Program-made: the position numbers and the translations under genes
Source of the DNA: Actinomycetota bacterium
Lineage (GTDB): Bacteria > Actinomycetota > Acidimicrobiia > Acidimicrobiales > JAJPHD01
DNA: 64,000 nt
NCBI GenBank assembly: GCA_021325455.1
Contig: JAJPHD010000010.1
Span: 257,248-321,247 of the forward strand
Direction of reading: 5' to 3'
Part shown: one piece after another, positions 1-64,000 of the stretch
Layout: every line of letters starts with the position of its first letter
How positions within the stretch are numbered: the first letter of the stretch is position 1
The notes under the pieces: model-generated
The model's input: the letters and a program-made list of their open reading frames with translations, nothing else
Told to the model about the DNA's origin: nothing
Databases searched by the model: none

Positions 1-931
1 CGCCCGGGCCGGGGTGGTCATGGGAACGGGCGTAGGCGGCCTGTCCACGCTGGAGGCCCAGATAGAGATCCTCCACGACCAGGGCCCCCGGCGGGTCTCC
101 CCGTTCCTCATCCCCATGATGATGGCCAACCGGGGGGCAGCAGCCATCTCCATGCGCCTGGGCTGGCGCGGGCCGTGCGAGACCACGGTCACCGCCTGCG
201 CCGCCGGCACCCACGGGATCGCCAACGCCGCCCGCCTGGTCGCCACGGGGCGGTGCCAGGCGGTCATCGGGGGCGGGGCCGAGGCGGCCATCACGCCCAT
301 AGGCATGGCTGGCTTCACCAACATGACCGCCCTGTCGTCCTCAGGCATATCCCGTCCCTTCGACCGGGACCGCGACGGCTTCGTGCTGGGGGAGGGTGCA
401 GGAGCGCTGGTCCTCGAGGACTGGGACCGGGCCGTTTCCCGGGGCGCCCGCATCTACGCCGAGCTGGCCGGGGCGGCCAGCACCGCCGATGCCCACGACA
501 TCGTGGCCCCCTCCCCGGGCGGGGCGGGGGCCGCCGCCTGCATGGAGCTGGCCCTGGCGGACGCCGGGCTCCCGGCTGTGGCCGTGTCCCATATCAACGC
601 TCACGGCACCTCCACCCCCCTCAACGACGCGGCGGAGGCCGAGGCCATCACCAAGGTCTTCGGCACACCCGGCCCCCCTGTCACCTCCATCAAGGGAGTG
701 ACCGGCCACTCCCTGGGGGCCGCTGGGGCCGTGGAGGCCGTGGCGGCCGTGCTCACGATCGTCCGCCGCCAGATCCCGCCCACCGCCGGCCTGGTGAACC
801 TGGACCCGGAGATCCACCTGGACGTGGTGTCGGGCTCGCCCCGGGAGTGGGTGCCCGGCCCCCTCGTCTCCAACAGCTTCGGCTTCGGGGGCCACAACGG
901 CTCCCTGGTGCTGCTGCCGCCTGACCAGTAG
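1..931 (+). CDS. fabF: beta-ketoacyl-ACP synthase II, 5'-truncated at the window edge
   Basis: The reading frame continues from nt 2. KAS motifs are present: TACAAGTH (active-site Cys), INAHGTSTP, GHSLGAAG and a C-terminal NSFGFGGHN. Confidence 0.9.
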   Translation, partial: ARAGVVMGTGVGGLSTLEAQIEILHDQGPRRVSPFLIPMMMANRGAAAISMRLGWRGPCETTVTACAAGTHGIANAARLVATGRCQAVIGGGAEAAITPIGMAGFTNMTALSSSGISRPFDRDRDGFVLGEGAGALVLEDWDRAVSRGARIYAELAGAASTADAHDIVAPSPGGAGAAACMELALADAGLPAVAVSHINAHGTSTPLNDAAEAEAITKVFGTPGPPVTSIKGVTGHSLGAAGAVEAVAAVLTIVRRQIPPTAGLVNLDPEIHLDVVSGSPREWVPGPLVSNSFGFGGHNGSLVLLPPDQ

Positions 932-1010
932 CCAGGGGCCGGCCCTGAGTGGATGAGGGGTTGAGAGAGCAGCGACGCCCTTTCGCCCCCTTACCGGTAC
1001 GGTCGGCGGC

Positions 1011-2690
1011 GTGACCGTCTCCGCAGGATCCCCTGCCGACCTGGCCTTCGGGTCCTTCAGCGAGAACGGGCCCTGGGTGGTGGATCCCGATCACCTGGTG
1101 TGGAGAGGCGGGATCGATGCCCTGAGGCGGCGGACCCGGGGGGAGGTCCCCCAGCTCCTGCGCCGGCGCCGGCTGCCCCCGGGCGCCCGGGTGGTGGCCG
1201 TCGGCGTTCGCCTGGGCTGGGCGGTGGCGGCCTGGTACGCCCTCGACCGTGGTCAGGGCCGGGAGCGGTCCCGGGCAGGCCTCTCCCGGCGGCTCCGGCT
1301 GGCCTTCGAGGCGCTGGGCCCCACCTACATAAAGCTGGGCCAGATCCTCTCGTCCGGCCAGGGCATCTTCCCCGAGGAGCTGGTCTCGGAGTTCCGCCTG
1401 TGCCGGGACCAGGTGCCGGCCGAGCCGTTCGCAGCCGTCAAGGCCATCATCGAGGCCGACCTGGGCCAACCCCTCTCCGCCGTGTTCTCCCACATGGAAG
1501 AGGTCCCGGTGGCGGCCGCCTCCATCGCCCAGGTGCACCCCGCCCGCCTGGTGAGCGGCGAGGAGGTCGTGGTCAAGGTGCAGCGGCCCCAGGTGGCCTC
1601 CCTGGTGCGGCGCGACCTGGCCGCCATGAGCTGGATCGCCCCAGCCCTGGTCGGGCGCATCCCCGTGACCGCCCTGGCCAACCCCCCGGCCCTGGTGGAG
1701 CTGTTCGCCGAGACCATCGTGGAGGAGCTGGACTTCCGGCTGGAGGCGGAGAACATGCTCGACGTGGCCCGGGTCCTGTCGGAGACGGGCACCCGTACCA
1801 CGGTGGTGCCCCGGCCCCATCCACGCCTGGTGACCCGGCGGGTGCTGGTGATGGAGCGCCTGGACGGCTTTGCCTGGGACGACGTGGCAGGCATGCGCGC
1901 CGCCGGCATAGACACCTCGGCGGTGCTGCGGGACGGCATGGTGGCCTTCCTCGAGGGGGCCATGCTCCACGGGGTCTTCCACGGCGACCTGCACGGCGGC
2001 AACCTCTTCGTGCAGCCCGACGGACGGGTGGCCCTGCTCGACTTCGGGATCACCGGGCGGCTGGAGGACCCTCAGCGCCTGGCCTTCCTCCGCCTGGTCA
2101 TGGGGGGGACGGTGAACGACCTCGAGCTGCAGGTGTCGGCTCTCCGGGACCTGGGGGCCCTTCCCCCTGACACCGACATCCGGGCGGTGATCCGTGACCT
2201 GGACCTCGAGGGACCGGTGCAGGACCCCACCCAGATGACCGCCGAGGAGCTCACGGCCCAGATCAGGGAGCTGACCAAGGCCTTGTTGAGCTACGGGGCA
2301 CGGATGCCCAAGGAGCTCATGCTGTTCGTGAAGAACATGCTCTTCCTGGACGCGGCCATCGCCAACCTGGCACCCGACCTGGACCTCTTCGCCGAGGTGG
2401 TGCGGCTGGCCGAGTACTTCGCCACCCGGTACGGCGACCGCATCGCCCGGGAGATCGGGATCGACCCCCGCCTGGCCAGGGTGGACCTGGACGGCCTGCG
2501 TGCCTCCATGGGGCTACCCCCCGATGTGGAGGGCATCACCTACCGGGAGCTCCAGGAGCGCCGGGAGCTCATCCGCCGGCGCATGGAGGAGCACGCCCGC
2601 CGACGGGAGCGTGCCCAGGGCACGGGGGGCTGGATCGGCTGGGCCAGCCGGCGGGCAGGCCGGCTGGTGGGGCGAGCGACGAGGAGGTGA
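1011..2690 (+). CDS. ABC1/UbiB-family atypical kinase
   Basis: Motifs LGPTYIKLGQILSS..FPEE, AAASIAQVH, VVKVQRP and HGDLHGGNL are present. The start is GTG. Confidence 0.85.
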   Translation: MTVSAGSPADLAFGSFSENGPWVVDPDHLVWRGGIDALRRRTRGEVPQLLRRRRLPPGARVVAVGVRLGWAVAAWYALDRGQGRERSRAGLSRRLRLAFEALGPTYIKLGQILSSGQGIFPEELVSEFRLCRDQVPAEPFAAVKAIIEADLGQPLSAVFSHMEEVPVAAASIAQVHPARLVSGEEVVVKVQRPQVASLVRRDLAAMSWIAPALVGRIPVTALANPPALVELFAETIVEELDFRLEAENMLDVARVLSETGTRTTVVPRPHPRLVTRRVLVMERLDGFAWDDVAGMRAAGIDTSAVLRDGMVAFLEGAMLHGVFHGDLHGGNLFVQPDGRVALLDFGITGRLEDPQRLAFLRLVMGGTVNDLELQVSALRDLGALPPDTDIRAVIRDLDLEGPVQDPTQMTAEELTAQIRELTKALLSYGARMPKELMLFVKNMLFLDAAIANLAPDLDLFAEVVRLAEYFATRYGDRIAREIGIDPRLARVDLDGLRASMGLPPDVEGITYRELQERRELIRRRMEEHARRRERAQGTGGWIGWASRRAGRLVGRATRR

Positions 2691-2708
2691 GGCGGGGGCC
2701 CCGGGCCC

Positions 2709-4688
2709 CTACGCCGGCGCCGGCACCTTCTTCCCCGTCCGCCGGCGGAAGTCGTTGATGAGGCCACCCGCCAGCACCATGGAGACCTGGCGGGGGCTCA
2801 GCTGGTGCTCCACCTCGAAGCTCACCCCGTTGGTGAGGTTCTGGACGGTCATGCGGGACCCGGCGCCGGCCGCCACCGCGTCCCGTAAGCCCTCCATGAC
2901 CACCACGTCGTCCCGGTCGATCTTGCCCCTGTCGGCCGGGTCGCAGAAGGTGAGGGGGAGGATCCCGAAGTTGGCCAGGTTCTGCCAGTGGATGCGGGCA
3001 AAGCTCTCGGCTATCACGGCCTGCACCCCGAGGAAGCGGGGCACGATGGCAGCGTGCTCCCGGGACGACCCCTGCCCGTAATTGGCCCCACCGACCAGGA
3101 TCCCCCCGGTGCCGGCGTCCCGGGCGGCCACGGCCCGCTCGTAGAAGCTCTCGTCCACCACGTCGAAGGCGAACCTCGCCAGCTCGGGCACGTTGGACCG
3201 GTAGGGCAGGGCGCGGGCGCCCGCCGGCATGATCTCATCGGTCGAGACGTTGTCGCCCACCACCAGGAGAACGGGGGCCTCGACCCGGTCCGGCAGCGGC
3301 ACCATCTCGGGCAGGGAGGCGATGTTGGGGCCCTTGCGCAGTTCCACCCGGCGGGCGTCCTCGGGGGCAAGGGGGGCCACCAGCATCGAGGTGTTCACCA
3401 GGTGCCGGGACGGCAGCTCCAGGCGCGGGTAGGGGATGCCGAGCGTCCTGGGGTCGGTTATGCGCCCGGTGAGGGCCGAGGCGGCGGCCGTCTCAGGGCT
3501 GCACAGGTAGACCTTGTCCTCCTTGGTCCCGGACCGGCCGGGAAAGTTGCGGGGCATGGTGCGCAGGCTGATCTCGTTGGTGGCCGGCGCCTGGCCCATG
3601 CCGATGCAGCCGTTGCACCCGGCCTGGTGGATGCGGGCACCCGCCTCGATGAGCTGGCCCAGGGCCCCCATGCGGGAGAGCATCTCCAGGTCCTGGCGGG
3701 AGGTGGGGTTCACGTCGAAGCTCACCCGGTCATGGGTCTGCCTGCCCGCCACGATCGCCGCTGCCATGGCGAAGTCCCTGAGGCCCGGGTTGGCCGACGA
3801 GCCGATCACGCACTGGTAGACGTCGGGCCCGGCCACCTCGGCCACCGGCTTGACGTTCCCGGGGCTGGTGGGGAGGGCGATGAGCGGCTCCAGGGCGGAC
3901 AGGTTGATCTCGTCGTGCTCGTCCCACTCGGGATCGTCCTCGGGCACCAGCGCCACCCAGTCTCCGCCCCGCCCCTCTGCCTCCAGGAACCGGCGTACGG
4001 CGTCGTCGGACGGGAAGACGGTGGCCGTGGCGCCCAGCTCGGCCCCCATGTTGGCTATGACGTGGCGGTCCATGGCCGAGAGCTGGGCCAGCCCCGGGCC
4101 GTAGTACTCGATGATCTTGCCCACTCCCCCCTTCACCCCGTGGCGGCGGAGCATCTCCAAGATGACGTCCTTGGCGCTCACCCAATCGGGCAGCCGGCCG
4201 GTGAGGCGCACCCCCATTATCCGGGGCATCTTCACATAGAAGGGGTCGCCGGCCATGGCCATGGCCACCTCCAGCCCCCCGGCCCCTATGGCCAGCATGC
4301 CCATGGAGCCGGCGGCACAGGTATGGCTGTCCGAGCCGAGGAGGGACTTGCCCGGCTTCCCGAAGCGCTGCATGTGCACAGGGTGGCTGACCCCGTTGCC
4401 CGGCTTGGAGAACCAGACCCCGAACCGTTCACAGGCGCTGCGCAGGAAGAGGTGGTCATCGGCGTTGCGGAAGTCCACCTGCAGGAGGTTGTGGTCCACG
4501 TACTGGGCCGAGAGCTCCGTCCTCACCCGGTCGAGGTCCATGGCCTCCAGCTCCAGCATGACCATGGTGCCGGTGGCGTCCTGGGTGAGGGTCTGGTCGA
4601 TGCGCAGCCCGATCTCGGACCCCGGCTGCCCGGGGTCCCCTTCCACCAGGTGGGCGTCTATGAGCTGGCGAGCCACGCTGCGTCCCAT
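2709..4688 (-). CDS. aconitase-family hydro-lyase with fused large and small (swivel) domains
   Basis: Fe-S ligand motifs GSDSHTCAAG and CNGCIGMG are present, plus a C-terminal swivel domain (GGANYGQGSSREHAA). A GAAGGAGG RBS lies 6 nt upstream of the ATG. Confidence 0.85.
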   Translation of the reverse strand: MGRSVARQLIDAHLVEGDPGQPGSEIGLRIDQTLTQDATGTMVMLELEAMDLDRVRTELSAQYVDHNLLQVDFRNADDHLFLRSACERFGVWFSKPGNGVSHPVHMQRFGKPGKSLLGSDSHTCAAGSMGMLAIGAGGLEVAMAMAGDPFYVKMPRIMGVRLTGRLPDWVSAKDVILEMLRRHGVKGGVGKIIEYYGPGLAQLSAMDRHVIANMGAELGATATVFPSDDAVRRFLEAEGRGGDWVALVPEDDPEWDEHDEINLSALEPLIALPTSPGNVKPVAEVAGPDVYQCVIGSSANPGLRDFAMAAAIVAGRQTHDRVSFDVNPTSRQDLEMLSRMGALGQLIEAGARIHQAGCNGCIGMGQAPATNEISLRTMPRNFPGRSGTKEDKVYLCSPETAAASALTGRITDPRTLGIPYPRLELPSRHLVNTSMLVAPLAPEDARRVELRKGPNIASLPEMVPLPDRVEAPVLLVVGDNVSTDEIMPAGARALPYRSNVPELARFAFDVVDESFYERAVAARDAGTGGILVGGANYGQGSSREHAAIVPRFLGVQAVIAESFARIHWQNLANFGILPLTFCDPADRGKIDRDDVVVMEGLRDAVAAGAGSRMTVQNLTNGVSFEVEHQLSPRQVSMVLAGGLINDFRRRTGKKVPAPA

Positions 4689-4755
4689 GGTCAGCCTCCT
4701 TCACCGACGTGGATCGACGAAATGCCTCTCCTCGCTACCTACCCATACCGCCCAC

Positions 4756-5568
4756 TCACGCCTCTCGCCGGCCATCCAGGGCCGCTCTCATCCGGCCCAC
4801 GAAGGCCGCCGCCTCCTGGGGCCCGCCCCCTTCCAGGAGGATCCTCACCAGGGCCGAGCCCACCACCACCCCGTCGGCGTGGGCGGACAGCTCCCGGGCC
4901 TGCCCGGGGGTGGACACGCCCACGCCTATGAGCACCGGCTTGTCCGTGATGGCCTTGAGCCGGCGAGCCATGTGGGCGGCGCTGGTGGCCAGGCGGTCCC
5001 TCTCCCCCGTGACCCCCATGATCCCGACCCCGTAGACGAAGCCTCGCGAGGCCTCGCAGATGGCCCGCAGCCGAGGATCCGGGGTGGTGGGAGCGGCCAG
5101 CAGGACCGTCTCCACGCCCACCTCGCCGGCCGCCTCGGCCCAGGGCCCCGCCTCATCGAGGGGGAGGTCAGGAAGGATGGCGCCCGCCACTCCGGCATCG
5201 GCCAGGCGGGCCGCGAAGCGCCGGTGGCCCGCCCTCTCCGCCAGGTTCATGTAGGTCATGGCAACCAGGGGGACGCCCGGCCGGCGCCGGCCCAGCTCGT
5301 CCAGCAGGCCCTCGGGGGTGGCCCCCGCAGCCAGGGCTCGCGCCGACGCCTCCTGGATGGTGGGGCCGTCCATCACCGGGTCGGAGAACGGGATCCCGAC
5401 CTCGACGGCGTCGGCCCCGGCCTCCGCCACTGCCTCCACCACGTCCAGCCACGAGGGGACCACTCCCCCCGTCACGTAGGGCACCAGCAGCTTGCGGCCC
5501 GCCTCCCTGCCCGAGCGCAGGGCCGCCTCCAGCCGGCCCACGCCCACCACCGCCATCGAGCTAGCCAT
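4756..5568 (-). CDS. trpA: tryptophan synthase alpha chain
   Basis: Motifs LVPYVTGG and [17 protein letters not shown] are present. It overlaps the 3' end of trpB by 8 nt. Confidence 0.95.
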
Positions 5569-6745
5569 CGAGCATGTCCATGACCTGGGCCACGTCCTTG
5601 TCTCCCCGCCCCGAGAGGGTGATCAGGACATTCGACCCCCGGGGCAGCTCCCGCCCCGCCTCCCGGACCACCCAGGCCAGGGCGTGGGCGGGCTCGAGGG
5701 CGGGGATTATGCCCTCGGTGCGGCTGAGGAGCCTGAACGCCTCCAGCACCTCGTCGTCACCGGCCTGGACGTAGCGGGCCCGCCCCACCGATCCCAGGTA
5801 GGCGTGCTCGGGACCGATGCCCGGGTAGTCGAGCCCGGCCGAGATGGAATGGGCCTCCAGGACCTGGCCGTGCTCGTCCTGCAGCAGGCGGGAGCGCATC
5901 CCGTGCACGACCCCGGAGACTCCCCTGGCCATGGCCGCCCCCCCGGCAGCCTCCACCCCCACCAGGGCGGCACCCGTGTCCACGAACCCGGCGAAGGTGC
6001 CCGCCGCGTTGGACCCGCCGCCCACGCACGCCACCACGTAGTCAGGGTCGGCGCCGCCGAGGAGGCGACGGCACTGCTCGCGGGCCTCGTCTCCCACCAC
6101 CCGCTGGAGCTCGCGCACCATCCAGGGGTAGGGATGGGGGCCCATCACCGACCCCAGGCAGTAGTGGGTGGTCTCCACCGTGGCCACCCAGTCCCGCAGG
6201 GCCTCGTTGATGGCGTCCTTCAAGGTGGCGCTCCCGGAGGTCACCGACCTCACCTCGGCGCCGAGAAGCCTCATCCGGAAGGCGTTGAGGGCCTGGCGCC
6301 GGAGGTCCACCTCCCCCATGTAGACGACGCACTCCAGTCCCAGCAGGGCCGCCGCCGTGGCCGCCGCCACGCCATGCTGGCCGGCGCCGGTCTCGGCCAG
6401 GAGGCGGCTCTTGCCCATGCGGGCGGTGAGCAGGGCCTGGCCCACGACGTTGTTAATCTTGTGCGATCCCGTGTGGGTGAGGTCCTCCCTCTTCAACAGG
6501 ACCCGCAGGCCCAGGCGCTCGGACAGGCGGTGGCACTCGGTCACGGGCGTGGGCCGGCCGGCATAGTCGGCCAGGATGGCCCGGTAACGGCCCCGGAAGC
6601 CCTCGTCGGCCCAGGCCGAGGCGAACTCTTCCTCCAGCTCCTGGCAGGCGGGCACCAGGGACTCGGGCACGAACCGGCCTCCGAACTCCCCGAACCGCCC
6701 TCCCCGCCCGGGAGGGCCCATCAGCCCGGGAGGGTGCGCCGTCAT
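5561..6745 (-). CDS. trpB: tryptophan synthase beta chain
   Basis: [11 protein letters not shown] and the PLP-lysine motif [11 protein letters not shown] are present. It overlaps trpF by 4 nt. Confidence 0.97.
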
Positions 6746-7398
6746 GGCTCCTCCTGCCAGTCGTAGGGGGCGTCGGCCTGGCTCTCGTAGGCGGGATGCT
6801 CAGCTCCCCGGGCGGCGGCGATGAAGGCGCGCAGGAGCCCCGGGTCCTTGCGGCCCGGCTGGGACTCCACCCCGCTCGCCACGTCCACCCCGAAGGGACC
6901 CACCCTCTCGATGGCCGCTGCCACGTTGGCGGGGTCGAGGCCCCCGGCCAGCACCAGGCGGCCATGGTCCACCACCCCTTCGGCCAGGCGCCAGTCGAAC
7001 ACCTGGCCCGAGCCCGGCGAGGGAGCGTCCAGCAGGACCAGGTCCGCCCCGTAGTCGGCGGCGCGGGCCACGTCGGGGTGCCCGGCCCGGAAGGCCTTGA
7101 TCGTGAGCGGGACCCGTTCCCTGATCCAGCGGGCCTCCTCGGGGGACTCGTGGCCATGAAGCTGGGCCCCCCGCAGCCCGACGCCGTTCACCACCGCCAC
7201 CACGGACTCGGGCTCGGCGTCCCGGAACACCCCGATGGTCACCACCTCGGGGGGCAGGCGCCGCACTATGTCGCGCACCGCCTGGGGCGTCATCTGGCGG
7301 GGAGAGGGGGCCAGCACGAAGCCCACGGCATCAGCGTCGAGGGCCACGGCCAGGAGGGCATCCTCCTCCGAGGTGGTGCCGCAGATCTTCACGAACAC
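6742..7398 (-). CDS. trpF: phosphoribosylanthranilate isomerase
   Basis: [12 protein letters not shown]...[10 protein letters not shown] is present. I moved the start to GTG 7398 (or GTG 7392, which forms GTGA with the trpC stop). The 30-codon ATG extension in the ORF track overlaps trpC and is G/P-rich. Confidence 0.85.
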
Positions 7399-8204
7399 CC
7401 CTGGCCTCCAGCGCCAGCCCCCGTCCGGGTCCCCGCCTCCACCAGCGAGGCCACCGCCCCCCTGCGGTCCCGGGCGGCCACCAGGCACGATCCCACCAGC
7501 ACCGCCTCGTAGCCGGCGTCGGCCAGCCGGCGGACGTCGGCCGGTCCGCCTATCCCGGACTCGGCCACGGCCAGCACCCCCGAGGGGAGGAGGGGCCGCA
7601 GGCGCTCGGCCCGGCCCCGGTCGACCTCGAAGGTGGCAAGGTCCCGCTGGTTCACCCCCACCAGGCGGGCCCCCGCCGCCAGGGCCGCCTCCAGCTCGTC
7701 CTCCCCGTGCACCTCTACCAGGCTGTCCAGGCCCAGCTGGCGAGCCAGGGCGACCAGCTCGGCCAGCTGGGAGGGGGGAAGGGCGGCGGCGATCAGGAGC
7801 ACGGCATCGGCGCCCATGATGCGGGCGTCGCAGACGTCGGCAGCACTGACCGTGAAGTCCTTGCGAAGGGTGGGCAGCCCGCCCGCTCGCCTGGCCGCGG
7901 CCAGGTCCTCAGCCGATCCGCCGAAGAAGTCCCGGTCGGTGAGCACCGACAGGCACGACGCCCCACCCTCCCGGTATGCCCTGGCCACCAGGGCAGGGTC
8001 CAGGCCCGGGTCGAGCGGCCCCCGGGGGGAGCGCCTCTTCACCTCGGCGATCACAGCCACCCCGTGGGCCCCCCGGATGGCCGCCTCGAAGCCCCCTGGC
8101 ATGGGCGCCACCAGGGCCTGGGCCACCAGCTGGTCGAGGGACCGGCGGTCGGCCGCGGCCGCCTCCCGGTGCGCCGCCAGGATGCGGTCCAGGTAGGTGG
8201 CCAT
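7389..8204 (-). CDS. trpC: indole-3-glycerol-phosphate synthase
   Basis: N-terminal YLDRILAAHR, IAEVKRRSP and the LSVLTD motif are present. Confidence 0.95.
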   Translation of the reverse strand: MATYLDRILAAHREAAAADRRSLDQLVAQALVAPMPGGFEAAIRGAHGVAVIAEVKRRSPRGPLDPGLDPALVARAYREGGASCLSVLTDRDFFGGSAEDLAAARRAGGLPTLRKDFTVSAADVCDARIMGADAVLLIAAALPPSQLAELVALARQLGLDSLVEVHGEDELEAALAAGARLVGVNQRDLATFEVDRGRAERLRPLLPSGVLAVAESGIGGPADVRRLADAGYEAVLVGSCLVAARDRRGAVASLVEAGTRTGAGAGGQGCS

Positions 8205-8271
8205 GCCGAGCCACCCTAGCCAGGGTGGCCAGCCTAGCCACGCCAGCCGTGGTGCCGCCGGCCAGGGTGCC

Positions 8272-9189
8272 TCAGCCCACCAGGGGAAGCGCCCTCACCT
8301 CCGCCGGCACCGGTCCGGGACAGCCCTCCCAGCGCACCGCCAACCCGGCCGGCGGCTCCACCTCCCGCCTCACGTAGGCCAGCGCCACCCCGGCGCCGAG
8401 GCCGGGGGAGAACGCCACCGTCGTGAGCGACCCCAGCACCCGCTCGCCGTCCACCAGCTCCGCCCCGGTGGGAGGGAGCTCCCCCTGGGACCGGTCAGCC
8501 ATCACGATGCCCCGGAGACGCCTGGGCACCCGCGACCCTCTGGCGTCGATGCGCGCCACAAGCTCCTGTCCCGTGTAGCAGCCCTTGGTGAAGCTCACCG
8601 CCAGCCCGACCACTCCCGCCTCGGCGGGGATCGTGCGCTCCCCCAGCTCGCTCCCCATGGCGGGGAAGCCCGCCTCCACCCGCACCGCAGCCAGGGCGTC
8701 GGGGCTGCACAGGGGGACTCCCCCTGGGGGCTCCACCGCCGGGCCCAGGAGGTCCACCCCCGGGGCGCCGGGCCAGAAGCACGGCACCACGAGCGGCGCC
8801 GCCTCGCCTGCCGCCACCGAGGAGGCCCGGGGCCCCCGCAGCGCCAGGCAACGCCACCCCACCAGGGGCTCCAGGTCCACCTTCATCCGCAGACGGAACC
8901 GGGCCAGGCGGGCCAGGACGGCCTCCCCCCAGCCGCCGTCCACGTCGAGGACCATGGTGTCGTCGCCCGTCCGGGTGACCCGGAGGAAGGCGTCCACCTT
9001 CCCCTGGGGCTGCAGCAGCAGGGACAGCGCCGAGGCGCCTTCCTCCAGGGCGGCCACGTCCTGGCTGAGCTGGCCCTGGAGGTACTCCACGGCCTGGGGG
9101 CCCGAGGCGATGAGGACGTCCCGGGGGACCGGGACCGCCCCCACCTCCTCCCGCAGCGCCCGGTACTCCCCGGCCAGGTCCCCGCTCAC
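8272..9189 (-). CDS. YgfZ/GcvT-family folate-binding protein
   Basis: Aminomethyltransferase-fold signature (YRALREEVG..., GPQAVEYLQGQLSQDV, KGCYTGQE). The start is placed at GTG 9189, forming a GTGA overlap with the trpE stop. Confidence 0.75.
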   Translation of the reverse strand: MSGDLAGEYRALREEVGAVPVPRDVLIASGPQAVEYLQGQLSQDVAALEEGASALSLLLQPQGKVDAFLRVTRTGDDTMVLDVDGGWGEAVLARLARFRLRMKVDLEPLVGWRCLALRGPRASSVAAGEAAPLVVPCFWPGAPGVDLLGPAVEPPGGVPLCSPDALAAVRVEAGFPAMGSELGERTIPAEAGVVGLAVSFTKGCYTGQELVARIDARGSRVPRRLRGIVMADRSQGELPPTGAELVDGERVLGSLTTVAFSPGLGAGVALAYVRREVEPPAGLAVRWEGCPGPVPAEVRALPLVG

Positions 9190-10787
9190 GGCCCCACCAC
9201 CGCCAGGCCGGTTCCCGGCGCTCCCGGGGAGCCCAGCGGCCCGTCCCAACCCAGACGGGCCGCCGTCATGCGCCGGGCCGCCGGCACCGCCGCCAGCAGG
9301 GCGGCGGCCTTGCTGGCACATTCCCTGTCCTCGGCGGCGGGGTCGCTGTCGGCCACGATGCCCGCCCCGGCCTGCACCGATGCCCGCCCGTCCGGTCCCA
9401 CCAGCATGGTGCGGATGGCTATGGCAGTGTCCAGGTTGCCCGAGAAGTCGAGGTAGCCCACCACTCCGGCATAGGGCCCCCTCTTGGTTGGCTCCAGCTC
9501 GTCGATGATCTCCATGGCCCTCACCTTGGGCGCCCCCGAGACGGTGCCCGCCGGCAGGGTGGCCCGCAGGACGTCCACCGGCCCCAGGCCCGGCCGCAGC
9601 TGGCCCGACACCTGCGAGGTTAGGTGCATGACATGGCTGTAGCGCTCCAGGGTCATGAGCTCGTCCACACGCCGGGTCCCGTATACGGCGACCCGGCCCA
9701 CGTCGTTGCGGGCCAGGTCGACCAGCATCACGTGCTCGGCCCGCTCCTTGGGGTGCTCAGCCAGCTCGGCGGCCAGCCGCCGGTCCTCCTCCTCGGTCCG
9801 GCCCCGCCGGCGGGTCCCGGCGATCGGCCTGGAGACCACCCGCCCTCCGAGCACCCGGACCATGGGCTCGGGGGACGACCCCACCACGGTCACGGACGGG
9901 TGGCGCACGAAGTACATGTAAGGGCTCGGGTTGACCTGGCGCAGCACCCGGTACACGTCGAACGGCTCGGCCGCCACGTCCAGGTCGAAGCGCTGCGAGA
10001 GGACGACCTGGAAGATGTCGCCGGCTGCGATGTGCTCCTTGGCCACCTCAACGGCCCGCTGGTAGGCGGGCGCCGGCACCGTCCGCCTGAAGGCAGGAAG
10101 CGCCTCGCCGGCCACAGGCGGTGGCCCCAGGGCGGCCTGGGTGGGGAACAGCGGCCGACCCAGGTCGTGGGCCATGGACTCCAGGCGCCGGCCGGCGGCC
10201 AGCCAGGCCGCCTCCAGCTCATGGCGTCCCCACCCGGGATCGACCACGACATTGTCGATGAGCACCACCCGCTGGCGCCAGTGGTCGAAGGCCGCCAACT
10301 GGCCTATCACCGAGACGATGGCATCGGGGAAGCCCCGGTCGTCCGGGGGGATGCTGGGAAGGTGCTCGACTTCCCTCACCACGTCGTAGCCGAGGTAGCC
10401 GACCACTCCCCCGTGGAGGGGAGGGAGCTCGGCCAGGGCCGGCGACCGGTAGGCGTCGAGCAGGGCGGAGAGGGCGGCCAGGGCACCCTGGTCGAGGGGC
10501 ACCGCCGCCCAGGCGGGGAGCCGGCCTTCCACCGACAGGGCCCGGCCCCGGGTGACCAGGGTGGCAGATGGGTTCCGGCCCACGAAGGAGAACCGGCCCC
10601 AGCGCTCCCCGCCCTCCACCGACTCGAGCAGGAAGCCCGGTCCGTCACCCACCACCCGCAGGAAGGCAGCCACGGGCGTGAGGGTGTCGGCCATGAGCTC
10701 CCGCCACACGGGCACGACGCTGTGCTCGCCGGCCAGAGACACGAAGTCCCCGAGGCCGGGCGAGCAGGGCCGGGTCGCAGCCGTCAC
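9186..10787 (-). CDS. trpE: anthranilate synthase component I
   Basis: Chorismate-binding motifs are present (LSQRF, GTRRRG, GAPKVRAMEII, GAGIVADSDP). The GTG start forms GTGA with the stop of the upstream groES-like gene. Confidence 0.95.
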   Translation of the reverse strand: MTAATRPCSPGLGDFVSLAGEHSVVPVWRELMADTLTPVAAFLRVVGDGPGFLLESVEGGERWGRFSFVGRNPSATLVTRGRALSVEGRLPAWAAVPLDQGALAALSALLDAYRSPALAELPPLHGGVVGYLGYDVVREVEHLPSIPPDDRGFPDAIVSVIGQLAAFDHWRQRVVLIDNVVVDPGWGRHELEAAWLAAGRRLESMAHDLGRPLFPTQAALGPPPVAGEALPAFRRTVPAPAYQRAVEVAKEHIAAGDIFQVVLSQRFDLDVAAEPFDVYRVLRQVNPSPYMYFVRHPSVTVVGSSPEPMVRVLGGRVVSRPIAGTRRRGRTEEEDRRLAAELAEHPKERAEHVMLVDLARNDVGRVAVYGTRRVDELMTLERYSHVMHLTSQVSGQLRPGLGPVDVLRATLPAGTVSGAPKVRAMEIIDELEPTKRGPYAGVVGYLDFSGNLDTAIAIRTMLVGPDGRASVQAGAGIVADSDPAAEDRECASKAAALLAAVPAARRMTAARLGWDGPLGSPGAPGTGLAVVGP

Positions 10788-11077
10788 AGGTAGAGCCCCG
10801 TGCCACCATCGATGCGGTCGCTGGCCACGGCGTGGATGTCCCGCTCGCGGAGTATCAGGTAGTCCTCCCCCTGGACCTCCACCTCGTAGCGGTCCTCGGG
10901 GCTGAACAAGACGTTGTCACCGGCCTTGATGGTCCTCACGTGGGGGCCCACCGCCACCACCTCGGCCCACGCCAGCCGCTTGGACATCTGGGCCGTGGCC
11001 GGTATCAGGATCCCGCCCCGGGACCGGCGCTCCCCCTCCGCCTGGGGGATCTGGACCAGCACCCTGTCGGACAGCAT
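10784..11077 (-). CDS. GroES (Cpn10) family protein, 97 aa, with a C-terminal extension ending GGTGLYL
   Basis: It aligns by eye to GroES: DRVLVQ...GGILIP...AEVVAVGP...AGDNVLF...GEDYLILRERDIHAV. Only the last 97 codons of ORF 10784..11722 look genuine. Confidence 0.75.
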   Translation of the reverse strand: MLSDRVLVQIPQAEGERRSRGGILIPATAQMSKRLAWAEVVAVGPHVRTIKAGDNVLFSPEDRYEVEVQGEDYLILRERDIHAVASDRIDGGTGLYL

Positions 11078-11143
11078 GGTTATGGGTTGCTTGGGGCTGC
11101 GCTTGGCGTCGGACACCACACCTTGACGGTACCGTCTCGACCC

Positions 11144-11764
11144 GTGGTGATCGAACCAGTCAGCCTCAGGACCTCCGACGGCCTCCTTCTCGAGGGAGAG
11201 CTCTCCGTGCCCGAGCCCACCTGGGCGGCGGCCGTGCTGGCCCACCCCCACCCCCTCTACGGGGGCTCGATGCGCTCTATCGTCACCGGTGCCCTCTTCG
11301 AGGGCCTGTCCCGCGAGGGGGTGGCCTGCCTGCGCTTCAACTTCCGGGGGGTGGGGGCCTCGGAGGGGGAGCATGACGAGGGCCGCGGCGAGCGCGACGA
11401 CATCGTGGCCGCCCTGGACGTCCTGGAGCCCATAACCGAAGGGCTCCCGCTCGCCCTTTGCGGGTGGTCCTTCGGCGCCGACACCGCCCTTTGCGTCGGG
11501 GACGCCCGGGTGGGCGGCTGGCTGGCCGTGGCCCCCCCCTTGCGTGACGTGGCCCGGCCACTGATGGTGGCCCCCAACGACCCCCGCCCCACCCTCCTCG
11601 CCGTCCCGGAGAACGACCAGTTCAACCCCCCGGCCCGGGCCCGGCCCACAGTGGAGGGCTGGCAGGCCACCCGCCTGGTGGTGGTCGAGGGAGCTGACCA
11701 CTTCCTCGTGGGCAAGACCCATCGGGCCGTGGAACTGGCCCTGGACCTCCTGGGAGACCTCTAG
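11144..11764 (+). CDS. alpha/beta-hydrolase fold protein
   Basis: Nucleophile elbow GWSFG, HPHPLYGG and a C-terminal GADHF are present. The start is GTG at 11144 or 11147. The upstream part of ORF 10832..11764 is antisense to the groES-like gene. Confidence 0.7.
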   Translation: MVIEPVSLRTSDGLLLEGELSVPEPTWAAAVLAHPHPLYGGSMRSIVTGALFEGLSREGVACLRFNFRGVGASEGEHDEGRGERDDIVAALDVLEPITEGLPLALCGWSFGADTALCVGDARVGGWLAVAPPLRDVARPLMVAPNDPRPTLLAVPENDQFNPPARARPTVEGWQATRLVVVEGADHFLVGKTHRAVELALDLLGDL

Positions 11765-12741
11765 CCGAGGGTTAGCCAGCCCCGCCGACGGAACAGGGCC
11801 AGCAGGCCGATGGCCGCCACCAGCTCGGTTCCTATCCCCACGCCCACGAAGACGGGCAGGCCGGCGATGTTGCCCACGAGGAAGCCGAAGTTCTGGCCGA
11901 AGAACCCGGTGAGGAAGGAAAGGGGCAGGAAGACGGTGGCGATGATGGTGAGCTGCTTCATGACCTGGTTGAGCCGGTTGGAGACCGTGGACAGGTACAC
12001 GTCCATGGCCCCGTTCACGAGGTCCCGGTAGCTGTCGGTGAGGTCACCCAGGCGGATGAGGTGGTCGTAGACATCCCGGAAGTACCTCTGCCCCTCCTGG
12101 GTCAGCCCGGGAAGCTCCGAGCCCCCCGCCAGCAGCGAGGCGAACAGGTCCCTCTGGGGCCCGAGGACCCGGCGTAGGGCGAGGAGGTCCCGCTTCATGT
12201 CGAACAGGCGGCCCAGCTGCTCCTCCCGGGGCTGGAGCAGGATGTCGTCCTGCAGGGCGTCAACCCGGTCGTCGTAGGAGTTGAGCACCGTGAAGAAGCT
12301 GTCCACCAGCCCGTCGGCCATGCGGTAGAGGAGGGCCGTCTGGTCGGAGACGGGCAGGTGGCGGCGCTCGTGACGTGCCCTGAGGCCGGCGAAGGCCGGG
12401 CAGTCCTCCCGGTGCACGGTGACCAGGCAGGTGCGGGAGAAGAAGCAATGGACCTCGACCAAGGCCTCCTCGACCGCCCCGGGGCCCGGGACGGCTCCGT
12501 ATAGGACGAGGAAGACGAAGTCGTCGTAGTCCTCCAGCTTGGGCCGCTGCCCGAAGTTGTGGGCGTCCTCCACGGCCAGGGGATGGAAGGCGAAGACGTC
12601 GGACAGGAGCGCCAGCTCAGCCTGGTCGGGGCTCTGGAGGTCCAGCCAGAAGGGCCCTCCCTCCTCCAGAAGGCGACGGAGCGAATCGGCCCGGACCCCG
12701 GTGGAGACCGTGCCGTCGTGGTTCACGAGGAAGCTGCTCAA
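11761..12741 (-). CDS. corA: CorA-family divalent cation transporter (GQN variant of the GMN motif)
   Basis: Two C-terminal TM helices carry FFGQNFGF. The TTG start at 12741 is preceded by GGAGG with 4 nt of spacing. Confidence 0.85.
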   Translation of the reverse strand: MSSFLVNHDGTVSTGVRADSLRRLLEEGGPFWLDLQSPDQAELALLSDVFAFHPLAVEDAHNFGQRPKLEDYDDFVFLVLYGAVPGPGAVEEALVEVHCFFSRTCLVTVHREDCPAFAGLRARHERRHLPVSDQTALLYRMADGLVDSFFTVLNSYDDRVDALQDDILLQPREEQLGRLFDMKRDLLALRRVLGPQRDLFASLLAGGSELPGLTQEGQRYFRDVYDHLIRLGDLTDSYRDLVNGAMDVYLSTVSNRLNQVMKQLTIIATVFLPLSFLTGFFGQNFGFLVGNIAGLPVFVGVGIGTELVAAIGLLALFRRRGWLTLG

Positions 12742-12802
12742 GGTACCTCCGCCGCCACCGTCCAGCCGGCATGAGGCTCGGCCGGCCACGGGGCGAGGGA
12801 GG

Positions 12803-13609
12803 TCACCCGACCCTCTCACATGCCGCCATGGCCTCCTTCAGGCTCATTCGGCCTTCACGAAGCGCCATCCCCACGATGACCCCATCGAGGCGATTGCCAT
12901 TGCGCTCGAGACCGGCCAGGGCGGCCAGGTCGTCACACGAGGCTACCCCACCCGAGGCCACCACCGGGAGGGCGGTGGCCTCCAGGACAGCCGCCAGGCC
13001 CTCCATATCGGGGCCGGTCATGGTGCCGTCGCGCCCGATGTCGGTCACCACCACGGCAGCCACGCCGGCATCCTCGAACCGTCGCACCACGTCCAGCAGG
13101 CTCTCCCCGGAGGCCTCGGTCCAGCCCCGGAGGGCGACCCGGGCGTTGGCCACCGAAGAGGCCGGCTCCCCTGCTCGGGCCGGCCGGTTGGCAATCGACG
13201 CCCCGGCGCGCCGGTGGTCGAGGCTCACCGCCACCTGGCCGGGGTGCTTCCTGGCCAGGCGGCGCACCAGCCCCGGGTGCTCCAGGGCGGCGGTGCCCAG
13301 CACCACCCGGGACACGCCCATGGCCAGGAGGGACTTGGCCGCTTCCTCGTTGCGTATGCCCCCGCCCACCTGGACCAGGACCCCGGCCTCGATGGCCAGG
13401 GCGGCGATGCGGCTGATCAGGTCACGCTGGACGGGGACCCCGGTCCGGGCGGCATCGAGGTCGACCAGGTGCAGGTGGCGCGCCCCCGCCGCCACGAGCC
13501 CTTCGGCTGTGGCCACCGGATCCCCGAAGCAACGCTCCCGGGAGAAGTCTCCCTGCACCAGGCGGACGGACTGGCCGCCGCGCACGTCGATGGCCGGATA
13601 GAGATCCAC
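12803..13609 (-). CDS. hisA: HisA/PriA-type (beta/alpha)8 phosphoribosyl isomerase
   Basis: MDLYPAIDVRGGQSVRLVQGD, VGGGIR and VTDIGRDGTMTGPD are present. There is a ~25-aa insertion around RRAGASIANRPARAGEPASS. Confidence 0.9.
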   Translation of the reverse strand: MDLYPAIDVRGGQSVRLVQGDFSRERCFGDPVATAEGLVAAGARHLHLVDLDAARTGVPVQRDLISRIAALAIEAGVLVQVGGGIRNEEAAKSLLAMGVSRVVLGTAALEHPGLVRRLARKHPGQVAVSLDHRRAGASIANRPARAGEPASSVANARVALRGWTEASGESLLDVVRRFEDAGVAAVVVTDIGRDGTMTGPDMEGLAAVLEATALPVVASGGVASCDDLAALAGLERNGNRLDGVIVGMALREGRMSLKEAMAACERVG

Positions 13610-13759
13610 CTGCCCCCCCTACCTGGCCCCGGCCAAGGGGGCTCCGGACAGGTGGGGCGCACCATGCCGGTCGAACACCCTGGGCACGGGCATCAGATGC
13701 TAGCGGCCCGAGGCCCCCGGCAGGGGAAGAGCGACCCCGTCCTGGGCCATGATGGGGGC

Positions 13760-13975
13760 ATGACCTCGTCTGCCGCCGAGCTCTCGTCCCTGGCCAGCAC
13801 CCTCGATGAGCTGACCCGGCGCATCACCGCCATAGCCGATGCCTACGTGGCGGCCGACCACGAGGAGCTGGCCCTTGAGCTGTACGCCGCCGAGCGGGCC
13901 CTGGTAGGGGCCCACCGCCGCCTGGCCCGGGTGGGCGAAGCTGACCGACGGTTAGCTGGCGGTCACAGGAGGTAG
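13760..13975 (+). CDS. hypothetical small helical protein (71 aa)
   Basis: ATG start and high third-position G+C. It is the only sensible part of spurious ORF 12539..13975. No family was recognised. Confidence 0.4.
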   Translation: MTSSAAELSSLASTLDELTRRITAIADAYVAADHEELALELYAAERALVGAHRRLARVGEADRRLAGGHRR

Positions 13976-13990
13976 CAAGAGGTATCGGCC

Positions 13991-14027
13991 CCAAAGACAC
14001 TGACGGCGCCCTTTCGGGCGCCGTCAG
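13991..14027 (-). terminator. intrinsic-terminator-like hairpin downstream of nth
   Basis: Perfect 12-bp stem CTGACGGCGCCC/GGGCGCCGTCAG with a 4-nt loop (14000-14027). On the minus strand it is followed by UGUCUUUGG. Confidence 0.55.
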
Positions 14028-14194
14028 CGGAGCAAGCCGAGCGGCGGATCCCGGCTTCGCTCTGCGGAACCAGGTGGCGGGAACCGGTTCCGTTCGACTT
14101 GAGGATACCCGCTCACCGGGTCGTACTAACGGCGGCAGGCGCAACTTCTTGCCTGCTGGCCAGGAGATTTTCCGACCCCTGACCTGGGATGTCT

Positions 14195-14902
14195 TCACCG
14201 CGGGGAGCTTCGCCCCAACGCCGGCCCCCGGCCGGCCGGCAGGCTCGAGGACGGGCAGAAGTCCGCCAGCACGCACAGGTCGCACCTGGGCGTGCGAGCC
14301 CGGCACACGGCCCTGCCGTGCAGGATCAGGCGCAGGCTGAACGCCCCCCGCTCCGCCGCCGGGAGCATCCTGCTCACCTCCGCCTCGATGCGGTCCGGAT
14401 CGGTGGCCTGGGTCAGCCCCAGGCGCCTGGTGAGGCGGGCCACGTGGGTGTCCACCGGCAGGCCGGGCAGACCCAGGGCCACGCTGCGGACGACGTTGGC
14501 GGTCTTGCGCCCCACCCCGGGCAGGCTGGTCAGGTCGGCCATTGAGGACGGCACCTGCCCCCCGAAGCGCTCGACCACCGCCCCCGCCATGCCCCGCAGG
14601 CTCTTGGCCTTGCTGTTGAAGAACCCCGCCGGGCGTATGACCTCTTCCAGGTCCGGGCCCGCTGCGGCCAGCGAAGGGGGGTCGGGCCAGCGGGCAAACA
14701 CCTCGGGTGTGACCTGGTTCACCCGCTCGTCGGTGCACTGCGCAGACAGGATGGTGGCCACCAGGAGCTGGAAGGCACCGTCGTGGCGCAGGGCGCAGAG
14801 CTCCTTGGCCGATCCCGGGTACTCCTCGGCCAGCCGGGCCGCCGCCTCGCGGGCCCGGCCCGCCGGTGTCCTGGGGCGTACGGGGCGGCGGGGCAGGGCC
14901 AT
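14195..14902 (-). CDS. nth: endonuclease III
   Basis: The HhH-GPD region (LPGVGRKTANVV) and a C-terminal 4Fe-4S cluster C-x6-C-x2-C-x5-C are present. Confidence 0.95.
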   Translation of the reverse strand: MALPRRPVRPRTPAGRAREAAARLAEEYPGSAKELCALRHDGAFQLLVATILSAQCTDERVNQVTPEVFARWPDPPSLAAAGPDLEEVIRPAGFFNSKAKSLRGMAGAVVERFGGQVPSSMADLTSLPGVGRKTANVVRSVALGLPGLPVDTHVARLTRRLGLTQATDPDRIEAEVSRMLPAAERGAFSLRLILHGRAVCRARTPRCDLCVLADFCPSSSLPAGRGPALGRSSPR

Positions 14903-14955
14903 CGGCCGGCGAGGCTAGCGCCGCCCGGAGCCCGCTCACGGCTACGGTCGGTCCC

Positions 14956-15882
14956 GTGGTGCACCTGGAGGTCAAGCGCAGGATGGGCGAGGAGGACGTG
15001 GCCGCCATCTCGACCCTCCTCCACCTGGCAGCGGTGGCCGACGACCACCGGCCTCTCGGCGAGCACCAGTGGCTGGACCTGGTCCAGGGCGGCCGGCGTG
15101 GCTTCGCCGGCTTCGTGGCCTGGGAGCCCGGCCACAGCCATCCCGTCGGCTACGCCCAGGTGAGCAGGGGCGAGAGCAACGGCACCTGGGCCGTGGAGGT
15201 GGTGGTGGACCCCCACCACCGGGATGCCACCAGCACGGTGGGCTCGGACCTCTTGAGGGCGGCCCTGGACGAGGTGGGGAGGGCCGGGGGGGGCCATGTG
15301 CACCTGTGGGTGGCCAAGCCCACCCCCCACCATGACGAGATGGCCGCCGCCAACGGCCTCAGCAAGGGGCGGGACCTCTACCAGATGCGCCGGCCCCTTC
15401 CGGTGGCGGGCGAGGCGGCCGACCTGGCCACGCGGCCCTTCCGTCCCGGCCAGGACGAGGAGGCCTGGCTGGAGGTGAACAACCGGGCCTTTGCCTGGCA
15501 CCCGGAGCAGGGAGGGTGGGACCTCACCACCATCCAGCGGCGGGAGCGTGAGCCCTGGTTCGACCCCGACGGCTTCCTCCTGCACGAGGAGGAGGGCCGC
15601 CTGGCGGGGTTCTGCTGGACCAAGGTCCACTCCGATCTCTCCCCGCCCATAGGTGAGATCTACGTGATCGCGGTGGACCCCGACTTCCAGGGCCGGGGCC
15701 TCGGGCGCCGCCTGGTGCTGGCCGGCCTGGACTGGCTGGCCCGAGCGGGCCTGGACCTGGCCATGCTGTACGTGGACGCCTCCAACGAGCCGGCGGTCGC
15801 CCTCTATCGCAACCTGGGGTTCACCGTGGACCACACCGACCGGGCGTACGTGGGCGACATCCCCCCTAGGCGACCCCGCTAG
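14956..15882 (+). CDS. mshD: mycothiol synthase (tandem GNAT acetyltransferase)
   Basis: Two GNAT halves are present, with FRPGQDEEAWLEVNNRAFAWHPEQG and VDPDFQGRGLGRRL. The GTG start at 14956 or 14959 is chosen to avoid overlapping nth. Confidence 0.85.
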   Translation: MVHLEVKRRMGEEDVAAISTLLHLAAVADDHRPLGEHQWLDLVQGGRRGFAGFVAWEPGHSHPVGYAQVSRGESNGTWAVEVVVDPHHRDATSTVGSDLLRAALDEVGRAGGGHVHLWVAKPTPHHDEMAAANGLSKGRDLYQMRRPLPVAGEAADLATRPFRPGQDEEAWLEVNNRAFAWHPEQGGWDLTTIQRREREPWFDPDGFLLHEEEGRLAGFCWTKVHSDLSPPIGEIYVIAVDPDFQGRGLGRRLVLAGLDWLARAGLDLAMLYVDASNEPAVALYRNLGFTVDHTDRAYVGDIPPRRPR

Positions 15883-16627
15883 CCCCCAGAACGTGGCCCA
15901 CCCCGAAGGTGGCTGCGGCGGCAGCCGCGGCCAGGGTAAGCTGGCGCAGGGCCGAGAACCACCACGGCCGGCCCGTGAAGAAGGACAGGGCCACCCCCAC
16001 CGCCAGGGAGGCCATTACCCCCACGGCGATGGAGGCCAGGAGGGCGGCCTCCCCCGACACGACAAACCACGGGACCAGGGTGAGGGCCGCGCCTATGGCG
16101 AAGGAGGCGAAGGACGAGGCGGCGGCCTGGAAGGGGGATCCCAGCTCGTCGGGGTCGAGGCCCAGCTCCTCCCGGGCGTGGGTGTCGAGGGCCACCTCCG
16201 GGTCCCGCATCATGGCGGCGGCCAGCTCCCGGGCCATTTCCGGCTCCACTCCCCTGCTCTCGTAGAGGTGGGCCAGCTCGTGCTCCTCAGCGCGCGGGCG
16301 GCGGTTGATCTCCCGCCTCTCGATCTCCAGCTCCCTTTCGAACAGCTCCCGCTGGGCCCGCATGGACACGTACTCGCCGGCAGCCATGGAGCAGGCGCCC
16401 GCCACCAGCCCGGCCAGGCCGGCCAGGCGCACCGGGCCCGGGGCGGTGGCAGCCCCGGCCACACCCAGGATCAGCGAGACGTTGGACACGAGCCCGTCGC
16501 TGACCCCGAATACGGCTGCCCTCGCCCCTCCACCCTTCACGTTGCGGTGGTGGTGCTCCGGGAGGGGGGGGTCCGGCCGGCGGTGGGTGGGGCTGGCGGC
16601 GGCCTGGCGGGGCTGCTGGCTCACCAT
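15866..16627 (-). CDS. VIT1/CCC1-family iron/manganese transporter
   Basis: VFGVSDGLVSNVSLILGVAGA is followed by an acidic helical region and C-terminal TM helices. Confidence 0.85.
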   Translation of the reverse strand: MVSQQPRQAAASPTHRRPDPPLPEHHHRNVKGGGARAAVFGVSDGLVSNVSLILGVAGAATAPGPVRLAGLAGLVAGACSMAAGEYVSMRAQRELFERELEIERREINRRPRAEEHELAHLYESRGVEPEMARELAAAMMRDPEVALDTHAREELGLDPDELGSPFQAAASSFASFAIGAALTLVPWFVVSGEAALLASIAVGVMASLAVGVALSFFTGRPWWFSALRQLTLAAAAAAATFGVGHVLGASGVA

Positions 16628-16714
16628 GGGGTCACCCTACCGGCGGGGGACGGCGGGTGCGTGGGCAAAGCAGATGAGCAGCCCAGGGCGCCGGCCGGGC
16701 CCGAAAGCTGCGCA

Positions 16715-17872
16715 ATGACCGCGCCATCGGCCAGGATAAGCGGCGTGAAGCTGGCCGTCCCCCGAGAGACCCGGCCCGGCGAGCGCCGGGCCGCCATCGT
16801 CCCCGAGGTGGTGCCCAAGCTGGCGGGTGCCGGCTTCGAGGTCTGGGTGGAGGAGGGCCTGGGTGCCCAGGCCGGCTATCCCGACGGCGCCTACCGGGAA
16901 GCCGGGGCCCAGGTGGGAGGAGACGTGCTTGCCGGCGCCGACCTGGTGGCCAGGGTGCTGCCCCCGACGGCGGCCGAGGTGGGCAAGCTGCCCGAGGGAT
17001 CGGTGCTGGTGGGCTTCCTCGCTCCGGGCTCGGACCCGGGCATGGTGGCTGCCCTGGTCGAGCGGAAGGTCACCTCCTTCGCCTTCGAGCTGGTTCCCCG
17101 CATCAGCCGGGCCCAGTCCATGGATGCCCTTTCCTCCCAGGCGACGGTGGCCGGTTACCGGGCCGCCCTGCTCGCCGCCGTGCGCCTGCCGAAGTTCTTC
17201 CCCATGTTCATGACCGCGGCCGGGACCGTGCCACCGGCCAAGGTGCTGGTCATGGGGGCGGGAGTGGCGGGCCTGCAGGCCATCGCCACCGCTCGGCGCC
17301 TGGGCGCCAAGGTGAGCGCCTATGACGTGCGCCCTGCCGCCGCTGACGAGGTGCGCAGCCTGGGGGCCACCTTCCTCGAGCTGGACCTCGAGGCCAAGCA
17401 GGGGGCCGGGGGCTATGCCGCCGAGCAGGGGACGGACTTCCTGGCCCGCCAGCAGGAGCTGATCGGTGCCCACGTCGCCTCCTCCGACGTGGTCATCACG
17501 ACTGCAGCCGTGCCGGGGCGGCGGGCTCCGGTGCTGATCAGGAGGTCCATGGTGGAGGCCATGCGGCCCGGCTCCCTGATCGTGGACCTGGCCGCACCGA
17601 GCGGCGGGAACTGCGAGGTCACCCGGCTGGGAGAGGAGGTCGACCACGGCGGGGTGCTCGTCCTGGGGCCTCGGGACCTGGCGGCGACCATGCCCACCCA
17701 CGCCAGCGCCCTCTACGCCCGCAACGTGGTGAACCTGGTCCAGTTGCTCGTCCGGGACGGCCGGCTGGCCCCCGACTTCGACGATGAGGTGGTGGCCGGG
17801 GCCTGCCTCACCGCCGACGGGGAGGTCCGCCACGCCCCGACCAGGGAGTACCTCGAGTCACGAAAGGGCTGA
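16715..17872 (+). CDS. pntAA: NAD(P) transhydrogenase subunit alpha, part 1
   Basis: AlaDH/PNT domain (LAVPRETRPGERR, VLVMGAGVAGLQAIATARRLGA). The start is ATG 16715. The upstream 274 codons of the ORF are antisense to the VIT1 gene. Confidence 0.9.
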   Translation: MTAPSARISGVKLAVPRETRPGERRAAIVPEVVPKLAGAGFEVWVEEGLGAQAGYPDGAYREAGAQVGGDVLAGADLVARVLPPTAAEVGKLPEGSVLVGFLAPGSDPGMVAALVERKVTSFAFELVPRISRAQSMDALSSQATVAGYRAALLAAVRLPKFFPMFMTAAGTVPPAKVLVMGAGVAGLQAIATARRLGAKVSAYDVRPAAADEVRSLGATFLELDLEAKQGAGGYAAEQGTDFLARQQELIGAHVASSDVVITTAAVPGRRAPVLIRRSMVEAMRPGSLIVDLAAPSGGNCEVTRLGEEVDHGGVLVLGPRDLAATMPTHASALYARNVVNLVQLLVRDGRLAPDFDDEVVAGACLTADGEVRHAPTREYLESRKG

Positions 17873-17873
17873 C

Positions 17874-18194
17874 ATGGTCTCCACTCCGGTGACGCTCCTG
17901 TTCATCTTCATCCTCGCCGCCTTCGTGGGCTACGAGGTGATCTCCAAGGTCCCGAGCATCCTGCACACGCCCCTCATGTCGGGGAGCAACGCCATCCACG
18001 GCGTGATCCTGGTGGGGGCCATGATCATCGCCAACGAGGCCCGGGGGCCCTTGGAGATCGCCCTCGCCCTGGTGGCGGTCATCCTGGCCACCCTCAACAT
18101 CGTGGGCGGCGTGGCGGTCACGGACCGCATGCTCGAGATGTTCAAGGGCCGCCAGCAGTCCCGGGGTGCTCGCTCCGAGGAGAGGGGACCGTGA
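17874..18194 (+). CDS. pntAB: NAD(P) transhydrogenase subunit alpha, part 2 (membrane)
   Basis: A small 3-TM protein with HTPLMSGSNAIHG. Its ATG lies 2 nt after the pntAA stop. Confidence 0.9.
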   Translation: MVSTPVTLLFIFILAAFVGYEVISKVPSILHTPLMSGSNAIHGVILVGAMIIANEARGPLEIALALVAVILATLNIVGGVAVTDRMLEMFKGRQQSRGARSEERGP

Positions 18195-19612
18195 TCTCGT
18201 CCTGGCCGGTGCTGCTCGGCGTCACGTTCACCCCGGTCACCCTGACAGGGATCTACCTGGCATCCACCATCTGTTTCGTCCTGGCCCTCAAGGCGCTCTC
18301 CTCGCCCCGGCACGCCCGCCGGGGCAACCTGATCGGCGTGGCCGGAATGGTCATCGCCGTCGGGCTGACCTTTGCCGACCAGCGCATTGGCCATGACTGG
18401 ATCATCGGGGTGGGCATGGTCATCGGGGCGGCCATCGGCATCCCGGCCGCCCGCAAGGTCCGCATGACAGCCATGCCCCAGATGGTGGCCGCCTTCAACG
18501 GGGTGGGGGGCGGAGCGGCGGCCCTCGTCTCCCTGGTCGAGTTCCTCCACGACGTGCCTGCCGGGGTCAGCCCCGACAAGGTGGTGGAGATCATCTTCGG
18601 CCTCGTGATCGGCTGCCTCTCGCTGTCGGGCAGCGCCTTGGCCTTCGCCAAGCTCCAGGAGCTGATGACCGGCCGCCCCATCACCTACCCCTCCCAGCAG
18701 ATGGTCAACGGAGGGGCAGGCATCGCAGTGGTGGCCCTCGGCGTGGTGACCATCGCCCTTCCCAACCTGGGGACCCTTGCCGCCATGGCAATCATCTCCC
18801 TGTTCCTCGGGGCCAGTGTGGTCCTGCCCGTGGGCGGGGCCGACACGCCCGTGCTCATCTCCCTCCTCAACTCCTTCACCGGCCTGGCCGTGGCAGCAGA
18901 TGGGTTCGTGCTGGACAACCTCGTCCTCATCGTGGCGGGCACCCTGGTGGGAGCGTCGGGAGCACTGCTCACCAAGATGATGAGCGACGCCATGGGGCGG
19001 TCGCTACCCAACATCGTCTTCGGCGGCTTCAAGCCCGCCGTGGCCACGACCGCCGGGGGCGGCGTGGCCGGTGACAGCCGCAGCGTGCGCTCCAGCGATG
19101 CCGCTGACATCGGCACCCTCCTCGCCTACTCCCGCAAGGTCATGATCGTGCCCGGCTACGGCCTGGCCGTGGCCCAGGCCCAGCACGTCATCGCCGAGCT
19201 GGCCAAGACTCTGGAGGACCGGGGGGTGGAGGTGGCCTATGCCATCCACCCTGTCGCCGGCCGCATGCCCGGGCACATGAACGTGCTGCTGGCCGAGGCC
19301 GACGTGCCTTACGAGTCGCTCATCGAGATGGACCACGCCAACCCCCAGTTCCCCACCACCGACGTGGCCCTGGTGGTGGGGGCCAACGACGTCGTCAACC
19401 CCGCGGCCCGGGACCTGCCCGGCAGCCCCATCTACGGCATGCCGATCCTCAACGTGGACCAGGCCGGCGCCGTGGTCTTCCTGAAGCGCAGCATGCGCCC
19501 CGGCTTCGCCGGCATCGACAACGAGCTGCTGTACGACCCCAAGACCGTCATGCTGTTCGGAGACGCCAAGGAGTCGCTCACCAAGCTGGTGGCCTCCGTC
19601 AAGGCGGCTTGA
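18191..19612 (+). CDS. pntB: NAD(P) transhydrogenase subunit beta
   Basis: N-terminal TM domain plus a C-terminal NADP(H) domain (PGYGLAVAQAQH, HPVAGRMPGHMNVLLAEA). It has a GTGA overlap with pntAB. Confidence 0.95.
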   Translation: MISSWPVLLGVTFTPVTLTGIYLASTICFVLALKALSSPRHARRGNLIGVAGMVIAVGLTFADQRIGHDWIIGVGMVIGAAIGIPAARKVRMTAMPQMVAAFNGVGGGAAALVSLVEFLHDVPAGVSPDKVVEIIFGLVIGCLSLSGSALAFAKLQELMTGRPITYPSQQMVNGGAGIAVVALGVVTIALPNLGTLAAMAIISLFLGASVVLPVGGADTPVLISLLNSFTGLAVAADGFVLDNLVLIVAGTLVGASGALLTKMMSDAMGRSLPNIVFGGFKPAVATTAGGGVAGDSRSVRSSDAADIGTLLAYSRKVMIVPGYGLAVAQAQHVIAELAKTLEDRGVEVAYAIHPVAGRMPGHMNVLLAEADVPYESLIEMDHANPQFPTTDVALVVGANDVVNPAARDLPGSPIYGMPILNVDQAGAVVFLKRSMRPGFAGIDNELLYDPKTVMLFGDAKESLTKLVASVKAA

Positions 19613-19679
19613 GGGGGGGCCTGGGGGGGGCCGGAGGGAGGGCCTGAGGGGGCGGTCTTAGGGGGCGGCGTGGGCGGGG
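19613..19679 (+). repeat. G-run tract (potential G-quadruplex) immediately after the pntB stop
   Basis: Eight runs of 3-8 G within 67 nt on the plus strand, interspersed with TGA/TAG in several frames. Confidence 0.6.
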
Positions 19680-19730
19680 TCTGAGCGCCCGGCCTCCTGG
19701 CGAGCGGGCCCGGCGGAAGGCTCCCCGGCA

Positions 19731-19776
19731 GGCCGGCTCGCGGTGAGAGTCCGGGGGGGCCGGCTCGCGGTCAGAG
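19731..19776. repeat. 19-nt direct repeat GGCCGGCTCGCGGT(G/C)AGAG, two copies with a 27-nt period
   Basis: Copies at 19731-19749 and 19758-19776 differ at one position. They lie upstream of rlmN. Confidence 0.7.
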
Positions 19777-19794
19777 GGTCCGCCCTTACGCTCG

Positions 19795-20856
19795 TTGCCT
19801 GTGAGCCGCTACGACCTCAGCCTGTCTGACCTGGGCGAGGTTCTGGCTGGCGAGCCCCCCTATCGGGCTCGCCAGGTGTGGGCGGGCCTGTACCACCGGC
19901 TCGTACCCCCTGCCGAGCTGACCGACCTGCCGGCGACCCTGCGTGCCCGCCTGGGATCGGATCCCCGGCTCACCCCTGCCCTGACACCCTCCCGGGAGCT
20001 CTCGGCCGACGCCGGCCAGACCCTCAAGTGGCTGTGGTCCCTCAGCGACGGTGCCGCCGTCGAGACCGTCCTCATGCACTATGCCAGCCGGTCCACCGTG
20101 TGCGTCTCCAGCCAGGCGGGCTGCGCCATGGGATGCGGCTTCTGCGCCACCGGGCAGGCTGGCTTCACCCGACACCTCTCCACCGGCGAGATCGTCGAGC
20201 AGGTCGTGGCCGCTGCCCGGGCTTGCCGGCAAGCCGGCCGACGCCTGTCCAACGTCGTGTTCATGGGCATGGGGGAGCCCCTGGCCAACTACCCGAGGGT
20301 CTGGGCGGCCGTGGAGCGGATCCACGACGAACTGGGGCTGAGCGCCAGGCACATCACCCTCTCTACGGTAGGCCTGGTCCCGGGAGTGCGGAGGCTGAGC
20401 CGCGAGAGGCTTCCGGTCGGCCTGGCGGTCTCCTTGCACGCCGCCAACGACTCCCTTCGGGACCGGCTCCTGCCCATCAACCGGCGCTGGCCGCTGGGGG
20501 TGCTGATGGCAGCCTGCGAGGAGTACGTGGCGTCGTCGGGCCGCCGGCTCTCCTTCGAGTGGGCTCTCATGGACGGTGTGAACGACAGCCGCAGTGACGC
20601 CGCCCAGCTGGCTGGCCGGGCCCGTCCTCTCCGGGCCCACGTCAACCTGATCCCCCTCAACCCCACCCCAGGCTGGCCGGCCCGGGGGACCCCTCCCGCC
20701 GGGGTCCAGCAGTTCGCCAGGGAGCTGCGTGAGCTGGGCGTGAATGTCACCGTCCGCCGCAACCGCGGGCTCGCCATTGACGCCGCCTGCGGGCAGCTGG
20801 CAGGGGCCGGCTCGGCCGGCGCCCACCCGGTGCCTCTTTCCCGCTCTGGCCTGTAA
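19795..20856 (+). CDS. rlmN: 23S rRNA/tRNA adenine-C2 methyltransferase (radical SAM)
   Basis: CVSSQAGCAMGCGFCATG (CxxxCxxC), NVVFMGMGEPL and the C-terminal catalytic Cys region DAACGQL are present. The start is TTG or GTG. Confidence 0.93.
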   Translation: MPVSRYDLSLSDLGEVLAGEPPYRARQVWAGLYHRLVPPAELTDLPATLRARLGSDPRLTPALTPSRELSADAGQTLKWLWSLSDGAAVETVLMHYASRSTVCVSSQAGCAMGCGFCATGQAGFTRHLSTGEIVEQVVAAARACRQAGRRLSNVVFMGMGEPLANYPRVWAAVERIHDELGLSARHITLSTVGLVPGVRRLSRERLPVGLAVSLHAANDSLRDRLLPINRRWPLGVLMAACEEYVASSGRRLSFEWALMDGVNDSRSDAAQLAGRARPLRAHVNLIPLNPTPGWPARGTPPAGVQQFARELRELGVNVTVRRNRGLAIDAACGQLAGAGSAGAHPVPLSRSGL

Positions 20857-20866
20857 GACTGGTCCC

Positions 20867-21235
20867 ATGTCCTACAAGCCGGAACGGCGGTGGGTGAACA
20901 GCGGTCAGCCCCAGACCCTCCAGGCCAGCGTGATCCTCCTGTACCTGAACGCCATCTTCTTTGTGATCTTCGGCGGGCTGTCCGGTGGGTTCGGGCTCAT
21001 CGGGCTGGCCATGGCGGCCGGCGAGGGGGTAGGCGGGTACGGCATCGCCAACGAGCGCAAGTGGGGTTACTGGTTGGGCACGGTTGCCGCGGTGGTGAGC
21101 CTTGCCTTCGCTGTGCTGGCCGCGGTGGTCGTTGGTTTCGGAGGCAACTTCCTCAACCTGCTCTTCGACATCGCCCTAGTGGTGCTCCTGCTGCATCCCC
21201 AGAGCCGGGACTACCGCCGCATCTGGTTCAAGTAG
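20867..21235 (+). CDS. hypothetical small membrane protein (122 aa, about 4 TM)
   Basis: ATG 20867 is in frame within ORF 20744..21235. Hydrophobic segments are rich in G/A/V/L/F. No family was recognised. Confidence 0.6.
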   Translation: MSYKPERRWVNSGQPQTLQASVILLYLNAIFFVIFGGLSGGFGLIGLAMAAGEGVGGYGIANERKWGYWLGTVAAVVSLAFAVLAAVVVGFGGNFLNLLFDIALVVLLLHPQSRDYRRIWFK

Positions 21236-21524
21236 CCGGCAGGCGTTCCGGCCCGGTCGACCCGGGCCTCCAAGCTGGCGACCTGCGGAGACCAGTCCCC
21301 CGACGCTGCCCAGGTAGGCGACTAGGCCCAGCCCGCCCCCCGGAGATGCGGGTCGGCGCCAGGGGAGGCGTCACCGCCGCCACCCAAGCCCGCAAGGGCA
21401 TGATGCGGAGTGCGTTCAGTCATTCTGATTGCGTTCGGCGTTGACAGATGGACTCAAGCCGACTCAGAGTTACCTTTTGCACCCGGGTCAGACCCCCCCC
21501 TGCCCCCGGCGCAGTGACAGGACG

Positions 21525-22425
21525 TCAGGCGGCCGACGCCATGACGGCGGTAATCTGGGCTGCCACGTGGGTTGGGCGGTCCCAGAGGTCCGCCCACGTA
21601 TAGCGCAGCACGCGCCACCCCTGGCGGATCAGCTCGTTCTGGCGAGCCAGGTCAGCCTGTAAGGCCTGCGGCGTCCCGTGGGTGGCAAAGCCGTCCACCT
21701 CGACGAGCAGGCGGCCCGCTGGCCAGGCCACATCGGCCCGGTACTGGTGGCGCTCCCCTACCCCGAGCTCCCGGACCGGCTCGGGCAGCCCCTGGCTGCG
21801 GATGATCTGCAGGAGGCGGCGCTCGAGCTGGCTCGCAGGCACTCCGGGGACACCCAGATCCGAGAGCACGCTGCGCAACGCTGCCGTCCCCGACACCCCG
21901 CTCCGGCCCCTCCTCTCCAGCTCGGCCAAGATAGCCTCCCCGCTCACGAGCCCCTTGCCGAGGGCACGCTCGACGACCTGGCTCAGGTTGCCGGGGAGGC
22001 ACCACCCTCGCCACGTCCAAGACGGTCCGCAACGGGTTGGTGACGGGGATCCCCTGCCGGCGACTAACCGGCAACCCCATACGATCCCTGGCCCAGTGGA
22101 TCACGGCACCCTCCCTGCGCAGGCCGGGGCGCCCGGCAATGGCGTCCACCAGCTCCGGCCGCCTTTCCTCAAGGCCCCAGAGCCAGGCGGCGGAGAGATG
22201 CGAGACGACCGCTCCCGGAAGGGACAGGCAGACAGCCATCATGGCCTGCTCCGGGGTGGGGGCCCGCACCGTCTCGACCCGGTATACGCCCCTGTGCATG
22301 GCTTCCCACGATCCGGAGCGCAGCTGGCGGCGGATGGCCTCCCGGCTCACCCCCGACGCCAGAGCCTGCTCCCGCGTGACCAGAAGGTGCTGGCCCAGGG
22401 CCGCTTCGCGGAGCTGAAAAGTCAT
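21525..22425 (-). pseudogene. AbiEi-like N-terminal domain + DUF559 (Vsr-like endonuclease fold) gene disrupted by a 1-nt frameshift
   Basis: The N-terminal frame (22425 down to about 21995: LLVTREQALASGVSREAIRRQLRSGSWEAMHRGVYRV...IPVTNPLRTVLDVARVVPP) continues in another frame (GNLSQVVERALGKGLVSGEAILAEL...VEVDGFATHG...GWRVLRYTWADL). The switch occurs at a C4/G4 run at 21992-21995. Confidence 0.7.
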
Positions 22426-22486
22426 CTTAATACATCAGAATGTATCATAGGCGCCGGTGAGTGAAACAGCGCGCTAGCGTCCGGCC

Positions 22487-22942
22487 ATGAGAATCACGAT
22501 GGCGGACCTTCCTGGGCTGGTCGGCCAGCACCTGGGATGGAGTCCCTGGCACGAGGTGACCCAAGAGCAGGTCAACCTGTTCGCCGATGCCACCGGCGAC
22601 CACCAGTGGATCCACGTGGACCCGGAGCGGGCCAGGGAGGGACCCTTTGGTGCGCCGGTCGCCCATGGCTACCTCACCCTCTCTCTGGGAACGGCTCTCC
22701 TGCCGGAGGTGGTCACCGTCGACGACGCCCGGCTGTGGGTGAACTACGGCTGCAACCGGGTTCGCTTCCCAGCCCCGGTCAGAGTGGGGGAGAGGCTTCG
22801 CCTGGGGGTGGAGCTGGCCAGCTGCGATGAGGTGACCGGGGGGTCCCAGGTGGCCCTGGACCTCACCTTCGAGATCGAAGGCCAGCCGCCCCCGGCCAAG
22901 CCGGCCTGCGTGGCCCAAGGCGTCTTCCGTCTCTACGCCTAG
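22487..22942 (+). CDS. MaoC-like (R)-specific enoyl-CoA hydratase (PhaJ-like)
   Basis: Hot-dog fold motif ATGDHQWIHVDPERA...APVAHGYL is present. Confidence 0.9.
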   Translation: MRITMADLPGLVGQHLGWSPWHEVTQEQVNLFADATGDHQWIHVDPERAREGPFGAPVAHGYLTLSLGTALLPEVVTVDDARLWVNYGCNRVRFPAPVRVGERLRLGVELASCDEVTGGSQVALDLTFEIEGQPPPAKPACVAQGVFRLYA

Positions 22943-23143
22943 CAGCCCGGGGGCCAGCCCGGGGGCCACCCCCCAGGCCCGCCGCTCCCCGGGGCTCGCC
23001 GCTCTCCGGGGCTCGCCCCGCCGGGCTCGTAGCCCGCCCGGGCTGGTCCCCGCCGGCCAGCGGCAAGGCCCGCTCCGCCGAAGCGACAGGCCCGCCGGGC
23101 ACGCCGGGCCGGGACGCCACGCCGGCCGGGATGCCACGCCGGC
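22943..23143. repeat. three independent short tandem duplications in a convergent intergenic region
   Basis: CAGCCCGGGGGC x2 (22943-22966), GCCGCTC(C/T)CCGGGGCTC x2 (22981-23014) and CGGGA(C/T)GCCACGCCGGC x2 (23110-23143). Confidence 0.7.
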
Positions 23144-23192
23144 CCGGAAGCGCCACTCCCCGGAAACCACCGGTCCACGGGGCCGGTGCGCC

Positions 23193-25064
23193 TCAGGGCG
23201 CCATCACGTACTGCCCCGGCGCCGGCCCGAGCGGGGGGTAACGGGCGCTCCCCATGGCGGGGGGTGGCCCCAGCTCACCCGACCGGGTGGCCATCCACGC
23301 CGCCCAGTCCTCCCACCACGAACCCTGGTGCTCGGCCGCTCCCGCCAGCCACTCCGAGGCCGAGGCCGGGAGGGCCCCCCCACCGGAGCCACCGCCAGCC
23401 CCCACGGGGGACCGAGAGCCGCTCCGGCCTTGGCGCGCCCTGACCTCTGGCCCTGGGCTCTCGCCACCATGGCCTTCGTAGGTCCAGTGCCTCGACTTGG
23501 GGCCCGGGGGGTTCACGATCCCGGCGATGTGCCCCGACGAGCTGAGGACGAAGCGCGCCCGGGCCAGGAGCTGGGTGGCCCGGTAGGAGGACCGCCAGGG
23601 CGCGATGTGATCCTCCTTCGCCGCCAGCAGGTACACCTCCTGGCTCACGTCCTCCAGCCTCAGGTCCTCCCCTGCCAGCCTGAGGGTCCCCCGGGCCAGG
23701 CGGTTCTCGAGGTAGCAGGCCCGCAGGTAGAAGGAATGCATGGCAGCGGGCATACGGGTGCCGTCGGCGTTCCAGGCCAGGATGTCGAAGGCCGGGGGGT
23801 CCTCGCCCATGAGCCAGTTGTGCCTCACGTAGGGCCAGATGAGGTCGTTGGCCCGCAGCAGGTCGAAGGTTGACGACATCTCCGCCGAGTCCAGGTATCC
23901 CCGCCGGGCCATGGTGCGCTCCAGGCGCGCCACGGTCCCCGGGTCGGTGAAGGCCCCCAGCACCCCGGGCTCGGAGAAGTCAATCAAGGTGTTGAGCAGG
24001 GTTGCCGTTCGAACCCGGTTCCCCTCCCCCCGGGCCGCGAGATAGGCGAGCAGCATGGCCGTCAGGGTCCCGCCCAGGCAGAGCCCCACGATGCTGGCCT
24101 CGGGGGCGCCCGTGATGTCGGCCACCACGTCCAGGGCCTGCAGCGGTCCGTGCACCAGGTAGTCCTCCAGGGTGACGTCCCGCATGGAGGCGTCGGGGTT
24201 GCGGTAGCTGATGGCGAAGGTCGTGTGCCCGTGGGAAACGGCCCACTCCGCGAAGCTCCTCCCCGGGGACAGGTCCATGACGTAGTACCGGTTGATCCAT
24301 GGGGGGCTGAGCAGCAGCGGGACCTCGAAGGTGGTGGGCGTCTGCGGGGCGTACTGGAGCAGCTCCATCAGGTCGTTGCGGTAGACGACCTGGCCCGGGG
24401 TGGCGGCCAGGTTGCGGCCCAGCTGGAAGCCCCTCCGGTCCACCTGCTTGGGCCGTCCCCCGTTGGTGGCCAGGTCCTCGAGGAAATTGGCAAAGCCCCG
24501 GGCCAGGCTCAGCCCTCCTGTCTGCAGGGCCCGGTGGAGGGCGGCGGGGTTCCCGAGCAGCGTGTTGGGGGGAGCCAGGGCGTCCACCACCATCTGAGCC
24601 GCCAGCTCGGTCTTGACTCGCTCCTTGCGGTCGAGGTCGGCCCCCTCGAGGAGGTCCCCCACCAGCCGGGCCCACAACAGGTAGGCCTGCTCCAGGCCGA
24701 AGTACCAGGGGTTCTCCTCCCAGTCCGGCTCCTGGAACCGGCGATCCTTGGGCCCCGGGCGAACTGGCCCCGCCACCCGGCGCCCGGCCGCCCGCAGGGC
24801 CGTGGCCGCCATGGCCGCTCCCATCCCCTGAGCCCAGCGACCGGTGGCCTCGGCCACGGCTCCGGGCCGCCGTCCCAGGCGCAACGGCAGGCGGGCCAGG
24901 GCCAGGGCCAGGCCCACGGGGTCCGGGGCCGGCCCCAAGGATCCCTCCGGCCCCAGGGCCTCAGCCGCCCCAGCGGGCAGGGCCGACTCCCCTGACGTCA
25001 CCGACTCGGCCGGCTCCGCTGCCTCCCGGGAGGCGGCCCGCTGGTCGAGGGGTCGGCGAGCCAC
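23193..25064 (-). CDS. phaC: class I poly(R)-hydroxyalkanoate synthase
   Basis: PWINRYYVMDL, the lipase-box-like GLCLGG and AKEDHIAPW are present. The GTG start has GGAGG 6 nt upstream and lies 1 nt after the stop of the preceding gene. Confidence 0.92.
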   Translation of the reverse strand: MARRPLDQRAASREAAEPAESVTSGESALPAGAAEALGPEGSLGPAPDPVGLALALARLPLRLGRRPGAVAEATGRWAQGMGAAMAATALRAAGRRVAGPVRPGPKDRRFQEPDWEENPWYFGLEQAYLLWARLVGDLLEGADLDRKERVKTELAAQMVVDALAPPNTLLGNPAALHRALQTGGLSLARGFANFLEDLATNGGRPKQVDRRGFQLGRNLAATPGQVVYRNDLMELLQYAPQTPTTFEVPLLLSPPWINRYYVMDLSPGRSFAEWAVSHGHTTFAISYRNPDASMRDVTLEDYLVHGPLQALDVVADITGAPEASIVGLCLGGTLTAMLLAYLAARGEGNRVRTATLLNTLIDFSEPGVLGAFTDPGTVARLERTMARRGYLDSAEMSSTFDLLRANDLIWPYVRHNWLMGEDPPAFDILAWNADGTRMPAAMHSFYLRACYLENRLARGTLRLAGEDLRLEDVSQEVYLLAAKEDHIAPWRSSYRATQLLARARFVLSSSGHIAGIVNPPGPKSRHWTYEGHGGESPGPEVRARQGRSGSRSPVGAGGGSGGGALPASASEWLAGAAEHQGSWWEDWAAWMATRSGELGPPPAMGSARYPPLGPAPGQYVMAP

Positions 25065-25065
25065 C

Positions 25066-25650
25066 TCAAGCCTCCATGGTGGCCAGGCTGAGGACCTCCA
25101 GGCGCCAGTCGTCGTAGCTCACGTCAGGGCGGTAGTCGGCGTAGTCAGCCACCGTGCGAAGCGGGACCGGGCCCCTGTCCCCCACCAGCTTGGCGACCTC
25201 CTCGGGGCTCCCCGGACGGCGGTCCAGCACCGTCACCCTCAGGTCGCCTAGTGCCTCGGCCAGGATGGAGTGAGCCAGGACCCGCAGCAGCGCCAGGCGT
25301 GCCCGCTGGTCGTCGGGCACACCCGTCTCCCCGGGGGAGTTGCCCGCCACCAGCACCACCGTGGCGTCGGCAGCCAGGAGGGGCAGAACCCGGATGGCGG
25401 CGTCGAAGCGGGCCAGCAGCCCCTGGGTGAGGAAATCCCTCACCCGGGCCACGACCGTGGTCGAGATGGACGACACCTGCACCGGCAGCTGCACATAGCA
25501 CTGCAGCGAGCCCGGGGGGATCCCCGCCGCCACCCCCGCCAGCTCCTCCAGCCGGTCCACGGCCACCACGTCCATGCCTTGTGCCACCAGCACCTGGCGC
25601 ACCGGGTCTACCCGGTCCGGTGAGCCCGTCACCAGCACCTTGCTCGTCAC
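25066..25650 (-). CDS. hypothetical protein (194 aa) with a Rossmann-like N-terminus, translationally coupled to phaC
   Basis: GTG start with AGGAGG 5 nt upstream. It begins KVLVTGS but I saw no clear SDR catalytic motif. No family was recognised. Confidence 0.6.
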   Translation of the reverse strand: MTSKVLVTGSPDRVDPVRQVLVAQGMDVVAVDRLEELAGVAAGIPPGSLQCYVQLPVQVSSISTTVVARVRDFLTQGLLARFDAAIRVLPLLAADATVVLVAGNSPGETGVPDDQRARLALLRVLAHSILAEALGDLRVTVLDRRPGSPEEVAKLVGDRGPVPLRTVADYADYRPDVSYDDWRLEVLSLATMEA

Positions 25651-25713
25651 GGCGACCTCCTGTGGGATCTGTCCCCCCTGAGGCTACCGACCCCCGGCGG
25701 GCTTGGGGGGCGC

Positions 25714-25743
25714 TTGACATAGTGAGCAGATGCTCTATATACT
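25714..25743 (+). promoter_or_regulatory. sigma70/SigA-like promoter driving a leaderless transcript
   Basis: TTGACA (25714-25719), then TATACT (25738-25743, 18-nt spacer) or TATATA (25736-25741, 16-nt spacer). The ATG at 25750 lies 7 nt after the -10 element and no SD is present. Confidence 0.45.
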
Positions 25744-25749
25744 TATCCC

Positions 25750-26058
25750 ATGAGCACCATAACCGACATCACCACCCTCGCCCAGGAGCAGGTCCTGGCC
25801 GGCCTCGAGCTGGGCCAGCGCTGGGTCCTGGGGACCCTTCGGACCACGGCCGAGACCCTGGACAACGTCCTGCCCGACCTGGGCAAGCTGCCCGAGCAGC
25901 CCTTCGCCCAGCAGCTGCCCAGCCCTCAGGAGGCCGTGCAGGCCGGCTTCGACTTCGTGGAGAAGCTGGTCGCCTCCCAGCGGGCCTTCGCCAGCGAGGT
26001 GGCTGCCCTGGCCCCCAAGCCGGCCCGCCCCGCCTCCCGCAAGGCCCAGGCCGCCTGA
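25750..26058 (+). CDS. small helical protein (102 aa), candidate granule-associated (phasin-like) protein
   Basis: ATG start. Amphipathic helical sequence with a basic A/P/K/R tail (APKPARPASRKAQAA). It lies divergent from the phaC operon. The functional call is by context only. Confidence 0.6.
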   Translation: MSTITDITTLAQEQVLAGLELGQRWVLGTLRTTAETLDNVLPDLGKLPEQPFAQQLPSPQEAVQAGFDFVEKLVASQRAFASEVAALAPKPARPASRKAQAA

Positions 26059-26069
26059 GACGCAGTGAG

Positions 26070-26100
26070 GGGGCCCGGGTGCCATCCGCACCCGGGCCTC
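26070..26100 (+). terminator. strong hairpin between the small gene and the XRE gene (terminator or attenuator)
   Basis: GGCCCGGGTGC/GCACCCGGGCC forms an 11-bp perfect stem (26072-26098) with a 5-nt loop, followed by TCTCCT. The U-tract is weak. Confidence 0.45.
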
Positions 26101-26125
26101 TCCTGAGCCCCGCTACGGTCGGCCC

Positions 26126-26506
26126 ATGGGAAATGAAGACCCCTGGAGGCGCCAGCTCGAGGCCCTGGGCGAGGTGATCCGGGCCCAGCGCCGGTTGGCC
26201 AAGCTCTCGCTGCGGGACCTGGCCGAGCTGACCCAGGTCTCCAACCCCTACCTGTCCCAGATCGAGCGGGGCCTGCACGAACCATCGGTACGGGTCCTGC
26301 GCTCCATCGCCAAGGCGCTCAACGTCTCGGCCGAGACCCTCCTCGCCCAGGCCGGCCTCCTCGACCAGCAGGAGGCCCGGGCTCAGCCGCTGCCGACCGA
26401 GGCCGCCATCGAGGCCGATCCGGCCTTGAGCGACGCCCAGCGAGAAGCCCTGCTGGCGGTGTACCGCTCCTACCTCGCTGCCAACCGGTCCGCAGAGTCG
26501 GGATAG
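26126..26506 (+). CDS. XRE-family helix-turn-helix transcriptional regulator
   Basis: HTH_3 motif LSLRDLAELTQVSNPYLSQIERGLHEPSVRVLRSIAKAL is present. Confidence 0.85.
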   Translation: MGNEDPWRRQLEALGEVIRAQRRLAKLSLRDLAELTQVSNPYLSQIERGLHEPSVRVLRSIAKALNVSAETLLAQAGLLDQQEARAQPLPTEAAIEADPALSDAQREALLAVYRSYLAANRSAESG

Positions 26507-26770
26507 CTCCCCTTCTACTTCCCACCCCCTCTCCCGGGGGGTGCGAGCCGGCGGCCGGCCCGGGTGGCAACCAACGCCATCCCCCCTACAGTGGGCCCGT
26601 GGAGCTGCGGGTGGACGAGCTGACCGCCCAGCCCCGCCCCCCGACCGGCACGCCGCCCGCAGGCTGCAGGCGTTCCGGGGGCCGCTGGCACCCACGGTCC
26701 CCCCGGTGACCACTTGCTCGAGTTGCGTCGGCCCCACCTGGCTGGCCGCCACCAGGACGGAGGCGGTGGG

Positions 26771-27469
26771 GTGAACGCTCCTTTGCCCGAGGGCCGGGAC
26801 AAGGTCGAGGCCGTCCGGTCCATGTTCGACGCCATTGCCCCCCGCTACGACCTGCTCAACCGGCTGATGACCTTCTCGCTCGACCGCGGCTGGCGACGCC
26901 GAGCCGTGGCCGCTCTGGGGTTGCCGCCCGGCTCGCTGGTGCTGGATCTGGCCACCGGGACCGGGGACCTGTGCCGCGAGCTGGACGCCGCCGGCCATCG
27001 CCCCCTCGGGGTCGACCTTTCCTGGGGCATGCTGGCCCACGCCCGCACGGCTGCACCCCTGGTCCTCGGGGACGGGCTCTGCCTGCCGCTTCCCGACCGC
27101 GTCCTCGACGGTGCCGTCTCGGGCTTCGCCCTGCGCAACGTGGCCAGCCTCCCCGCCCTCTTCGCCGAGCTGGCCAGGGTGGTGCGTCCCGGGGGCAGGT
27201 TGGCCCTGCTCGAGGTGGGCCAGCCAGGCGGCAACCCCATGGTGCGGGCCGGCCACGCCCTCTGGTTCGAGCAGGTGGTGCCCCGCCTGGGGGCGCTCCT
27301 TTCCGATGCCTCCGCCTACAGATACCTGCCCCGCTCGGTGGCCTACCTGCCCCCGCCCGACCGCTTGCTGGGCGAGGTCAGGCGGGCAGGGTGGGGGGTG
27401 GTGAGCCGGCGCACCCTGACCTTGGGCGCGGCCCAGCTCATCACCGCCACCAGGGAAGGGGCGCCATGA
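26771..27469 (+). CDS. menG: demethylmenaquinone/ubiquinone C-methyltransferase
   Basis: VRSMFDAIAPRYDLLNRLMTF and the SAM motif VLDLATGTGD are present. The start is GTG 26771. Confidence 0.88.
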   Translation: MNAPLPEGRDKVEAVRSMFDAIAPRYDLLNRLMTFSLDRGWRRRAVAALGLPPGSLVLDLATGTGDLCRELDAAGHRPLGVDLSWGMLAHARTAAPLVLGDGLCLPLPDRVLDGAVSGFALRNVASLPALFAELARVVRPGGRLALLEVGQPGGNPMVRAGHALWFEQVVPRLGALLSDASAYRYLPRSVAYLPPPDRLLGEVRRAGWGVVSRRTLTLGAAQLITATREGAP

Positions 27470-28695
27470 CCGACCTGGTCGCCACCACCTTCCCCCTGGA
27501 CGAGGCGCCCGACCTGCGCCAGGTCGCCGGGGAGGGCGGGGTGCTCTTCGAGCGGGAGGGGGCGGGCCTGGCCGGCAGGGGGGTGGCCATGACCCTCGAG
27601 CTCCCGGGGGGCCTGTCGTGCCGGGGCGACCGCGACCGGGCCGTCGAGGCGCTCAGCGGCATCAAGGTCGAGGACGAGGTGGGGTTGCCAGGAACGGGCG
27701 CAGTGGCCCTCGGAGCCTTGCCCTTCGACGGGGGATCGCCGGCCCGCCTGACCGTGCCCACTCTCATCGTGGGGCGGGACGGCGAGGGCCGGGCCTGGCA
27801 GACCGTGGTGGCCCCGGCGGGCTCCTACCGGCCACGGCCCCCTGATCCGAGCCCCCGGCAGGAGGCGTGGCCACCGGAGCGGTTCCGGCTGGAGTCCGTG
27901 GTCCCCCACGAGGAGTGGTGCGCGAGGGTGGGCCGGGCGGTGGCGGAGATCAGGCGGGGGCGCCTGGAGAAGGTGGTGCTGGCCCGAGAGGTCGTGGTCC
28001 ATGCCAACCGGGACCTGATCGTCTCGGATGTGCTGGGTCGGCTGCGGGCCCTCTACCCCTCGTGCACGGTCTTCTCCGTCGGGGGGTTCGTAGGTGCCAG
28101 CCCCGAGCTGCTGGCCAGCCGGCGGGCGGCCGAGGTGCGGTCCCATCCCCTGGCCGGGACAGTGGCCCGCTCCGGCGATCCTGCCACCGACGATTCCCTG
28201 GCCGCCGCCCTGCTGGCCTCGGCCAAGGACACGGCCGAGCACCGGGTGGTGGTGCAGGCGGTCGTGGACGCCCTTGGCCAGGTGTGCGCTGAGATGGACG
28301 TGCCGCCGGCACCATCGATCGTCTCGCTGCGCAACGTCTCCCACCTGGGCACGCTGGTGAAGGGGCGGCTCCGCCCGCCCTGGCCGAGCGCCCTCGAGCT
28401 GGCCGCCCGGCTGCACCCCACCCCGGCGGTGGCGGGCACGCCCCGGCCGGCAGCCCTCGACCTGATCGCCGAGCTGGAGGGCATGGATCGCGGCCGCTAT
28501 GCGGGGCCGGTGGGCTGGGTGGACAGCCGGGGGGACGGGGACTGGGTCGTCGGCATCCGCTCGGCGACCATCCGGGGCAGGACGGCCCGACTGCTGGCCG
28601 GGGTCGGCATAGTGGCCGACTCCGACCCACGGGATGAGCTGACCGAGACCCAGCTCAAGCTGCAGGCCCTCCTGGCCGCCCTCGTCCGGCCCTAG
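27466..28695 (+). CDS. menF: isochorismate synthase
   Basis: GASPELL, HPTPAVAGTP, GRYAGPVGW and GVGIVADSDP are present. It has an ATGA overlap with menG. Confidence 0.88.
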   Translation: MTDLVATTFPLDEAPDLRQVAGEGGVLFEREGAGLAGRGVAMTLELPGGLSCRGDRDRAVEALSGIKVEDEVGLPGTGAVALGALPFDGGSPARLTVPTLIVGRDGEGRAWQTVVAPAGSYRPRPPDPSPRQEAWPPERFRLESVVPHEEWCARVGRAVAEIRRGRLEKVVLAREVVVHANRDLIVSDVLGRLRALYPSCTVFSVGGFVGASPELLASRRAAEVRSHPLAGTVARSGDPATDDSLAAALLASAKDTAEHRVVVQAVVDALGQVCAEMDVPPAPSIVSLRNVSHLGTLVKGRLRPPWPSALELAARLHPTPAVAGTPRPAALDLIAELEGMDRGRYAGPVGWVDSRGDGDWVVGIRSATIRGRTARLLAGVGIVADSDPRDELTETQLKLQALLAALVRP

Positions 28696-28697
28696 CG

Positions 28698-30092
28698 TCA
28701 CTTCCCCTTTCCGTGGCCATGGCCGTGGTGGCCAGGCGGACCCCCCGCGGGCGGACCCGGCTTGGGAGGAGCAGAAGGGGAGGTCGTGGTGGGGGCGGTG
28801 GTGGTCGTGGTCGTGGGGGCGGTGGTCGTGGGGGCGGTGGTCGTGGGAGCCACCGTGGTCGTGGTGGTGGGGGCCGTCGTCGTGGTGGTGGGGGCGGTGG
28901 TGGTCGTGGTGCTGCTCGGGGTTCCTCCCCTCCCGCTCCCCGCCCCCCCGGAGCCCAGCCAGCTGGCCAGGACGGCTGCCACCAGCACGGCCAGCAGGCA
29001 GGCCAGGATGACCCGGAGGAGATAGCGGGCCGGGCGGGGCAGGCGTCGCCTCCCTCCCCCGGGACCGCCGGAGGATGGGGAGGCGGCGGAGGCGCTGCCG
29101 GCCAGGGGCAGCGTGGCCTCCTCCAAACGGGACGTGGAGGGCTCCATGGGGACGGTCGGGGGTGGGGAGGCCAGGGGCTGGGTGGCACCTGGGTCGCCCG
29201 GGAGGCCTACAGGCAGGGCGATGGTGTCGGCGTCGGCGGACCCGCTCAGCACGGCGGCCATCTGGCTGGCGGTGGCGAACCGGGAGGCCGGGTCCAGGGC
29301 CAGGGCCCCCTCCACGGCGGCCACCATCCCGGGGCTGAGCCCGGCCCGCAGGTCGGTCAGGGAGGGCCTCTCCCCCTGGCGCACGGCCAGGGCCACGGAC
29401 AGGGGAGTCTCGCCCCTGAACGGCTTGGTGGCCGTCAGGGCCTCGTAGAGGACCACGCCCACCGACCACAGGTCCGAGCGCGCAGTGGCAGGGTGCCCGT
29501 CTATCCGCTCCGGAGCTAAGTACCCCGGGGTGCCGATGAGGAGGTTGGTGGCGGTGAGGTCGGCTCCGCCCGCGGGCGTCTCCAGCCCCTTGGCTATCCC
29601 GAAGTCCGCCACCTTCACGTTGCCGTCCCCGTCCCACAAGATGTTGGCCGGCTTCACGTCCCGGTGCACCAGCCCCGCGCTGTGGGCCGCCTCCAGCGCC
29701 GCCAGGACCTGGAGGCCGACCTGGCGGACCGTGGCCTCGTCCATGGGGCCCTTCCCGATGTCATCGGCCAGGCTGGCCCCCGGGAGGCGCTCCATCACGA
29801 TCCAGGGGCGTCCCGCGTCCTCGCCCGTGTCGTACACAGCCACCACGTGGGGGTGGGCCAGGCGGGCCGCCAGGCGGGCCTCGGCCTCGAAGCGGGCCCG
29901 GAAGCCGGGGTCGGCGGCCAGGTCTCCCCGCAGCAGCTTGAGGGCCACCTGCCGCTCGAGGCGCTCGTCCCGCGCCTCCCACACCTCTGCCATCCCCCCC
30001 CGGCCCAGCAGGCGCAGGGCCCGGTAGCGGCCGGCGACCAGGAAGCCCTCACCAGACGCGGGCCCACCCCGGCTCCCGCCCGGATCGCTCAT
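28698..30092 (-). CDS. Ser/Thr protein kinase with one TM segment and an extracytoplasmic Thr/Pro-repeat tail
   Basis: GRGGMAEVW, VALK, HRDVKPANIL, DFGIAK and GTPGYLAPE are present. The start is ATG 30092. The upstream 179 codons of the ORF are antisense to mobA. Confidence 0.9.
   Translation of the reverse strand: MSDPGGSRGGPASGEGFLVAGRYRALRLLGRGGMAEVWEARDERLERQVALKLLRGDLAADPGFRARFEAEARLAARLAHPHVVAVYDTGEDAGRPWIVMERLPGASLADDIGKGPMDEATVRQVGLQVLAALEAAHSAGLVHRDVKPANILWDGDGNVKVADFGIAKGLETPAGGADLTATNLLIGTPGYLAPERIDGHPATARSDLWSVGVVLYEALTATKPFRGETPLSVALAVRQGERPSLTDLRAGLSPGMVAAVEGALALDPASRFATASQMAAVLSGSADADTIALPVGLPGDPGATQPLASPPPTVPMEPSTSRLEEATLPLAGSASAASPSSGGPGGGRRRLPRPARYLLRVILACLLAVLVAAVLASWLGSGGAGSGRGGTPSSTTTTTAPTTTTTAPTTTTTVAPTTTAPTTTAPTTTTTTAPTTTSPSAPPKPGPPAGGPPGHHGHGHGKGK
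28781..28915. repeat. imperfect tandem nucleotide repeats encoding (T)nAP units inside the kinase gene
   Basis: GGTGGTCGTGG(G/T)GGC-type units on the plus strand correspond to TTTTTAPTTTTTAPTTTTTVAPTTTAPTTTAPTTTTTTAP. Confidence 0.8.
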
Positions 30093-30176
30093 GGGCACCC
30101 CCGGGAGGCACCCTCGGCGGGGCTGGGCCCTGCCTGCTGGGTGCCCGTCACCGCTCCCCGGGGGCACAATGCGGCC

Positions 30177-30776
30177 ATGGACGCTCCCGTGGACGGGGTG
30201 GCCGGCCTCCTCCTCACCGGCGGCCGGAGCCGGCGCATGGGGACCGACAAGGCCAGGCTGCGGATCAACGGCGAGCCGGCGGCCGAGCGCCTCGGCCGCC
30301 GGCTGGCCCGGGTGACCAACCCCGCCCTGGAGGTGGGACAGGCCATCTCGGGGCTGCCGCCGGTGCCCGATCCCGGTGAGGGCCCCCTCGTGGCCGTGGG
30401 GGCCGGCGCGGTGGCACTGGCGGAGCGGGGCCATAACGGGCCGGCACTGGTGCTGGCCTGCGACCTGCCCCTGGTGGGTGAGGCACTCCTGCGCCTGCTG
30501 GCGGGCTGGCCCTCCACCGCTACGGTCGTCCCCGTGGTCGAGGGCCAGCCGCAGTTCCTCTGTGCCCGGTTGTCCCCGGCGGCCCTGGCCGCCGCCGGCC
30601 GCCTGGCGGGCTCGGGCACCCGCCGCCACCGCAGCATGAAGTCCCTCATGGCCACCGTTCCCGTCACCTGGCTCGGGCCATCGGAATGGGGGGCAGTGGC
30701 AAGCGCCCGGGACTTCGCCGACACCGACAGCCCGGCCGACCTGGGGGGCCTGGGGCTGGACTGGACGCCGGGGTGA
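30177..30776 (+). CDS. mobA: molybdenum cofactor guanylyltransferase
   Basis: LLLTGGRSRRMGTDKA and the LACDLP motif are present. The start is ATG 30177. Confidence 0.85.
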   Translation: MDAPVDGVAGLLLTGGRSRRMGTDKARLRINGEPAAERLGRRLARVTNPALEVGQAISGLPPVPDPGEGPLVAVGAGAVALAERGHNGPALVLACDLPLVGEALLRLLAGWPSTATVVPVVEGQPQFLCARLSPAALAAAGRLAGSGTRRHRSMKSLMATVPVTWLGPSEWGAVASARDFADTDSPADLGGLGLDWTPG

Positions 30777-31741
30777 CCAGCGGGCAGGGCGGGGCTCCGC
30801 CGGCCGGGCCCGGTCCCGGCCCTCGAGGCCCCCGAGTGGGGCTCACCGCCGGACTGGACGCCGACCGGCGGCCGGCCACCCCGGTGCAGGTCCTCGTCCT
30901 CTCGGCCGGCTCCTGGCACCGGAGGCCCGACCAGGTGGTGACCGAGGAGCCCCTGGAGATCCGGGCCGGCGGCCCGGGTCAGGAGCCCCTCCCCGTCGCC
31001 GTGACGATGAGGACCCCCGGGCATGACTTCGAGCTGGCGGCGGGGTTCCTCCTCTCCGAGGGCCTCATCGCCCCGGCCGGCCCGGAGGGCTCCTCCTCCC
31101 CGGGGCCGCCCCAGGTGCGGGCGATCCGCTACTGCGACCTGCCCCCTGGCGAAGTGCAGCGCTACAACATCGTGAGCGTCACCCTGACGACGCCCCTCGA
31201 CGAGAGGTCCGCCGAGCGCCGGAGGACGGTGTCCACCGCCTCCTGTGGCCTGTGCGGCGTTGCCACCCTGGCCGACCTGGAGCGCCGGTGCCACCCCGTA
31301 GCCCCAGGGCCCGTGCTCCCCGCCTCCCTCCTCCTCGGTCTCCCGGAGGCCCTGCGCCGCTCCCAGCGCCTGTTCAGACGCACCGGGGGCCTGCACGCCG
31401 CCGGGCTGTTCGGGCCCGACGGCGCCCTCGTGGCCCTGCGGGAGGACGTGGGCCGCCACAATGCCCTGGACAAGCTGATCGGGCGGGCCCTCCTCGACCA
31501 CCAGCTTCCCCTGGCCGGCCACGTGGTGGCCCTCTCGGGCCGTATCGGCTACGAGCTGGTACAGAAGTCGGCCCTCGCCGGCGTGCCGGTCATCGTGGCC
31601 GTGGGAGCTCCCTCCAGCCTGGCCGTGGCCACCGCCCACCACCTCGGGATCACCACCGTGGGGTTCGTCCGCCCCGGCCGGGCCAACATCTACACCCACC
31701 CGGAACGGGTCGCGACCGAGCCGGGCCGCTGCGACTCCTGA
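30773..31741 (+). CDS. fdhD: formate dehydrogenase accessory sulfurtransferase
   Basis: MRTPGHDFELAAGFL, SCGLCG and EDVGRHNALDK are present. The GTG at 30773 forms GTGA with the mobA stop. Confidence 0.9.
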   Translation: MTSGQGGAPPAGPGPGPRGPRVGLTAGLDADRRPATPVQVLVLSAGSWHRRPDQVVTEEPLEIRAGGPGQEPLPVAVTMRTPGHDFELAAGFLLSEGLIAPAGPEGSSSPGPPQVRAIRYCDLPPGEVQRYNIVSVTLTTPLDERSAERRRTVSTASCGLCGVATLADLERRCHPVAPGPVLPASLLLGLPEALRRSQRLFRRTGGLHAAGLFGPDGALVALREDVGRHNALDKLIGRALLDHQLPLAGHVVALSGRIGYELVQKSALAGVPVIVAVGAPSSLAVATAHHLGITTVGFVRPGRANIYTHPERVATEPGRCDS

Positions 31742-31759
31742 CCCGGCCCCCGACCGGGC

Positions 31760-32032
31760 TCAGGACGCCTGCACCTGCATCAGGCGGGCGGCCCTCCGGG
31801 CCCGCCGGATGGCCCGGCGCTCCTCCTCGCTGGTGCCGCCCCACACCCCGTACTCCTGGTTGGTGTCGACGGCGAACTCCAGGCACTCTTCCCGCACCTG
31901 GCAGGCTCCGCACACCGCCTTGGCCTGGGCGATCTGGATCTCCGCCGGCCCCGTCACCCCCACGGGGAAGAAGAGATCGGGGTCCACGTCCCGGCAGGCC
32001 GCCTGCGCCCGCCACCGCCCGATGTCCCACAT
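31760..32032 (-). CDS. whiB: WhiB-family Fe-S transcription factor (WhiB1-like)
   Basis: C-x(n)-C-x2-C-x5-C is present (AACRDVDPDLFFP...AVCGACQVREEC), plus GVWGG and a basic tail. The start is ATG 32032. An upstream GTG is possible. Confidence 0.9.
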   Translation of the reverse strand: MWDIGRWRAQAACRDVDPDLFFPVGVTGPAEIQIAQAKAVCGACQVREECLEFAVDTNQEYGVWGGTSEEERRAIRRARRAARLMQVQAS

Positions 32033-32328
32033 TGCCTCTCGTGCCGACTCCACCTGCTCCTCCGGCGTAGTTGCCTGTCCCGGTCCACACCGGCATCGCG
32101 ACCCCACTCGCATGGCCCCCTGGTAGAGATGCCGGCCGCACAGGCGCGGCCCGAGCCGACCTGCACAGCCCCTCGAGACTGGGCATATTAGCGGAATCGC
32201 GTCTCTCCACGAACGTCGGAGATCCACTTCCGTGCCCCTTGTTCCCCATCCCGGGCGGCTTCACACCTCGGCCCGCGGCCCGGCCTCCGCGGGCCGGGCC
32301 CGTGACCACCAGGGCTAGGTTGTAGCCC

Positions 32329-34089
32329 GTGGTGGGAAGCGCCCGGGTCCTCGTCGTGTCGGCGCGCATGGGAGCCGGCCACGACGGGGCGGCCCGTGAG
32401 CTGTGCCGTCGCCTGGAGGCTCGGGGTATCGAGACCAAGACGGTGGACTTCCTGGACGCCTCGCCCCGCCTGGGGCGGGCCATGAAGGCCGTCTACGAGC
32501 TGTGGCTGCGGTCTGCTCCCTGGGCTTACGAGGCCACCTACCGGATGTGGTTCGTCGGCCCCGTCTTGTGCGCACCGATAGGGGCCGCCCTCACCTTGGT
32601 GTTCGGGCGGCGGATCCGTCGCTGGGCCGGGGAGCTGCAGGCCAATGCCGTGGTGTCCACCTACCCGCTGGCCTCGGTGGTCCTGGGCCGCCTGCGCCGG
32701 CGGCGGTGGAGTCCCCTGGGCGTCCCGGCCGTCACGTTCCTCACCGACTTCTCCGTCCACCCCCTCTCCGTCCACCCGGGGGTGGACCTCAACCTCTGCC
32801 TGCACGCCAGCTCCGCCACCCAGGCCGAGCTGGCCACGGGCCGGCCGTCCCGGGCGCCCGGGCCCCTGGTGGCGGAGCGGTTCCGCACCGGTCTCCCCGA
32901 CCGGACCCAGGCCCGGGCCGAGCTGGGGATCCCCTCCGATGCCAGGGTGGCCCTGGTGGTGGCGGGCTCGTGGGGGGTGGGCGAGGTGGAGCAGACCTTC
33001 GACGCCCTGGTGGCCACGGGCCGCTATGTCCCCCTCGTGGTGTGCGGCCGCAACGAGCGCCTCCGTCGCAAGCTGGCCGCCCGGGGGACGGGCGTGGTGC
33101 TGGGATGGACAGACGCCATGCCGTCCCTCATGGCCGCCAGCGACATCCTCGTGCAGAACGCCGGGGGCCTCACCTGCATGGAGGCTTTCGCCGCCGGCCT
33201 TCCGGTGGTGAGCGTCCGGCCCATCCCGGGCCACGGCCGCCACAACGCCTTGGACATGGACCGGGCGGGGGTGGCCCCCCTGGCTACCGACCCCGCCCAG
33301 CTGGCGGACGCGCTGGACCGGGCGGTGGCCGAGAGGGTGACCCTCGCCGGCCGGGGGAAGGCGCTATTCGCCGGGGACGCCGCTGATGACGTGTGGTCGC
33401 TGGCCCGGGTGAGCAAGCCGCTCCCGCTGCCCAGGCGGAGGCCGGTGGGAGCTCGGCTGGCTGCTGCCAGCCTGGCGGCGGTCACCATGTACGCCGGGCT
33501 CAACGTGGGGGCGGAGGCGGCCACAGCACTGGGGGCCGATGCCGCCCGACCCGCTCCCTCCCAGGCCCGAGCGGTGTTCGTCGGGGTCCGGCTGGGCCCG
33601 GCCAGCCTGGCCGACCCTGACCTGGCGCCGGTCCTGGCCCGTGACCATGTGGCGGCCGTGGTGGAGGGCATCCTGGCCCGCAGCGACCCGGCCGGTGTAC
33701 GGAGGCTGGCCGCCTACGGGGTGACGATCGCCAATGGCGGCTGGGGCCCCGAGGAGGACCTGCACTTGTTCATGCCCCGGGACAACGTGACCTCGGCCAG
33801 CCGGGCCATCGCCGCCGACACAGGCCGGCCCTGCACCCTCTATGTGCCCGGCCCCACCCCGAACCTGTCGGACCTGGCCTTTGCCAGCGCCCAGCACGAG
33901 GGCATCGTCATGGGCACCCAGATCCCCGTGGCCGCCCGCCGCCCCTTGCGTCCGGTGCCCGGCAGTGTCTACGTGCTCGATGCCGAGCAGGCAGCCTCCG
34001 GCCAGGTCGAGACCGGGGTGGCCAGGCTGCACCGGGCCCTGTCCCGTCAGGGGGTCCGCATGGCGCCGTGGTCCGTCCTGAGGAGGTGA
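32329..34089 (+). CDS. MGDG-synthase-like (GT28-type) glycosyltransferase fused to a TM segment and a degenerate NodB-like domain
   Basis: The N-terminus reads VLVVSARMGAGHDGAA..., with a GT-B C-lobe (VQNAGGLTCMEAFAAGLP). The C-terminal ~200 aa resemble a polysaccharide deacetylase fold but lack the DD/HxxxH motifs. Confidence 0.75.
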   Translation: MVGSARVLVVSARMGAGHDGAARELCRRLEARGIETKTVDFLDASPRLGRAMKAVYELWLRSAPWAYEATYRMWFVGPVLCAPIGAALTLVFGRRIRRWAGELQANAVVSTYPLASVVLGRLRRRRWSPLGVPAVTFLTDFSVHPLSVHPGVDLNLCLHASSATQAELATGRPSRAPGPLVAERFRTGLPDRTQARAELGIPSDARVALVVAGSWGVGEVEQTFDALVATGRYVPLVVCGRNERLRRKLAARGTGVVLGWTDAMPSLMAASDILVQNAGGLTCMEAFAAGLPVVSVRPIPGHGRHNALDMDRAGVAPLATDPAQLADALDRAVAERVTLAGRGKALFAGDAADDVWSLARVSKPLPLPRRRPVGARLAAASLAAVTMYAGLNVGAEAATALGADAARPAPSQARAVFVGVRLGPASLADPDLAPVLARDHVAAVVEGILARSDPAGVRRLAAYGVTIANGGWGPEEDLHLFMPRDNVTSASRAIAADTGRPCTLYVPGPTPNLSDLAFASAQHEGIVMGTQIPVAARRPLRPVPGSVYVLDAEQAASGQVETGVARLHRALSRQGVRMAPWSVLRR

Positions 34090-34856
34090 GGCCCGCAGCC
34101 GCGGCTGCGGCCGGGGCGCTCAGCCTGGCCGGTGCCGTCCACGCCGGGCCCGCTCTCACCTGGGTGCCAGCGGTCCGCCGCCGGCTGGCCCCCGGCCTCC
34201 ACGGCCTGGGGCGCCCCGGGCACGTGGCCCTCCCCTTCGACGACGGGCCTGACCCCACCTCGACCCCGGCCTTCCTGGCTGCGCTGGACCGGCTGGGATG
34301 GCGGGCCACCTTCTTCATGCTGGGCTCCATGGCCGCCGCCGCCCCCGGCCTGGCCGCCGAGGTCGCTGCCGCCGGGCACGAGGTGGCCTTGCACGGCCAC
34401 CGTCACCGCAACCACCTGGCCCTCACCCCCCGGCAGGTGGCGACGGACCTGGGCCGGGGCCTGGACGCCGTGGCCGGCGCCACGGGGGAGAGACCGGCCT
34501 GGCACCGGCCCCCTTATGGCGTGGTCTCCGGCCCGGGATGGGTGGCCAGCCGGCGCCTGGGGCTCCCGGTGGTGCTGTGGTCGGCCTGGGGCCGGGACTG
34601 GAGGGCCCGGGCCACCCCCGCCAGCGTGGTGGCCGACCTCGCCACGGCGAGGGCGGAGCCGGCCGGGCCCACGGTCCTCCTTCACGACTCCGACTGCACC
34701 TCAGCCCCGGGGGCATGGCGCTCGGCCCTCGGCGCCCTTCCCCTCCTCGCCGAGCAGTGGGCCGATCTCGGGTGGACGGTAGGGACCCTCGGCGAGCACG
34801 GCACCGGCTCCCTCCTGGTGGAGGGGACCGGCACGGGAGGACGGCGGGCACCCTAG
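34086..34856 (+). CDS. polysaccharide deacetylase (NodB homology domain)
   Basis: LPFDDGPDP and HGHRHRNH motifs are present. The GTG at 34086 forms GTGA with the upstream stop, preceded by GAGGAGG. The N-terminus is hydrophobic. Confidence 0.85.
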   Translation: MRPAAAAAAGALSLAGAVHAGPALTWVPAVRRRLAPGLHGLGRPGHVALPFDDGPDPTSTPAFLAALDRLGWRATFFMLGSMAAAAPGLAAEVAAAGHEVALHGHRHRNHLALTPRQVATDLGRGLDAVAGATGERPAWHRPPYGVVSGPGWVASRRLGLPVVLWSAWGRDWRARATPASVVADLATARAEPAGPTVLLHDSDCTSAPGAWRSALGALPLLAEQWADLGWTVGTLGEHGTGSLLVEGTGTGGRRAP

Positions 34857-34875
34857 GCCGGGGCCAGCCCTTCGG

Positions 34876-37800
34876 TCATCTCGTCCCCGACACCACCAGG
34901 CGCTGACACTCCCGGACGGCCACCATGGCCTTGGCTATGTCCACCGGCCCCCCGGCCCGGATGTCGGCCATGACCCTCTGCACCCGGGTGGCGAGGGGTC
35001 CCGACGCCGCCAGCCACCGCTCCACCCGGTCCCGGGCCGGGGCGGCGGAATCCGTGGAGCGCAGGACGGCGAGCGTCATGGCCCGGTGCTGGTCGGCCAG
35101 GTCGTGGCGCAGGGCATCTCGGGCCAGGGTGGTCCACCGGCCCGAGCTCGGCAGCGCCGCCACCTGCTGATGAAGCCAGCGCAGGTCCAGGCGCTCACCC
35201 AGGACCAGCTGGACGGCGGCCACCGTGGCCAGGGCCTCGCCGGTGTCGCCAGCCACCTCCACCAGGTCGAAGACCATCCCCAGCGGGTCGAGCAGCCCCA
35301 CCCGCCGGGTGAGGTCGGCGACCGCCTCGTCGGCAGTGGTCCCCATCACGGCCCGGGCCGACCCGGACCAACCCACCTCGGTGAGGAGACCCGGCAGGGC
35401 CTCGGCCAGCTCGGAAGCCCCGGGGGCGAAGAAGGACACCTCCCCTGCCACGTCGACGGGAGGCAGCCGGTGCCGGAGGAGCCACCTCGTGGCCCGGCCC
35501 ACCTGGCGGCGCACCTCGAGGAACAGGGCGGTGCGGACCGGCCCGGGCAGCTCGGGGCCGGCGTCGTCCAGTCGGGCCCACAGGGCAGGGGCGCCCATGA
35601 CGTCCCGGCCCACCAGCCAGGCCCGGGCCAGGTTCGCCGGGCTGGCCCCCGTCTCCTCCTGCAGCCGGTACACGAAGGTGATCCCCTGGCGGTCGACCAG
35701 CTCGTTGCAGACCTGGTTGGCCACGATCTCGCGGCGAAGGGGATGGGAGTCGAGCCGGTCCCCGAAGCGCTCGACCAGGGCGGCCGGGAAGTAGCGGGCC
35801 AGCTCGCCGGCCAGGGCCGGGTCCTGGGGGAGGTCGGAGGCCAGGAGCTCCTCGTAGAGCAGGTTCTTGGTGTAGGCGAGCAGGACGGCCAGCTCCGGGG
35901 AGGTCAGCCCCTGGGCCTTGCCCGTGCCGCCGTCGGACTTCCACCGCTCCTCCAGCTCCTCGTCGGTGGGCAGGAACTCGAGGGCCCGGTTCAGATGGCC
36001 GGCGTGCTCCAGGGAGCGGATGTAGCGGCGGTGGACGTCGAGCTGCTCGGAGGCCTCGGCCACGGCGTTGGCCAGGGCCTGGGTCTGGCGCCTGTTGTCC
36101 GCCACGACGAGGGCGATCACGTCCTCGGCCATGCTGGCCAGGAGCTCGTTGCGGGCCTGGGTGGTGAGGTCCCCGCTGGCCACGATGCGGTCGAGGAGGA
36201 TCTTCAGGTTCACCTCGTGGTCCGAGCAGTCCACCCCGCCGGAGTTGTCGATGGCGTCGGTGTTGACCCGGCCGCCCGACAGGGCGAACTCGACCCTCGC
36301 CCTCTGGGTGAAGCCCAGGTTGCCCCCCTCGGCCACCACCCGGCAGCGCAGCTCGGAGGCATTGATGCGCACGCTGTCGTTGTGCTTGTCCCCCACGTCG
36401 GCGTGGCTCTCGTCGGTGGCCTTCACGAAGGTGCCGATGCCTCCGTTCCAGAACAGCTGCACCGGGGCCCGCAGGATGGCCTGGACGACCTCGTCAGGAG
36501 TGAGCACGTCGGCATCCACCCCCAGGGCGGCCTGCGCCTCGAGGGAGAGCGCCACGGACTTGGCGGCGCGTGAGTACACGCCCCCCCCAGGGGATATGAC
36601 CGACTGGTCGTAATCGGCCCAGGAGGAACGGGGAAGGCGGAACATCCTCTCCCTCTCCCGGTAGCTCGCCTCGGGGTCGGGGTTGGGGTCTATGAAGATG
36701 TGGCGGTGGTCGAAGGCGGCCACCAGCCTCAGGTGGCGGGAAAGGAGCATCCCGTTGCCGAACACGTCGCCCGACATGTCCCCGATGCCGACGACGGTGA
36801 GCTCCTCGTTGTCCGGGTCGATCCCGAGGTCGGCGAAATGGCGCCGCACCGACTCCCAGGCCCCTCGGGCCGTGATGCCCATGGCCTTGTGGTCGTAGCC
36901 CGTGGAGCCGCCGGAGGCGAAGGCATCCCCGAGCCAGTAGCCCCGCTCGAGGGCGATGCCGTTGGCGATGTCGGAGAACGTGGCCGTGCCCTTGTCCGCC
37001 GCCACCACCAGATAGGGATCGTCCCCGTCGTAGCGAACGACGCGGGGCGGTGGGACCACACGGCCGTCCTCCAGGTTGTCGGTGAGGTCCAACAGCCCCG
37101 ACATGAGGGTGCGGTACGAAGCCACCACCTCGGCGGCCAGCGACTCCCGGTCATCGGGGGGCTGGCGCACCACGAAGCCGCCCTTGCTGCCCACCGGCAC
37201 GATCACGGCGTTCTTCACCATCTGGGCCTTCATCAGGCCCAGGATCTCGGTCCGGTAGTCCTCCCGCCGGTCGGACCAGCGGATCCCGCCCCGGGCCACC
37301 CGGCCACCCCGGAGGTGGACCCCCTCGGTGCGGGGGCTGTACACGAATATCTCGAACATCGGGCGGGGCTCGGGCATCCCGGGGACCCGTCCGGGGTCGA
37401 GCTTGATGGCCAGGTACGGAGGAGGGCTCCCGCCGGGGACTTCCTGGTAGGCATTGGTGCGCACCGTGGCCAGGACGAGGCTGAGGAGGCTGCGCAGGAT
37501 GCGGTCCTCGTCCAGGCTGATCACGGCATCGATGGCCTTACGGGCCCGGCCCACGAGGTCCGCCGCGGCGGGGGCGCCACCCGGGGAGGCTCCCTGGCCG
37601 GAGGGATCGAAGCGGGCCTCGAACAGCTGCACCAGGAGCGTGGCCACCTCCGGGTGGCCCACCACCGCCTCCTGCACGTAAGCAGGGCTGAGGGTGGTGC
37701 CCACCTGACGCAGGTACCGGGAGTAGGCCCGCAGGATGCTGACCTGGCGCCAGTCCAGCCCGGCCTGCACGACCAGATGGTTGAAGCCGTCGTCCTCGGC

Positions 37801-39897
37801 CTCCCCCCTCCACACGGCCAGGAAGGCCTCCTGGAAGCGCCGCCCCGCCTCCGCGCTGGTGAGCTGTCCCACCTGGTCGGTGCGCAGGCCGAAGTCGTAG
37901 ACCCACCTTCTGTCGCTCCCGATGGACACCTCGTAGGGGCGCTCGTCGCTCACCAGCACCCCCATGTGCTCCAGCCGGGGCAGCAGCCTGGAGACCAGAA
38001 GGGGCGTGCCGGTCCGGTAGATCTTGAGACGGGCCGTCCCGGGGGCGCCGCGGCTGGGGTGGTACAGGTCGATGCCGATGTCCCCCTCGGGGTCCAGGGA
38101 CTCCAGGCGCTTGATGTCCTCCACGGCCACCCGGGCCGGGAAGTCCGCCCGGTACCCGGGGGGGAAGCCCTCGCCGTACCGGTGGAAGAGGTGCAGGCCA
38201 AGCCCCTCCCCCAGCTGGGCCACGAGGGCATCCCGCAGGTCGTCGACCCAGGTGCGGGTGAGGGCCACCAGGCGCTGCTCGATGACGGCCACGTCGGGCT
38301 CCGGCCCCGGGGCCAGCCCTGCCCGGCCCCCACCTCCGGGCCCTTCCCCGGTCCCCGGCTGCTGGGGCCCGGGAGGGGCCGGCAGGTAGACCATGACATG
38401 GAGGCGGGCCAGCACCGATTCGCCCAGGTGGACCTGGCACTCCGCCGAGGCCCCCCCCAGGGCCTCGGTCAGCACCCCTTGGATACGGCGCTCGGTATCG
38501 GTGTCGAGCCGGTCCCGGGGCACGAAGACCAGGCAGGAGAAGTACCGCCCGTAGCGGTCGGGGCGCAGGAACAGCTTGACCCGCTGGCGCTCCTGGAGGG
38601 AGCAGATCCCCATGGCGGTCTCGTACAGCTCGTCCTCGGTGACCTCGAACAGCTCGTCCCGGGGATAGGTCTCGAGGATGGCCCGCAGCTCCTTGCCGCT
38701 GTGGCTGGCGGGGGGGAACCCCGCCCTTTCCACCACCCCCCGCACCCGCTGGCGGACAACCGGGATCTCGGCAGGGTGGGTCTGGTACACGACAGACGTG
38801 TAGAGGCCGAGGAACCGCCGCTCGCCGACCCTGCGGCCCTGGGTGTCGTAGCGCGTCACCCCCACGTAGTCCAGGTGGGAGGGGCGGTGGACGGTCGACA
38901 GGGCCAGGGCCTTGGTGAGCACGAGGGGCTCGCCGGGCAGGCGGCCGGCAGGGACGTCCCCCGCCAGCACCACCTCGGGGGTTGCCGTGCCCGCAGGAAC
39001 AGAAAGGGCCCCCGGGGGCGGGTCACCACTGCCTGCAGCAGCAGCCCCGACCCCCTGCCCCCGGCGGTCCCCCAGGATCCCGAGGCCGGTCCCGGGTACC
39101 GCCACCAGGCAGTCCCCGGCCTCGAGGCGGTACTCGCGGTAGCCGAGGAAGGTGAAGTGGCCGCCGGCCAGCCAGCGGAGGAAGGCGGCCGACTCGGCCA
39201 GCTGCCCGGCATCGGGCCGGTCCTCAGCGCGGGGGGGACGGCCGGCGGCGGCCTCGAGCTCCCTGGCCGCCTCTTCCAGCGCATCGAGCATGGCCGGCCA
39301 GTCCTCGACGGCGGCCCGCACGTCGCCTTCCACCGCCCGCAGGTCCTCCTCCAGACCCTTCAGGCCGTCCTCGTCACCCTGGCGGTCGAACTCGACGTGC
39401 ACGAAGGACTCCGGGCTGGCGCCGTCGGCTCGCTCGGGATGGGCGGGGTCCTTGAAGGGCACCACGCCTGTGGGGCGGCCGGTCCCGTCCCGCTGCACGC
39501 CCAGGACGGGGTGGATGACCAGGTGCATCCCGAGCCCGCGCCGGGTGAGGGCCATGCGGATGGAATCGACCAGGAAGGGGAAGTCCTCGTCCACGAACTG
39601 CACCACGCTGTGTGGTGATCGCCAGCCGTCCCGCTCCCTCTCGGGGGTGTAGGCCCGGATCGCCGGTCCCCCGGGCCGGCGTTCCCGGGCCAGGAGCCAG
39701 TGGGCCCAGGCCGCGCCGAACAGGTCTTCGGGGCTTCGGGCTTCCAGGTCCTCGACCGGCATCCTGGCGTAGTACATGGGCAGAAGGGCCTCCGCCTGTT
39801 GGCGGTCGGCTCCAGCCAGGCGCTCCCTCGCCACCGAGGCCACGCTGTCGAGTACGCCGGCCCGGCGAGCGTCGTCCCTTGACACCCCCAACGTCAT
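34876..39897 (-). CDS. gdh: NAD-specific glutamate dehydrogenase, large (~180 kDa) type
   Basis: A 1673-aa ORF with Bac_GDH-type architecture. The catalytic core contains GGIRWSDR and VPVGSKGGFV. Confidence 0.95.
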   Translation of the reverse strand: MTLGVSRDDARRAGVLDSVASVARERLAGADRQQAEALLPMYYARMPVEDLEARSPEDLFGAAWAHWLLARERRPGGPAIRAYTPERERDGWRSPHSVVQFVDEDFPFLVDSIRMALTRRGLGMHLVIHPVLGVQRDGTGRPTGVVPFKDPAHPERADGASPESFVHVEFDRQGDEDGLKGLEEDLRAVEGDVRAAVEDWPAMLDALEEAARELEAAAGRPPRAEDRPDAGQLAESAAFLRWLAGGHFTFLGYREYRLEAGDCLVAVPGTGLGILGDRRGQGVGAAAAGSGDPPPGALSVPAGTATPEVVLAGDVPAGRLPGEPLVLTKALALSTVHRPSHLDYVGVTRYDTQGRRVGERRFLGLYTSVVYQTHPAEIPVVRQRVRGVVERAGFPPASHSGKELRAILETYPRDELFEVTEDELYETAMGICSLQERQRVKLFLRPDRYGRYFSCLVFVPRDRLDTDTERRIQGVLTEALGGASAECQVHLGESVLARLHVMVYLPAPPGPQQPGTGEGPGGGGRAGLAPGPEPDVAVIEQRLVALTRTWVDDLRDALVAQLGEGLGLHLFHRYGEGFPPGYRADFPARVAVEDIKRLESLDPEGDIGIDLYHPSRGAPGTARLKIYRTGTPLLVSRLLPRLEHMGVLVSDERPYEVSIGSDRRWVYDFGLRTDQVGQLTSAEAGRRFQEAFLAVWRGEAEDDGFNHLVVQAGLDWRQVSILRAYSRYLRQVGTTLSPAYVQEAVVGHPEVATLLVQLFEARFDPSGQGASPGGAPAAADLVGRARKAIDAVISLDEDRILRSLLSLVLATVRTNAYQEVPGGSPPPYLAIKLDPGRVPGMPEPRPMFEIFVYSPRTEGVHLRGGRVARGGIRWSDRREDYRTEILGLMKAQMVKNAVIVPVGSKGGFVVRQPPDDRESLAAEVVASYRTLMSGLLDLTDNLEDGRVVPPPRVVRYDGDDPYLVVAADKGTATFSDIANGIALERGYWLGDAFASGGSTGYDHKAMGITARGAWESVRRHFADLGIDPDNEELTVVGIGDMSGDVFGNGMLLSRHLRLVAAFDHRHIFIDPNPDPEASYRERERMFRLPRSSWADYDQSVISPGGGVYSRAAKSVALSLEAQAALGVDADVLTPDEVVQAILRAPVQLFWNGGIGTFVKATDESHADVGDKHNDSVRINASELRCRVVAEGGNLGFTQRARVEFALSGGRVNTDAIDNSGGVDCSDHEVNLKILLDRIVASGDLTTQARNELLASMAEDVIALVVADNRRQTQALANAVAEASEQLDVHRRYIRSLEHAGHLNRALEFLPTDEELEERWKSDGGTGKAQGLTSPELAVLLAYTKNLLYEELLASDLPQDPALAGELARYFPAALVERFGDRLDSHPLRREIVANQVCNELVDRQGITFVYRLQEETGASPANLARAWLVGRDVMGAPALWARLDDAGPELPGPVRTALFLEVRRQVGRATRWLLRHRLPPVDVAGEVSFFAPGASELAEALPGLLTEVGWSGSARAVMGTTADEAVADLTRRVGLLDPLGMVFDLVEVAGDTGEALATVAAVQLVLGERLDLRWLHQQVAALPSSGRWTTLARDALRHDLADQHRAMTLAVLRSTDSAAPARDRVERWLAASGPLATRVQRVMADIRAGGPVDIAKAMVAVRECQRLVVSGTR

Positions 39898-40034
39898 GGT
39901 TGGGCTCCCTTCTCTGGCGGACGCCCTTGTCCGCTGCCGGCGAACCCCGTCGTCCGCCGCCTGCTGAGGAGCCTACCCCTCTGCTTTGCCGAGCCTGACC
40001 CTGGCCCTCGGCATCCCTCAGGGGGGGGATAGCC

Positions 40035-41396
40035 ATGACCCCCCTCCCGGCGTGCCAGCATGGTGCGGTGAGCGAGGGCACGAGGCGCGCCCCCATGACC
40101 GTCCTCGGTCGGCCGGCGGCCGGGCCCGCCCACCCTGATCCGGCCCGCCGGTGCCCCGGGGACCCCGACGGCATGGGTCCGTCGCCCTTCCCCGCCGCCG
40201 AGGGCGGCGCAGGGGCCGACCGCGCCGGGGGGCATGCCGCTCCGCCCGTCCGCTGGTGGCAGTGGCACCGCCGGGCCCGCCAGTGGCACGGCCGGCTCCA
40301 TCACCGCCACCAGGTCCTGCTGCGCAAGTCCCTGCGCAGGGGGGTCCTCGGGTTCCTCATGGCGCTCGTCGTCGAGTACCTCGTCCTCCCCCAGCTGGCT
40401 GGCGCCCATCGGGACCTGCACCTGATCGCCGGCATCAACATCGGCTACGCCCTGCTGGGCCTGGTGCTCGAGGCAGGTGCCCTCCTGGCCTATGCCGCTC
40501 TGACCCGGGCCGTCCTCCCCCCGGGCTCCCTGCCCCTCACCAGGATCCTGCGCATCGACCTCTCCAGCCTGGCCGTGAGCCATGTCCTTCCGGGAGGCAC
40601 GGCGGGGGGGGCAGGGGTCGGCTACCGCCTCCTCTGCGATTCGGGGGTGAGGGGGACCGACGTCGGGTTCGCGATGGCCACCCAGGGGATCGGCTCGGCC
40701 GTGGTCCTCAACGTGATCCTCTGGTTCGCCCTCCTGATCTCCATCCCTCTCCGGGGCTTCAATCCGCTCTACGCCACGGCTGCGCTGCTCGGGGTGCTGC
40801 TATTCGGGGCCTTCGCCGCCCTGGTCCTCCTGCTCACCAGGGGCGAGGAGCACGCCGTCAAGCTCCTGCCCGCCCTGGCCCGTCGGGTCCCCTACCTGAA
40901 GGAGGAGACCGTCACGACGGTGGTCCGCCGGCTCGCCGCCCGCCTCCGCGAGCTGGCCAGCGACCGCCGCCTGCTGCTCAGGGCGATCGGCTGGGCCACG
41001 GCGAACTGGCTGCTCGACGCCGCCTCCCTGTGGGTGTTCCTCCTCGCCTTTCACCAGGTGGCGGACCCCGACTCGCTGCTCGTGGCCTACGGCCTGGCCA
41101 ACGTGCTGGCCGCCATCCCCGTGACGCCCGGTGGCCTCGGTGTCGTGGAGGGGGTGCTGATCCCGGTCCTGGTGGGCTTCGGCTCCCCCCGGGGCATAGC
41201 CATCCTCGGCGTGATCGCCTACCGCCTGGTCAACTTCTGGCTGCCCATCCCCGCCGGGGCCGCTGCCTATCTCTCCTTGAAGATGGAGCGTGGGGCCCCT
41301 CGCCGGAGATGGCTTCCCCCGTTCCGGCGGCCTCCCGAGGTGGGCCGCACCCGCCCCGCTCGGGACCGCAGCGACCAGCTGGCCGGCCGGGCCTGA
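40035..41396 (+). CDS. flippase-like / lysyl-PG-synthase-TM (UPF0104) family membrane protein
   Basis: A multi-TM body carries LPGGTAGGAGVGYRLL and PVTPGGLGVVEG. The first ~100 codons are P/R/G-rich, so the true start may be downstream. Confidence 0.7.
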   Translation: MTPLPACQHGAVSEGTRRAPMTVLGRPAAGPAHPDPARRCPGDPDGMGPSPFPAAEGGAGADRAGGHAAPPVRWWQWHRRARQWHGRLHHRHQVLLRKSLRRGVLGFLMALVVEYLVLPQLAGAHRDLHLIAGINIGYALLGLVLEAGALLAYAALTRAVLPPGSLPLTRILRIDLSSLAVSHVLPGGTAGGAGVGYRLLCDSGVRGTDVGFAMATQGIGSAVVLNVILWFALLISIPLRGFNPLYATAALLGVLLFGAFAALVLLLTRGEEHAVKLLPALARRVPYLKEETVTTVVRRLAARLRELASDRRLLLRAIGWATANWLLDAASLWVFLLAFHQVADPDSLLVAYGLANVLAAIPVTPGGLGVVEGVLIPVLVGFGSPRGIAILGVIAYRLVNFWLPIPAGAAAYLSLKMERGAPRRRWLPPFRRPPEVGRTRPARDRSDQLAGRA

Positions 41397-41416
41397 GGAC
41401 TGGGCCGGGCGGCGCC

Positions 41417-42139
41417 TCAGCTCCTGCGCCTCAGCTCCTCGAGGGCGGCATCGAGGGCGTCGAGCTCCCCGGTGATGCTGGCGCCGGCGCGCCCTGGGGC
41501 AGGGTCCGAGAGGCTCACCGGGGCCTGCGGCCAGGCGGCTGCCCGAGCGGGCCCGAGGGTCGTGGGCGCCTCGAGAGGGCGATCCCCCGGTGCCACCCTC
41601 TCACCGGGCTGCTCCACGGACATCTCCCAGGCCCTCAGGGTGCCCACCAGCCGTCTAGCCAGCCCCTCCAGGGTCGCCACCTCGCCGGCCAGGTCCCGGA
41701 GGATGGCCAGGCGGAGCCCTCGGGGCTGGCCCCTCGACTGGAGGAGACGTCTGTCGATGGCTGCGGCCAGGTCCTCCAGCTCGACCACGGGCGCCACCCA
41801 CGCCGGCCAGCAGCTGGGGTCCCAGGCGGCCCGGAGCCTCCGGCGGGCCCGCCAAGCATGGAGAGGCCCCCGGCCCGGCTCCGGCTGGGGCGGCCATCCG
41901 GGCGGCCGGGCCAACCTCACCCAGCGCACGGCCGTCACCAACCGCCGGTGGAGGACGGCAGCGGGCCCAGGGGACCACCGCCAGAGGAGAGGGACCCGGT
42001 CCCCCGGGCGGAGGAGGATCGGCTCTCGCCACCTGCGCACGGCACCCGTGACCGCCAATGCGGCCGCGACCATGCCCCACACCACGAGGGCCAGCACCAC
42101 TGCCAGAGTCACCTCGAGGCCGGTGAGGATGCCAATCAC
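41417..42139 (-). CDS. hypothetical membrane-anchored protein (240 aa)
   Basis: GTG start, an N-terminal TM segment, a W/R-rich body and high GC3. It lies downstream of ppk1 on the same strand. No family was recognised. Confidence 0.4.
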   Translation of the reverse strand: MIGILTGLEVTLAVVLALVVWGMVAAALAVTGAVRRWREPILLRPGDRVPLLWRWSPGPAAVLHRRLVTAVRWVRLARPPGWPPQPEPGRGPLHAWRARRRLRAAWDPSCWPAWVAPVVELEDLAAAIDRRLLQSRGQPRGLRLAILRDLAGEVATLEGLARRLVGTLRAWEMSVEQPGERVAPGDRPLEAPTTLGPARAAAWPQAPVSLSDPAPGRAGASITGELDALDAALEELRRRS

Positions 42140-42193
42140 CGCCCCGAGCCTACCTGGCGACGCTCATGCCCTCCGGGTGGCGGCCGGCAGGGC

Positions 42194-44308
42194 TCATGCC
42201 CGCCGGGTGGCCGCCAGGCTGTCCGGCTCCCGCCGGCGGCGGGCTCGTTCCACGGCCAGCTCCTGGAGCCGCCGCTGGACCGAGAACCCCTTGAGGCAGG
42301 GCACCCTCTGCCACGTCCCGTCCGCCTGGAGGGCCCAGGAGTTGGTGTCGTCAGCCAAGTTGAGGTCGAGGACCTCCGCCAGGCGCTCGGCCAGCTCCGG
42401 GTCCACCACGGGCACCAGAGCCTCCACCCGGCGGTCCAGGTTGCGCCCCCGCATGTCCGACGAGCCGATCAGCACCTGCAACGGCCTCCCGTTCACCCCA
42501 CCAAAGGCAAAGATCCGGGAGTGCTCCAGGAAGCGCCCCACGATGGAGCGAACCCGGATGGTCTCTGACAGCCCGGGGACACCCGGACGCAGCACGCAGA
42601 TGCCGCGCACTATGAGGTCGATGGGCACCCCGGCCCTTGACGCCTCGTAGAGGGCATCGACCACGGCGGGGTCGTCCAGCCCGTTGAGCTTCATGATCAC
42701 CCGGCCCTCGGGGCCGGCCACGGCCTCGGCCCGGATCAGCTCGATCATGCGGGACCGGACCGACATGGGCGCCAGGACCAGGCGCCGGTACCGGGCCTGG
42801 CGGCTGTAGCCGGTCAGGAAATTGAACAGGTCGGTGAGGTCGGCCCCGAGGTTGGGGTCGGCGGAGAGGAGGCCCACGTCCTCGTACTCATGGGCGGTGT
42901 CCGCGTTGTAGTTCCCGGTACCTATGTGGCAGTAGCGCCTGACCCCGTCCTCCTCCTCCCGCACGACCAGGGCGGCCTTGCAGTGGGTCTTGAGCCCGAC
43001 CAGGCCATACACGACGTGAACCCCGGCCTCCTCGAGGGCCCGGGCCCAGGCGATGTTGGCCTGCTCGTCGAAGCGGGCCTTGAGCTCCACCAGGACCGCC
43101 ACCTGCTTACCCTCCTCGGCGGCCCGGATGAGGGCAGCCACGATCCTGCTCTCCCCGGAGGTGCGATAGAGGGTCTGCTTGATGGCCAGCACCGCAGGAT
43201 CTGCGGCGGCGCTGGTGATGAAGGCCTCGACCGAGGTCGTGAAGGAGTCGTAGGGGTGGTGGACAAGGATGTCACGTTCCCTGAGCACGGCGAAGAGGTC
43301 CGTCGGCTCGTCCCCGGCGGTGGCCAGGCCCGGGGGCGTCATCGGGGCCCAGGGCGGATCGTGCAGGTCGGGGCGGTCCAGCGCCTGCACGGCCCACAGC
43401 CCCGAGAGGTCGAGCGGCCCCCTCACCTCGTAGACGTCCTCGGAGCCGATCTCCAGCTCCCTCATGAGCAGGTCGCGAACCTCGTCCCCCGCCCCGGGCT
43501 CCAGCTCCAGGCGCACGGCCCGGCCGAAGCGGCGCCGGCGGAGCTCCATCTCCACGGCTACGAGCAGGTCGTCGGCCTCCCCCTCCTCCGGGGTGAGGTC
43601 GGCGTTGCGCGTGACGCGGAACGGGTGGTGGGCGACGATCTGCATGTCCGGGAAGAGCGCTCCGAGGTGGGCAGCGATGAGCTGCTCCAGGGGCACGAAG
43701 CGCTCCCCGTCGGGCAGGACGACGAAGCGGGGGAGGAGGGGGGGCACCTTGACCCGGGCGAAGCGTCGCTCGGCGCTCACGGGGTCGAGCACCCAGACCC
43801 CCAGGTTGAGGGAGAGGCTGGAGATATAGGGAAAGGGGTGCCCAGGGTCGACCGCCAGCGGGGTGAGAACGGGGAAGATCCGCTCGTAGAACACGTTCAC
43901 CAGCTCGCTGCGGTCCCCTTCGTCCAGAGCCTCCCAGCTGGAGAGCCGCACTCCGGCCCGGGCCAGGGCGGGGACCACCTCGCCGAGGAAGATCTCGCCC
44001 TGGCGAGCCAGCAGCTCCTCCACCTTGGAGCGGATGTCCCTCAGCTGCTCCTGAGGGGTGCGGCCGTCCGGGGACCTGGCCCTCAGGCCCGCGGCCATCT
44101 GGTCCTTGATGGCTGCCACCCGGACCTGGAAGAAGGTGTCAAGCTGGGTGCTGAATATGGCCAGGAACTTGACCCGCTCCAGGAGCGGGACCTGGGGGTC
44201 CCCGGCCAGGTCGAGGATGCGGCCGTTGAGATCCAGCTCGGACAGGTCGCGGTTCAAGAACCTGGGCCCTACATCGGCCTGGGTGACGGCCTGGACCTCG
44301 ATCGCCAT
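42194..44308 (-). CDS. ppk1: polyphosphate kinase 1
   Basis: FLNRDLSELDLNGRIL and HCKAALVVR...YCHIGTGNYN are present. The start is ATG 44308 (MAIEVQ). Confidence 0.95.
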   Translation of the reverse strand: MAIEVQAVTQADVGPRFLNRDLSELDLNGRILDLAGDPQVPLLERVKFLAIFSTQLDTFFQVRVAAIKDQMAAGLRARSPDGRTPQEQLRDIRSKVEELLARQGEIFLGEVVPALARAGVRLSSWEALDEGDRSELVNVFYERIFPVLTPLAVDPGHPFPYISSLSLNLGVWVLDPVSAERRFARVKVPPLLPRFVVLPDGERFVPLEQLIAAHLGALFPDMQIVAHHPFRVTRNADLTPEEGEADDLLVAVEMELRRRRFGRAVRLELEPGAGDEVRDLLMRELEIGSEDVYEVRGPLDLSGLWAVQALDRPDLHDPPWAPMTPPGLATAGDEPTDLFAVLRERDILVHHPYDSFTTSVEAFITSAAADPAVLAIKQTLYRTSGESRIVAALIRAAEEGKQVAVLVELKARFDEQANIAWARALEEAGVHVVYGLVGLKTHCKAALVVREEEDGVRRYCHIGTGNYNADTAHEYEDVGLLSADPNLGADLTDLFNFLTGYSRQARYRRLVLAPMSVRSRMIELIRAEAVAGPEGRVIMKLNGLDDPAVVDALYEASRAGVPIDLIVRGICVLRPGVPGLSETIRVRSIVGRFLEHSRIFAFGGVNGRPLQVLIGSSDMRGRNLDRRVEALVPVVDPELAERLAEVLDLNLADDTNSWALQADGTWQRVPCLKGFSVQRRLQELAVERARRRREPDSLAATRRA

Positions 44309-44473
44309 GACCCCGGACAGGCTACCGCCCCGCAGGGCCCCGGCCTCCCCGTGCGCCGCCGCCTCCCGGCCCGGCCCGGCTAGGGTCGCCCTGGCGCCGG
44401 GGACCACGGGCCGCCAGACCGACCGGCTGGCCGGGACGAGCGGCCCGGTGGGATCCCCCGCCCTGGACCAACC

Positions 44474-45841
44474 ATGAGCGCCACCGTTACCAGTGCCGAC
44501 CGCCTACCCCGGGCCGAGAGGCGCTGGCGGGCCAAGCCCCGCCGGCGCACCGAGCTGGGGCTGCTCGCCATGGCCTGGCTCATCATCGTCTTTGCCTACG
44601 TCCTGGCCTCCCTCGCCACGAGCGCCTCCATCCCCTCCCACATCGGGGTCTTCCTGGGCGTGCTCATCGGGCTCACGCTCGTCCCCCACCTCGCCAACCG
44701 CTGGCTGGCGCCGGAGGCCAACGGCTTCATCCTCCCCATCGTCGTGCTGCTCAACGGCCTGGGCTGGGTGATGATCGCCCAGCTGGACACCATCCCGGCC
44801 ATCAGGCAGACCTCCGGCTCCCGGCTGGCCGCCCTGCAAGCCATGTGGACGGCCATAGGCGTGGTCCTCTACGTGGCCACCCTGCTCGTGGTGCGCCACA
44901 GCCGGGACCTGGCTCGGTACCGGTACCTCATCGGCCTCATCGGCATCGGGCTGCTCGTGACCCCGCTCGTGCCCGGGCTGGGTGAGAGCATCTACGGGTC
45001 CCGCCTGTGGATCCACGTCGGGCCCATCAGCTACCAGCCCGTCGAGCTGGCGAAGCTGGCGCTGGTGATCTTCTTCGCCTCCTACTTCGCCGAGAAGCGC
45101 GAGCTGCTCGCCCACCCCACGGTGCGGGTCGGCAACCAGCTGCTTCCCGACCCGAGGCCGTTCGGCCCCGTGCTGCTGGCTTGGGGCTTCGCCATCCTCA
45201 TCATCGCCGCCGAGCACGACATCGGCTTCGCCCTGCTCATGTTCATGCTGTTCATGATCATGCTCTGGATGGCGACGGGGCGGCTCACCTACATGGTCAT
45301 CGGCGCTGTTCTCTTCGTGGGGGCCACCTTCATCGGCCTCCACCTCTTCGGCCAGGCCGCCGAGCGGATAACGGTGTGGCTCCATCCCTTCCAGCACGCC
45401 AACACCACGGGCTACCAGCTGGTGCAGGGCGAGTACGCCCTGGGCAGCGGTGGCCTGACCGGCCAGGGGTGGGGAATGGGCCAACCCCAGCTCATACCGG
45501 TGGTGGTGAGCGACATGATCTTCGCCGCCTTCGGAGACGAGCTGGGGCTCCTGGGCACCACCGCCCTCATCGTGGCCTACGTGCTGTTGATAGGCGCCGG
45601 CCTGCGCATAGCCCTCTCCCACCGCTCCGGCTTCTCCAAGCTGCTGGCGGCCGGCCTCACCGTGATCATCGCCCTCCAGGCCTTCATAATCATGGCCGGC
45701 ATCACCCGCCTCCTACCCCTGACCGGCATCACCCTGCCCTTCGTCGCCTACGGCGGGTCGTCCCTCGTCGCCAACTACATCCTCATAGGGATGCTCATGC
45801 GGCTCTCCTCCGAGTCCGCCTCCCTCCCCTCTCGCCCCTGA
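44474..45841 (+). CDS. SEDS-family peptidoglycan glycosyltransferase (FtsW/RodA type)
   Basis: 10-TM architecture with SDMIFAAFGDELGLLG and LPLTGITLPFVAYGGSS. Confidence 0.9.
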   Translation: MSATVTSADRLPRAERRWRAKPRRRTELGLLAMAWLIIVFAYVLASLATSASIPSHIGVFLGVLIGLTLVPHLANRWLAPEANGFILPIVVLLNGLGWVMIAQLDTIPAIRQTSGSRLAALQAMWTAIGVVLYVATLLVVRHSRDLARYRYLIGLIGIGLLVTPLVPGLGESIYGSRLWIHVGPISYQPVELAKLALVIFFASYFAEKRELLAHPTVRVGNQLLPDPRPFGPVLLAWGFAILIIAAEHDIGFALLMFMLFMIMLWMATGRLTYMVIGAVLFVGATFIGLHLFGQAAERITVWLHPFQHANTTGYQLVQGEYALGSGGLTGQGWGMGQPQLIPVVVSDMIFAAFGDELGLLGTTALIVAYVLLIGAGLRIALSHRSGFSKLLAAGLTVIIALQAFIIMAGITRLLPLTGITLPFVAYGGSSLVANYILIGMLMRLSSESASLPSRP

Positions 45842-46282
45842 CCCGGCCGGCGGGGCTTCCTGGGGGACGCCGAGGAGCACGTCGGCCACGACCACCGGGA
45901 CGGGGAGCGGCTGGCGCAGGGCCAGGGTGAGCCCGTCGGAGGGACGGCAGGGCACCACCTCCCGGCTCCCGTCCTTCACGAGGACGAGCTCCCCCAGGTA
46001 GGTGGACCCTTCCCGGCCCGTGATGCGCAGCACCTCGAGGCGGGCCCCGAGGCGGCCCAGGACGTCAGTGAACAGCTCGTGGGTGAGGGGGCGGGGGGAG
46101 GCCACCCGGCGCCAGGCCATGGCCAGGGCCACCCCTTCGGCCTGCCCGACCGGGAACCACAGCTCCCGCCACGGCTCGTCCCGCTCACGCAATATCACCG
46201 TGGGATGCACGCTCGGCAGGTCGACCACGACGTCGACCAGCTCCACCTGGCGCATCCCCTCGTAGTCCTCCAGCAGTCCCAT
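45713..46282 (-). CDS. bifunctional nuclease (BFN/DUF151) domain protein
   Basis: VILRERDEPWRELWFPVGQAEGVALA is present. The start is ATG 46282. The acidic, Gly-rich tail runs 129 nt into the 3' end of the convergent SEDS gene. Confidence 0.75.
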   Translation of the reverse strand: MGLLEDYEGMRQVELVDVVVDLPSVHPTVILRERDEPWRELWFPVGQAEGVALAMAWRRVASPRPLTHELFTDVLGRLGARLEVLRITGREGSTYLGELVLVKDGSREVVPCRPSDGLTLALRQPLPVPVVVADVLLGVPQEAPPAGSGARGEGGGLGGEPHEHPYEDVVGDEGRPAVGDEGQGDAGQG

Positions 46283-46298
46283 GGCCGGGTGCCGGGGC

Positions 46299-47441
46299 TC
46301 AGGTGTAACGGCGCATGGCCACGTTGAGAGCCAAGCCGATGGAGGCAAAGAAGGCGATGGTGGCGGACCCCCCATAGCTCACCAGGGGAAGGGGGATGCC
46401 AGTGATGGGCATGATGCCCATGGTCATACCTACGTTCTGGAAGACGGAGAAGGCGATGAACGCCACCACGCCGCCAGCCAGCAGGCGGCCGTACTGGTCC
46501 TTGGCCAGCTGGGCAGCCCGGAGCAGGCGCCACACCATGAGGGCGAAGAGGCCGAGGAGGGAGGCGGCCCCCACGAACCCCAGCTGCTCCCCCACGGCGG
46601 TGAAGATGAAGTCCGTGTACTGCTCGGGGACGTAGCCGAGGTTGGTCTGAGGGGCCTTGAACAGCCCCTGGCCGAACACCCCTCCCGAGCCGATGGCGAT
46701 CTTGGACTGCTGGAGGGTGTAGCCGGCCGGGCCGGGGGTGTTCGGGTGCAGAAAGGTGGTGATGCGGGCCGCCTGGTAGGACTTGAGCATCCCCAGGCTC
46801 ACCACGGCGACCAGCCCCACCAGGCCCAGGATGCCCAGTCCCACGAGGTAGCGGGCCCTCACCCCCGCCACCACCAGCATGGCCACGAAGGTGACCACCA
46901 TGACGATGGCCGACCCCAGGTCGGGCTGCTTCACCACTAACAGAGTGGGGATGCCCGCCATGGCGAGGAGGACGAGGAGCCGGCGGAGCCCGATGCGCTC
47001 GTCCCGCCGGCGGTGGCAGTAGGTCGCAACGGCCAGGATGAGAGCAAGGGCTCCGAAGGCGGACGGCTGGACCTGGACCGGCCCGATCTGGTACCAGCGG
47101 GCCGCCCCCAGGGCGCTCCTGCCCACGGCGAAGATCCCCACCAGCATCACCAGGATCAGCCCGTAAAAGGCGTAGCCCCACCCCTCGTAGCGCCGGTAGT
47201 CCACGGACGCCACGAGGATCATGGCGACCAGCCCCAGGAGGGTCCACACCGCCTGACGGTCCAGGTAGTGGTGCGGGTTGAGGCCGGCCTGCACCAGCTG
47301 GGCCCGGGTGGCGGTGTAGACCATCAGGACCCCGAGGGCCGAGACGGCCAACGTGCAGAGAACGAGCACCACGTCCACGTGGAGCAGGAGCCGGCGCCAT
47401 GAAGCCTGGTGGCGCCGGCGGTCAAGAACGAACTGGGCCAA
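46299..47441 (-). CDS. rodA: SEDS-family peptidoglycan glycosyltransferase (RodA-like)
   Basis: PEQYTDFIFTAVGEQLGFVG and MPITGIPLPLVSYGGS are present. The TTG start has GGGAG 5 nt upstream. Confidence 0.9.
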   Translation of the reverse strand: MAQFVLDRRRHQASWRRLLLHVDVVLVLCTLAVSALGVLMVYTATRAQLVQAGLNPHHYLDRQAVWTLLGLVAMILVASVDYRRYEGWGYAFYGLILVMLVGIFAVGRSALGAARWYQIGPVQVQPSAFGALALILAVATYCHRRRDERIGLRRLLVLLAMAGIPTLLVVKQPDLGSAIVMVVTFVAMLVVAGVRARYLVGLGILGLVGLVAVVSLGMLKSYQAARITTFLHPNTPGPAGYTLQQSKIAIGSGGVFGQGLFKAPQTNLGYVPEQYTDFIFTAVGEQLGFVGAASLLGLFALMVWRLLRAAQLAKDQYGRLLAGGVVAFIAFSVFQNVGMTMGIMPITGIPLPLVSYGGSATIAFFASIGLALNVAMRRYT

Positions 47442-47532
47442 GGTCGCTCCCGTCGCTTCTCTGGCAGGGCCGGCCAGCCACCGGCCGGCTCCCTTGCACC
47501 CTAGCCCGCCAGCAGCGGTACCTCTGGCGCGC

Positions 47533-48417
47533 TCAGCCGCCCCTGATGGCGCGGGGATCGGTGGCAGGAAGCGGGTCGTCCAGGGGTACGGCCATGGTGG
47601 GGCGGAGGTTCCTGTGCTCCTCCCCGCTCAGGCGGACCGCCGTGCCCAGGGCGAAGAACTCGATGGCCCGCGACCCCCAGGCATGCCCCCTCTCCGTGGT
47701 GGTCACCCCGACCACGCCCTCGGCTCCCAGCTGGCGGGCCTGGGACTGCAGGCGCTCCATGGCCAGCTCCCTCGCCTGGTAGAAGGCCTGGGTGAAGGGG
47801 ACGAGCTCCACGTTCTGGCCCTGGCGGCCCATCCACTGGCCCAGCCCCTGGCGGCCCACCCGGTAGACGCAGCTGCCCATCACCAGTCCCAGAGGCTCGT
47901 AGCCGGCCCGCTGGAGGAGGTAGAAGTCCTGGCCCGAGAGGTCGCTCGTGAACGGGCGGCGCTGTCGGCGTGGCAGGGCGCCGGGCCCGCCCGCCACTGC
48001 CGTGCCTATGGCCACGAACTCCATCAGGTGACGGGCCGGTTCGAACATGTCGATCGTGAGCCGGACCCCCACCACCCCGTCCCCCCCGACCTGGCGGCAG
48101 TCGGCGATGAGCCGGTGGGTCACCTCGTTGCGGGCCTGAGCCATGGCCTCCGAGAGGGTCGTGATCTCGCTGCTCTGGCCGAGGCCGGTGAAGGTGTAGC
48201 CCACGTGGTAGATGGCGCTGGCCATGACCAGCCCCCTCGGCTCGTACCCCACCTCCTTGAGGAGGATGGCCTCGTCCACGCTGAGGTCGGAGGAGAAGAC
48301 CCGTCCCTCGTGGCGCTCTCCCCTGCCCTCCCGCAGGCAGGCAATGGCGGCGTCGGCGGGCGCCTCCGCCACCGGCCCCCGGTCCTGCCGGTCGAGGGGT
48401 TCCCGCCCGGTGCTCAC
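47533..48417 (-). CDS. tandem double YbjQ/UPF0145-like domain protein (paralogue 3)
   Basis: Two modules start at FSSDLSVDEA and FTSDLSGQDF. Each ends ...LGA(E)GVVGV...EF.A(I/L)GTAV. The GTG start forms GTGA with the paralogue 2 stop. Confidence 0.8.
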   Translation of the reverse strand: MSTGREPLDRQDRGPVAEAPADAAIACLREGRGERHEGRVFSSDLSVDEAILLKEVGYEPRGLVMASAIYHVGYTFTGLGQSSEITTLSEAMAQARNEVTHRLIADCRQVGGDGVVGVRLTIDMFEPARHLMEFVAIGTAVAGGPGALPRRQRRPFTSDLSGQDFYLLQRAGYEPLGLVMGSCVYRVGRQGLGQWMGRQGQNVELVPFTQAFYQARELAMERLQSQARQLGAEGVVGVTTTERGHAWGSRAIEFFALGTAVRLSGEEHRNLRPTMAVPLDDPLPATDPRAIRGG

Positions 48418-49490
48418 CGCCGGTCCCGGAGGCGCATCATGGCAAGCGGGGCCTCGGGCATGGGGGCAGCGCTGAAGCGGCGCACGGCGGTGCCGAGGCT
48501 GAACAGCTCCAGCAGCTTGGCCTCCCCGGGGAGCTCGTGGATGGAGAACTCGATCTCGACCCCGATCACGCCGTCACCCACCTCGGCGGCCTCCCTTTCC
48601 AGGCGGTCCACGGCAATCTCCCGGCAGCGCCGGGCCGCCTCGCTGATCTGGGGGAGCTCGGTGTTGGACCACGATCCCATGCGCCATTCCATGCCGCACC
48701 CCGGGTCCACCTCGATGGCGCAGATGCCCATGACCAGGCTGCAGGGCACATACCCCGAGCCGATCAGCTTGCCCAGCTCCTGGCCGCTCAGGTGGGAGGT
48801 GAAGGGGAACGGGAGCGGCGGGGCCCCGGGGCGGTGGATGGCCGTGCCCACGGCGGTGAACTCCACCAGGCCGGCCACCCCTTCGGGCCGGGTGAAGCGC
48901 AGCCTCACCCCCGCCACGCCGTGGGCCCCGAGCTCCTGGGCCTCCTCCGCCATGCGGGACATGGCCAGGTTGCGGGCCTCCACCATGCCCCGTTCGTGCA
49001 GGGTGTGCTCCCAGTTGTAACCGGTGCGCATGTCCTCGTGGGCGAAGCGGTGAGGGCAGTACCACACGCTCGAGTAGCCGCCCCCGGCGGCGCCGAAGTA
49101 CCTGTAGCCCCACTGGGCCCCTATCCGGTACACGGAGCTGCCGAGGACCATGCCCAGGGGCTCGAAGCCGGCGGCCCGCACCGCCGCCAGCTCCGCGACC
49201 GAGAGGTCGCTGGTCCAGGCCCCTCCCTCCGCTTCGGCATCGGCCAGGCGCTGGCGGGCCGAAACCGGCAGCCCCCCGTGCTCCAGGGCTTCGATGCTCG
49301 CCTCCGCCCGGGCCTGCCCGGCGGCCTCGTCCAGCATCCCGGAGGGCTCGCCCCGCTCCACCCGCCCGGGGGGCGGGCCCTGCCGCCCGGGCGCCTCCGG
49401 CGCCCTCCCCCCTCCCCGGGCGGCAGGTCCCTCTCCGGGGACCATGCCCCCGGCGCCATCTCCCCGGCCGGAGGGCCGGCGGTCGTCCAT
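48414..49490 (-). CDS. tandem double YbjQ/UPF0145-like domain protein (paralogue 2, divergent, with insertions)
   Basis: Modules start at WTSDLSVAEL and FTSHLSGQEL. The ATG overlaps the paralogue 1 stop (TGATG). The first ~50 codons are G/P/R-rich, so an alternative start at Met52 (49337) is possible. Confidence 0.75.
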   Translation of the reverse strand: MDDRRPSGRGDGAGGMVPGEGPAARGGGRAPEAPGRQGPPPGRVERGEPSGMLDEAAGQARAEASIEALEHGGLPVSARQRLADAEAEGGAWTSDLSVAELAAVRAAGFEPLGMVLGSSVYRIGAQWGYRYFGAAGGGYSSVWYCPHRFAHEDMRTGYNWEHTLHERGMVEARNLAMSRMAEEAQELGAHGVAGVRLRFTRPEGVAGLVEFTAVGTAIHRPGAPPLPFPFTSHLSGQELGKLIGSGYVPCSLVMGICAIEVDPGCGMEWRMGSWSNTELPQISEAARRCREIAVDRLEREAAEVGDGVIGVEIEFSIHELPGEAKLLELFSLGTAVRRFSAAPMPEAPLAMMRLRDRR

Positions 49491-50308
49491 CAGCGGTCCA
49501 ACGAGAGGACCATTCGGGGCTGGTCGATCACGTGGTCGGGCCTGAGCGGCCGCACGGCAGTGCCCACGGCCAGGAACTCGATCACGTGGCTGCCCCAGAA
49601 GTGGGACTTCTCCACCAGCTGGACGCCCACTATCCCCTCGGCTCCGAGCTTCTCGGCCTCCTCCTGCATCCGCTCCATGGCCAGCTCACGGGCCTCGTAG
49701 AGGGCCTGGGTGAAGTTGGGCATCTCGGTGTTCTGGCCGATCTGGCCCAGCTTGGCACCGATGCCCTGGTGGGCCACGTGGTAGACACAGGTGCCCATCA
49801 CCAGACCGAGGGGCATGTAGCCCGACTGGACGAGGGTCCAGAAGTCCTGGCCCGACAGGTCACTGGTGAACGGCATGCCCGTGGGGGCCCGCCAGCTCGT
49901 CCCGTCCGAGGACGAGACGGCGGTGCCGATGGCGATGAACTCGGCCGAGTGCTGCCCCCACTCGTAGAAGTTGATGTCCAGGCGGACGCCGACCACCCCG
50001 TCCGCCCCGAGCAGGTTGGCCTCCTCCTCCATCCTGGTCATGGCCAGCTCCCGGGCCGTGTACATGGCCTGGCTGAGGGTGGTGAGCTCCTGGTTCTTGC
50101 CCCAGCTCTTGCGCTGCAGGCCGATGTGGTAGATGGAGCTGCCGAAGACCAGTCCCCTCGGGTCGAAGCCGGCCTCCTTCACGAGCAGGAACTCGTTGAC
50201 GGACAGGTCGGAGGTGAACAGGCCCCGGCGGCCCTCCCCGGTCTCGGACTCCTCGAGGCGGCGGAGGGCATCGGGGGGGAGGCCGGCCGTGGGGTCCGTC
50301 GTGGCCAT
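49490..50308 (-). CDS. tandem double YbjQ/UPF0145-like domain protein (paralogue 1)
   Basis: Modules start at FTSDLSVNEF and FTSDLSGQDF. I prefer ATG 50308 (GAAGGAG 9 nt upstream) over TTG 50317. Confidence 0.8.
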   Translation of the reverse strand: MATTDPTAGLPPDALRRLEESETGEGRRGLFTSDLSVNEFLLVKEAGFDPRGLVFGSSIYHIGLQRKSWGKNQELTTLSQAMYTARELAMTRMEEEANLLGADGVVGVRLDINFYEWGQHSAEFIAIGTAVSSSDGTSWRAPTGMPFTSDLSGQDFWTLVQSGYMPLGLVMGTCVYHVAHQGIGAKLGQIGQNTEMPNFTQALYEARELAMERMQEEAEKLGAEGIVGVQLVEKSHFWGSHVIEFLAVGTAVRPLRPDHVIDQPRMVLSLDR

Positions 50309-50332
50309 GGAGGGCAACTCCTTCTCGGGTCG

Positions 50333-50725
50333 TCAGGTGAGCAGGGACTGCAAGGCGTTCCTGGTGGCGGCGCTGCGCCTGGCCTCCTCGGCCAGCAGCT
50401 GGGCCAGGCGGACCAGCCATCCGTCGAGGTCGAGGTCCTCGGTCTTGAGCACGATCCCCCGCACCGAGCGCCGGGCCTGGCAGGTGATCCGGCCCTTGTC
50501 CCGGGTGGCGCTCAGCACCATGTCACCCAGGTCCACGACGATGGAGCGCACCCGGTTGTCCCTCTTCAAGAAGCCCCCGCCCCGTTCCAGGGTGACGCGC
50601 TCGCCCAGGGCCGAGCGCAGCTTCGTCCCCAGTACCTCGAAGAAGGTCTCGTTGTCGGGGGCGTCAGCCCGCAACGATGCGGTCAGGAGGTCCAGATCGG
50701 TGGGTTCGACTGGGAGGTCGCCCAT
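50333..50725 (-). CDS. hypothetical protein (130 aa), first gene of the YbjQ-like operon
   Basis: ATG start with good GC3. It lies 15 nt upstream of the RBS of the next gene. No family was recognised. Confidence 0.55.
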   Translation of the reverse strand: MGDLPVEPTDLDLLTASLRADAPDNETFFEVLGTKLRSALGERVTLERGGGFLKRDNRVRSIVVDLGDMVLSATRDKGRITCQARRSVRGIVLKTEDLDLDGWLVRLAQLLAEEARRSAATRNALQSLLT

Positions 50726-50784
50726 ACAGGAGCGATGGTAGCCCGCGTAGAATCGGGACCGCCGACCCGCGGAACGGAGTGCCG

Positions 50785-51900
50785 ATGAGCGTCTTCAAGC
50801 GTCTGTCCCTCGTCTTCCAGCAGAAGGCGAACGCGGCCCTGGACAAGGCCGAGAACCCGGCCGAGGCCCTCGACCTCTCCTACCAGAAGATGGTGGAGCA
50901 GCTGCAGCAGGTGCGCCGCTCCATCGCTGACGTGCTGACGGCCCAGAAGCGCCTCGAGGCCCAGAAGGCGACCCTCCAGGCCCAGTACGACAAGCTCCAG
51001 GGCCAGGCCCGCCAGGCGCTGAGCCAGGGCCAGGAGCAGCTGGCCCGCACCGCCCTGGAGCGGGCCCAGATCGTCTCGGCCCAGGCCGAGGGGCTGGGGC
51101 CCCAGATAGAGAACCTCCGCAACCAGGAGAGCCAGCTCGAGCTGACGGGCCAGAAGCTGGCGGCCAAGGTCGAGGCGTTCCGCATGCAGAGGGACACCAT
51201 GAAGGCCCAGTACACGGCGGCCCGGGCCAGCACCCAGGCCATCGAGGGGATCTCGGGCCTCTCCGAGGAGATGGCCGACGTGTCCATGATGGTCGAGCGG
51301 GCCCAGGACAAGGTCAACAGCCTCCAGGCCCGGGCCCAGGCCGTGGGCGAGCTGGCCGACTCGGGCGTGCTCGACATGACCGCCATAGGCCAGGCTCCCG
51401 GGGACGACATCGACCGCCAGCTCCGCCAGATCAGCAGCGGCCAGGCTGTGGACCAGCAGATGGCAGCCCTCAAGGCCGAGCTGGGCCAGGGAGGTGGGCC
51501 CCCTCCCTCGGGAGAGCTCGAGGAGGGGACGCTGGTGGTCCGCATCGCCGGCAACGACCAGTACCGCCTCCCCGTCTCGATCCGCCCTGCCCTGGACGGG
51601 CTGGACGCCGCTCTGGTGCGGGCCATCGACTCCAACGACGCCGAGGGGTTCGCCCAGTGCACGGCCGAGCTGATCAAGCTCATCCACTCGACGGGGCAGA
51701 AGCTCGAGCGCGACGACCTGCGCTCCTCGGACCTCATCGTGCCCTCGGCGGACATGACAGTGGAGGACGCCAAGCGCCTCATGGCCGAAGGCGGTGGCAC
51801 GACCGGCCCGGGCGGCGCCGGACAGGGTCCGGGGGCCTCCGGGACGGGCCCTTCCCCCGAGGGGAGCGCTACGGGCGCCGGCCAGCCCGGAGCCGGGTAG
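50785..51900 (+). CDS. pspA: PspA/IM30 (ESCRT-III-like) protein with an extra C-terminal globular domain and a G/P-rich tail
   Basis: MSVFKRLSLVFQQKANAALDKAENPAEALDLSYQKM... is typical of the PspA coiled-coil region (~220 aa). The ATG has GGAG 6 nt upstream, and a TAGAAT -10 candidate lies at 50747-50752. Confidence 0.9.
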   Translation: MSVFKRLSLVFQQKANAALDKAENPAEALDLSYQKMVEQLQQVRRSIADVLTAQKRLEAQKATLQAQYDKLQGQARQALSQGQEQLARTALERAQIVSAQAEGLGPQIENLRNQESQLELTGQKLAAKVEAFRMQRDTMKAQYTAARASTQAIEGISGLSEEMADVSMMVERAQDKVNSLQARAQAVGELADSGVLDMTAIGQAPGDDIDRQLRQISSGQAVDQQMAALKAELGQGGGPPPSGELEEGTLVVRIAGNDQYRLPVSIRPALDGLDAALVRAIDSNDAEGFAQCTAELIKLIHSTGQKLERDDLRSSDLIVPSADMTVEDAKRLMAEGGGTTGPGGAGQGPGASGTGPSPEGSATGAGQPGAG

Positions 51901-51909
51901 GAGGACCTG

Positions 51910-51943
51910 GCAGGGCGCCCTGGCCCGCAGGGGGGCGCCCTGC
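51910..51943. terminator. bidirectional terminator-like hairpin between convergent pspA and aroE
   Basis: GCAGGGCGCCC/GGGCGCCCTGC forms an 11-bp perfect stem with a 12-nt loop. There is no clear U-tract. Confidence 0.45.
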
Positions 51944-51946
51944 TGC

Positions 51947-52891
51947 TCAGCCCTCGAGCTGTCCAGGCGGGCTCCCACCCGGGTCGGGTCCGGTCGCCGG
52001 GCCCTCCACCAGCCCTTCCCTGGCCGCCGCCCACATGGCCTCGACGGGGGCGTCCAGGCCCGTCCACAGCCGGAAGGACCGGGCCGCCTGCCGCACCAGC
52101 ATGGGCAGGCCGTTGGCGGTGCGGGCGCCGCGGCGGGCCGCCTGGGCCAGGAGCTCGGTCCGCTCCGGGCGGTAGACGAGGTCGACGACCAGCTGTCCCG
52201 GGCCCAGGCATTGCGACGGGACCGGGGATCCGGCCGTCGCAATGCCTGGGCCCGGGGTCCCCCGTCCGGCTGTCCCGGCTGTGGGGGTCCCCGGTCCGGC
52301 CCTCCCGGCCATGCCCACAGGAGTGGCGTTGACCACCAGGTCCGCCTCCCCCGCCTGCTCCACCGCCGCGACCCTGCCCACCCCTGCAGCCAGGGCCACC
52401 GCCTCCTCGGCCCGGGCCGGCGTCCGGTTGGCCACCAGGACCTGCCTGGCCCCGGCCCGGGACAGCGCCAGGATCACCGCTCGGGCCGCCCCGCCGGCCC
52501 CCACCACCAGGCACCGGCACCCCTCGGGCTCGAACCCCAGGTCCATGCGCAGGCTGTCCAGGAAGCCGTCACCGTCGGTGCTCTCCCCCACCACCCCGCC
52601 CCCAGCGGGCACCAAGGTGTTGGCCGCGCCCAGGGCAGCGACGGTGGGGCTCACCCGATCGAGGTGGGGCAGGACAGCGGCCTTGTGGGGCATGGTGACG
52701 TTGAGCCCGGCGATGCCCAGGGCCCTCACCGCCTCCACCGCTCCCCCCACGCGGCCGGCGGCCACGGGGAAGGCCAGGTAGACCCAGTCCAGGCCCAGGG
52801 CCTCGAAGGCGGCGTTGTGGAGGGCCGGGGACAGCGAGTGCCCCACCGGGTCGCCGATCACCCCGGCCAGGCGAGTGGACCCTGTCGCCAC
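51947..52891 (-). CDS. aroE: shikimate dehydrogenase
   Basis: GVIGDPVGHSLSPALHNAAF and NATPVGM are present. The start is GTG 52891, 5 nt after the mltG stop. It contains a G/P/T-rich insertion. Confidence 0.88.
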   Translation of the reverse strand: MATGSTRLAGVIGDPVGHSLSPALHNAAFEALGLDWVYLAFPVAAGRVGGAVEAVRALGIAGLNVTMPHKAAVLPHLDRVSPTVAALGAANTLVPAGGGVVGESTDGDGFLDSLRMDLGFEPEGCRCLVVGAGGAARAVILALSRAGARQVLVANRTPARAEEAVALAAGVGRVAAVEQAGEADLVVNATPVGMAGRAGPGTPTAGTAGRGTPGPGIATAGSPVPSQCLGPGQLVVDLVYRPERTELLAQAARRGARTANGLPMLVRQAARSFRLWTGLDAPVEAMWAAAREGLVEGPATGPDPGGSPPGQLEG

Positions 52892-52895
52892 GGCC

Positions 52896-54026
52896 CTACC
52901 CGGCCAGCCCCCGCTTTCGGGCCAGGGCCATGTTGGCCTGCTGGCCGGCATAGGTGCTGGAGAAGGCCTCGGCACCGTTCCTGCTCACCACCACGTAGTA
53001 CAGCCATGGGCCGGGGGTGGGATGGAGGGCGGCCTTGAGGGAGGCCAGGCCGGGGCTGGCTATGGGGGTGGGGGGGAGGCCCGTCACCCGGTAGGTGTTG
53101 TAAGGGGACTTGGGGGCCACGTCGGCAGGGTCCTTGCCCTGGAGGGCCCTGGGGTTCCCACCGGCCGCATAGATGACGGTGGCGTCCACCTGGAGGGGCA
53201 TGCCGGCGTTGAGCCGGTTGTAGATGACCCTGGCAACCTTGCCCCGGTCGGCCGGCAACTTGGCCTCCTTCTCGATCATGGAGGCCACGATCACGGCCTG
53301 GTAGGGGGTGATGTGGTCCTTTGTGGCCTCCCGGCGGAGGTGGATGGCGGCCGCCTCCTGGTCGAAACGGCTCACCATCATGCCCAGGATGGTCTTGTAG
53401 CTCGCCGTGGGCTCGAAGGAGTAGGTGTCGGGGAAGAGCAGGCCTTCCAGGTCCCTGCTCCCCTTCGGCTCGTAGGGCGAGCGAACCGTCCCGCTCCTGG
53501 CCAGGGCCAGGAACCGGGTGGCCGACCGGCCCCGGAGATGGCCCACCCGCTCTGCTATCTGGTCCAGGGTGAAGCCCGGCGGGATCGTCACGTGCTCAAG
53601 GACGGGCCCCTTCGCCAGCACCGAGAGCAAGGTGGCGAACGGCTCGTGCTCGTGCAGCTGGTAGGTGCCGGGATGGATGGGCTTGGCCCCCTCGAAGTGC
53701 AGGTACAGGCGGAACACGAGGGGGCTCCCGATGATCCCCCGCTTGGACAGCTGGCTGGCCAGGCCGGAGAGCGTCGCCCCGGAGGGGACGGTGAAGTTGA
53801 CGACCCTGCCCTCCTTGGCCGGGTCGACCTGCTGGCCCACCCAGTGGTCCAGGTAGGCGGCCGCCCCGGCCACGAGGAGGAGCACGACCAGCAGGCCCAC
53901 CAGCCATGCCCGCCACCTCCGGCGGGGGTACCAGTCGTCGGCCGCCTCCCCCTCCGGTTCCCAGATCTCGTCGGCCTCCCGGTCGGCCAGGGCTGCCCCC
54001 TCCCCCCAGCGGTCCTCCTCCATCAC
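52896..54026 (-). CDS. mltG: endolytic murein transglycosylase (YceG-like)
   Basis: N-terminal TM segment plus the YceG motifs ASMIEKEA and YNRL...LQVDATVIYA. Confidence 0.9.
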   Translation of the reverse strand: MMEEDRWGEGAALADREADEIWEPEGEAADDWYPRRRWRAWLVGLLVVLLLVAGAAAYLDHWVGQQVDPAKEGRVVNFTVPSGATLSGLASQLSKRGIIGSPLVFRLYLHFEGAKPIHPGTYQLHEHEPFATLLSVLAKGPVLEHVTIPPGFTLDQIAERVGHLRGRSATRFLALARSGTVRSPYEPKGSRDLEGLLFPDTYSFEPTASYKTILGMMVSRFDQEAAAIHLRREATKDHITPYQAVIVASMIEKEAKLPADRGKVARVIYNRLNAGMPLQVDATVIYAAGGNPRALQGKDPADVAPKSPYNTYRVTGLPPTPIASPGLASLKAALHPTPGPWLYYVVVSRNGAEAFSSTYAGQQANMALARKRGLAG

Positions 54027-54487
54027 GCCCTCCGGGCCCGGGGCGGCCTGGCCGGGACAGGGCCAGGCCGGACCGCCCTCTGGCGGTCGAGCCAGGCCTG
54101 CAGCATGACGGCGGCGGCGGCCTCGTCCACCACCGGCCGCTGGCGCCGGGCCGTCCGCCCCGCCCCCCGCAGGGCCCGGCTGGCGGTCACCGTCGAGAGC
54201 CGCTCGTCGTGGAGCTCGACAGGGACAGGAAGGACGCCCCGCAGGGCCGCCGCCTCCTCCTCGGCGGCCAGGGCAGCCGGTCCCCTCGTGCCGTCCAGAG
54301 ACAGCGGGAGCCCCACCACCACCACCTCACCCCCCAGCTCCTCCACCTGGCGGGCGACCACAGCGTGGTCGTGGGCCTGCTCCCCGCAGCGCTGGAGCAC
54401 TCCGGCAGGCATGGCCAGTGTCCCGTCCCGGTCGCTCACCGCCACCCCGATACGGCGCTCGCCCAGGTCGAGGCCCACAGCCCTCAC
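54023..54487 (-). CDS. ruvX: Holliday-junction-resolvase-like putative pre-16S rRNA nuclease (YqgF)
   Basis: GLDLGERRIGVAVSD and DERLSTV are present. The GTG at 54487 forms GTGA with the alaS stop. The rest of ORF 54023..55180 is antisense to alaS. Confidence 0.88.
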   Translation of the reverse strand: MRAVGLDLGERRIGVAVSDRDGTLAMPAGVLQRCGEQAHDHAVVARQVEELGGEVVVVGLPLSLDGTRGPAALAAEEEAAALRGVLPVPVELHDERLSTVTASRALRGAGRTARRQRPVVDEAAAAVMLQAWLDRQRAVRPGPVPARPPRARRA

Positions 54488-57153
54488 TGCCGGGTGGCGG
54501 CCCCGCCCCCGGAGGGCGGGACCTCGCCGGGCGGCCCCTGTCGCCCGTCCGGTCCCCCGTCGCCGGCCCGGCCCAGCGCCGCCCGAACCTGCTCGAGGGC
54601 CTCCTCGATGCGCCCCACCTGGCGCCCACCGGCGATGGCCACCTCGGGGTCGCGCCCACCCCCGCCTCCCACGGTGCGGGAGGCCTCGGCGAGGAGCTCC
54701 GATGCCACCAGGCCGCTCCCCCTCCTCACCGCTGCGACCAGCGCCACGCCCTGCCCGTCGGGTGAGCCGATGAGGACGGCCCCCCGCATGCCGGGCCGGT
54801 CCCGCACCCCGAGGGCCAGGTCGCGCATCTGGTCCCGGGGCAGGCCGTCCCGGCGGGCCACCACGACGTCCCCACCGGCTTCGGCCACCAGGGCCTCGGC
54901 CTCCTGGCGGAGGGCCTGGGCCCGCAAGGCCCTGGCCTCCTCGGTCGCGGCCCGGGCCTGGGCCGACAGCCGCTCGATCCGCTCGGGGACCTCCTCCACG
55001 GTGGCGGCCCTCACCAGCTCGGCCGCCCGGCCCAGCAGCTCCTCCTCGTGGCGCAGGTGGGCCAGCGAGGGGGCACCGGTCAGAGCCTCGATCCGCCTGG
55101 TGTTGGCCCCGATCGACCCCTCCGAGACGATCCGGAACGGCCCGATGGCGCCCAGGGTGTCCACGTGGGTCCCCCCGCACAGCTCCACCGAGGAGTGCCC
55201 GGCGTGCACCACCCGGACCCGCTCGCCGTACTTGTCGCCGAAGAAGGCAATGGCGCCGACCCGGTCGGCCTCGGCCCGCTCCATCTCCTCGGTGACCACC
55301 GGAGGGTTGCCGATCACCGAGGCGTTGACCAGGTCCTCGACCTTGTCCAGCTCCGCACGGGTCACGGGGCCGAAGTGGCTGAAGTCGAAGCGGAGCCGGT
55401 CGGGGGCGACCAGCGAACCTTGCTGCTTGACGTGGGGCCCGAGCACCTCGCGCAGTGCCCAGTGCACCAGGTGGGTCCCGGTGTGGTTCCTCCGGATGGC
55501 ATCCCGTCGTTCGACGTCCACCTGAGCCAGAGCCTCCTGCCCGGGGCCGATGGTGCCCTCCACCACACGGGCGCTGTGGCGGATGAGCCCCGGCAGGGCG
55601 TAGGTCGTGTCCAGCACCTCGGCCCGCCCGCTGGGGGTGACCAGGGTTCCGGTGTCGCCCACCTGGCCCCCGGCCTCGGCATAAAAGGGGGTCCGGTCCA
55701 AGAAGACCTCCACCATCGCCCCCGGGCCCGCCTCCAGGACATGGAGCACCCGGCCCGTGGCCGAGCAGGTCTGGTAGCCGAGGAACTCGGTGGTGCCGAA
55801 CTGCTCCAGCAGCTCCCGATAGGCGGGGAGGTGCTCGCTCTCCTCCTCCGTCCCGAGCCCAGCCTGGCGGGACCGGGCCCGCTGCTCGGCCATGGCCGCC
55901 TCGAAGCCGGCCACGTCCACGCCCACCCCCCGCTCGGAGGCGATCTCCCGGGTGAGGTCGATGGGGAAGCCGTAGGTGTCGTGCAGGCGGAAGGCCACGT
56001 CCCCGCCCAGCTGGGCGACACCCTTGGCCAGCTCCTCGTCCAGGATGGCCGACCCGGCCCGCAGGGTCTGGTGGAAGCGCTCCTCCTCCCTGGCCAGCAC
56101 GCCCTGGATGAAGTCCAGCTGCCGGCGGAGCTCGGGGTAGGCGACCTCCATCGTGCCGGCCACGGCGGCAGCCAGAGCGGGCATGACCGCGGTGGTGACG
56201 CCCAGCTGATAAGCCTGGCGCACGGCCCGGCGGATCAGCCGGCGCAGCACGTAGCCCCGCCCCTCGTTGGAGGGGAAGACCCCGTCCCCGATCAGGAAGG
56301 TCGTGGACCGGGCGTGGTCGGCCAGGATGCGCAGGGCCACATCAGCCTCGCCGTCGGCCCCGTAGCGCCTACCGGTCACCGAGCAGGCCGTCTCCACTAT
56401 GGGGGCCAGGACGTCGGTGTCGAACACCGAGTCGGTGCCCTGGAGGAGACCGAGGATCCTCTCCAGGCCCGCACCCGTGTCGATGTTCTTCTTGGGCAGG
56501 TCCGCCAGAGTCCCGTCAGGCTGGCGGTCGTACTGGGTGAAGACCAGGTTCCAGAACTCGAGGTAGCGGTCACCCCCGCCGTGAGCCGGGCCGCCGGGCT
56601 CCCCGTAGGCCTCGCCCTTGTCGAAGTGGATCTCCGAGCACGGCCCGCACGGGCCGGGGCCCCCCATGTCCCACCAGTTGTCCTCCCCGAGACGTTGGAC
56701 CCGCTCGGGAGGCACCCCCACGGAATCGACCCAGATGGCCTCGGCCTCGTCGTCGCTCTCGTGCACCGTGACCCACAGGCGGTCGGGGTCCATCCCGAGG
56801 ACCTCGGTCACCAGGTCCCAGGCCCAGGGGATGGCCTCGGCCTTGAAGTAGTCCCCGAAGCTGAAGTTCCCGAGCATCTCGAGAAAGCTCATGTGGCGCC
56901 GGGTCCGCCCCACGAGCTCGATGTCGCTCTTGGCCCCGCTCACCCGCAGGCACTTCTGGACGGAGACCAAACGGGTCGCCGGGGGGATCTCCTCGCCCAC
57001 GAAGTAGCGCTTGAAGGGCTGCATGCCCGCCACCGTGAACAGGAGCCCCGGGTCGTGGGAGACCAGGCCGGCGGAGGGCATGGCCAGGTGGCCCCGCTCC
57101 TCGAAGAAGGAGGTATAGGCCCTGCGCAGCTGGTTGGCATCCATCCGGTGCAT
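54484..57153 (-). CDS. alaS: alanine--tRNA ligase
   Basis: FTVAGMQPFK is present, as are the editing-domain HTGTH and CGGTH motifs and a C-terminal DHHA1-like region. Confidence 0.97.
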   Translation of the reverse strand: MHRMDANQLRRAYTSFFEERGHLAMPSAGLVSHDPGLLFTVAGMQPFKRYFVGEEIPPATRLVSVQKCLRVSGAKSDIELVGRTRRHMSFLEMLGNFSFGDYFKAEAIPWAWDLVTEVLGMDPDRLWVTVHESDDEAEAIWVDSVGVPPERVQRLGEDNWWDMGGPGPCGPCSEIHFDKGEAYGEPGGPAHGGGDRYLEFWNLVFTQYDRQPDGTLADLPKKNIDTGAGLERILGLLQGTDSVFDTDVLAPIVETACSVTGRRYGADGEADVALRILADHARSTTFLIGDGVFPSNEGRGYVLRRLIRRAVRQAYQLGVTTAVMPALAAAVAGTMEVAYPELRRQLDFIQGVLAREEERFHQTLRAGSAILDEELAKGVAQLGGDVAFRLHDTYGFPIDLTREIASERGVGVDVAGFEAAMAEQRARSRQAGLGTEEESEHLPAYRELLEQFGTTEFLGYQTCSATGRVLHVLEAGPGAMVEVFLDRTPFYAEAGGQVGDTGTLVTPSGRAEVLDTTYALPGLIRHSARVVEGTIGPGQEALAQVDVERRDAIRRNHTGTHLVHWALREVLGPHVKQQGSLVAPDRLRFDFSHFGPVTRAELDKVEDLVNASVIGNPPVVTEEMERAEADRVGAIAFFGDKYGERVRVVHAGHSSVELCGGTHVDTLGAIGPFRIVSEGSIGANTRRIEALTGAPSLAHLRHEEELLGRAAELVRAATVEEVPERIERLSAQARAATEEARALRAQALRQEAEALVAEAGGDVVVARRDGLPRDQMRDLALGVRDRPGMRGAVLIGSPDGQGVALVAAVRRGSGLVASELLAEASRTVGGGGGRDPEVAIAGGRQVGRIEEALEQVRAALGRAGDGGPDGRQGPPGEVPPSGGGAATRQ

Positions 57154-57201
57154 GTCGGCCCAAGCCTACTGCCGGGGTGGCTCCCTCTACCCTGGCAGGG
57201 C

Positions 57202-58614
57202 GTGCGCGTGCTCCTGATCTCCACCTACGAGATGGGCCACCAGCCCCTCCACGTGGCCTCTCCCGCCGCCGCCCTGCTCCGGGCCGGCCACGAGGTGCGC
57301 GCCCTGGACCTGGCCGTGCAGTCCTGGCCCGAGCACGCCAGCGAGGCGCTCTCCTGGGCGCAGGCCGTGGGCCTTTCCGTCCCCATGCACACGGCCATGC
57401 GACTCGCCGTCCGGCTGGCCGGTGCCCTCCGCCGGGCCCGCCCCGAGCTGCCCATCTGCCTCTACGGGCTATACGCCCCGGTCAGCCAGGACCTCACCGT
57501 GGGCCGGCTGGTCGACCGGGCCATTGCCGGCGAGTACGAACCGGCCCTCGTCCAGTGGGTGGACGAGCTGGCGGCGTCGGGGCCGTCCTCCGGGGGGAGA
57601 GGCGCCACCATCCACCTCGATCGGAGCCCGTTCAGCCTGCCTGCCCGCCACCTGCTCCCGCCCCTGGCCCGCTATGCCCACCTGGAGGTGGAGGGGGAGC
57701 GCCGGCAGGTGGGGTACGTGGAGGCCAGCCACGGCTGCTCCCACCGTTGCCGCCACTGCCCGGTACCGGCCGTATACGGGGGCCGCACCCGGGCCCTCCC
57801 CGAGGACACCGTGCTGGCCGACGTCGACCAGTTGGTGGGCATGGGGGCCCGCCACATCACCTTCGGGGACCCTGACTTCCTGAACCGACCCCAGCACGCC
57901 CGCCGCCTGGCCGGGGCCGTCCACCACGCCTTCCCCGACCTCACCTTCGACGTGACGGTGAAGGTCGAGCACATCCTGCGCCACGAGGGGCTGTGGGGAG
58001 CGATGGCCCGGATGGGTTGCCTGTTCGTGGTGTCGGCCTTCGAGTCCACCGACGATGCCACCCTGGGCCGCCTGGAGAAGGGCCACACCGTGGCCGACGA
58101 GTCCCGGGCCCTTGCCATCCTTCGCTCCGAGGGCATAGAGGTGCGGCCGTCGTGGCTGCCCTTCACTCCCTGGACCACCATCGGCCAGGTGCTGGACCTG
58201 GTCGACTTCGTAGCCGCCCACGACCTGGTGGCGAGCGTGGACCCGGTGCAGTACTCGATACGGCTCCTGCTGCCCCAGGGCTCCCTCCTGCTGGAACGAG
58301 CCGACCTCGCCACCCACCTGGGCCCCTACGATGCCGAAGCCCTCACCTGGACCTGGCGGTCGCCCGATCCCAGGGTGGACGCCCTGCAGAGGGACCTGGC
58401 CGAGCTGGCCGAAGGCGCTGCCAGGGCCGGCGAGCCCATCGAGGCCACCTACGAGCGGGTGCGCCATGCGGTGGCGGCTGCGGCCGGATGGGACCCCCCG
58501 TCCCCGCCGCCGGCGGGAGCCGGCCGGGGGTCCCGGCCGGGGAGGCCCCGGCTCACCGAGCCATGGTTTTGCTGAGCTGAGCCCACCGAGGGCCAGTTCG
58601 GCTCTCTGGGATGA
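57202..58614 (+). CDS. B12-binding-like/radical SAM protein with a C-terminal C-U-A-E-P tail (in-frame TGA at 58573 read as selenocysteine)
   Basis: CSHRCRHC (CxxxCxxC) is present. The ORF-track stop sits in ...EPWFC-TGA-AEPTEGQFGSLG-TGA. The GTG start is at 57202 or 57208. The upstream 718 codons of ORF 55048..58575 are antisense to alaS. Confidence 0.7.
58579..58606 (+). promoter_or_regulatory. candidate bacterial SECIS hairpin
   Basis: It begins 4 nt after the UGA codon. GAG/CUC and CCGAG/UUCGG (with a G-U pair) stems enclose a G-rich apical loop GGCCAG about 17-22 nt downstream of UGA. An alternative pairing is GAGCC/GGCUC. Confidence 0.4.
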
Positions 58615-58682
58615 ACCTCGCTTCGCCGAAGGGGCCCCTCAAGGGCTTCAATGGAGCGGACAGCTAGACAAGGAGGCAGGGC

Positions 58683-59660
58683 ATGACCATGGAGTACCGC
58701 CGGCTGGGTCGATCCGGGCTCAAGGTGAGCGTCCTCGGGTTCGGGTCCTGGGTGACGTTCGGGCCCCAGTTGGACGAGGACCTGGCCACCCGGTGCCTGG
58801 CCGCTGCCTACGAGGGAGGGGTCAACTTCTTCGACAATGCCGAGTCCTACGCCTCCGGGGAGTCCGAGCGCATGATGGGCCAGGCCCTGGCCAAGCTGGG
58901 CTGGCCCCGGCACACCTACGTCGTGACCTCCAAGTTCTACTGGGGGATCCACGAGTCGGTGAACACCAAGAACACCCTCAACCGCAAGTACCTTCTCGAC
59001 GCCATAGACGCCTCGCTGGACCGCTTCGGCCTGGGGTTCGTGGACATCGCCTACTGCCACCGGCCCGACCCCGAGACCCCCGTGGAGGAGACGGTCTGGG
59101 CCATGCACGACATCGTGGCCCGGGGCAAGGCCCTCTACTGGGGGACCTCGGAGTGGAGCGCCGGCGACATCCGCGCCGCCTGGGACATAGCGGACCGCCA
59201 TCACCTCCACAAGCCCGTGGTGGAGCAGCCCGAGTACAACCTCTTGCGCCGGCAGCGGGTCGAGGGCGAGTATGCCCGCCTCTACGAGGACATCGGCCTC
59301 GGGCTCACCACCTGGAGCCCCCTTGCCTCGGGCCTGCTCACCGGCAAGTACGTGGAGGGCATCCCCGAGGGGAGCCGGGCCAGCCTGCCCGGCTACCAGT
59401 GGCTGCGCGACCTCCTCACCGATCCCGAGCGAAATGCCGCCGTCCGGCGCCTGGCCTCCGTCTCCGCCGACCTGGGTTGCTCGCTGGCCCAGCTGGCCAT
59501 CGCCTGGTGCACCCGCAACCCCCGGGTCTCCTCGGTTATAACCGGCGCCAGCCGGGTCGAGCAGGTCCAGGAGAACCTGCGCTCCCTGGACGTGGCGCCC
59601 AAGCTGACCGCCGAGGTGCTGGCGCGCATCGACGAGGCCGTGGGGGACCTGGTGAGCTGA
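58683..59660 (+). CDS. aldo/keto reductase (Kv-beta-like subfamily)
   Basis: [27 protein letters not shown] and an AAGGAGG RBS are present. Confidence 0.9.
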
Positions 59661-59729
59661 GCCCCAGCCGGCTCCGTCATGGCCCCCCACAGGGGGAGGG
59701 AGCCGGGTGGGCGTGGTTGACTCGGGGGC

Positions 59730-60917
59730 ATGAGCACCCACCGCAGCCAGAGGTTCGCCACCAGAGCCGTCCACGCCGGGACGGCTCCCCCCGTGGACCA
59801 GGTGCCGGCCAGCGTCCCCATCTACCAGACCTCCACCTGGCGCTTCGACACCTCGGACGACTTTGCCGCCGTCACCTCCTCCGAGCGCCCCGGGCATGTC
59901 TACGGGCGGGGCTACGGGAACCCCACCGTCGAGGCCCTGGAGGCGGCGGTGGCCAGCCTGGAGGAGACCGAGGCCGCCTACGGGTTCTCCTCGGGGATGG
60001 CTGCCATCCATGCCACCGTCACCACCCTGGCCCAGGCCGGGGACCGCATCGTGGCCAGCCGCGCCATCTACGGGGGCACCTATTCCTTGTTCGCCTCGCT
60101 CCTGCCCCGCTACGGGATAGAGGTCAGCTTCGTGGACATCAACGACGAGGCCCAGGTGGCCTCGGCCCTGCCGGGGGCCCGCCTTCTCTACGTCGAGACC
60201 ATCGCCAACCCCCTCATCACGGTGGCCGACCTCGATCGCCTGGGCCAGCTGGCCCGGCAGGCGGGTGCCGTAGCCGTGGTGGACAACACCTTTGCCTCCC
60301 CCTACCTGTGCGCCCCCGCCCGCTACGGGTTCGACCTCGTGGTCCACTCGGCCACCAAGTACCTGGGCGGCCACAGCGACCTGGTAGGAGGGGTGGTGGC
60401 CACCTCCGCCTCCTGGCGCAGGGCGGTGCGGGCGACCACCCTCGATGTGGGCGGGGCCATGGCCCCCTTCGAGGCCTGGCTGTGCCTCCGGGGCCTCGCC
60501 ACCTTGGCCCTGCGCATGGAGCGCCACTGTGCCACCGCTGCCGCCCTGGCCGAGTTGCTGGCCGCCGACAGCCGGGTGACAGCCACCCACTACCCGGGCC
60601 TGGCCGGCGACCCGGGCCACGAGGTGGCCTCACGACAGCTGCGTGCCGGCGGGGGCATGCTGGCCTTCGAGCTGGAGGGGGGACTGGAGGCAGGCGCCCG
60701 CTTCTGCGACAGCCTGGAGGTGGCCTGGATCGGGGCCAGCCTGGGAGGGCCCCACACCCTCGTGGCCCACCCTGCGTCGACCACCCACCGCCAGCTCGAC
60801 CCCGAGGCCCGCAGGGCGGCGGGCCTGGCCGACGGCCTCATCCGGGTGAGCGCCGGCCTCGAGGACCCCGATGACCTCCTCGCCGACTTCTCCCAGGCGC
60901 TGGACAAGGCCACCTGA
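59730..60917 (+). CDS. Cys/Met-metabolism PLP-dependent enzyme (cystathionine gamma-synthase/lyase or O-acylhomoserine sulfhydrylase type)
   Basis: The PLP-lysine motif HSATKYLGGHSD and the C-terminal IRVSAGLED are present. Confidence 0.9.
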   Translation: MSTHRSQRFATRAVHAGTAPPVDQVPASVPIYQTSTWRFDTSDDFAAVTSSERPGHVYGRGYGNPTVEALEAAVASLEETEAAYGFSSGMAAIHATVTTLAQAGDRIVASRAIYGGTYSLFASLLPRYGIEVSFVDINDEAQVASALPGARLLYVETIANPLITVADLDRLGQLARQAGAVAVVDNTFASPYLCAPARYGFDLVVHSATKYLGGHSDLVGGVVATSASWRRAVRATTLDVGGAMAPFEAWLCLRGLATLALRMERHCATAAALAELLAADSRVTATHYPGLAGDPGHEVASRQLRAGGGMLAFELEGGLEAGARFCDSLEVAWIGASLGGPHTLVAHPASTTHRQLDPEARRAAGLADGLIRVSAGLEDPDDLLADFSQALDKAT

Positions 60918-60933
60918 GGGATACCTTTGGCCC

Positions 60934-62334
60934 ATGGCGCCGCTACTCACCTCCTACCTCGAGTCGAACCGCGACCGCATCCTCGAGGAGCTGTTCGACT
61001 GGCTGCGGATACCGAGCATCTCGGCTCAGCCCGAGCATCACGACGACGTGCGCCGCTCGGCCGAGTGGCTGGCCGGGACCATGAAGGCTGCCGGCCTGGA
61101 GACGGTGAGCATCCTCGAGACCCAAGGAGCCCCTGCGGTCTACGGCGAGTGGTGCCACGCCGGGCCGGCCGCCCCCACGGCCCTCGTCTACGGGCACCAC
61201 GACGTCCAGCCCGTCGACCCCCTCGACCTCTGGACCTCTCCCCCCTTCGAGCCGGTCGTCGTGGAGGGCGAGTGCCTGGCCCGGGGCGCCATCGACGACA
61301 AGGGGCAGGTCCTCTACCAGGTGGAGGCCGCCCGGGGCCTCTTGTCGGAGACGGGCCGCCTGCCCGTCAACCTGAAGCTCCTGGTCGAGGGGGAGGAGGA
61401 GTCGGGCAGCCCCCACTTCGAGGCCCTGCTGCGGGCCGAGGCCGAGCGGCTGGCTTGTGACCTGGTGGTGGTGTCCGATACCGGGATGTGGGCCCCCGAC
61501 GTGCCCTCGGCCTGCATCGGCATGCGGGGCTTGGCCGCCTTCGACCTCACCGTCCGCACGGGCACCATAGACCTCCACTCCGGCCAGTACGGGGGAGGGG
61601 TCCCCAACCCCGCCCACATCCTCGCCCGCTTGGTGGCCAACCTCCACGACGGGGAGGGCCGGGTGGCCATCCCCGGCTTCTACGACGACGTGCGGCCCCT
61701 CAGCCAGTCCGAGCAGGCCTCGCTGGCCGCCCTGCCCTTCGACGAGGAGGAGTGGAGGTTGGCCGCCGGGGTCGGGGCCCTCACCGGAGAGGCGGGCCGC
61801 ACCACCCTGGAGCGCATCTCCACCCGGCCCACCTGCGACGTGACGGGCCTCACCGTGGGCTACGGCGGGCCGGGGTCGAAGACCATAGTGCCGGCCCAGG
61901 GCAACGCCAAGGTGACCTTCCGCCTGGTGCCCGACCAGGACCCGGGCAAGGTGGAGGAGGCCTTCCGGGCCTGGGTGGCGAGCCAGGTGCCCCCCGCGAC
62001 CGAGGTGGAGGTGGAGAGCCACGGAGGGGTGGCGCCCGCCCTCACCCCTGTGGACCACCCGGCCATGGGGGCCCTGTCCCGGGCCATCGAGGCCGTATGG
62101 GGCAAGGCGCCCCTGCTCACGAGGGAGGGCGGCAGCGGCCCCGAGGAGGCGCTCAGCCGGGTCCTCTCCGCTCCTCTCCTGTTCCTCGGGGTGGGCCTGC
62201 CCGGCGACCGCATCCATGCCCCCAACGAGCGCATGGTGATGGGCCAGTTCTGGAAGGGGCTCCTCGCCGCGGGCGAGCTCTGGCGCGAGCTGGGGGAGCT
62301 GGGCGCAGCCGGCGTGAGTGGACGAGAGGCGTGA
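60934..62334 (+). CDS. M20-family dipeptidase
   Basis: LRIPSISAQPEH, YGHHDVQP, GAIDDKG and EGEEESGS are present. The start is ATG 60934. Confidence 0.88.
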   Translation: MAPLLTSYLESNRDRILEELFDWLRIPSISAQPEHHDDVRRSAEWLAGTMKAAGLETVSILETQGAPAVYGEWCHAGPAAPTALVYGHHDVQPVDPLDLWTSPPFEPVVVEGECLARGAIDDKGQVLYQVEAARGLLSETGRLPVNLKLLVEGEEESGSPHFEALLRAEAERLACDLVVVSDTGMWAPDVPSACIGMRGLAAFDLTVRTGTIDLHSGQYGGGVPNPAHILARLVANLHDGEGRVAIPGFYDDVRPLSQSEQASLAALPFDEEEWRLAAGVGALTGEAGRTTLERISTRPTCDVTGLTVGYGGPGSKTIVPAQGNAKVTFRLVPDQDPGKVEEAFRAWVASQVPPATEVEVESHGGVAPALTPVDHPAMGALSRAIEAVWGKAPLLTREGGSGPEEALSRVLSAPLLFLGVGLPGDRIHAPNERMVMGQFWKGLLAAGELWRELGELGAAGVSGREA

Positions 62335-63083
62335 GGGGGAGGGACGCCATTTCGGGCCCCCACCTGCCGGGAGGCCACGAGTGGGTGAGCTTCGAGGACG
62401 AGGAGGAGGACCGCACCTGGGTCTTCGACGTCACCTTCCTCCTGTCCCGCTGGGCCTGCATCTACGGCCAGGGCTGCCAGGGCGTGCTCACCGAGCCGGC
62501 CCCCGAGCTGGAGGAGGGGTGCTGCTCGTACGGCGCCCACTTCACCGGCCCCGAGGACCAGGAGAGGGTGGAGCGGGCCGCCGAGGGGCTCGGTTCCGAG
62601 GAGTGGCAGCACCGGCGCCGGGGGCGGGCGGGGGTGACCAGGCGGACCCGCTCGGGCGAGACCATGACCCGGATCGTGGACGGGGCGTGCATCTTCCTGA
62701 ACCGCCCCGGCTTCCCAGGAGGAGCGGGTTGCGCCCTGCACCGGGCCGCCCTGGCCCGAGGGCTTGCCCCCATGGAGCTGAAGCCCGACGTCTGCTGGCA
62801 GCTCCCCCTCAGGAGGGAGGACGAGGTGGGCGCCGGTGGGCACGTGACGTCCACGGTGCGCCAGTGGGAGCGCCGGCACTGGGGGGCGGGAGGGGCTCAG
62901 TTCGCCTGGTGGTGCACGGAGGCAGCCGAGGCGTTCCGGGGGCCGGCTCCGGTCTACCGGGCCATGGGGGCCGAGCTGGAGGCGCTGGTGGGCCCGGCTG
63001 CCTACGCCAGAGTGCGGCGCTACCTGGACTGGAGGGCGGGATCGGTCTCTCCCTTGCCTCATCCCGCCCGGCGCCGGCGCTGA
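62331..63083 (+). CDS. conserved Cys-rich hypothetical protein (possible Fe-S/Zn binding)
   Basis: The GTG at 62331 forms GTGA with the M20 stop. Cys motifs are WACIYGQGCQGV, GCCSYGAHF and GACIFLNRPGFPGGAGCALH. The family name was not recalled. Confidence 0.65.
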   Translation: MRGRDAISGPHLPGGHEWVSFEDEEEDRTWVFDVTFLLSRWACIYGQGCQGVLTEPAPELEEGCCSYGAHFTGPEDQERVERAAEGLGSEEWQHRRRGRAGVTRRTRSGETMTRIVDGACIFLNRPGFPGGAGCALHRAALARGLAPMELKPDVCWQLPLRREDEVGAGGHVTSTVRQWERRHWGAGGAQFAWWCTEAAEAFRGPAPVYRAMGAELEALVGPAAYARVRRYLDWRAGSVSPLPHPARRRR

Positions 63084-63149
63084 GGGAGAGGGCCGGGCCC
63101 CACCAGGGGCGGGCGGTGGCGGGGACCGAAGGTCAGGTCTCCGGCGGGC

Positions 63150-63329
63150 TCACCGGGCCCAGGGAACGTCCTCCTCGTCCTCTTCGGCCAGCGACTCCTC
63201 GTACAGGCACCACGATGCGTGGTCGTCCTCGGGATCAGCGCCGCACTCCGGGCAGGGCTCGGCCGTAGCCTCGGTGGCCCTCTTCAGGCTGCGGGCCTCC
63301 TCGAAACGCCGATGACGTCCCTTCTTCAC
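63150..63329 (-). CDS. small ORF (59 aa) absent from the supplied ORF track: basic N-terminus, CPxC...WC, acidic tail
   Basis: The GTG start has GGGGAG 6 nt upstream. The translation is VKKGRHRRFEEARSLKRATEATAEPCPECGADPEDDHASWCLYEESLAEEDEEDVPWAR, with high GC3. Confidence 0.4.
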   Translation of the reverse strand: MKKGRHRRFEEARSLKRATEATAEPCPECGADPEDDHASWCLYEESLAEEDEEDVPWAR

Positions 63330-63561
63330 GAGCCGCTCCCCGGTTCACCAGACACTCATGGATCGCCGTTAGTGTAGCCCCCCCTCGGGCGGAGCCTTTC
63401 GCCCCCCAGCGGCAGCTCCCGCCGTGCCCGGGGAGGCGGTCGGTCCGGCTGGGGACCGCCCGGCGGCCCTCCTCCAGGCGGGCGGCGCCTCGGAGAATAA
63501 GGATCTCGCCCGGCAGGCAAGTAGGGTCGCTGCGGTGGCTGACGAGTTGGACGTAGGGGCC

Positions 63562-63756
63562 ATGATCGAAAGGTTCCGCCAGCGGGCCAAGGCCGTGCGT
63601 GAGCGGGGACTGCCACCGGTGGAGGGCCCGGAGCGCCGCCGGCTCATGGCCCAGGCCCAGATCGACTACCAGGACTTCGCCATCATCGGGGACGCCGAGG
63701 GCAGCCTGGAGGACGGCATCCTCACCCTCAGGGTGGACCTGCGGCCCCGAGGCTGA
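63562..63756 (+). CDS. small hypothetical protein (64 aa)
   Basis: ATG 63562 is preceded by AGGGG. The MIERFRQRAKAVRERGLPP... part looks more protein-like than the upstream A/G-rich part of ORF 63424..63756. Confidence 0.4.
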   Translation: MIERFRQRAKAVRERGLPPVEGPERRRLMAQAQIDYQDFAIIGDAEGSLEDGILTLRVDLRPRG

Positions 63757-63773
63757 CCGGACCCCGCCGGGGG

Positions 63774-64000
63774 TCAGGCCTGGACCTCGGCCAGGACCTT
63801 GGAGGCGTGGCCATCCGCTCTCACGTTGTACCAGGCCCTGGCGATGCGGCCCTGCTCGTCCACGAGGAACGTGGACCTGATGACCCCGGTGGTGGTGCGG
63901 CCATACAGGGTCTTTTCCCCCCAGGCCCCGTAGCGTTCCATGGTCGCATGGCTCGGGTCCGACAGGAGCGGGAACGAGAGCCCGTACTTCTTGCGGAACT
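63774..64000 (-). CDS. bcp: thioredoxin-dependent peroxiredoxin (Bcp type), 5' part beyond the window
   Basis: The minus-strand translation reads ...FRKKYGLSFPLLSDPSHATMERYGAWGEKTLYGRTTTGVIRSTFLVDEQGRIARAW... Confidence 0.85.
   Translation of the reverse strand, partial: FRKKYGLSFPLLSDPSHATMERYGAWGEKTLYGRTTTGVIRSTFLVDEQGRIARAWYNVRADGHASKVLAEVQA

Follow-up and report, generated by a model that had tools for sequence, protein, structure and literature searches.

The bacterial proteasome is served by only a few described partners, and reviews up to 2025 list three interactors, namely Mpa/ARC, PafE/Bpa and Cpa (PMC8223512; PMC12288473). Mpa/ARC is a hexameric AAA ATPase and PafE/Bpa is a dodecameric, ATP-independent ring, so that the two interactors with a described ring symmetry do not match the seven-fold alpha-ring of the 20S particle. 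Although these two activators are unrelated, both dock and open the gate through a C-terminal GQYL motif, which is required for gate opening and in which the Gln is reported to be dispensable (PMC12288473; PMC8223512), whereas the ARCs of actinobacteria without a proteasome lack the motif (PMC3511204). In eukaryotes, the 11S activators PA26 and PA28 (REG) are heptameric, ATP-independent rings of a helical-bundle fold with a central opening, whose seven C-terminal tails occupy the seven alpha-ring pockets; these tails lack the penultimate Tyr and the gate is opened by an activation loop. The GroES/Cpn10 co-chaperonin (Pfam PF00166; e.g. M. tuberculosis Cpn10, PDB 1p3h) is a heptameric beta-barrel lid for GroEL, and two of its relatives are relevant here. 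The chloroplast co-chaperonin Cpn11/20/23 caps ClpP (PDB 7ekq), its mobile loops inserting into the ClpP clefts and slowing proteolysis (bioRxiv 10.1101/2021.07.26.453741), and the N-domain of Cpn20 lacks the roof hairpin. Gp31 of bacteriophage T4 (PDB 1g31) works with GroEL only, has a long mobile loop, and naturally lacks the roof hairpin, which gives a more open dome.

In this work we examined a GroES-like gene located at the head of a trp cluster in an actinobacterial contig. An earlier note, made from the sequence alone, described a 97-aa GroES/Cpn10 protein ending in G-L-Y-L after a flexible Gly-rich linker, proposed it as a possible seven-fold proteasome-docking cap, allowed that the ending could be coincidence, and remarked on its odd position, GTGA-coupled to trpE. 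The observation was confirmed, with one correction that concerns the start codon, while the proposed function was only partly supported, and proteasome docking remains an inference from sequence.

The gene and its product

The features of the locus, in positions of the window (the whole 64-kb stretch of DNA that was analysed), are as follows.
10784..11119 (-): probable full coding sequence of the GroES-like protein, 111 aa from GTG 11119 (alternative GTG 11116), stop TGA at 10786-10784; the 97-aa frame of the earlier note is the part from ATG 11077
11078..11092 (-): codons for K-Q-P-I-T, conserved residues upstream of the ATG, corresponding to the first beta-strand of GroES (NIKPL), which forms the subunit interface in GroES heptamers
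10979..11047 (-): mobile-loop region, residues 11-33 of the 97-aa numbering (...GERRSRGGILIPATAQMSK)
10937..10942 (-): site of the roof-hairpin deletion, between H46 and V47
10799..10816 (-): predicted flexible linker R88-T93 (RIDGGT), beyond the point where canonical GroES ends
10787..10798 (-): terminal G94-L95-Y96-L97 (G-x-Y-L-COOH), the candidate proteasome alpha-ring docking motif
10784..10787 (-): GTGA, in which the TGA stop of the GroES-like gene and the GTG start of trpE overlap
9186..10787 (-): trpE (anthranilate synthase component I), the downstream gene on the same strand, given as context only

The 97-aa frame reads MLSDRVLV...ILRERDIHAVASDRIDGGTGLYL, and its residues 1-84 match Pfam Cpn10 with an E-value of 6.5e-20 and 71.4 bits against a gathering cut-off of 21.1. 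No other Pfam domain passed its cut-off (ADH_N, with E 0.08, fell below it) and no AAA or OB domain was found, and the protein shows no sequence or fold relationship to ARC or Bpa. The five residues upstream of the ATG are conserved as K-[QL]-[PA]-I-[TKSQ] in about 90 related loci, in which position 1 is often a GTG/Val codon, and they align with the first beta-strand of canonical GroES. The true start is therefore probably upstream, at GTG 11119 or 11116, and the identical 111-aa product was also chosen by an independent JGI gene call, which shows the same 4-nt overlap with trpE. This overlap suggests translational coupling. The trpE product itself was identified by Pfam Chorismate_bind (2.9e-92) and Anth_synt_I_N (2e-30).

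Sequence and structure comparisons indicate a divergent paralog rather than the housekeeping GroES. The AlphaFold2 model has a core with pLDDT of 80-94, and its 30 best Foldseek hits are all Cpn10/GroES (E down to 3e-6), led by M. tuberculosis Cpn10 and GroES in GroEL complexes; Cpn20 of complex 7ekq was also hit, and T4 Gp31 appeared as a weak hit at rank 33. The predicted fold is thus a GroES beta-barrel, without the helical fold and activation loop of the PA28 type. However, the protein falls below the cut-offs of all 15 NCBIfam GroES models (PRK00364 equivalogs), with a best score of 54 bits against a cut-off of 96. Identity to canonical GroES is 34-40%, with conserved first and last strands. 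In an alignment of four family members from four clades with canonical GroES of E. coli, M. tuberculosis and Nonomuraea, all four members lack the 10 residues of the roof hairpin that closes the GroES dome (e.g. GNWDEDGDKRIP), and they carry a 10-11-residue C-terminal extension that is absent from the canonical sequences. Consistent with the deletion, the Pfam match places 84 residues on 89 profile positions, and the best sequence match in the PDB is the likewise roofless N-domain of Cpn20. The mobile loop, in contrast, keeps the G-[IL]-[LV]-I-P-x-T-A core of actinobacterial GroES (G-I-L-I-P-A-T-A in this protein; G-L-V-I-P-x-T-A in canonical actinobacterial GroES), with G22, I25, P26, T28 and A29 invariant, and its pLDDT below 50 is as expected for a disordered loop. 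Judged from sequence alone, it thus retains the hydrophobic tripeptide for GroEL binding. Invariant residues specific to the family are W37 and R77-E78-x-D80.

Conservation of the C-terminal motif

Conservation of the tail among orthologues, which had been named beforehand as a condition for the idea, holds strongly. Of 485 family sequences pooled from three actinobacterial clades, 459 end in G-x-Y-[LM], and the remaining 26 look like read-throughs, frameshifts or truncations. Among the 459, Gly and Tyr are invariant (459/459 each), the last residue is Leu in 456, and x is L in 315, Q in 123, M in 20 and R in one; most members thus differ from Mpa and PafE in having Leu rather than Gln at position -3. 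The ending is essentially invariant across Acidimicrobiia, Micrococcales, Streptosporangiales and a soil Actinomycetota clade, and in the latter 117 of 120 sequences end in exactly GQYL, the docking motif of Mpa and PafE. In the 64-kb window, the GroES-like gene is the only ORF of at least 60 codons that ends in G-x-Y-[LM]. The motif is therefore far beyond chance. The linker that precedes it is variable in sequence and rich in D/E/G/S/A, but nearly fixed in length (tails of 13-16 residues), and the low pLDDT (below 50 for residues 93-97, mean 46 for residues 91-97) suggests that it is flexible, as is the stretch preceding the motif in PafE.

We considered whether the tail is conserved only because it overlaps trpE or its ribosome-binding site. 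This was rejected, since the overlap is only 4 nt, the tail is equally conserved where no downstream gene overlaps it, and synonymous codons vary freely, all those for Gly, Leu and Tyr being used, which shows that selection acts on the protein. A role in tryptophan synthesis was likewise rejected as a general explanation. The remark of the earlier note on the odd position of the gene is correct, but the order hisA - GroES-like gene - trpE is specific to a lineage, being conserved in 77 of 80 Acidimicrobiales loci, and the context differs in Micrococcales, in Nonomuraea and in the GQYL clade. In none of the loci examined does the gene form a groES-groEL operon or lie adjacent to groEL.

Every named hit of the family belongs to Actinomycetota. 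In Nonomuraea gerenzanensis, the only complete genome inspected, a member ending in HGTGLYL coexists with a canonical groES-groEL1 operon located elsewhere and with arc (ending in NTGQYL)-dop-pup-prcB-prcA-pafA, so that co-occurrence with 20S genes in a same genome rests on this single case. A neighbourhood link to the proteasome was not found: no pup or proteasome gene was detected in the window, in 10 kb further to its left, or within 10 kb of the gene in about 95 related loci from four clades. The search covered the window, the 80 Acidimicrobiales loci, Micrococcales, the GQYL clade, another clade and Nonomuraea, all at +/-10 kb, and tblastn with M. tuberculosis PrcB, the T. acidophilum alpha and beta subunits and the Nonomuraea ARC, Dop, Pup, PrcB, PrcA and PafA returned nothing. 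A metagenome scan for an Acidimicrobiia PrcB, seeded with M. tuberculosis PrcB plus T. acidophilum beta, returned only mycobacterial loci at 81-100% identity, and the 20S structures found in the PDB are only those of M. tuberculosis and Rhodococcus. A small conserved ORF of 66-69 aa, convergent with the gene in the GQYL clade, was checked as a possible Pup and is not one, as it has no Pup-like sequence and no GGQ/GGE end.

Possible functions and their significance

Based on these data, we hypothesize that the gene encodes a GroES paralog remodelled into a ring-shaped, ATP-independent partner of the actinobacterial 20S proteasome, a reading that we regard as somewhat more likely than not. What our analysis establishes is confined to sequence and predicted structure: the GroES-type barrel, the retention of the N- and C-terminal strands that join GroES subunits into heptamers, the loss of the roof hairpin, and the gain of a predicted disordered extension of about 10 residues ending in the conserved G-x-Y-L-COOH. 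All the rest is inferred, including the assembly of seven subunits into an open ring, binding to the 20S particle and activation. In this view, the seven tails would insert into the seven pockets between PrcA alpha-subunits, the terminal carboxylate would pair with the conserved pocket lysine, and the penultimate Tyr would trigger gate opening, as for the GQYL tails of Mpa/ARC and PafE/Bpa. The result would be a symmetry-matched cap, functionally like the 11S activators despite the unrelated fold, but with a tail of the HbYX/GQYL type. The roof deletion and the tightly constrained tail length, two features that the earlier note did not see, also fit an open ring cap, and the complex 7ekq offers a precedent for a GroES-fold heptamer on a seven-fold protease ring, although the target there is ClpP, the contact is made by mobile loops, the effect is inhibitory, and there is no C-terminal docking tail. 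T4 Gp31 likewise has no G-x-Y-L tail. Some observations weigh against the hypothesis. There is no neighbourhood link to the proteasome, and co-occurrence in the same genome rests on a single genome. A published genome-wide search of M. tuberculosis, which has a 20S proteasome, for GQYL-like C-termini reports only Bpa (PMC8223512), so the family seems absent there and is not a universal proteasome component; one member comes from a MAG labelled Bifidobacteriaceae, a family that is not known to have a 20S proteasome; and the strongly conserved mobile loop argues that GroEL binding has been kept and could be the main function. It is also possible that the loops contact substrates or the alpha-ring.

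Among the alternatives, the one that survives best, although we consider it unlikely, is that the protein is a specialised co-chaperonin for one of the actinobacterial GroEL paralogs, in which the mobile loops would bind GroEL as usual and the missing roof and the tail would tune the folding chamber or bind GroEL or a client, with no role at the proteasome. The GroES fold prediction and the mobile-loop core support it, databases annotate members as 'GroES family chaperonin', and in three contigs of the GQYL clade an orphan groEL with a GGM-type C-terminus lies 4-8.5 kb away. Nevertheless, the canonical GroES sequences aligned here have no such tail, our literature searches returned no GroEL site that reads a C-terminal G-x-Y-L, the gene is never adjacent to groEL in the loci examined, and the invariant positions are those of the proteasome motif, with Q, L and M varying at the one position reported as dispensable. 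This alternative does not exclude our hypothesis, since the protein could bind both partners. A more speculative and improbable extension is that a roofless lid with GroEL-binding loops and a proteasome-docking tail physically couples the two seven-fold machines, either shuttling between GroEL and the 20S proteasome or bridging them; in the bridging case, clients that fail to fold in the GroEL cage would be handed through the open lid directly into the proteasome without ATP-dependent unfoldases, as a chaperonin-to-proteasome triage device.

It is also doubtful that the tail is a degron or auto-inhibitory peptide of the protein itself, or that it stabilises the oligomer by packing on a neighbouring subunit. 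The tail is short, terminal, hydrophobic at its tip and preceded by a predicted disordered acidic linker, and C-terminal degrons are common in bacteria, but the invariance of Gly(-4) and Tyr(-2) together with a constrained linker length, over clades only 50-55% identical in the core, is more than we would expect from a degron; moreover, AlphaFold2 does not dock the tail on the monomer, and no reader of such a degron other than the 20S pocket itself is known in actinobacteria. Least likely is a cap for ClpP1P2, also a seven-fold ring, with the loops and/or the hydrophobic tail in the ClpP hydrophobic clefts, which is suggested by the Cpn20 matches but opposed by the facts that in 7ekq the loops bind and not a C-terminal tail, that E. 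coli GroES had no effect on ClpP (bioRxiv 10.1101/2021.07.26.453741), that ClpP clefts read internal (I/L)GF loops, and that ClpP is nearly universal in bacteria while the family was found only in Actinomycetota, the phylum with 20S proteasomes.

Literature searches on GroES-like or co-chaperonin partners of the bacterial proteasome, on GLYL and HbYX tails and on the proteasome of Acidimicrobiia gave nothing relevant beyond Mpa, Bpa, Cpa and the chloroplast Cpn20-ClpP complex, and no paper found describes such a protein. The family is nonetheless abundant, with at least 593 species-level genomes matched in one scan; it is dominant in soil and freshwater Acidimicrobiia and also occurs in the culturable genera Cellulosimicrobium, Isoptericola, Sanguibacter, Xylanimonas and Nonomuraea. 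If the tail turns out to bind something other than the proteasome, that partner would be a new reader of the G-x-Y-L-COOH signal. A GroES-derived heptamer with GQYL-type tails, on the other hand, would be the first symmetry-matched bacterial cap and a functional analogue of the eukaryotic 11S activators, a third independent invention of the same docking motif, and a direct evolutionary link between the chaperonin and proteasome systems.

A GroES-fold paralog with a C-terminal extension

As shown, the minus strand of the window encodes a 97-aa protein ending in ...ILRERDIHAVASDRIDGGTGLYL, which the earlier note had described as a GroES-fold protein ending in G-L-Y-L and had interpreted as a possible proteasome-docking cap. 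The features of this region are:
11077 to 10786-10784, minus strand: ATG to stop TGA of the 97-aa reading frame.
10784-10787, minus strand: tetranucleotide GTGA, shared by this stop and the GTG start of the next gene, identified as trpE by Pfam (Chorismate_bind 2.9e-92, Anth_synt_I_N 2e-30).
11119/11116, minus strand: GTG codons, the most likely true start.

The protein matches Pfam Cpn10 over residues 1-84 (E 6.5e-20, 71 bits against a cut-off of 21), but falls below every curated NCBIfam GroES model (best 54 bits against a cut-off of 96). An AlphaFold2 model built on 43 family sequences shows a confident beta-barrel core (pLDDT 80-94), with low confidence in the mobile-loop region and in the last residues, and Foldseek places this model among Cpn10/GroES structures, with Mtb Cpn10 1p3h at the top. 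The observation made in the earlier note therefore stands, since this is a GroES-fold protein with extra residues at the C-terminus, although its start needs a correction. In about 90 related loci the five residues upstream of the ATG are conserved as K-[Q/L]-[P/A]-I-[T/K/S], 'residue 1' is often a GTG/Val codon, and these upstream residues align with the first strand of canonical GroES, NIKPL. The protein therefore begins upstream, most likely at GTG 11119/11116, giving the 111-aa product that was also chosen by an independent JGI gene call (protein entry P0001).

Alignment of four family members from four clades with the canonical GroES of Nonomuraea, M. tuberculosis and E. coli revealed a clean 10-residue deletion of the roof hairpin and a 10-11-residue C-terminal extension. 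The actinobacterial mobile-loop core (G-[IL]-[LV]-I-P-x-T-A, invariant in the family) is retained, as are the first and last strands, which pair between neighbouring subunits in GroES heptamers, and new family-specific invariant residues (W37, R77-E78-x-D80) appear as well. The best sequence match in the PDB is the N-terminal domain of chloroplast Cpn20 in entry 7ekq, which also lacks the roof.

Conservation of the terminal G-x-Y-L

One terminal G-x-Y-L in a genome would mean nothing, but this is the only ORF of at least 60 codons in the window with such an end, and what matters is its conservation across the family, which was examined in four sets of sequences.

C-terminal residues of the GroES-like family in the sets searched
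120 closest database clusters (85-100% identity, Acidimicrobiales MAGs): 119 GLYL, 1 GLYM.
Best 150 representatives at 50% clustering (identity to the window down to about 50%; one distant multi-domain hit at 31%): 86 GLYL, 4 GQYL, 2 GMYL; most of the rest look like frameshifts, read-throughs or fragments.
Micrococcales subfamily (Sanguibacter, Flavimobilis, Cellulosimicrobium, Oerskovia, Isoptericola, Promicromonospora, Xylanimonas, Myceligenerans and others): 101/118 TGLYL; the rest single-residue variants (AGLYL, PGLYL, TGMYL, TGLYM, TGQYL, GGLYL, TDMYL).
Large clade of soil 'Actinomycetota bacterium' sequences: 117/120 exactly GQYL.

Pooling all sequences with an intact core motif gave 485, of which 459 end in G-x-Y-[L/M]. 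Among these, Gly(-4) and Tyr(-2) are each present in 459/459, position -1 is Leu in 456 and Met in 3, and position -3 is Leu in 315, Gln in 123, Met in 20 and Arg in 1. Of the 26 exceptions, several keep the motif internally after a missed stop codon, most of the rest look like frameshifts or truncations, and three differ by a single residue in or beside the motif. Database entries such as P0135, P0149, P0185 and P0265 (and P0133, P0137, P0198 and P0211) read through the stop after ...TGLYL, which in P0135 appears as W, and some continue into what looks like HisI sequence (…LVPAIAQD…MMAWMN). These seem to be gene-calling or assembly artefacts. The entries would also mean that hisI follows the gene in some genomes. 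In the representative library, a 3803-aa protein (P0219) matches the 97-aa query in 10 separate stretches at about 31% identity, and appears to be a giant protein with many Cpn10-like repeats.

The 8-9 residues preceding the motif vary freely and are rich in D, E, G, S and A, whereas the tail length is held to 13-16 residues after the core motif. Across 95 loci the last four codons use all four Gly codons, six Leu codons and both Tyr codons, and the constraint is therefore on the protein. The tail is equally conserved in lineages where no gene follows or overlaps it.

Distribution, gene context and proteasome genes

One scan of species-representative genomes matched at least 593 loci, the best 80 of which are all Acidimicrobiales/Acidimicrobiaceae/Ilumatobacteraceae MAGs. 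In these 80 the order hisA - this gene - trpE - gcvT/ygfZ-like - trpC - (trpF) - trpB - trpA is conserved, with trpE downstream in 77/80 and hisA upstream in 72/80. Further features of this block in the window are:
11207-11764, plus strand: small alpha/beta-hydrolase gene.
11761-12819, minus strand: corA Mg2+ transporter gene.
8272-9321, minus strand: GcvT/YgfZ-like folate-binding protein gene (Pfam GCV_T + GCV_T_C), embedded between trpE and trpC and conserved there in 65 of 80 related loci.

The first two genes sit between hisA and the GroES-like gene (11207-12819), and since in most related Acidimicrobiales genomes hisA lies directly upstream (about 870 nt), this pair looks like a local insertion into the his-trp block. 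A separate trpF (PRAI) gene lies between trpC and trpB. In other lineages the neighbours differ. In Micrococcales the gene is divergent from bcp and thioredoxin, in the GQYL clade it lies between a methyltransferase or acyl-CoA dehydrogenases and a small ORF plus fpg, in another clade it is found beside haem-synthesis genes, and in Nonomuraea it lies among unrelated genes. The trp linkage is thus a lineage-specific arrangement, not a clue to function. In the GQYL clade the small ORF, a conserved acidic ORF of 66-69 aa with no Pfam hit (…WRYLD…YRMGL…; loci L171 10379-10579, L173 10374-10583 and L084 3163-3363), is convergent with the GroES-like gene, 3-10 nt after its stop, and is not Pup. In Sanguibacter sp. 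HDW7 and a Micrococcales MAG (L081 10536-20333; L082/L083 10546-20297), an integrated mobile element or prophage, with integrase, ParB-like, tail and lysis genes, starts right after the GroES-like gene, which suggests an integration hotspot at this spot.

Every named source organism is an actinobacterium. One family member ending in GGLYL (P0208, MDR1426598.1) comes from a 9,975-bp contig of a MAG labelled 'Bifidobacteriaceae bacterium'. Bifidobacteria are not known to possess the 20S proteasome, and if the label is right this is a counter-example to a proteasome-related role. No pup, arc, dop, pafA, prcA or prcB homologue was found in the 64-kb window, in the 10 kb to its left, or in a total of 1.54 Mb (window included) of family loci from four clades. 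A metagenome scan for the proteasome returned only mycobacterial prcB loci and no Acidimicrobiia sequence.

In PLSDB, the record NZ_LT559118.1 (loci L175-L177), labelled 'Nonomuraea gerenzanensis plasmid I' and almost unannotated there (10 features), is 11.85 Mb in length and carries groES-groEL1 and the whole pup-proteasome locus, so it is evidently the chromosome, mislabelled as a plasmid. Three relevant loci were identified:
4,062,271-4,062,579: family member ending in ...ETDHGTGLYL (Pfam Cpn10 3.9e-18).
About 1.637 Mb: canonical groES followed by a groEL with the His-rich C-terminus of actinobacterial GroEL1.
8.15-8.18 Mb: complete arc - dop - pup - prcB - prcA - pafA locus, confirmed by Pfam, whose ARC ends in ...NTGQYL.

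In at least one genome, then, the family is a paralog additional to housekeeping GroES, coexisting with a 20S proteasome whose ATPase carries T-G-Q-Y-L, while this protein carries T-G-L-Y-L. Previous studies reported that GQYL is the motif by which the unrelated activators Mpa/ARC and PafE/Bpa open the mycobacterial 20S gate, and that its Gln is not essential (PMC12288473; PMC8223512). ARCs from proteasome-less actinobacteria lack the motif, and Acidimicrobiales possess the pupylation locus (PMC3511204). The pattern of invariance in the family, with G, Y and L fixed and position -3 free among L/Q/M, is what that functional description predicts.

Hypothesized role and alternative explanations

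Our analyses establish a roofless GroES-fold paralog with conserved oligomerisation strands and a disordered extension of fixed length ending in G-x-Y-L-COOH, whereas ring formation, binding to the 20S core and gate opening are inferred. We hypothesize that the protein forms a heptameric open ring whose seven tails enter the seven inter-alpha pockets of the 20S core, and that it would then act as a symmetry-matched, ATP-independent cap that opens the gate, functionally like 11S activators but using the HbYX/GQYL type of tail. The conserved mobile loops could bind GroEL, capture substrate, or contact the alpha-ring. The evidence is strong for a conserved, functional C-terminal signal and only suggestive for the proteasome as its reader, with no evidence of binding, and we consider docking to the 20S core slightly more likely than not. 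The interpretation proposed in the earlier note is thus partly supported.

Among the alternatives, it is possible, although less likely, that the protein is a specialised GroEL co-chaperonin whose tail does something else. The conservation of the loop supports this reading, as does an orphan groEL with a GGM-type C-terminus located 4-8.5 kb away in three contigs of the GQYL clade, and this role is not exclusive of 20S docking. A degron or an intra-ring contact seems unlikely. Equally doubtful is a ClpP1P2 cap, by analogy with chloroplast Cpn11/20/23 on ClpP, where the mobile loops, not a tail, make the contact.

By homology the protein is a member of the Cpn10 superfamily, but it fails several defining features of canonical GroES, namely the curated thresholds, the roof hairpin and the operon. 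With the GQYL activators it shares only the motif and the phylum, not ancestry. Literature searches and targeted reading of recent reviews (up to 2025) found no description of a GroES-like proteasome partner or of this subfamily, and sequence sources simply call it 'co-chaperone GroES' or 'GroES family chaperonin'. We therefore regard the protein as a co-chaperonin scaffold carrying a tail of the proteasome-activator type and, if its role is confirmed, it would be a new class of bacterial proteasome activator.

Follow-up and report, generated by a model that had tools for sequence, protein, structure and literature searches.

The radical SAM gene at 57202-58614 on the + strand of the 64-kb window (the whole stretch of 64,000 nt of DNA that was analyzed) very probably codes for a selenoprotein of 470 aa that belongs to the CUAEP/CCAEP-tail radical SAM family and in which the in-frame UGA codon at 58573-58575 would be read as selenocysteine (Sec). 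We assign this reading a probability of roughly 0.9, because Cys codons align with the UGA codon in homologous genes, because the conserved tail of the protein continues in frame beyond it, and because a hairpin follows the codon in the UGA-type genes only. An in-frame UGA that is aligned with Cys and is followed by conserved downstream sequence is the pattern by which a bacterial selenoprotein gene is recognized, and this pattern is found here. The family itself is already catalogued by NCBI, so it was known beforehand.

Structure of the gene

The features of the gene are the following:

57202..58614, + strand: full coding sequence of the predicted radical SAM selenoprotein, 470 aa from the GTG at 57202, with an alternative start at the GTG at 57208
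57214..57552, + strand: N-terminal Rossmann-type "B12-binding-like" domain, residues 5-117 (Pfam PF02310, 35.6 bits, cutoff 32.1)
57724..58143, + strand: radical SAM core domain, residues 175-314 (Pfam PF04055, 50.5 bits)
57736..57759, + strand: CxxxCxxC motif CSHRCRHC, residues 179-186, with three predicted [4Fe-4S] ligands (Cys invariant in 54 homologues)
58486..58542, + strand: variable Pro/Gly-rich linker GWDPPSPPPAGAGRGSRPG between core and tail motif (no consensus in the 54-sequence alignment)
58543..58608, + strand: conserved tail motif at the C-terminus, RPRLTEPWFC-U-AEPTEGQFGSL (kept in all 80 loci compared)
58570..58572, + strand: Cys457 codon TGC, first member of the predicted vicinal Cys-Sec pair (from the sequence and the homologue alignment)
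58573..58575, + strand: in-frame UGA, predicted Sec458 codon (aligned with Cys codons in homologues)
58588..58606, + strand: predicted SECIS hairpin of 7 bp, with the 5' arm GAGGGCC at 58588-58594, the loop AGUUC at 58595-58599 and the 3' arm GGCUCUC at 58600-58606
58582-58585 with 58607-58610, + strand: optional lower stem, possible in the window, with weak comparative support (about 57% of cells pair across relatives)
58612..58614, + strand: true stop TGA, 6 nt 3' of the hairpin, coinciding with the end of the NF040546 profile

On the + strand, the 3' end of the gene reads ...LTEPWFC-TGA(58573-58575)-AEPTEGQFGSLG-TGA(58612-58614), with the codons GCT GAG CCC ACC GAG GGC CAG TTC GGC TCT CTG GGA between the two TGA triplets; WFC-UGA-AEP occupies positions 58564-58584. 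The continuation in frame through C-[TGA]-A-E-P to the TGA at 58612, which the first-pass annotation had proposed, matches the sequence exactly. Counted from the GTG at 57202, the distance to the C-terminus is 13 residues for Cys457 and 12 for Sec458. As a start, the GTG at 57208 is no less likely than the one at 57202, because it is located 8 nt downstream of GGCAGGG and is the start chosen by JGI.

The JGI call (P0001) runs from 57208 to a stop at 58575 and yields a protein of 455 aa with the last residues ...PWFC, which is 13 residues shorter than the protein with Sec read. The expectation that gene callers would cut the protein short was thus borne out, and of the best 120 database relatives, 54 (45%) also end with ...WFC, and the other 66 carry CC[AS]EP. 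With this truncation the Cys-Sec pair is lost, and this pair is probably the working end of the enzyme.

Membership in the family NF040546

The first-pass annotation had named a radical SAM family defined by a CUAEP or a CCAEP tail. This family indeed exists as NCBIfam NF040546 ("CUAEP/CCAEP-tail radical SAM (seleno)protein"), and the protein, with U scored as C, reaches 575 bits, well above the equivalog cutoff of 500, with residues 3-467 matching profile positions 1-467 of 468. The truncated protein, which ends at profile position 457, already exceeds the cutoff with 554.6 bits. The residues after the UGA occupy positions 458-467 and add about 20 bits, and the tail alone matches positions 439-467. 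Altogether, the score, the C-[U/C]-A-E-P motif, the CxxxCxxC core and the B12-binding-like domain, that is, all features of membership in NF040546, were found in the protein. From the N-terminus, the protein consists of a Rossmann domain of the B12-binding-like type, the radical SAM core with CxxxCxxC, the variable linker, and an invariant tail of about 20 residues with the vicinal Cys-Sec pair. NF040546 has the same domain order and the CxxxCxxC motif, and the second position of its C[U/C]AEP motif is likewise that of Sec; no family-level difference was observed. The close homologues P0008, P0021, P0025 and P0100 have already been given the name of this family by NCBI.

For a structure model of a Cys-type homologue, the nearest structures are AprD4, TsrM and OxsB, with AprD4 as the best match, and a sequence search of the PDB revealed no match closer than AprD4 (E = 1e-5). 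Binding of cobalamin by such an N-terminal domain marks the cobalamin-dependent (class B) radical SAM enzymes; AprD4 has the domain and is not known to use cobalamin. In the modelled homologue, residues 433-439, which are equivalent to the linker, have pLDDT values below 50, and the tail segment from 441 to 450 has a pLDDT of 81. Judging from this model, the linker is probably disordered.

In the searchable literature, NF040546 is represented by one sentence of one preprint, and it is absent from the main text of a 2026 selenoproteome review (PMC13188914). The Haft preprint counts NF040546 as one of the rare selenoproteins with a CU motif, and it ties this motif to heavy-metal chemistry.

Cysteine and predicted selenocysteine codons in homologous genes

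Homologous loci of GTDB genomes were compared, 80 in total, with the window gene and one relative, L081, as extra sequences. At the codon that is aligned with the TGA at 58573-58575, 55 of the 80 loci have TGC, 12 have TGT, and 13 have TGA. It had been suggested in advance that an alignment with homologues would reveal whether Cys or Sec belongs at this position; in 67 of the 80 homologues a Cys codon is found there, and the sequence encoding AEP and the following residues is conserved beyond it. Indeed, the in-frame tail C[C/U](A/S)EPTxxQ is kept in all 80 loci, and the Cys-type homologues in the alignment show no variation at the tail residues L, E, W, F, C, C, E, P, and Q.

TGA-type DNA was examined for 14 sequences, that is, 13 GTDB species representatives and the window, with L081 as the 15th. 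L081 is syntenic with the window gene, 84% identical to it, and has the same TGA as well as the same hairpin. The Sec-type genes are scattered over a rough neighbor-joining tree, on which about nine switches between Sec and Cys are needed. The family, which has many members among soil Actinomycetota and Chloroflexota, switches repeatedly between the two.

A SECIS-type hairpin confined to the TGA-type genes

A hairpin of 7 bp starts 12 nt after the UGA codon, with its apical loop at a distance of 19 nt from the UGA. It is perfect in all 14 TGA-type sequences, with local energies from −11.3 to −16.0 kcal/mol, and also in L081. Not one of the 67 Cys-type sequences has all seven pairs (3.7 on average), even when the encoded peptide is identical, as for L001 and L004 (TAGQFGSLG). 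Because the hairpin overlaps conserved codons, part of its conservation is owed to the protein, and the Cys-type genes are the control for this contribution. Across the TGA-type genes, 94.9% of the cells are paired, compared with 83.5% in shuffled sequences, and none of 500 shuffles reached the observed value. Compensatory changes were found at two pairs, namely at pair 2 (AU in seven sequences, CG in five, and GC in two) and at pair 5 (GC in eight and AU in five). The hairpin of the window folds with −13 kcal/mol (z −3.3), and none of 200 shuffles folded as well. The 54 nt after the codon were also compared at equal GC content, and the folding energy was −21.0 kcal/mol for the TGA-type and −16.2 kcal/mol for the Cys-type genes (p = 3e-4).

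In the bSECIS model of Zhang and Gladyshev, as given in PMC13188914, the loop has 3-9 nt with a G among its first two nucleotides, the stem has 4-16 bp, the distance from the UGA to the loop is 16-37 nt, and the minimum free energy is −7.5 kcal/mol or lower. The hairpin of the window lies within all of these published constraints, with a loop of 5 nt that has a G at position 2, followed by a U, a stem of 7 bp, a distance of 19 nt, and −13 kcal/mol. In contrast to bacterial SECIS elements, it has no conserved bulged U, its lower stem is weakly conserved, and a scan of 58400-58800 against Rfam, with E values up to 10, yielded noise only and no family matching the hairpin. The E. coli fdhF-type SECIS is likewise a stem-loop that lies within the coding sequence and follows the UGA directly; the fdhF loop is of the GGUC type, from which the loop AGUUC of the window differs. 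With 7 bp, the loop AGUUC, and a start 12 nt after the UGA, the predicted SECIS of the family is now defined and can be used for finding and correcting such genes.

The first-pass annotation had already placed a SECIS hairpin at 58579-58606, starting 4 nt after the UGA. This region does hold a real element specific to the TGA-type genes, but the pairing was wrong, and the hairpin starts 12 nt rather than 4 nt after the codon. For the pairing of 58579-58583 with 58600-58604, 88.6% of the cells are paired, there is no covariation, and all of 500 shuffles reached this value; moreover, it competes with the 7-bp hairpin for the same 3' arm. The minimum free energy fold of 58570-58625, in which the UGA region pairs with 58594-58602, was also rejected (82% of the cells paired, no compensatory changes, no better than shuffles). 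A terminator-like match at 58550-58562 lies inside the conserved coding sequence and was taken as coincidental.

Decoding of the UGA codon

Following the established bacterial mechanism, SelB-GTP-Sec-tRNA(Sec) would bind the hairpin while the UGA is in the A site of the ribosome, and selenocysteine would be inserted. The ribosome would then melt the hairpin, translate 12 further codons, and stop at the UGA at 58612, after which no hairpin of this kind follows. Under a shortage of selenium or SelB, translation would yield a protein that ends at Cys457 and does not contain the Cys-Sec pair.

Two other readings of the codon were weighed against its decoding as Sec. The UGA might be a genuine stop, so that the protein would have 457 aa and end at Cys, and the similarity further downstream would be the relic of a recent Cys-to-stop mutation in a C-terminally decayed gene. 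Gene callers do end the gene here, and among the stop codons of the window TGA is the most frequent. The Sec machinery was also not seen: selA, selB, selD and tRNA-Sec were found neither in the 64-kb window nor in about 16 kb of extra flank of the same contig (about 80 kb in total), and they were likewise not found within the 13 TGA-type loci or the L081 locus. However, because the searched span is less than 3% of a genome, this absence is uninformative and says nothing either way about recoding. A genuine stop is very improbable in view of the distribution of the TGA, which is common to 13 GTDB species representatives, L081, and the 54 of the 120 top database relatives that end at this point, scattered over the tree. 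In addition, all TGA-type loci that were read keep the frame, the invariant AEPTxxQ, and a covarying hairpin that is absent from the Cys-type genes, whereas a relic would be expected to decay, not to co-vary.

It is hardly credible that one of the standard amino acids is inserted at the UGA (by near-cognate decoding, as Cys, Trp, or Gly, or through a reassigned code), or that a TGC was turned into TGA by an error of sequencing or assembly. TGA and TGC are only one base apart, but the sequence at 58573-58575 is identical in two independent assemblies, JGI 3300005524 and ENA ERZ27279669. Furthermore, the code is the standard one, because 40 of the 56 genes in the window stop at TGA, among them this gene with its own stop 39 nt later. 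Finally, a TGA-specific hairpin at the distance of a SECIS plays no part in near-cognate read-through.

Possible roles of the Cys-Sec tail

With the UGA read as Sec, the question arises of what the Cys-Sec pair may do. The closest characterized family is ArsL of arsinothricin biosynthesis, whose homology to the protein extends over the entire B12-like and radical SAM core; ArsL is marked by the cleavage of SAM to MTA and an ACP radical. Its profile, NF040542, matches residues 3-400 of the protein and stops before the tail; the score of 270.7 bits is below the cutoff of 450. Both proteins have a Cys-rich motif at the very C-terminus that opens with a vicinal pair, and that of ArsL binds the substrate. 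In ArsL, the tail is R-C-C-L-K-C (CCxxC) with three As(III)-binding Cys, whereas the tail of the window protein, C-U-A-E-P, offers two chalcogen ligands. The RCCLKC tail binds As(III) and is required for product formation (10.1101/2024.02.01.577332; 10.64898/2026.04.29.721666). ArsL is not known as a selenoprotein, and the window locus differs in having no arsM or ars genes nearby. Arsenic genes were also not noticed among the recurrent neighbors at any of the 80 loci.

By analogy with ArsL, the tail may be a swinging arm, in which the thiolate/selenolate pair would hold a soft substrate atom (a metal, a metalloid, or a chalcogen) and present it to the SAM/[4Fe-4S] site, and in which Sec would surpass Cys as a ligand or nucleophile. 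We put this forward tentatively, at somewhat less than even odds. Thioredoxin reductase and MerA likewise have a flexible C-terminal arm with an adjacent Cys-Sec or Cys-Cys pair; their flavoprotein folds are unrelated, and the likeness is an analogy only. The GCUG arm of thioredoxin reductase shuttles electrons, and the C-terminal Cys-Cys arm of MerA hands a soft metal to the buried active site.

The former case offers an alternative, since the Cys-Sec pair could be a redox-active selenenylsulfide on a flexible arm, comparable to the GCUG tail of the mammalian thioredoxin reductase, and could act as an electron shuttle or in the resolution of a covalent intermediate; the protein would still be a selenoprotein. 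The vicinal C-U or C-C pair indeed follows a variable linker of low confidence, it provides two chalcogen ligands only, where the As(III) site in ArsL has three, and metal or metalloid genes were not found nearby. Interchange of Sec and Cys is, moreover, typical of redox-active sites. On the other hand, ArsL, as the closest characterized homologue, binds its substrate with the Cys-rich tail and makes no redox use of it, Haft places the CU-motif proteins with metal and organometallic chemistry, and no partner reductase is encoded nearby. Altogether, we regard a redox function of the pair as possible, yet rather unlikely.

If the tail is a substrate-holding arm, a more far-reaching and doubtful speculation is that the CUAEP/CCAEP enzymes are non-canonical radical SAM enzymes like ArsL, in which a carbon radical, be it SAM's 3-amino-3-carboxypropyl group or a different one, is attached to a non-arsenic soft atom on the arm. 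A new organo-chalcogen or organo-metalloid amino acid would result, which, in about half of the lineages, the enzyme encoded by the upstream ATP-grasp gene might build into a small peptide, either a metabolite or an antimetabolite, and such a pathway would occur widely among soil Actinomycetota and Chloroflexota. In any case, the family is a reasonable target for enzymology, because it is large, switches between Cys and Sec, stands closest to ArsL, which forms C-As bonds, and is little mentioned in the literature; to a selenoprotein specialist it will be unsurprising. Sec is also located near the C-terminus of another radical SAM protein, the radical SAM/Cys-rich-domain selenoprotein of the Geobacter type (TIGR04167), which is included in the selenoproteome review (PMC13188914), but belongs to a different family with a GxxU motif and is not among the profile matches of the window protein.

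Genomic context

Two genes in the window had been cited as hints at selenium use. One of them, fdhD, was confirmed at 30773-31741. For the other, mobA, the ORF at 30177-30776 has a GGRSRRMG motif, but its score of about 55 bits is below all cutoffs. No catalytic subunit of a formate dehydrogenase was seen in the 64-kb window, and the mobA/fdhD neighborhood is a weak circumstantial argument for the use of selenium. The 40 TGA-terminated genes were screened for coding-like in-frame extensions, and no other selenoprotein candidate was found in the window; the two coding-like extensions that did appear (pntA/pntB and YbjQ genes) are cases of neighboring genes that share a frame by chance.

In about half of the lineages of the family, an ATP-grasp gene of the L-amino-acid-ligase type is located directly upstream of the family gene. 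The window copy differs from other NF040546 loci in that this gene, an Nfu-type Fe-S carrier and a DUF169 gene are missing among its neighbors. A conserved linkage to alaS, which emerged from the first clustering of the neighbors, turned out to be an artefact that antisense shadow ORFs had produced in the high-GC DNA. After better gene calling, the alaS context of the window gene is shared by the close relative L081 only.

Reading frame and family assignment

On the + strand, the 3' end of the radical SAM gene reads TGC (58570-72), TGA (58573-75), GCT GAG CCC ACC GAG GGC CAG TTC GGC TCT CTG GGA, and TGA (58612-14). Translated across the first UGA, this yields ...LTEPWFC, the residue encoded by UGA (position 458), AEPTEGQFGSLG, and a stop. 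The 5' end of the gene and its upstream neighbor are as follows:

54484-57153, - strand, alaS, divergent from the radical SAM gene
57202 or 57208, + strand, GTG start of the radical SAM gene (JGI chose 57208, 8 nt after GGCAGGG)

The mechanical ORF list contains a 1175-aa ORF (55048-58575, + strand) that fuses the radical SAM gene to an upstream antisense shadow of alaS. Antisense shadow ORFs are a common artefact in high-GC DNA, and the GC content here is 72.6%; shadow ORFs of this kind also gave spurious groups in the initial neighbor clustering. Just before the UGA, a terminator-like match (58550-58569, + strand), consisting of GGCTCACCGAGCC followed by ATGGTTTTGC, lies within the conserved RLTEPWF codons and is probably a by-product of them.

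The UGA is neither a sequence error nor the sign of a different genetic code. JGI 3300005524 (a 330,833-bp contig) and ENA ERZ27279669 (380,520 bp) show no difference over the 60 nt around it or over 13 kb around the gene. L081, a syntenic locus from a close relative (JGI 3300054962, 84% protein identity), shares both the TGA and the hairpin; its tail is AEPTEGQFGSLRGSGQ. In addition, TGA ends 40 of the 56 genes called in the window, among them the radical SAM gene itself at its terminal stop.

When U is entered as C, the protein matches NF040546, "CUAEP/CCAEP-tail radical SAM (seleno)protein", an NCBIfam equivalog model (cutoff 500 bits), with 575 bits and covers profile positions 1-467 of 468. 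The family named in the first-pass annotation is confirmed. Cut at the UGA, the protein still reaches 554.6 bits, its last residue falling exactly on profile position 457; the residues encoded beyond the UGA occupy positions 458-467 and contribute about 20 bits. The runner-up family is ArsL (NF040542), with 270 bits against a cutoff of 450 and a match that stops at residue 400, before the tail. Pfam domains and the cluster motif are located as follows:

residues 5-117, B12-binding-like domain
residues 175-314, radical SAM domain
residues 179-186, CxxxCxxC motif

NCBI curates the NF040546 family, and homologues are named accordingly. In the searchable literature, mention of the family is confined to one sentence of a preprint (Haft, 2022), which calls it uncharacterised and places it among rare CU-motif selenoproteins linked to heavy-metal chemistry; the family is absent from the main text of a 2026 review on the prokaryotic selenoproteome (PMC13188914). 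Given the curated family and the preprint, the UGA call is correct and of a kind that was already known. Added here are a defined, covariation-supported SECIS element, the Sec/Cys statistics, and the neighborhood data.

Exchange of Sec and Cys among relatives

When GTDB was scanned with each species represented by one genome, 80 homologous loci emerged (53-64% identity), mostly from metagenome-assembled genomes of Acidimicrobiia, Thermoleophilia (Solirubrobacterales), Nitriliruptoria, and Chloroflexota. The codon aligned with Sec458 is TGC in 55 loci, TGT in 12, and TGA in 13, so that a Cys codon stands opposite the TGA in 67 of the 80, and the frame runs on as (A/S)EPTxxQ in all 80. L021 gave a 14th "C*AEP" match, which arose by chance elsewhere in the locus. 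TGA-type genes are scattered over a rough neighbor-joining tree of the core domain, and parsimony requires about nine Sec/Cys changes. One genome carries two Cys-type paralogues (L029 and L042, about 146 kb apart on contig CAVZBW010000005.1). The prediction that gene callers truncate such proteins also held: among the 120 best protein-database matches, 54 end at ...WFC, cut off by the gene caller, and the other 66 have CC[AS]EP.

A covarying hairpin downstream of the UGA

The SECIS hairpin begins 12 nt after the UGA and consists of the following parts:

58588-58594, + strand, 5' arm GAGGGCC
58595-58599, + strand, loop AGUUC
58600-58606, + strand, 3' arm GGCUCUC

A perfect 7-bp hairpin is possible in all 14 TGA-type sequences (13 loci and the window), with local folding energies of -11.3 to -16.0 kcal/mol; in L019, the same stem is shifted by one base and has a 4-nt loop. 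In contrast, none of the 67 Cys-type sequences forms all seven pairs (mean 3.7; local energies 0 to -10.7 kcal/mol), not even L001 and L004 (TAGQFGSLG) or L020 (TAGQFGSLD), which encode the same peptide. Thus, RNA structure constrains codon choice here only in the presence of the UGA. Covariation was evident as well: 94.9% of the cells pair, a value that 0 of 500 column shuffles reached (83.5% of cells paired in these), and pairing falls to 58-64% when the partner columns are slid. Pair 2 is AU (7), CG (5), or GC (2), and pair 5 is GC (8) or AU (5). In isolation, the window hairpin folds at -13 kcal/mol (z -3.3; 0 of 200 shuffles fold as well). Under the bacterial SECIS model quoted in PMC13188914, the loop should be 3-9 nt and the stem 4-16 bp long, G should stand within the first two loop positions, the loop should lie 16-37 nt from the UGA, and the MFE should be at most -7.5 kcal/mol. 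The hairpin here has a 5-nt loop with G at position 2 and U after it, a 7-bp stem, a UGA-to-loop distance of 19 nt, and a folding energy of -13 kcal/mol. Rfam gave no family matches in the hairpin region.

The first-pass annotation correctly placed an element in this region, but its pairing (58579-83 with 58600-04), starting 4 nt after the UGA, did not stand. That pairing, like the whole-region MFE fold, competes for the same 3' arm, lacks compensatory changes, and does not exceed shuffles. A second 7-bp hairpin (58631-58649, + strand, GGGGCCC-CUCAA-GGGCUUC), 16 nt past the terminal UGA, lacks a G at the loop start, is ordinary for such GC content (z -0.5), and lies in a region deleted in L081.

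As in the established bacterial mechanism, SelB with Sec-tRNA(Sec) would dock on the hairpin while the UGA occupies the ribosomal A site; Sec458 would be inserted, 12 further codons translated, and translation terminated at the UGA at 58612.

Selenium machinery and genomic setting

Searches of the window, of about 16 kb of additional flank from its contig, and of the 13 TGA-type loci gave no tRNA-Sec, selA, selB, or selD. These regions make up just a few percent of a genome, and this absence therefore carries no information. Regarding the reported mobA and fdhD, fdhD is clearly present, whereas mobA is weak:

30177-30776, + strand, weak mobA-like ORF (GGRSRRMG motif, about 55 bits, below all cutoffs), overlapping the fdhD start by 4 nt
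30773-31741, + strand, fdhD

The window contains neither a formate dehydrogenase catalytic subunit nor other candidate selenoprotein genes. MshD and WhiB in the sequence place the organism in Actinomycetota. The PknB-like kinase call (28698-30434, - strand) probably extends too far at its 5' end. Three paralogues in tandem, carrying YbjQ_1 domains ("putative heavy-metal-binding"; 47533-50317, - strand), lie beside a PspA/PspAA gene (50779-51900), an arrangement shared with L081. About 5-9 kb beyond the left edge of the window, the same contig (L086, 17481-21621) encodes ECF/CbiQ-type and NicO nickel/cobalt transporters, with no evident link to the radical SAM gene.

Possible role of the tail

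In 54 Cys-type homologues, the cluster cysteines, one more core Cys (in GCLFVVSAFE), and the tail residues L, E, W, F, C, C, E, P, and Q are invariant, and a consensus-free linker precedes the tail. In the AlphaFold model of P0003, a 73%-identical Cys-type homologue (mean pLDDT 89.7), linker residues 433-439 have values under 50, and residues 441-450, which immediately precede the Cys pair, reach 81; the closest solved folds are AprD4, TsrM, and OxsB. The closest characterised relative, ArsL, generates an ACP radical by cleaving SAM and makes a C-As bond. Three cysteines of its RCCLKC tail bind As(III); product formation depends on this tail, and SAM cleavage does not. By analogy with ArsL, the C-terminal tail may be a substrate-presenting arm, a reading to which we assign a probability of about 40%. 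A redox arm like that of thioredoxin reductase ranks second and is a somewhat fainter prospect. Among the recurrent neighbors in the 80 loci, no arsenic genes were noticed.

Gene neighborhood

Neighbors were counted in 71 loci with sufficient upstream sequence. An L-amino-acid-ligase-type ATP-grasp gene (PF13535 + PF18603 LAL_C2) is located immediately upstream on the same strand in 34 of these (e.g., L047 4730-6001; L007 4720-5979), often overlapping the radical SAM gene, sometimes by 4 nt, or within about 30 nt of it. From this spacing, the pair looks like an operon, and it is the best lead toward the function of the family. An Nfu/NifU-type Fe-S carrier is encoded divergently upstream in 41 of the 71 loci (e.g., L031 4027-4686, - strand; also L061 4470-5198 as a flank example), and a DUF169 (COG2043) gene is present in 26. 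All three are absent from the window, where the radical SAM gene is followed by:

58683-59660, aldo/keto reductase, between the radical SAM gene and the Rv0495c/DUF3109-like gene
59730-60917, methionine-gamma-lyase-like PLP enzyme
60934-62334, M20 peptidase
62331-63083, + strand, Rv0495c/DUF3109-like Cys-rich gene

This order, including the divergent alaS, is common to L081 only. The Rv0495c/DUF3109-like gene, with three genes between it and the radical SAM gene in the window, is 70% identical to the gene directly 3' of the radical SAM gene in L001, L004, L018, and L054.
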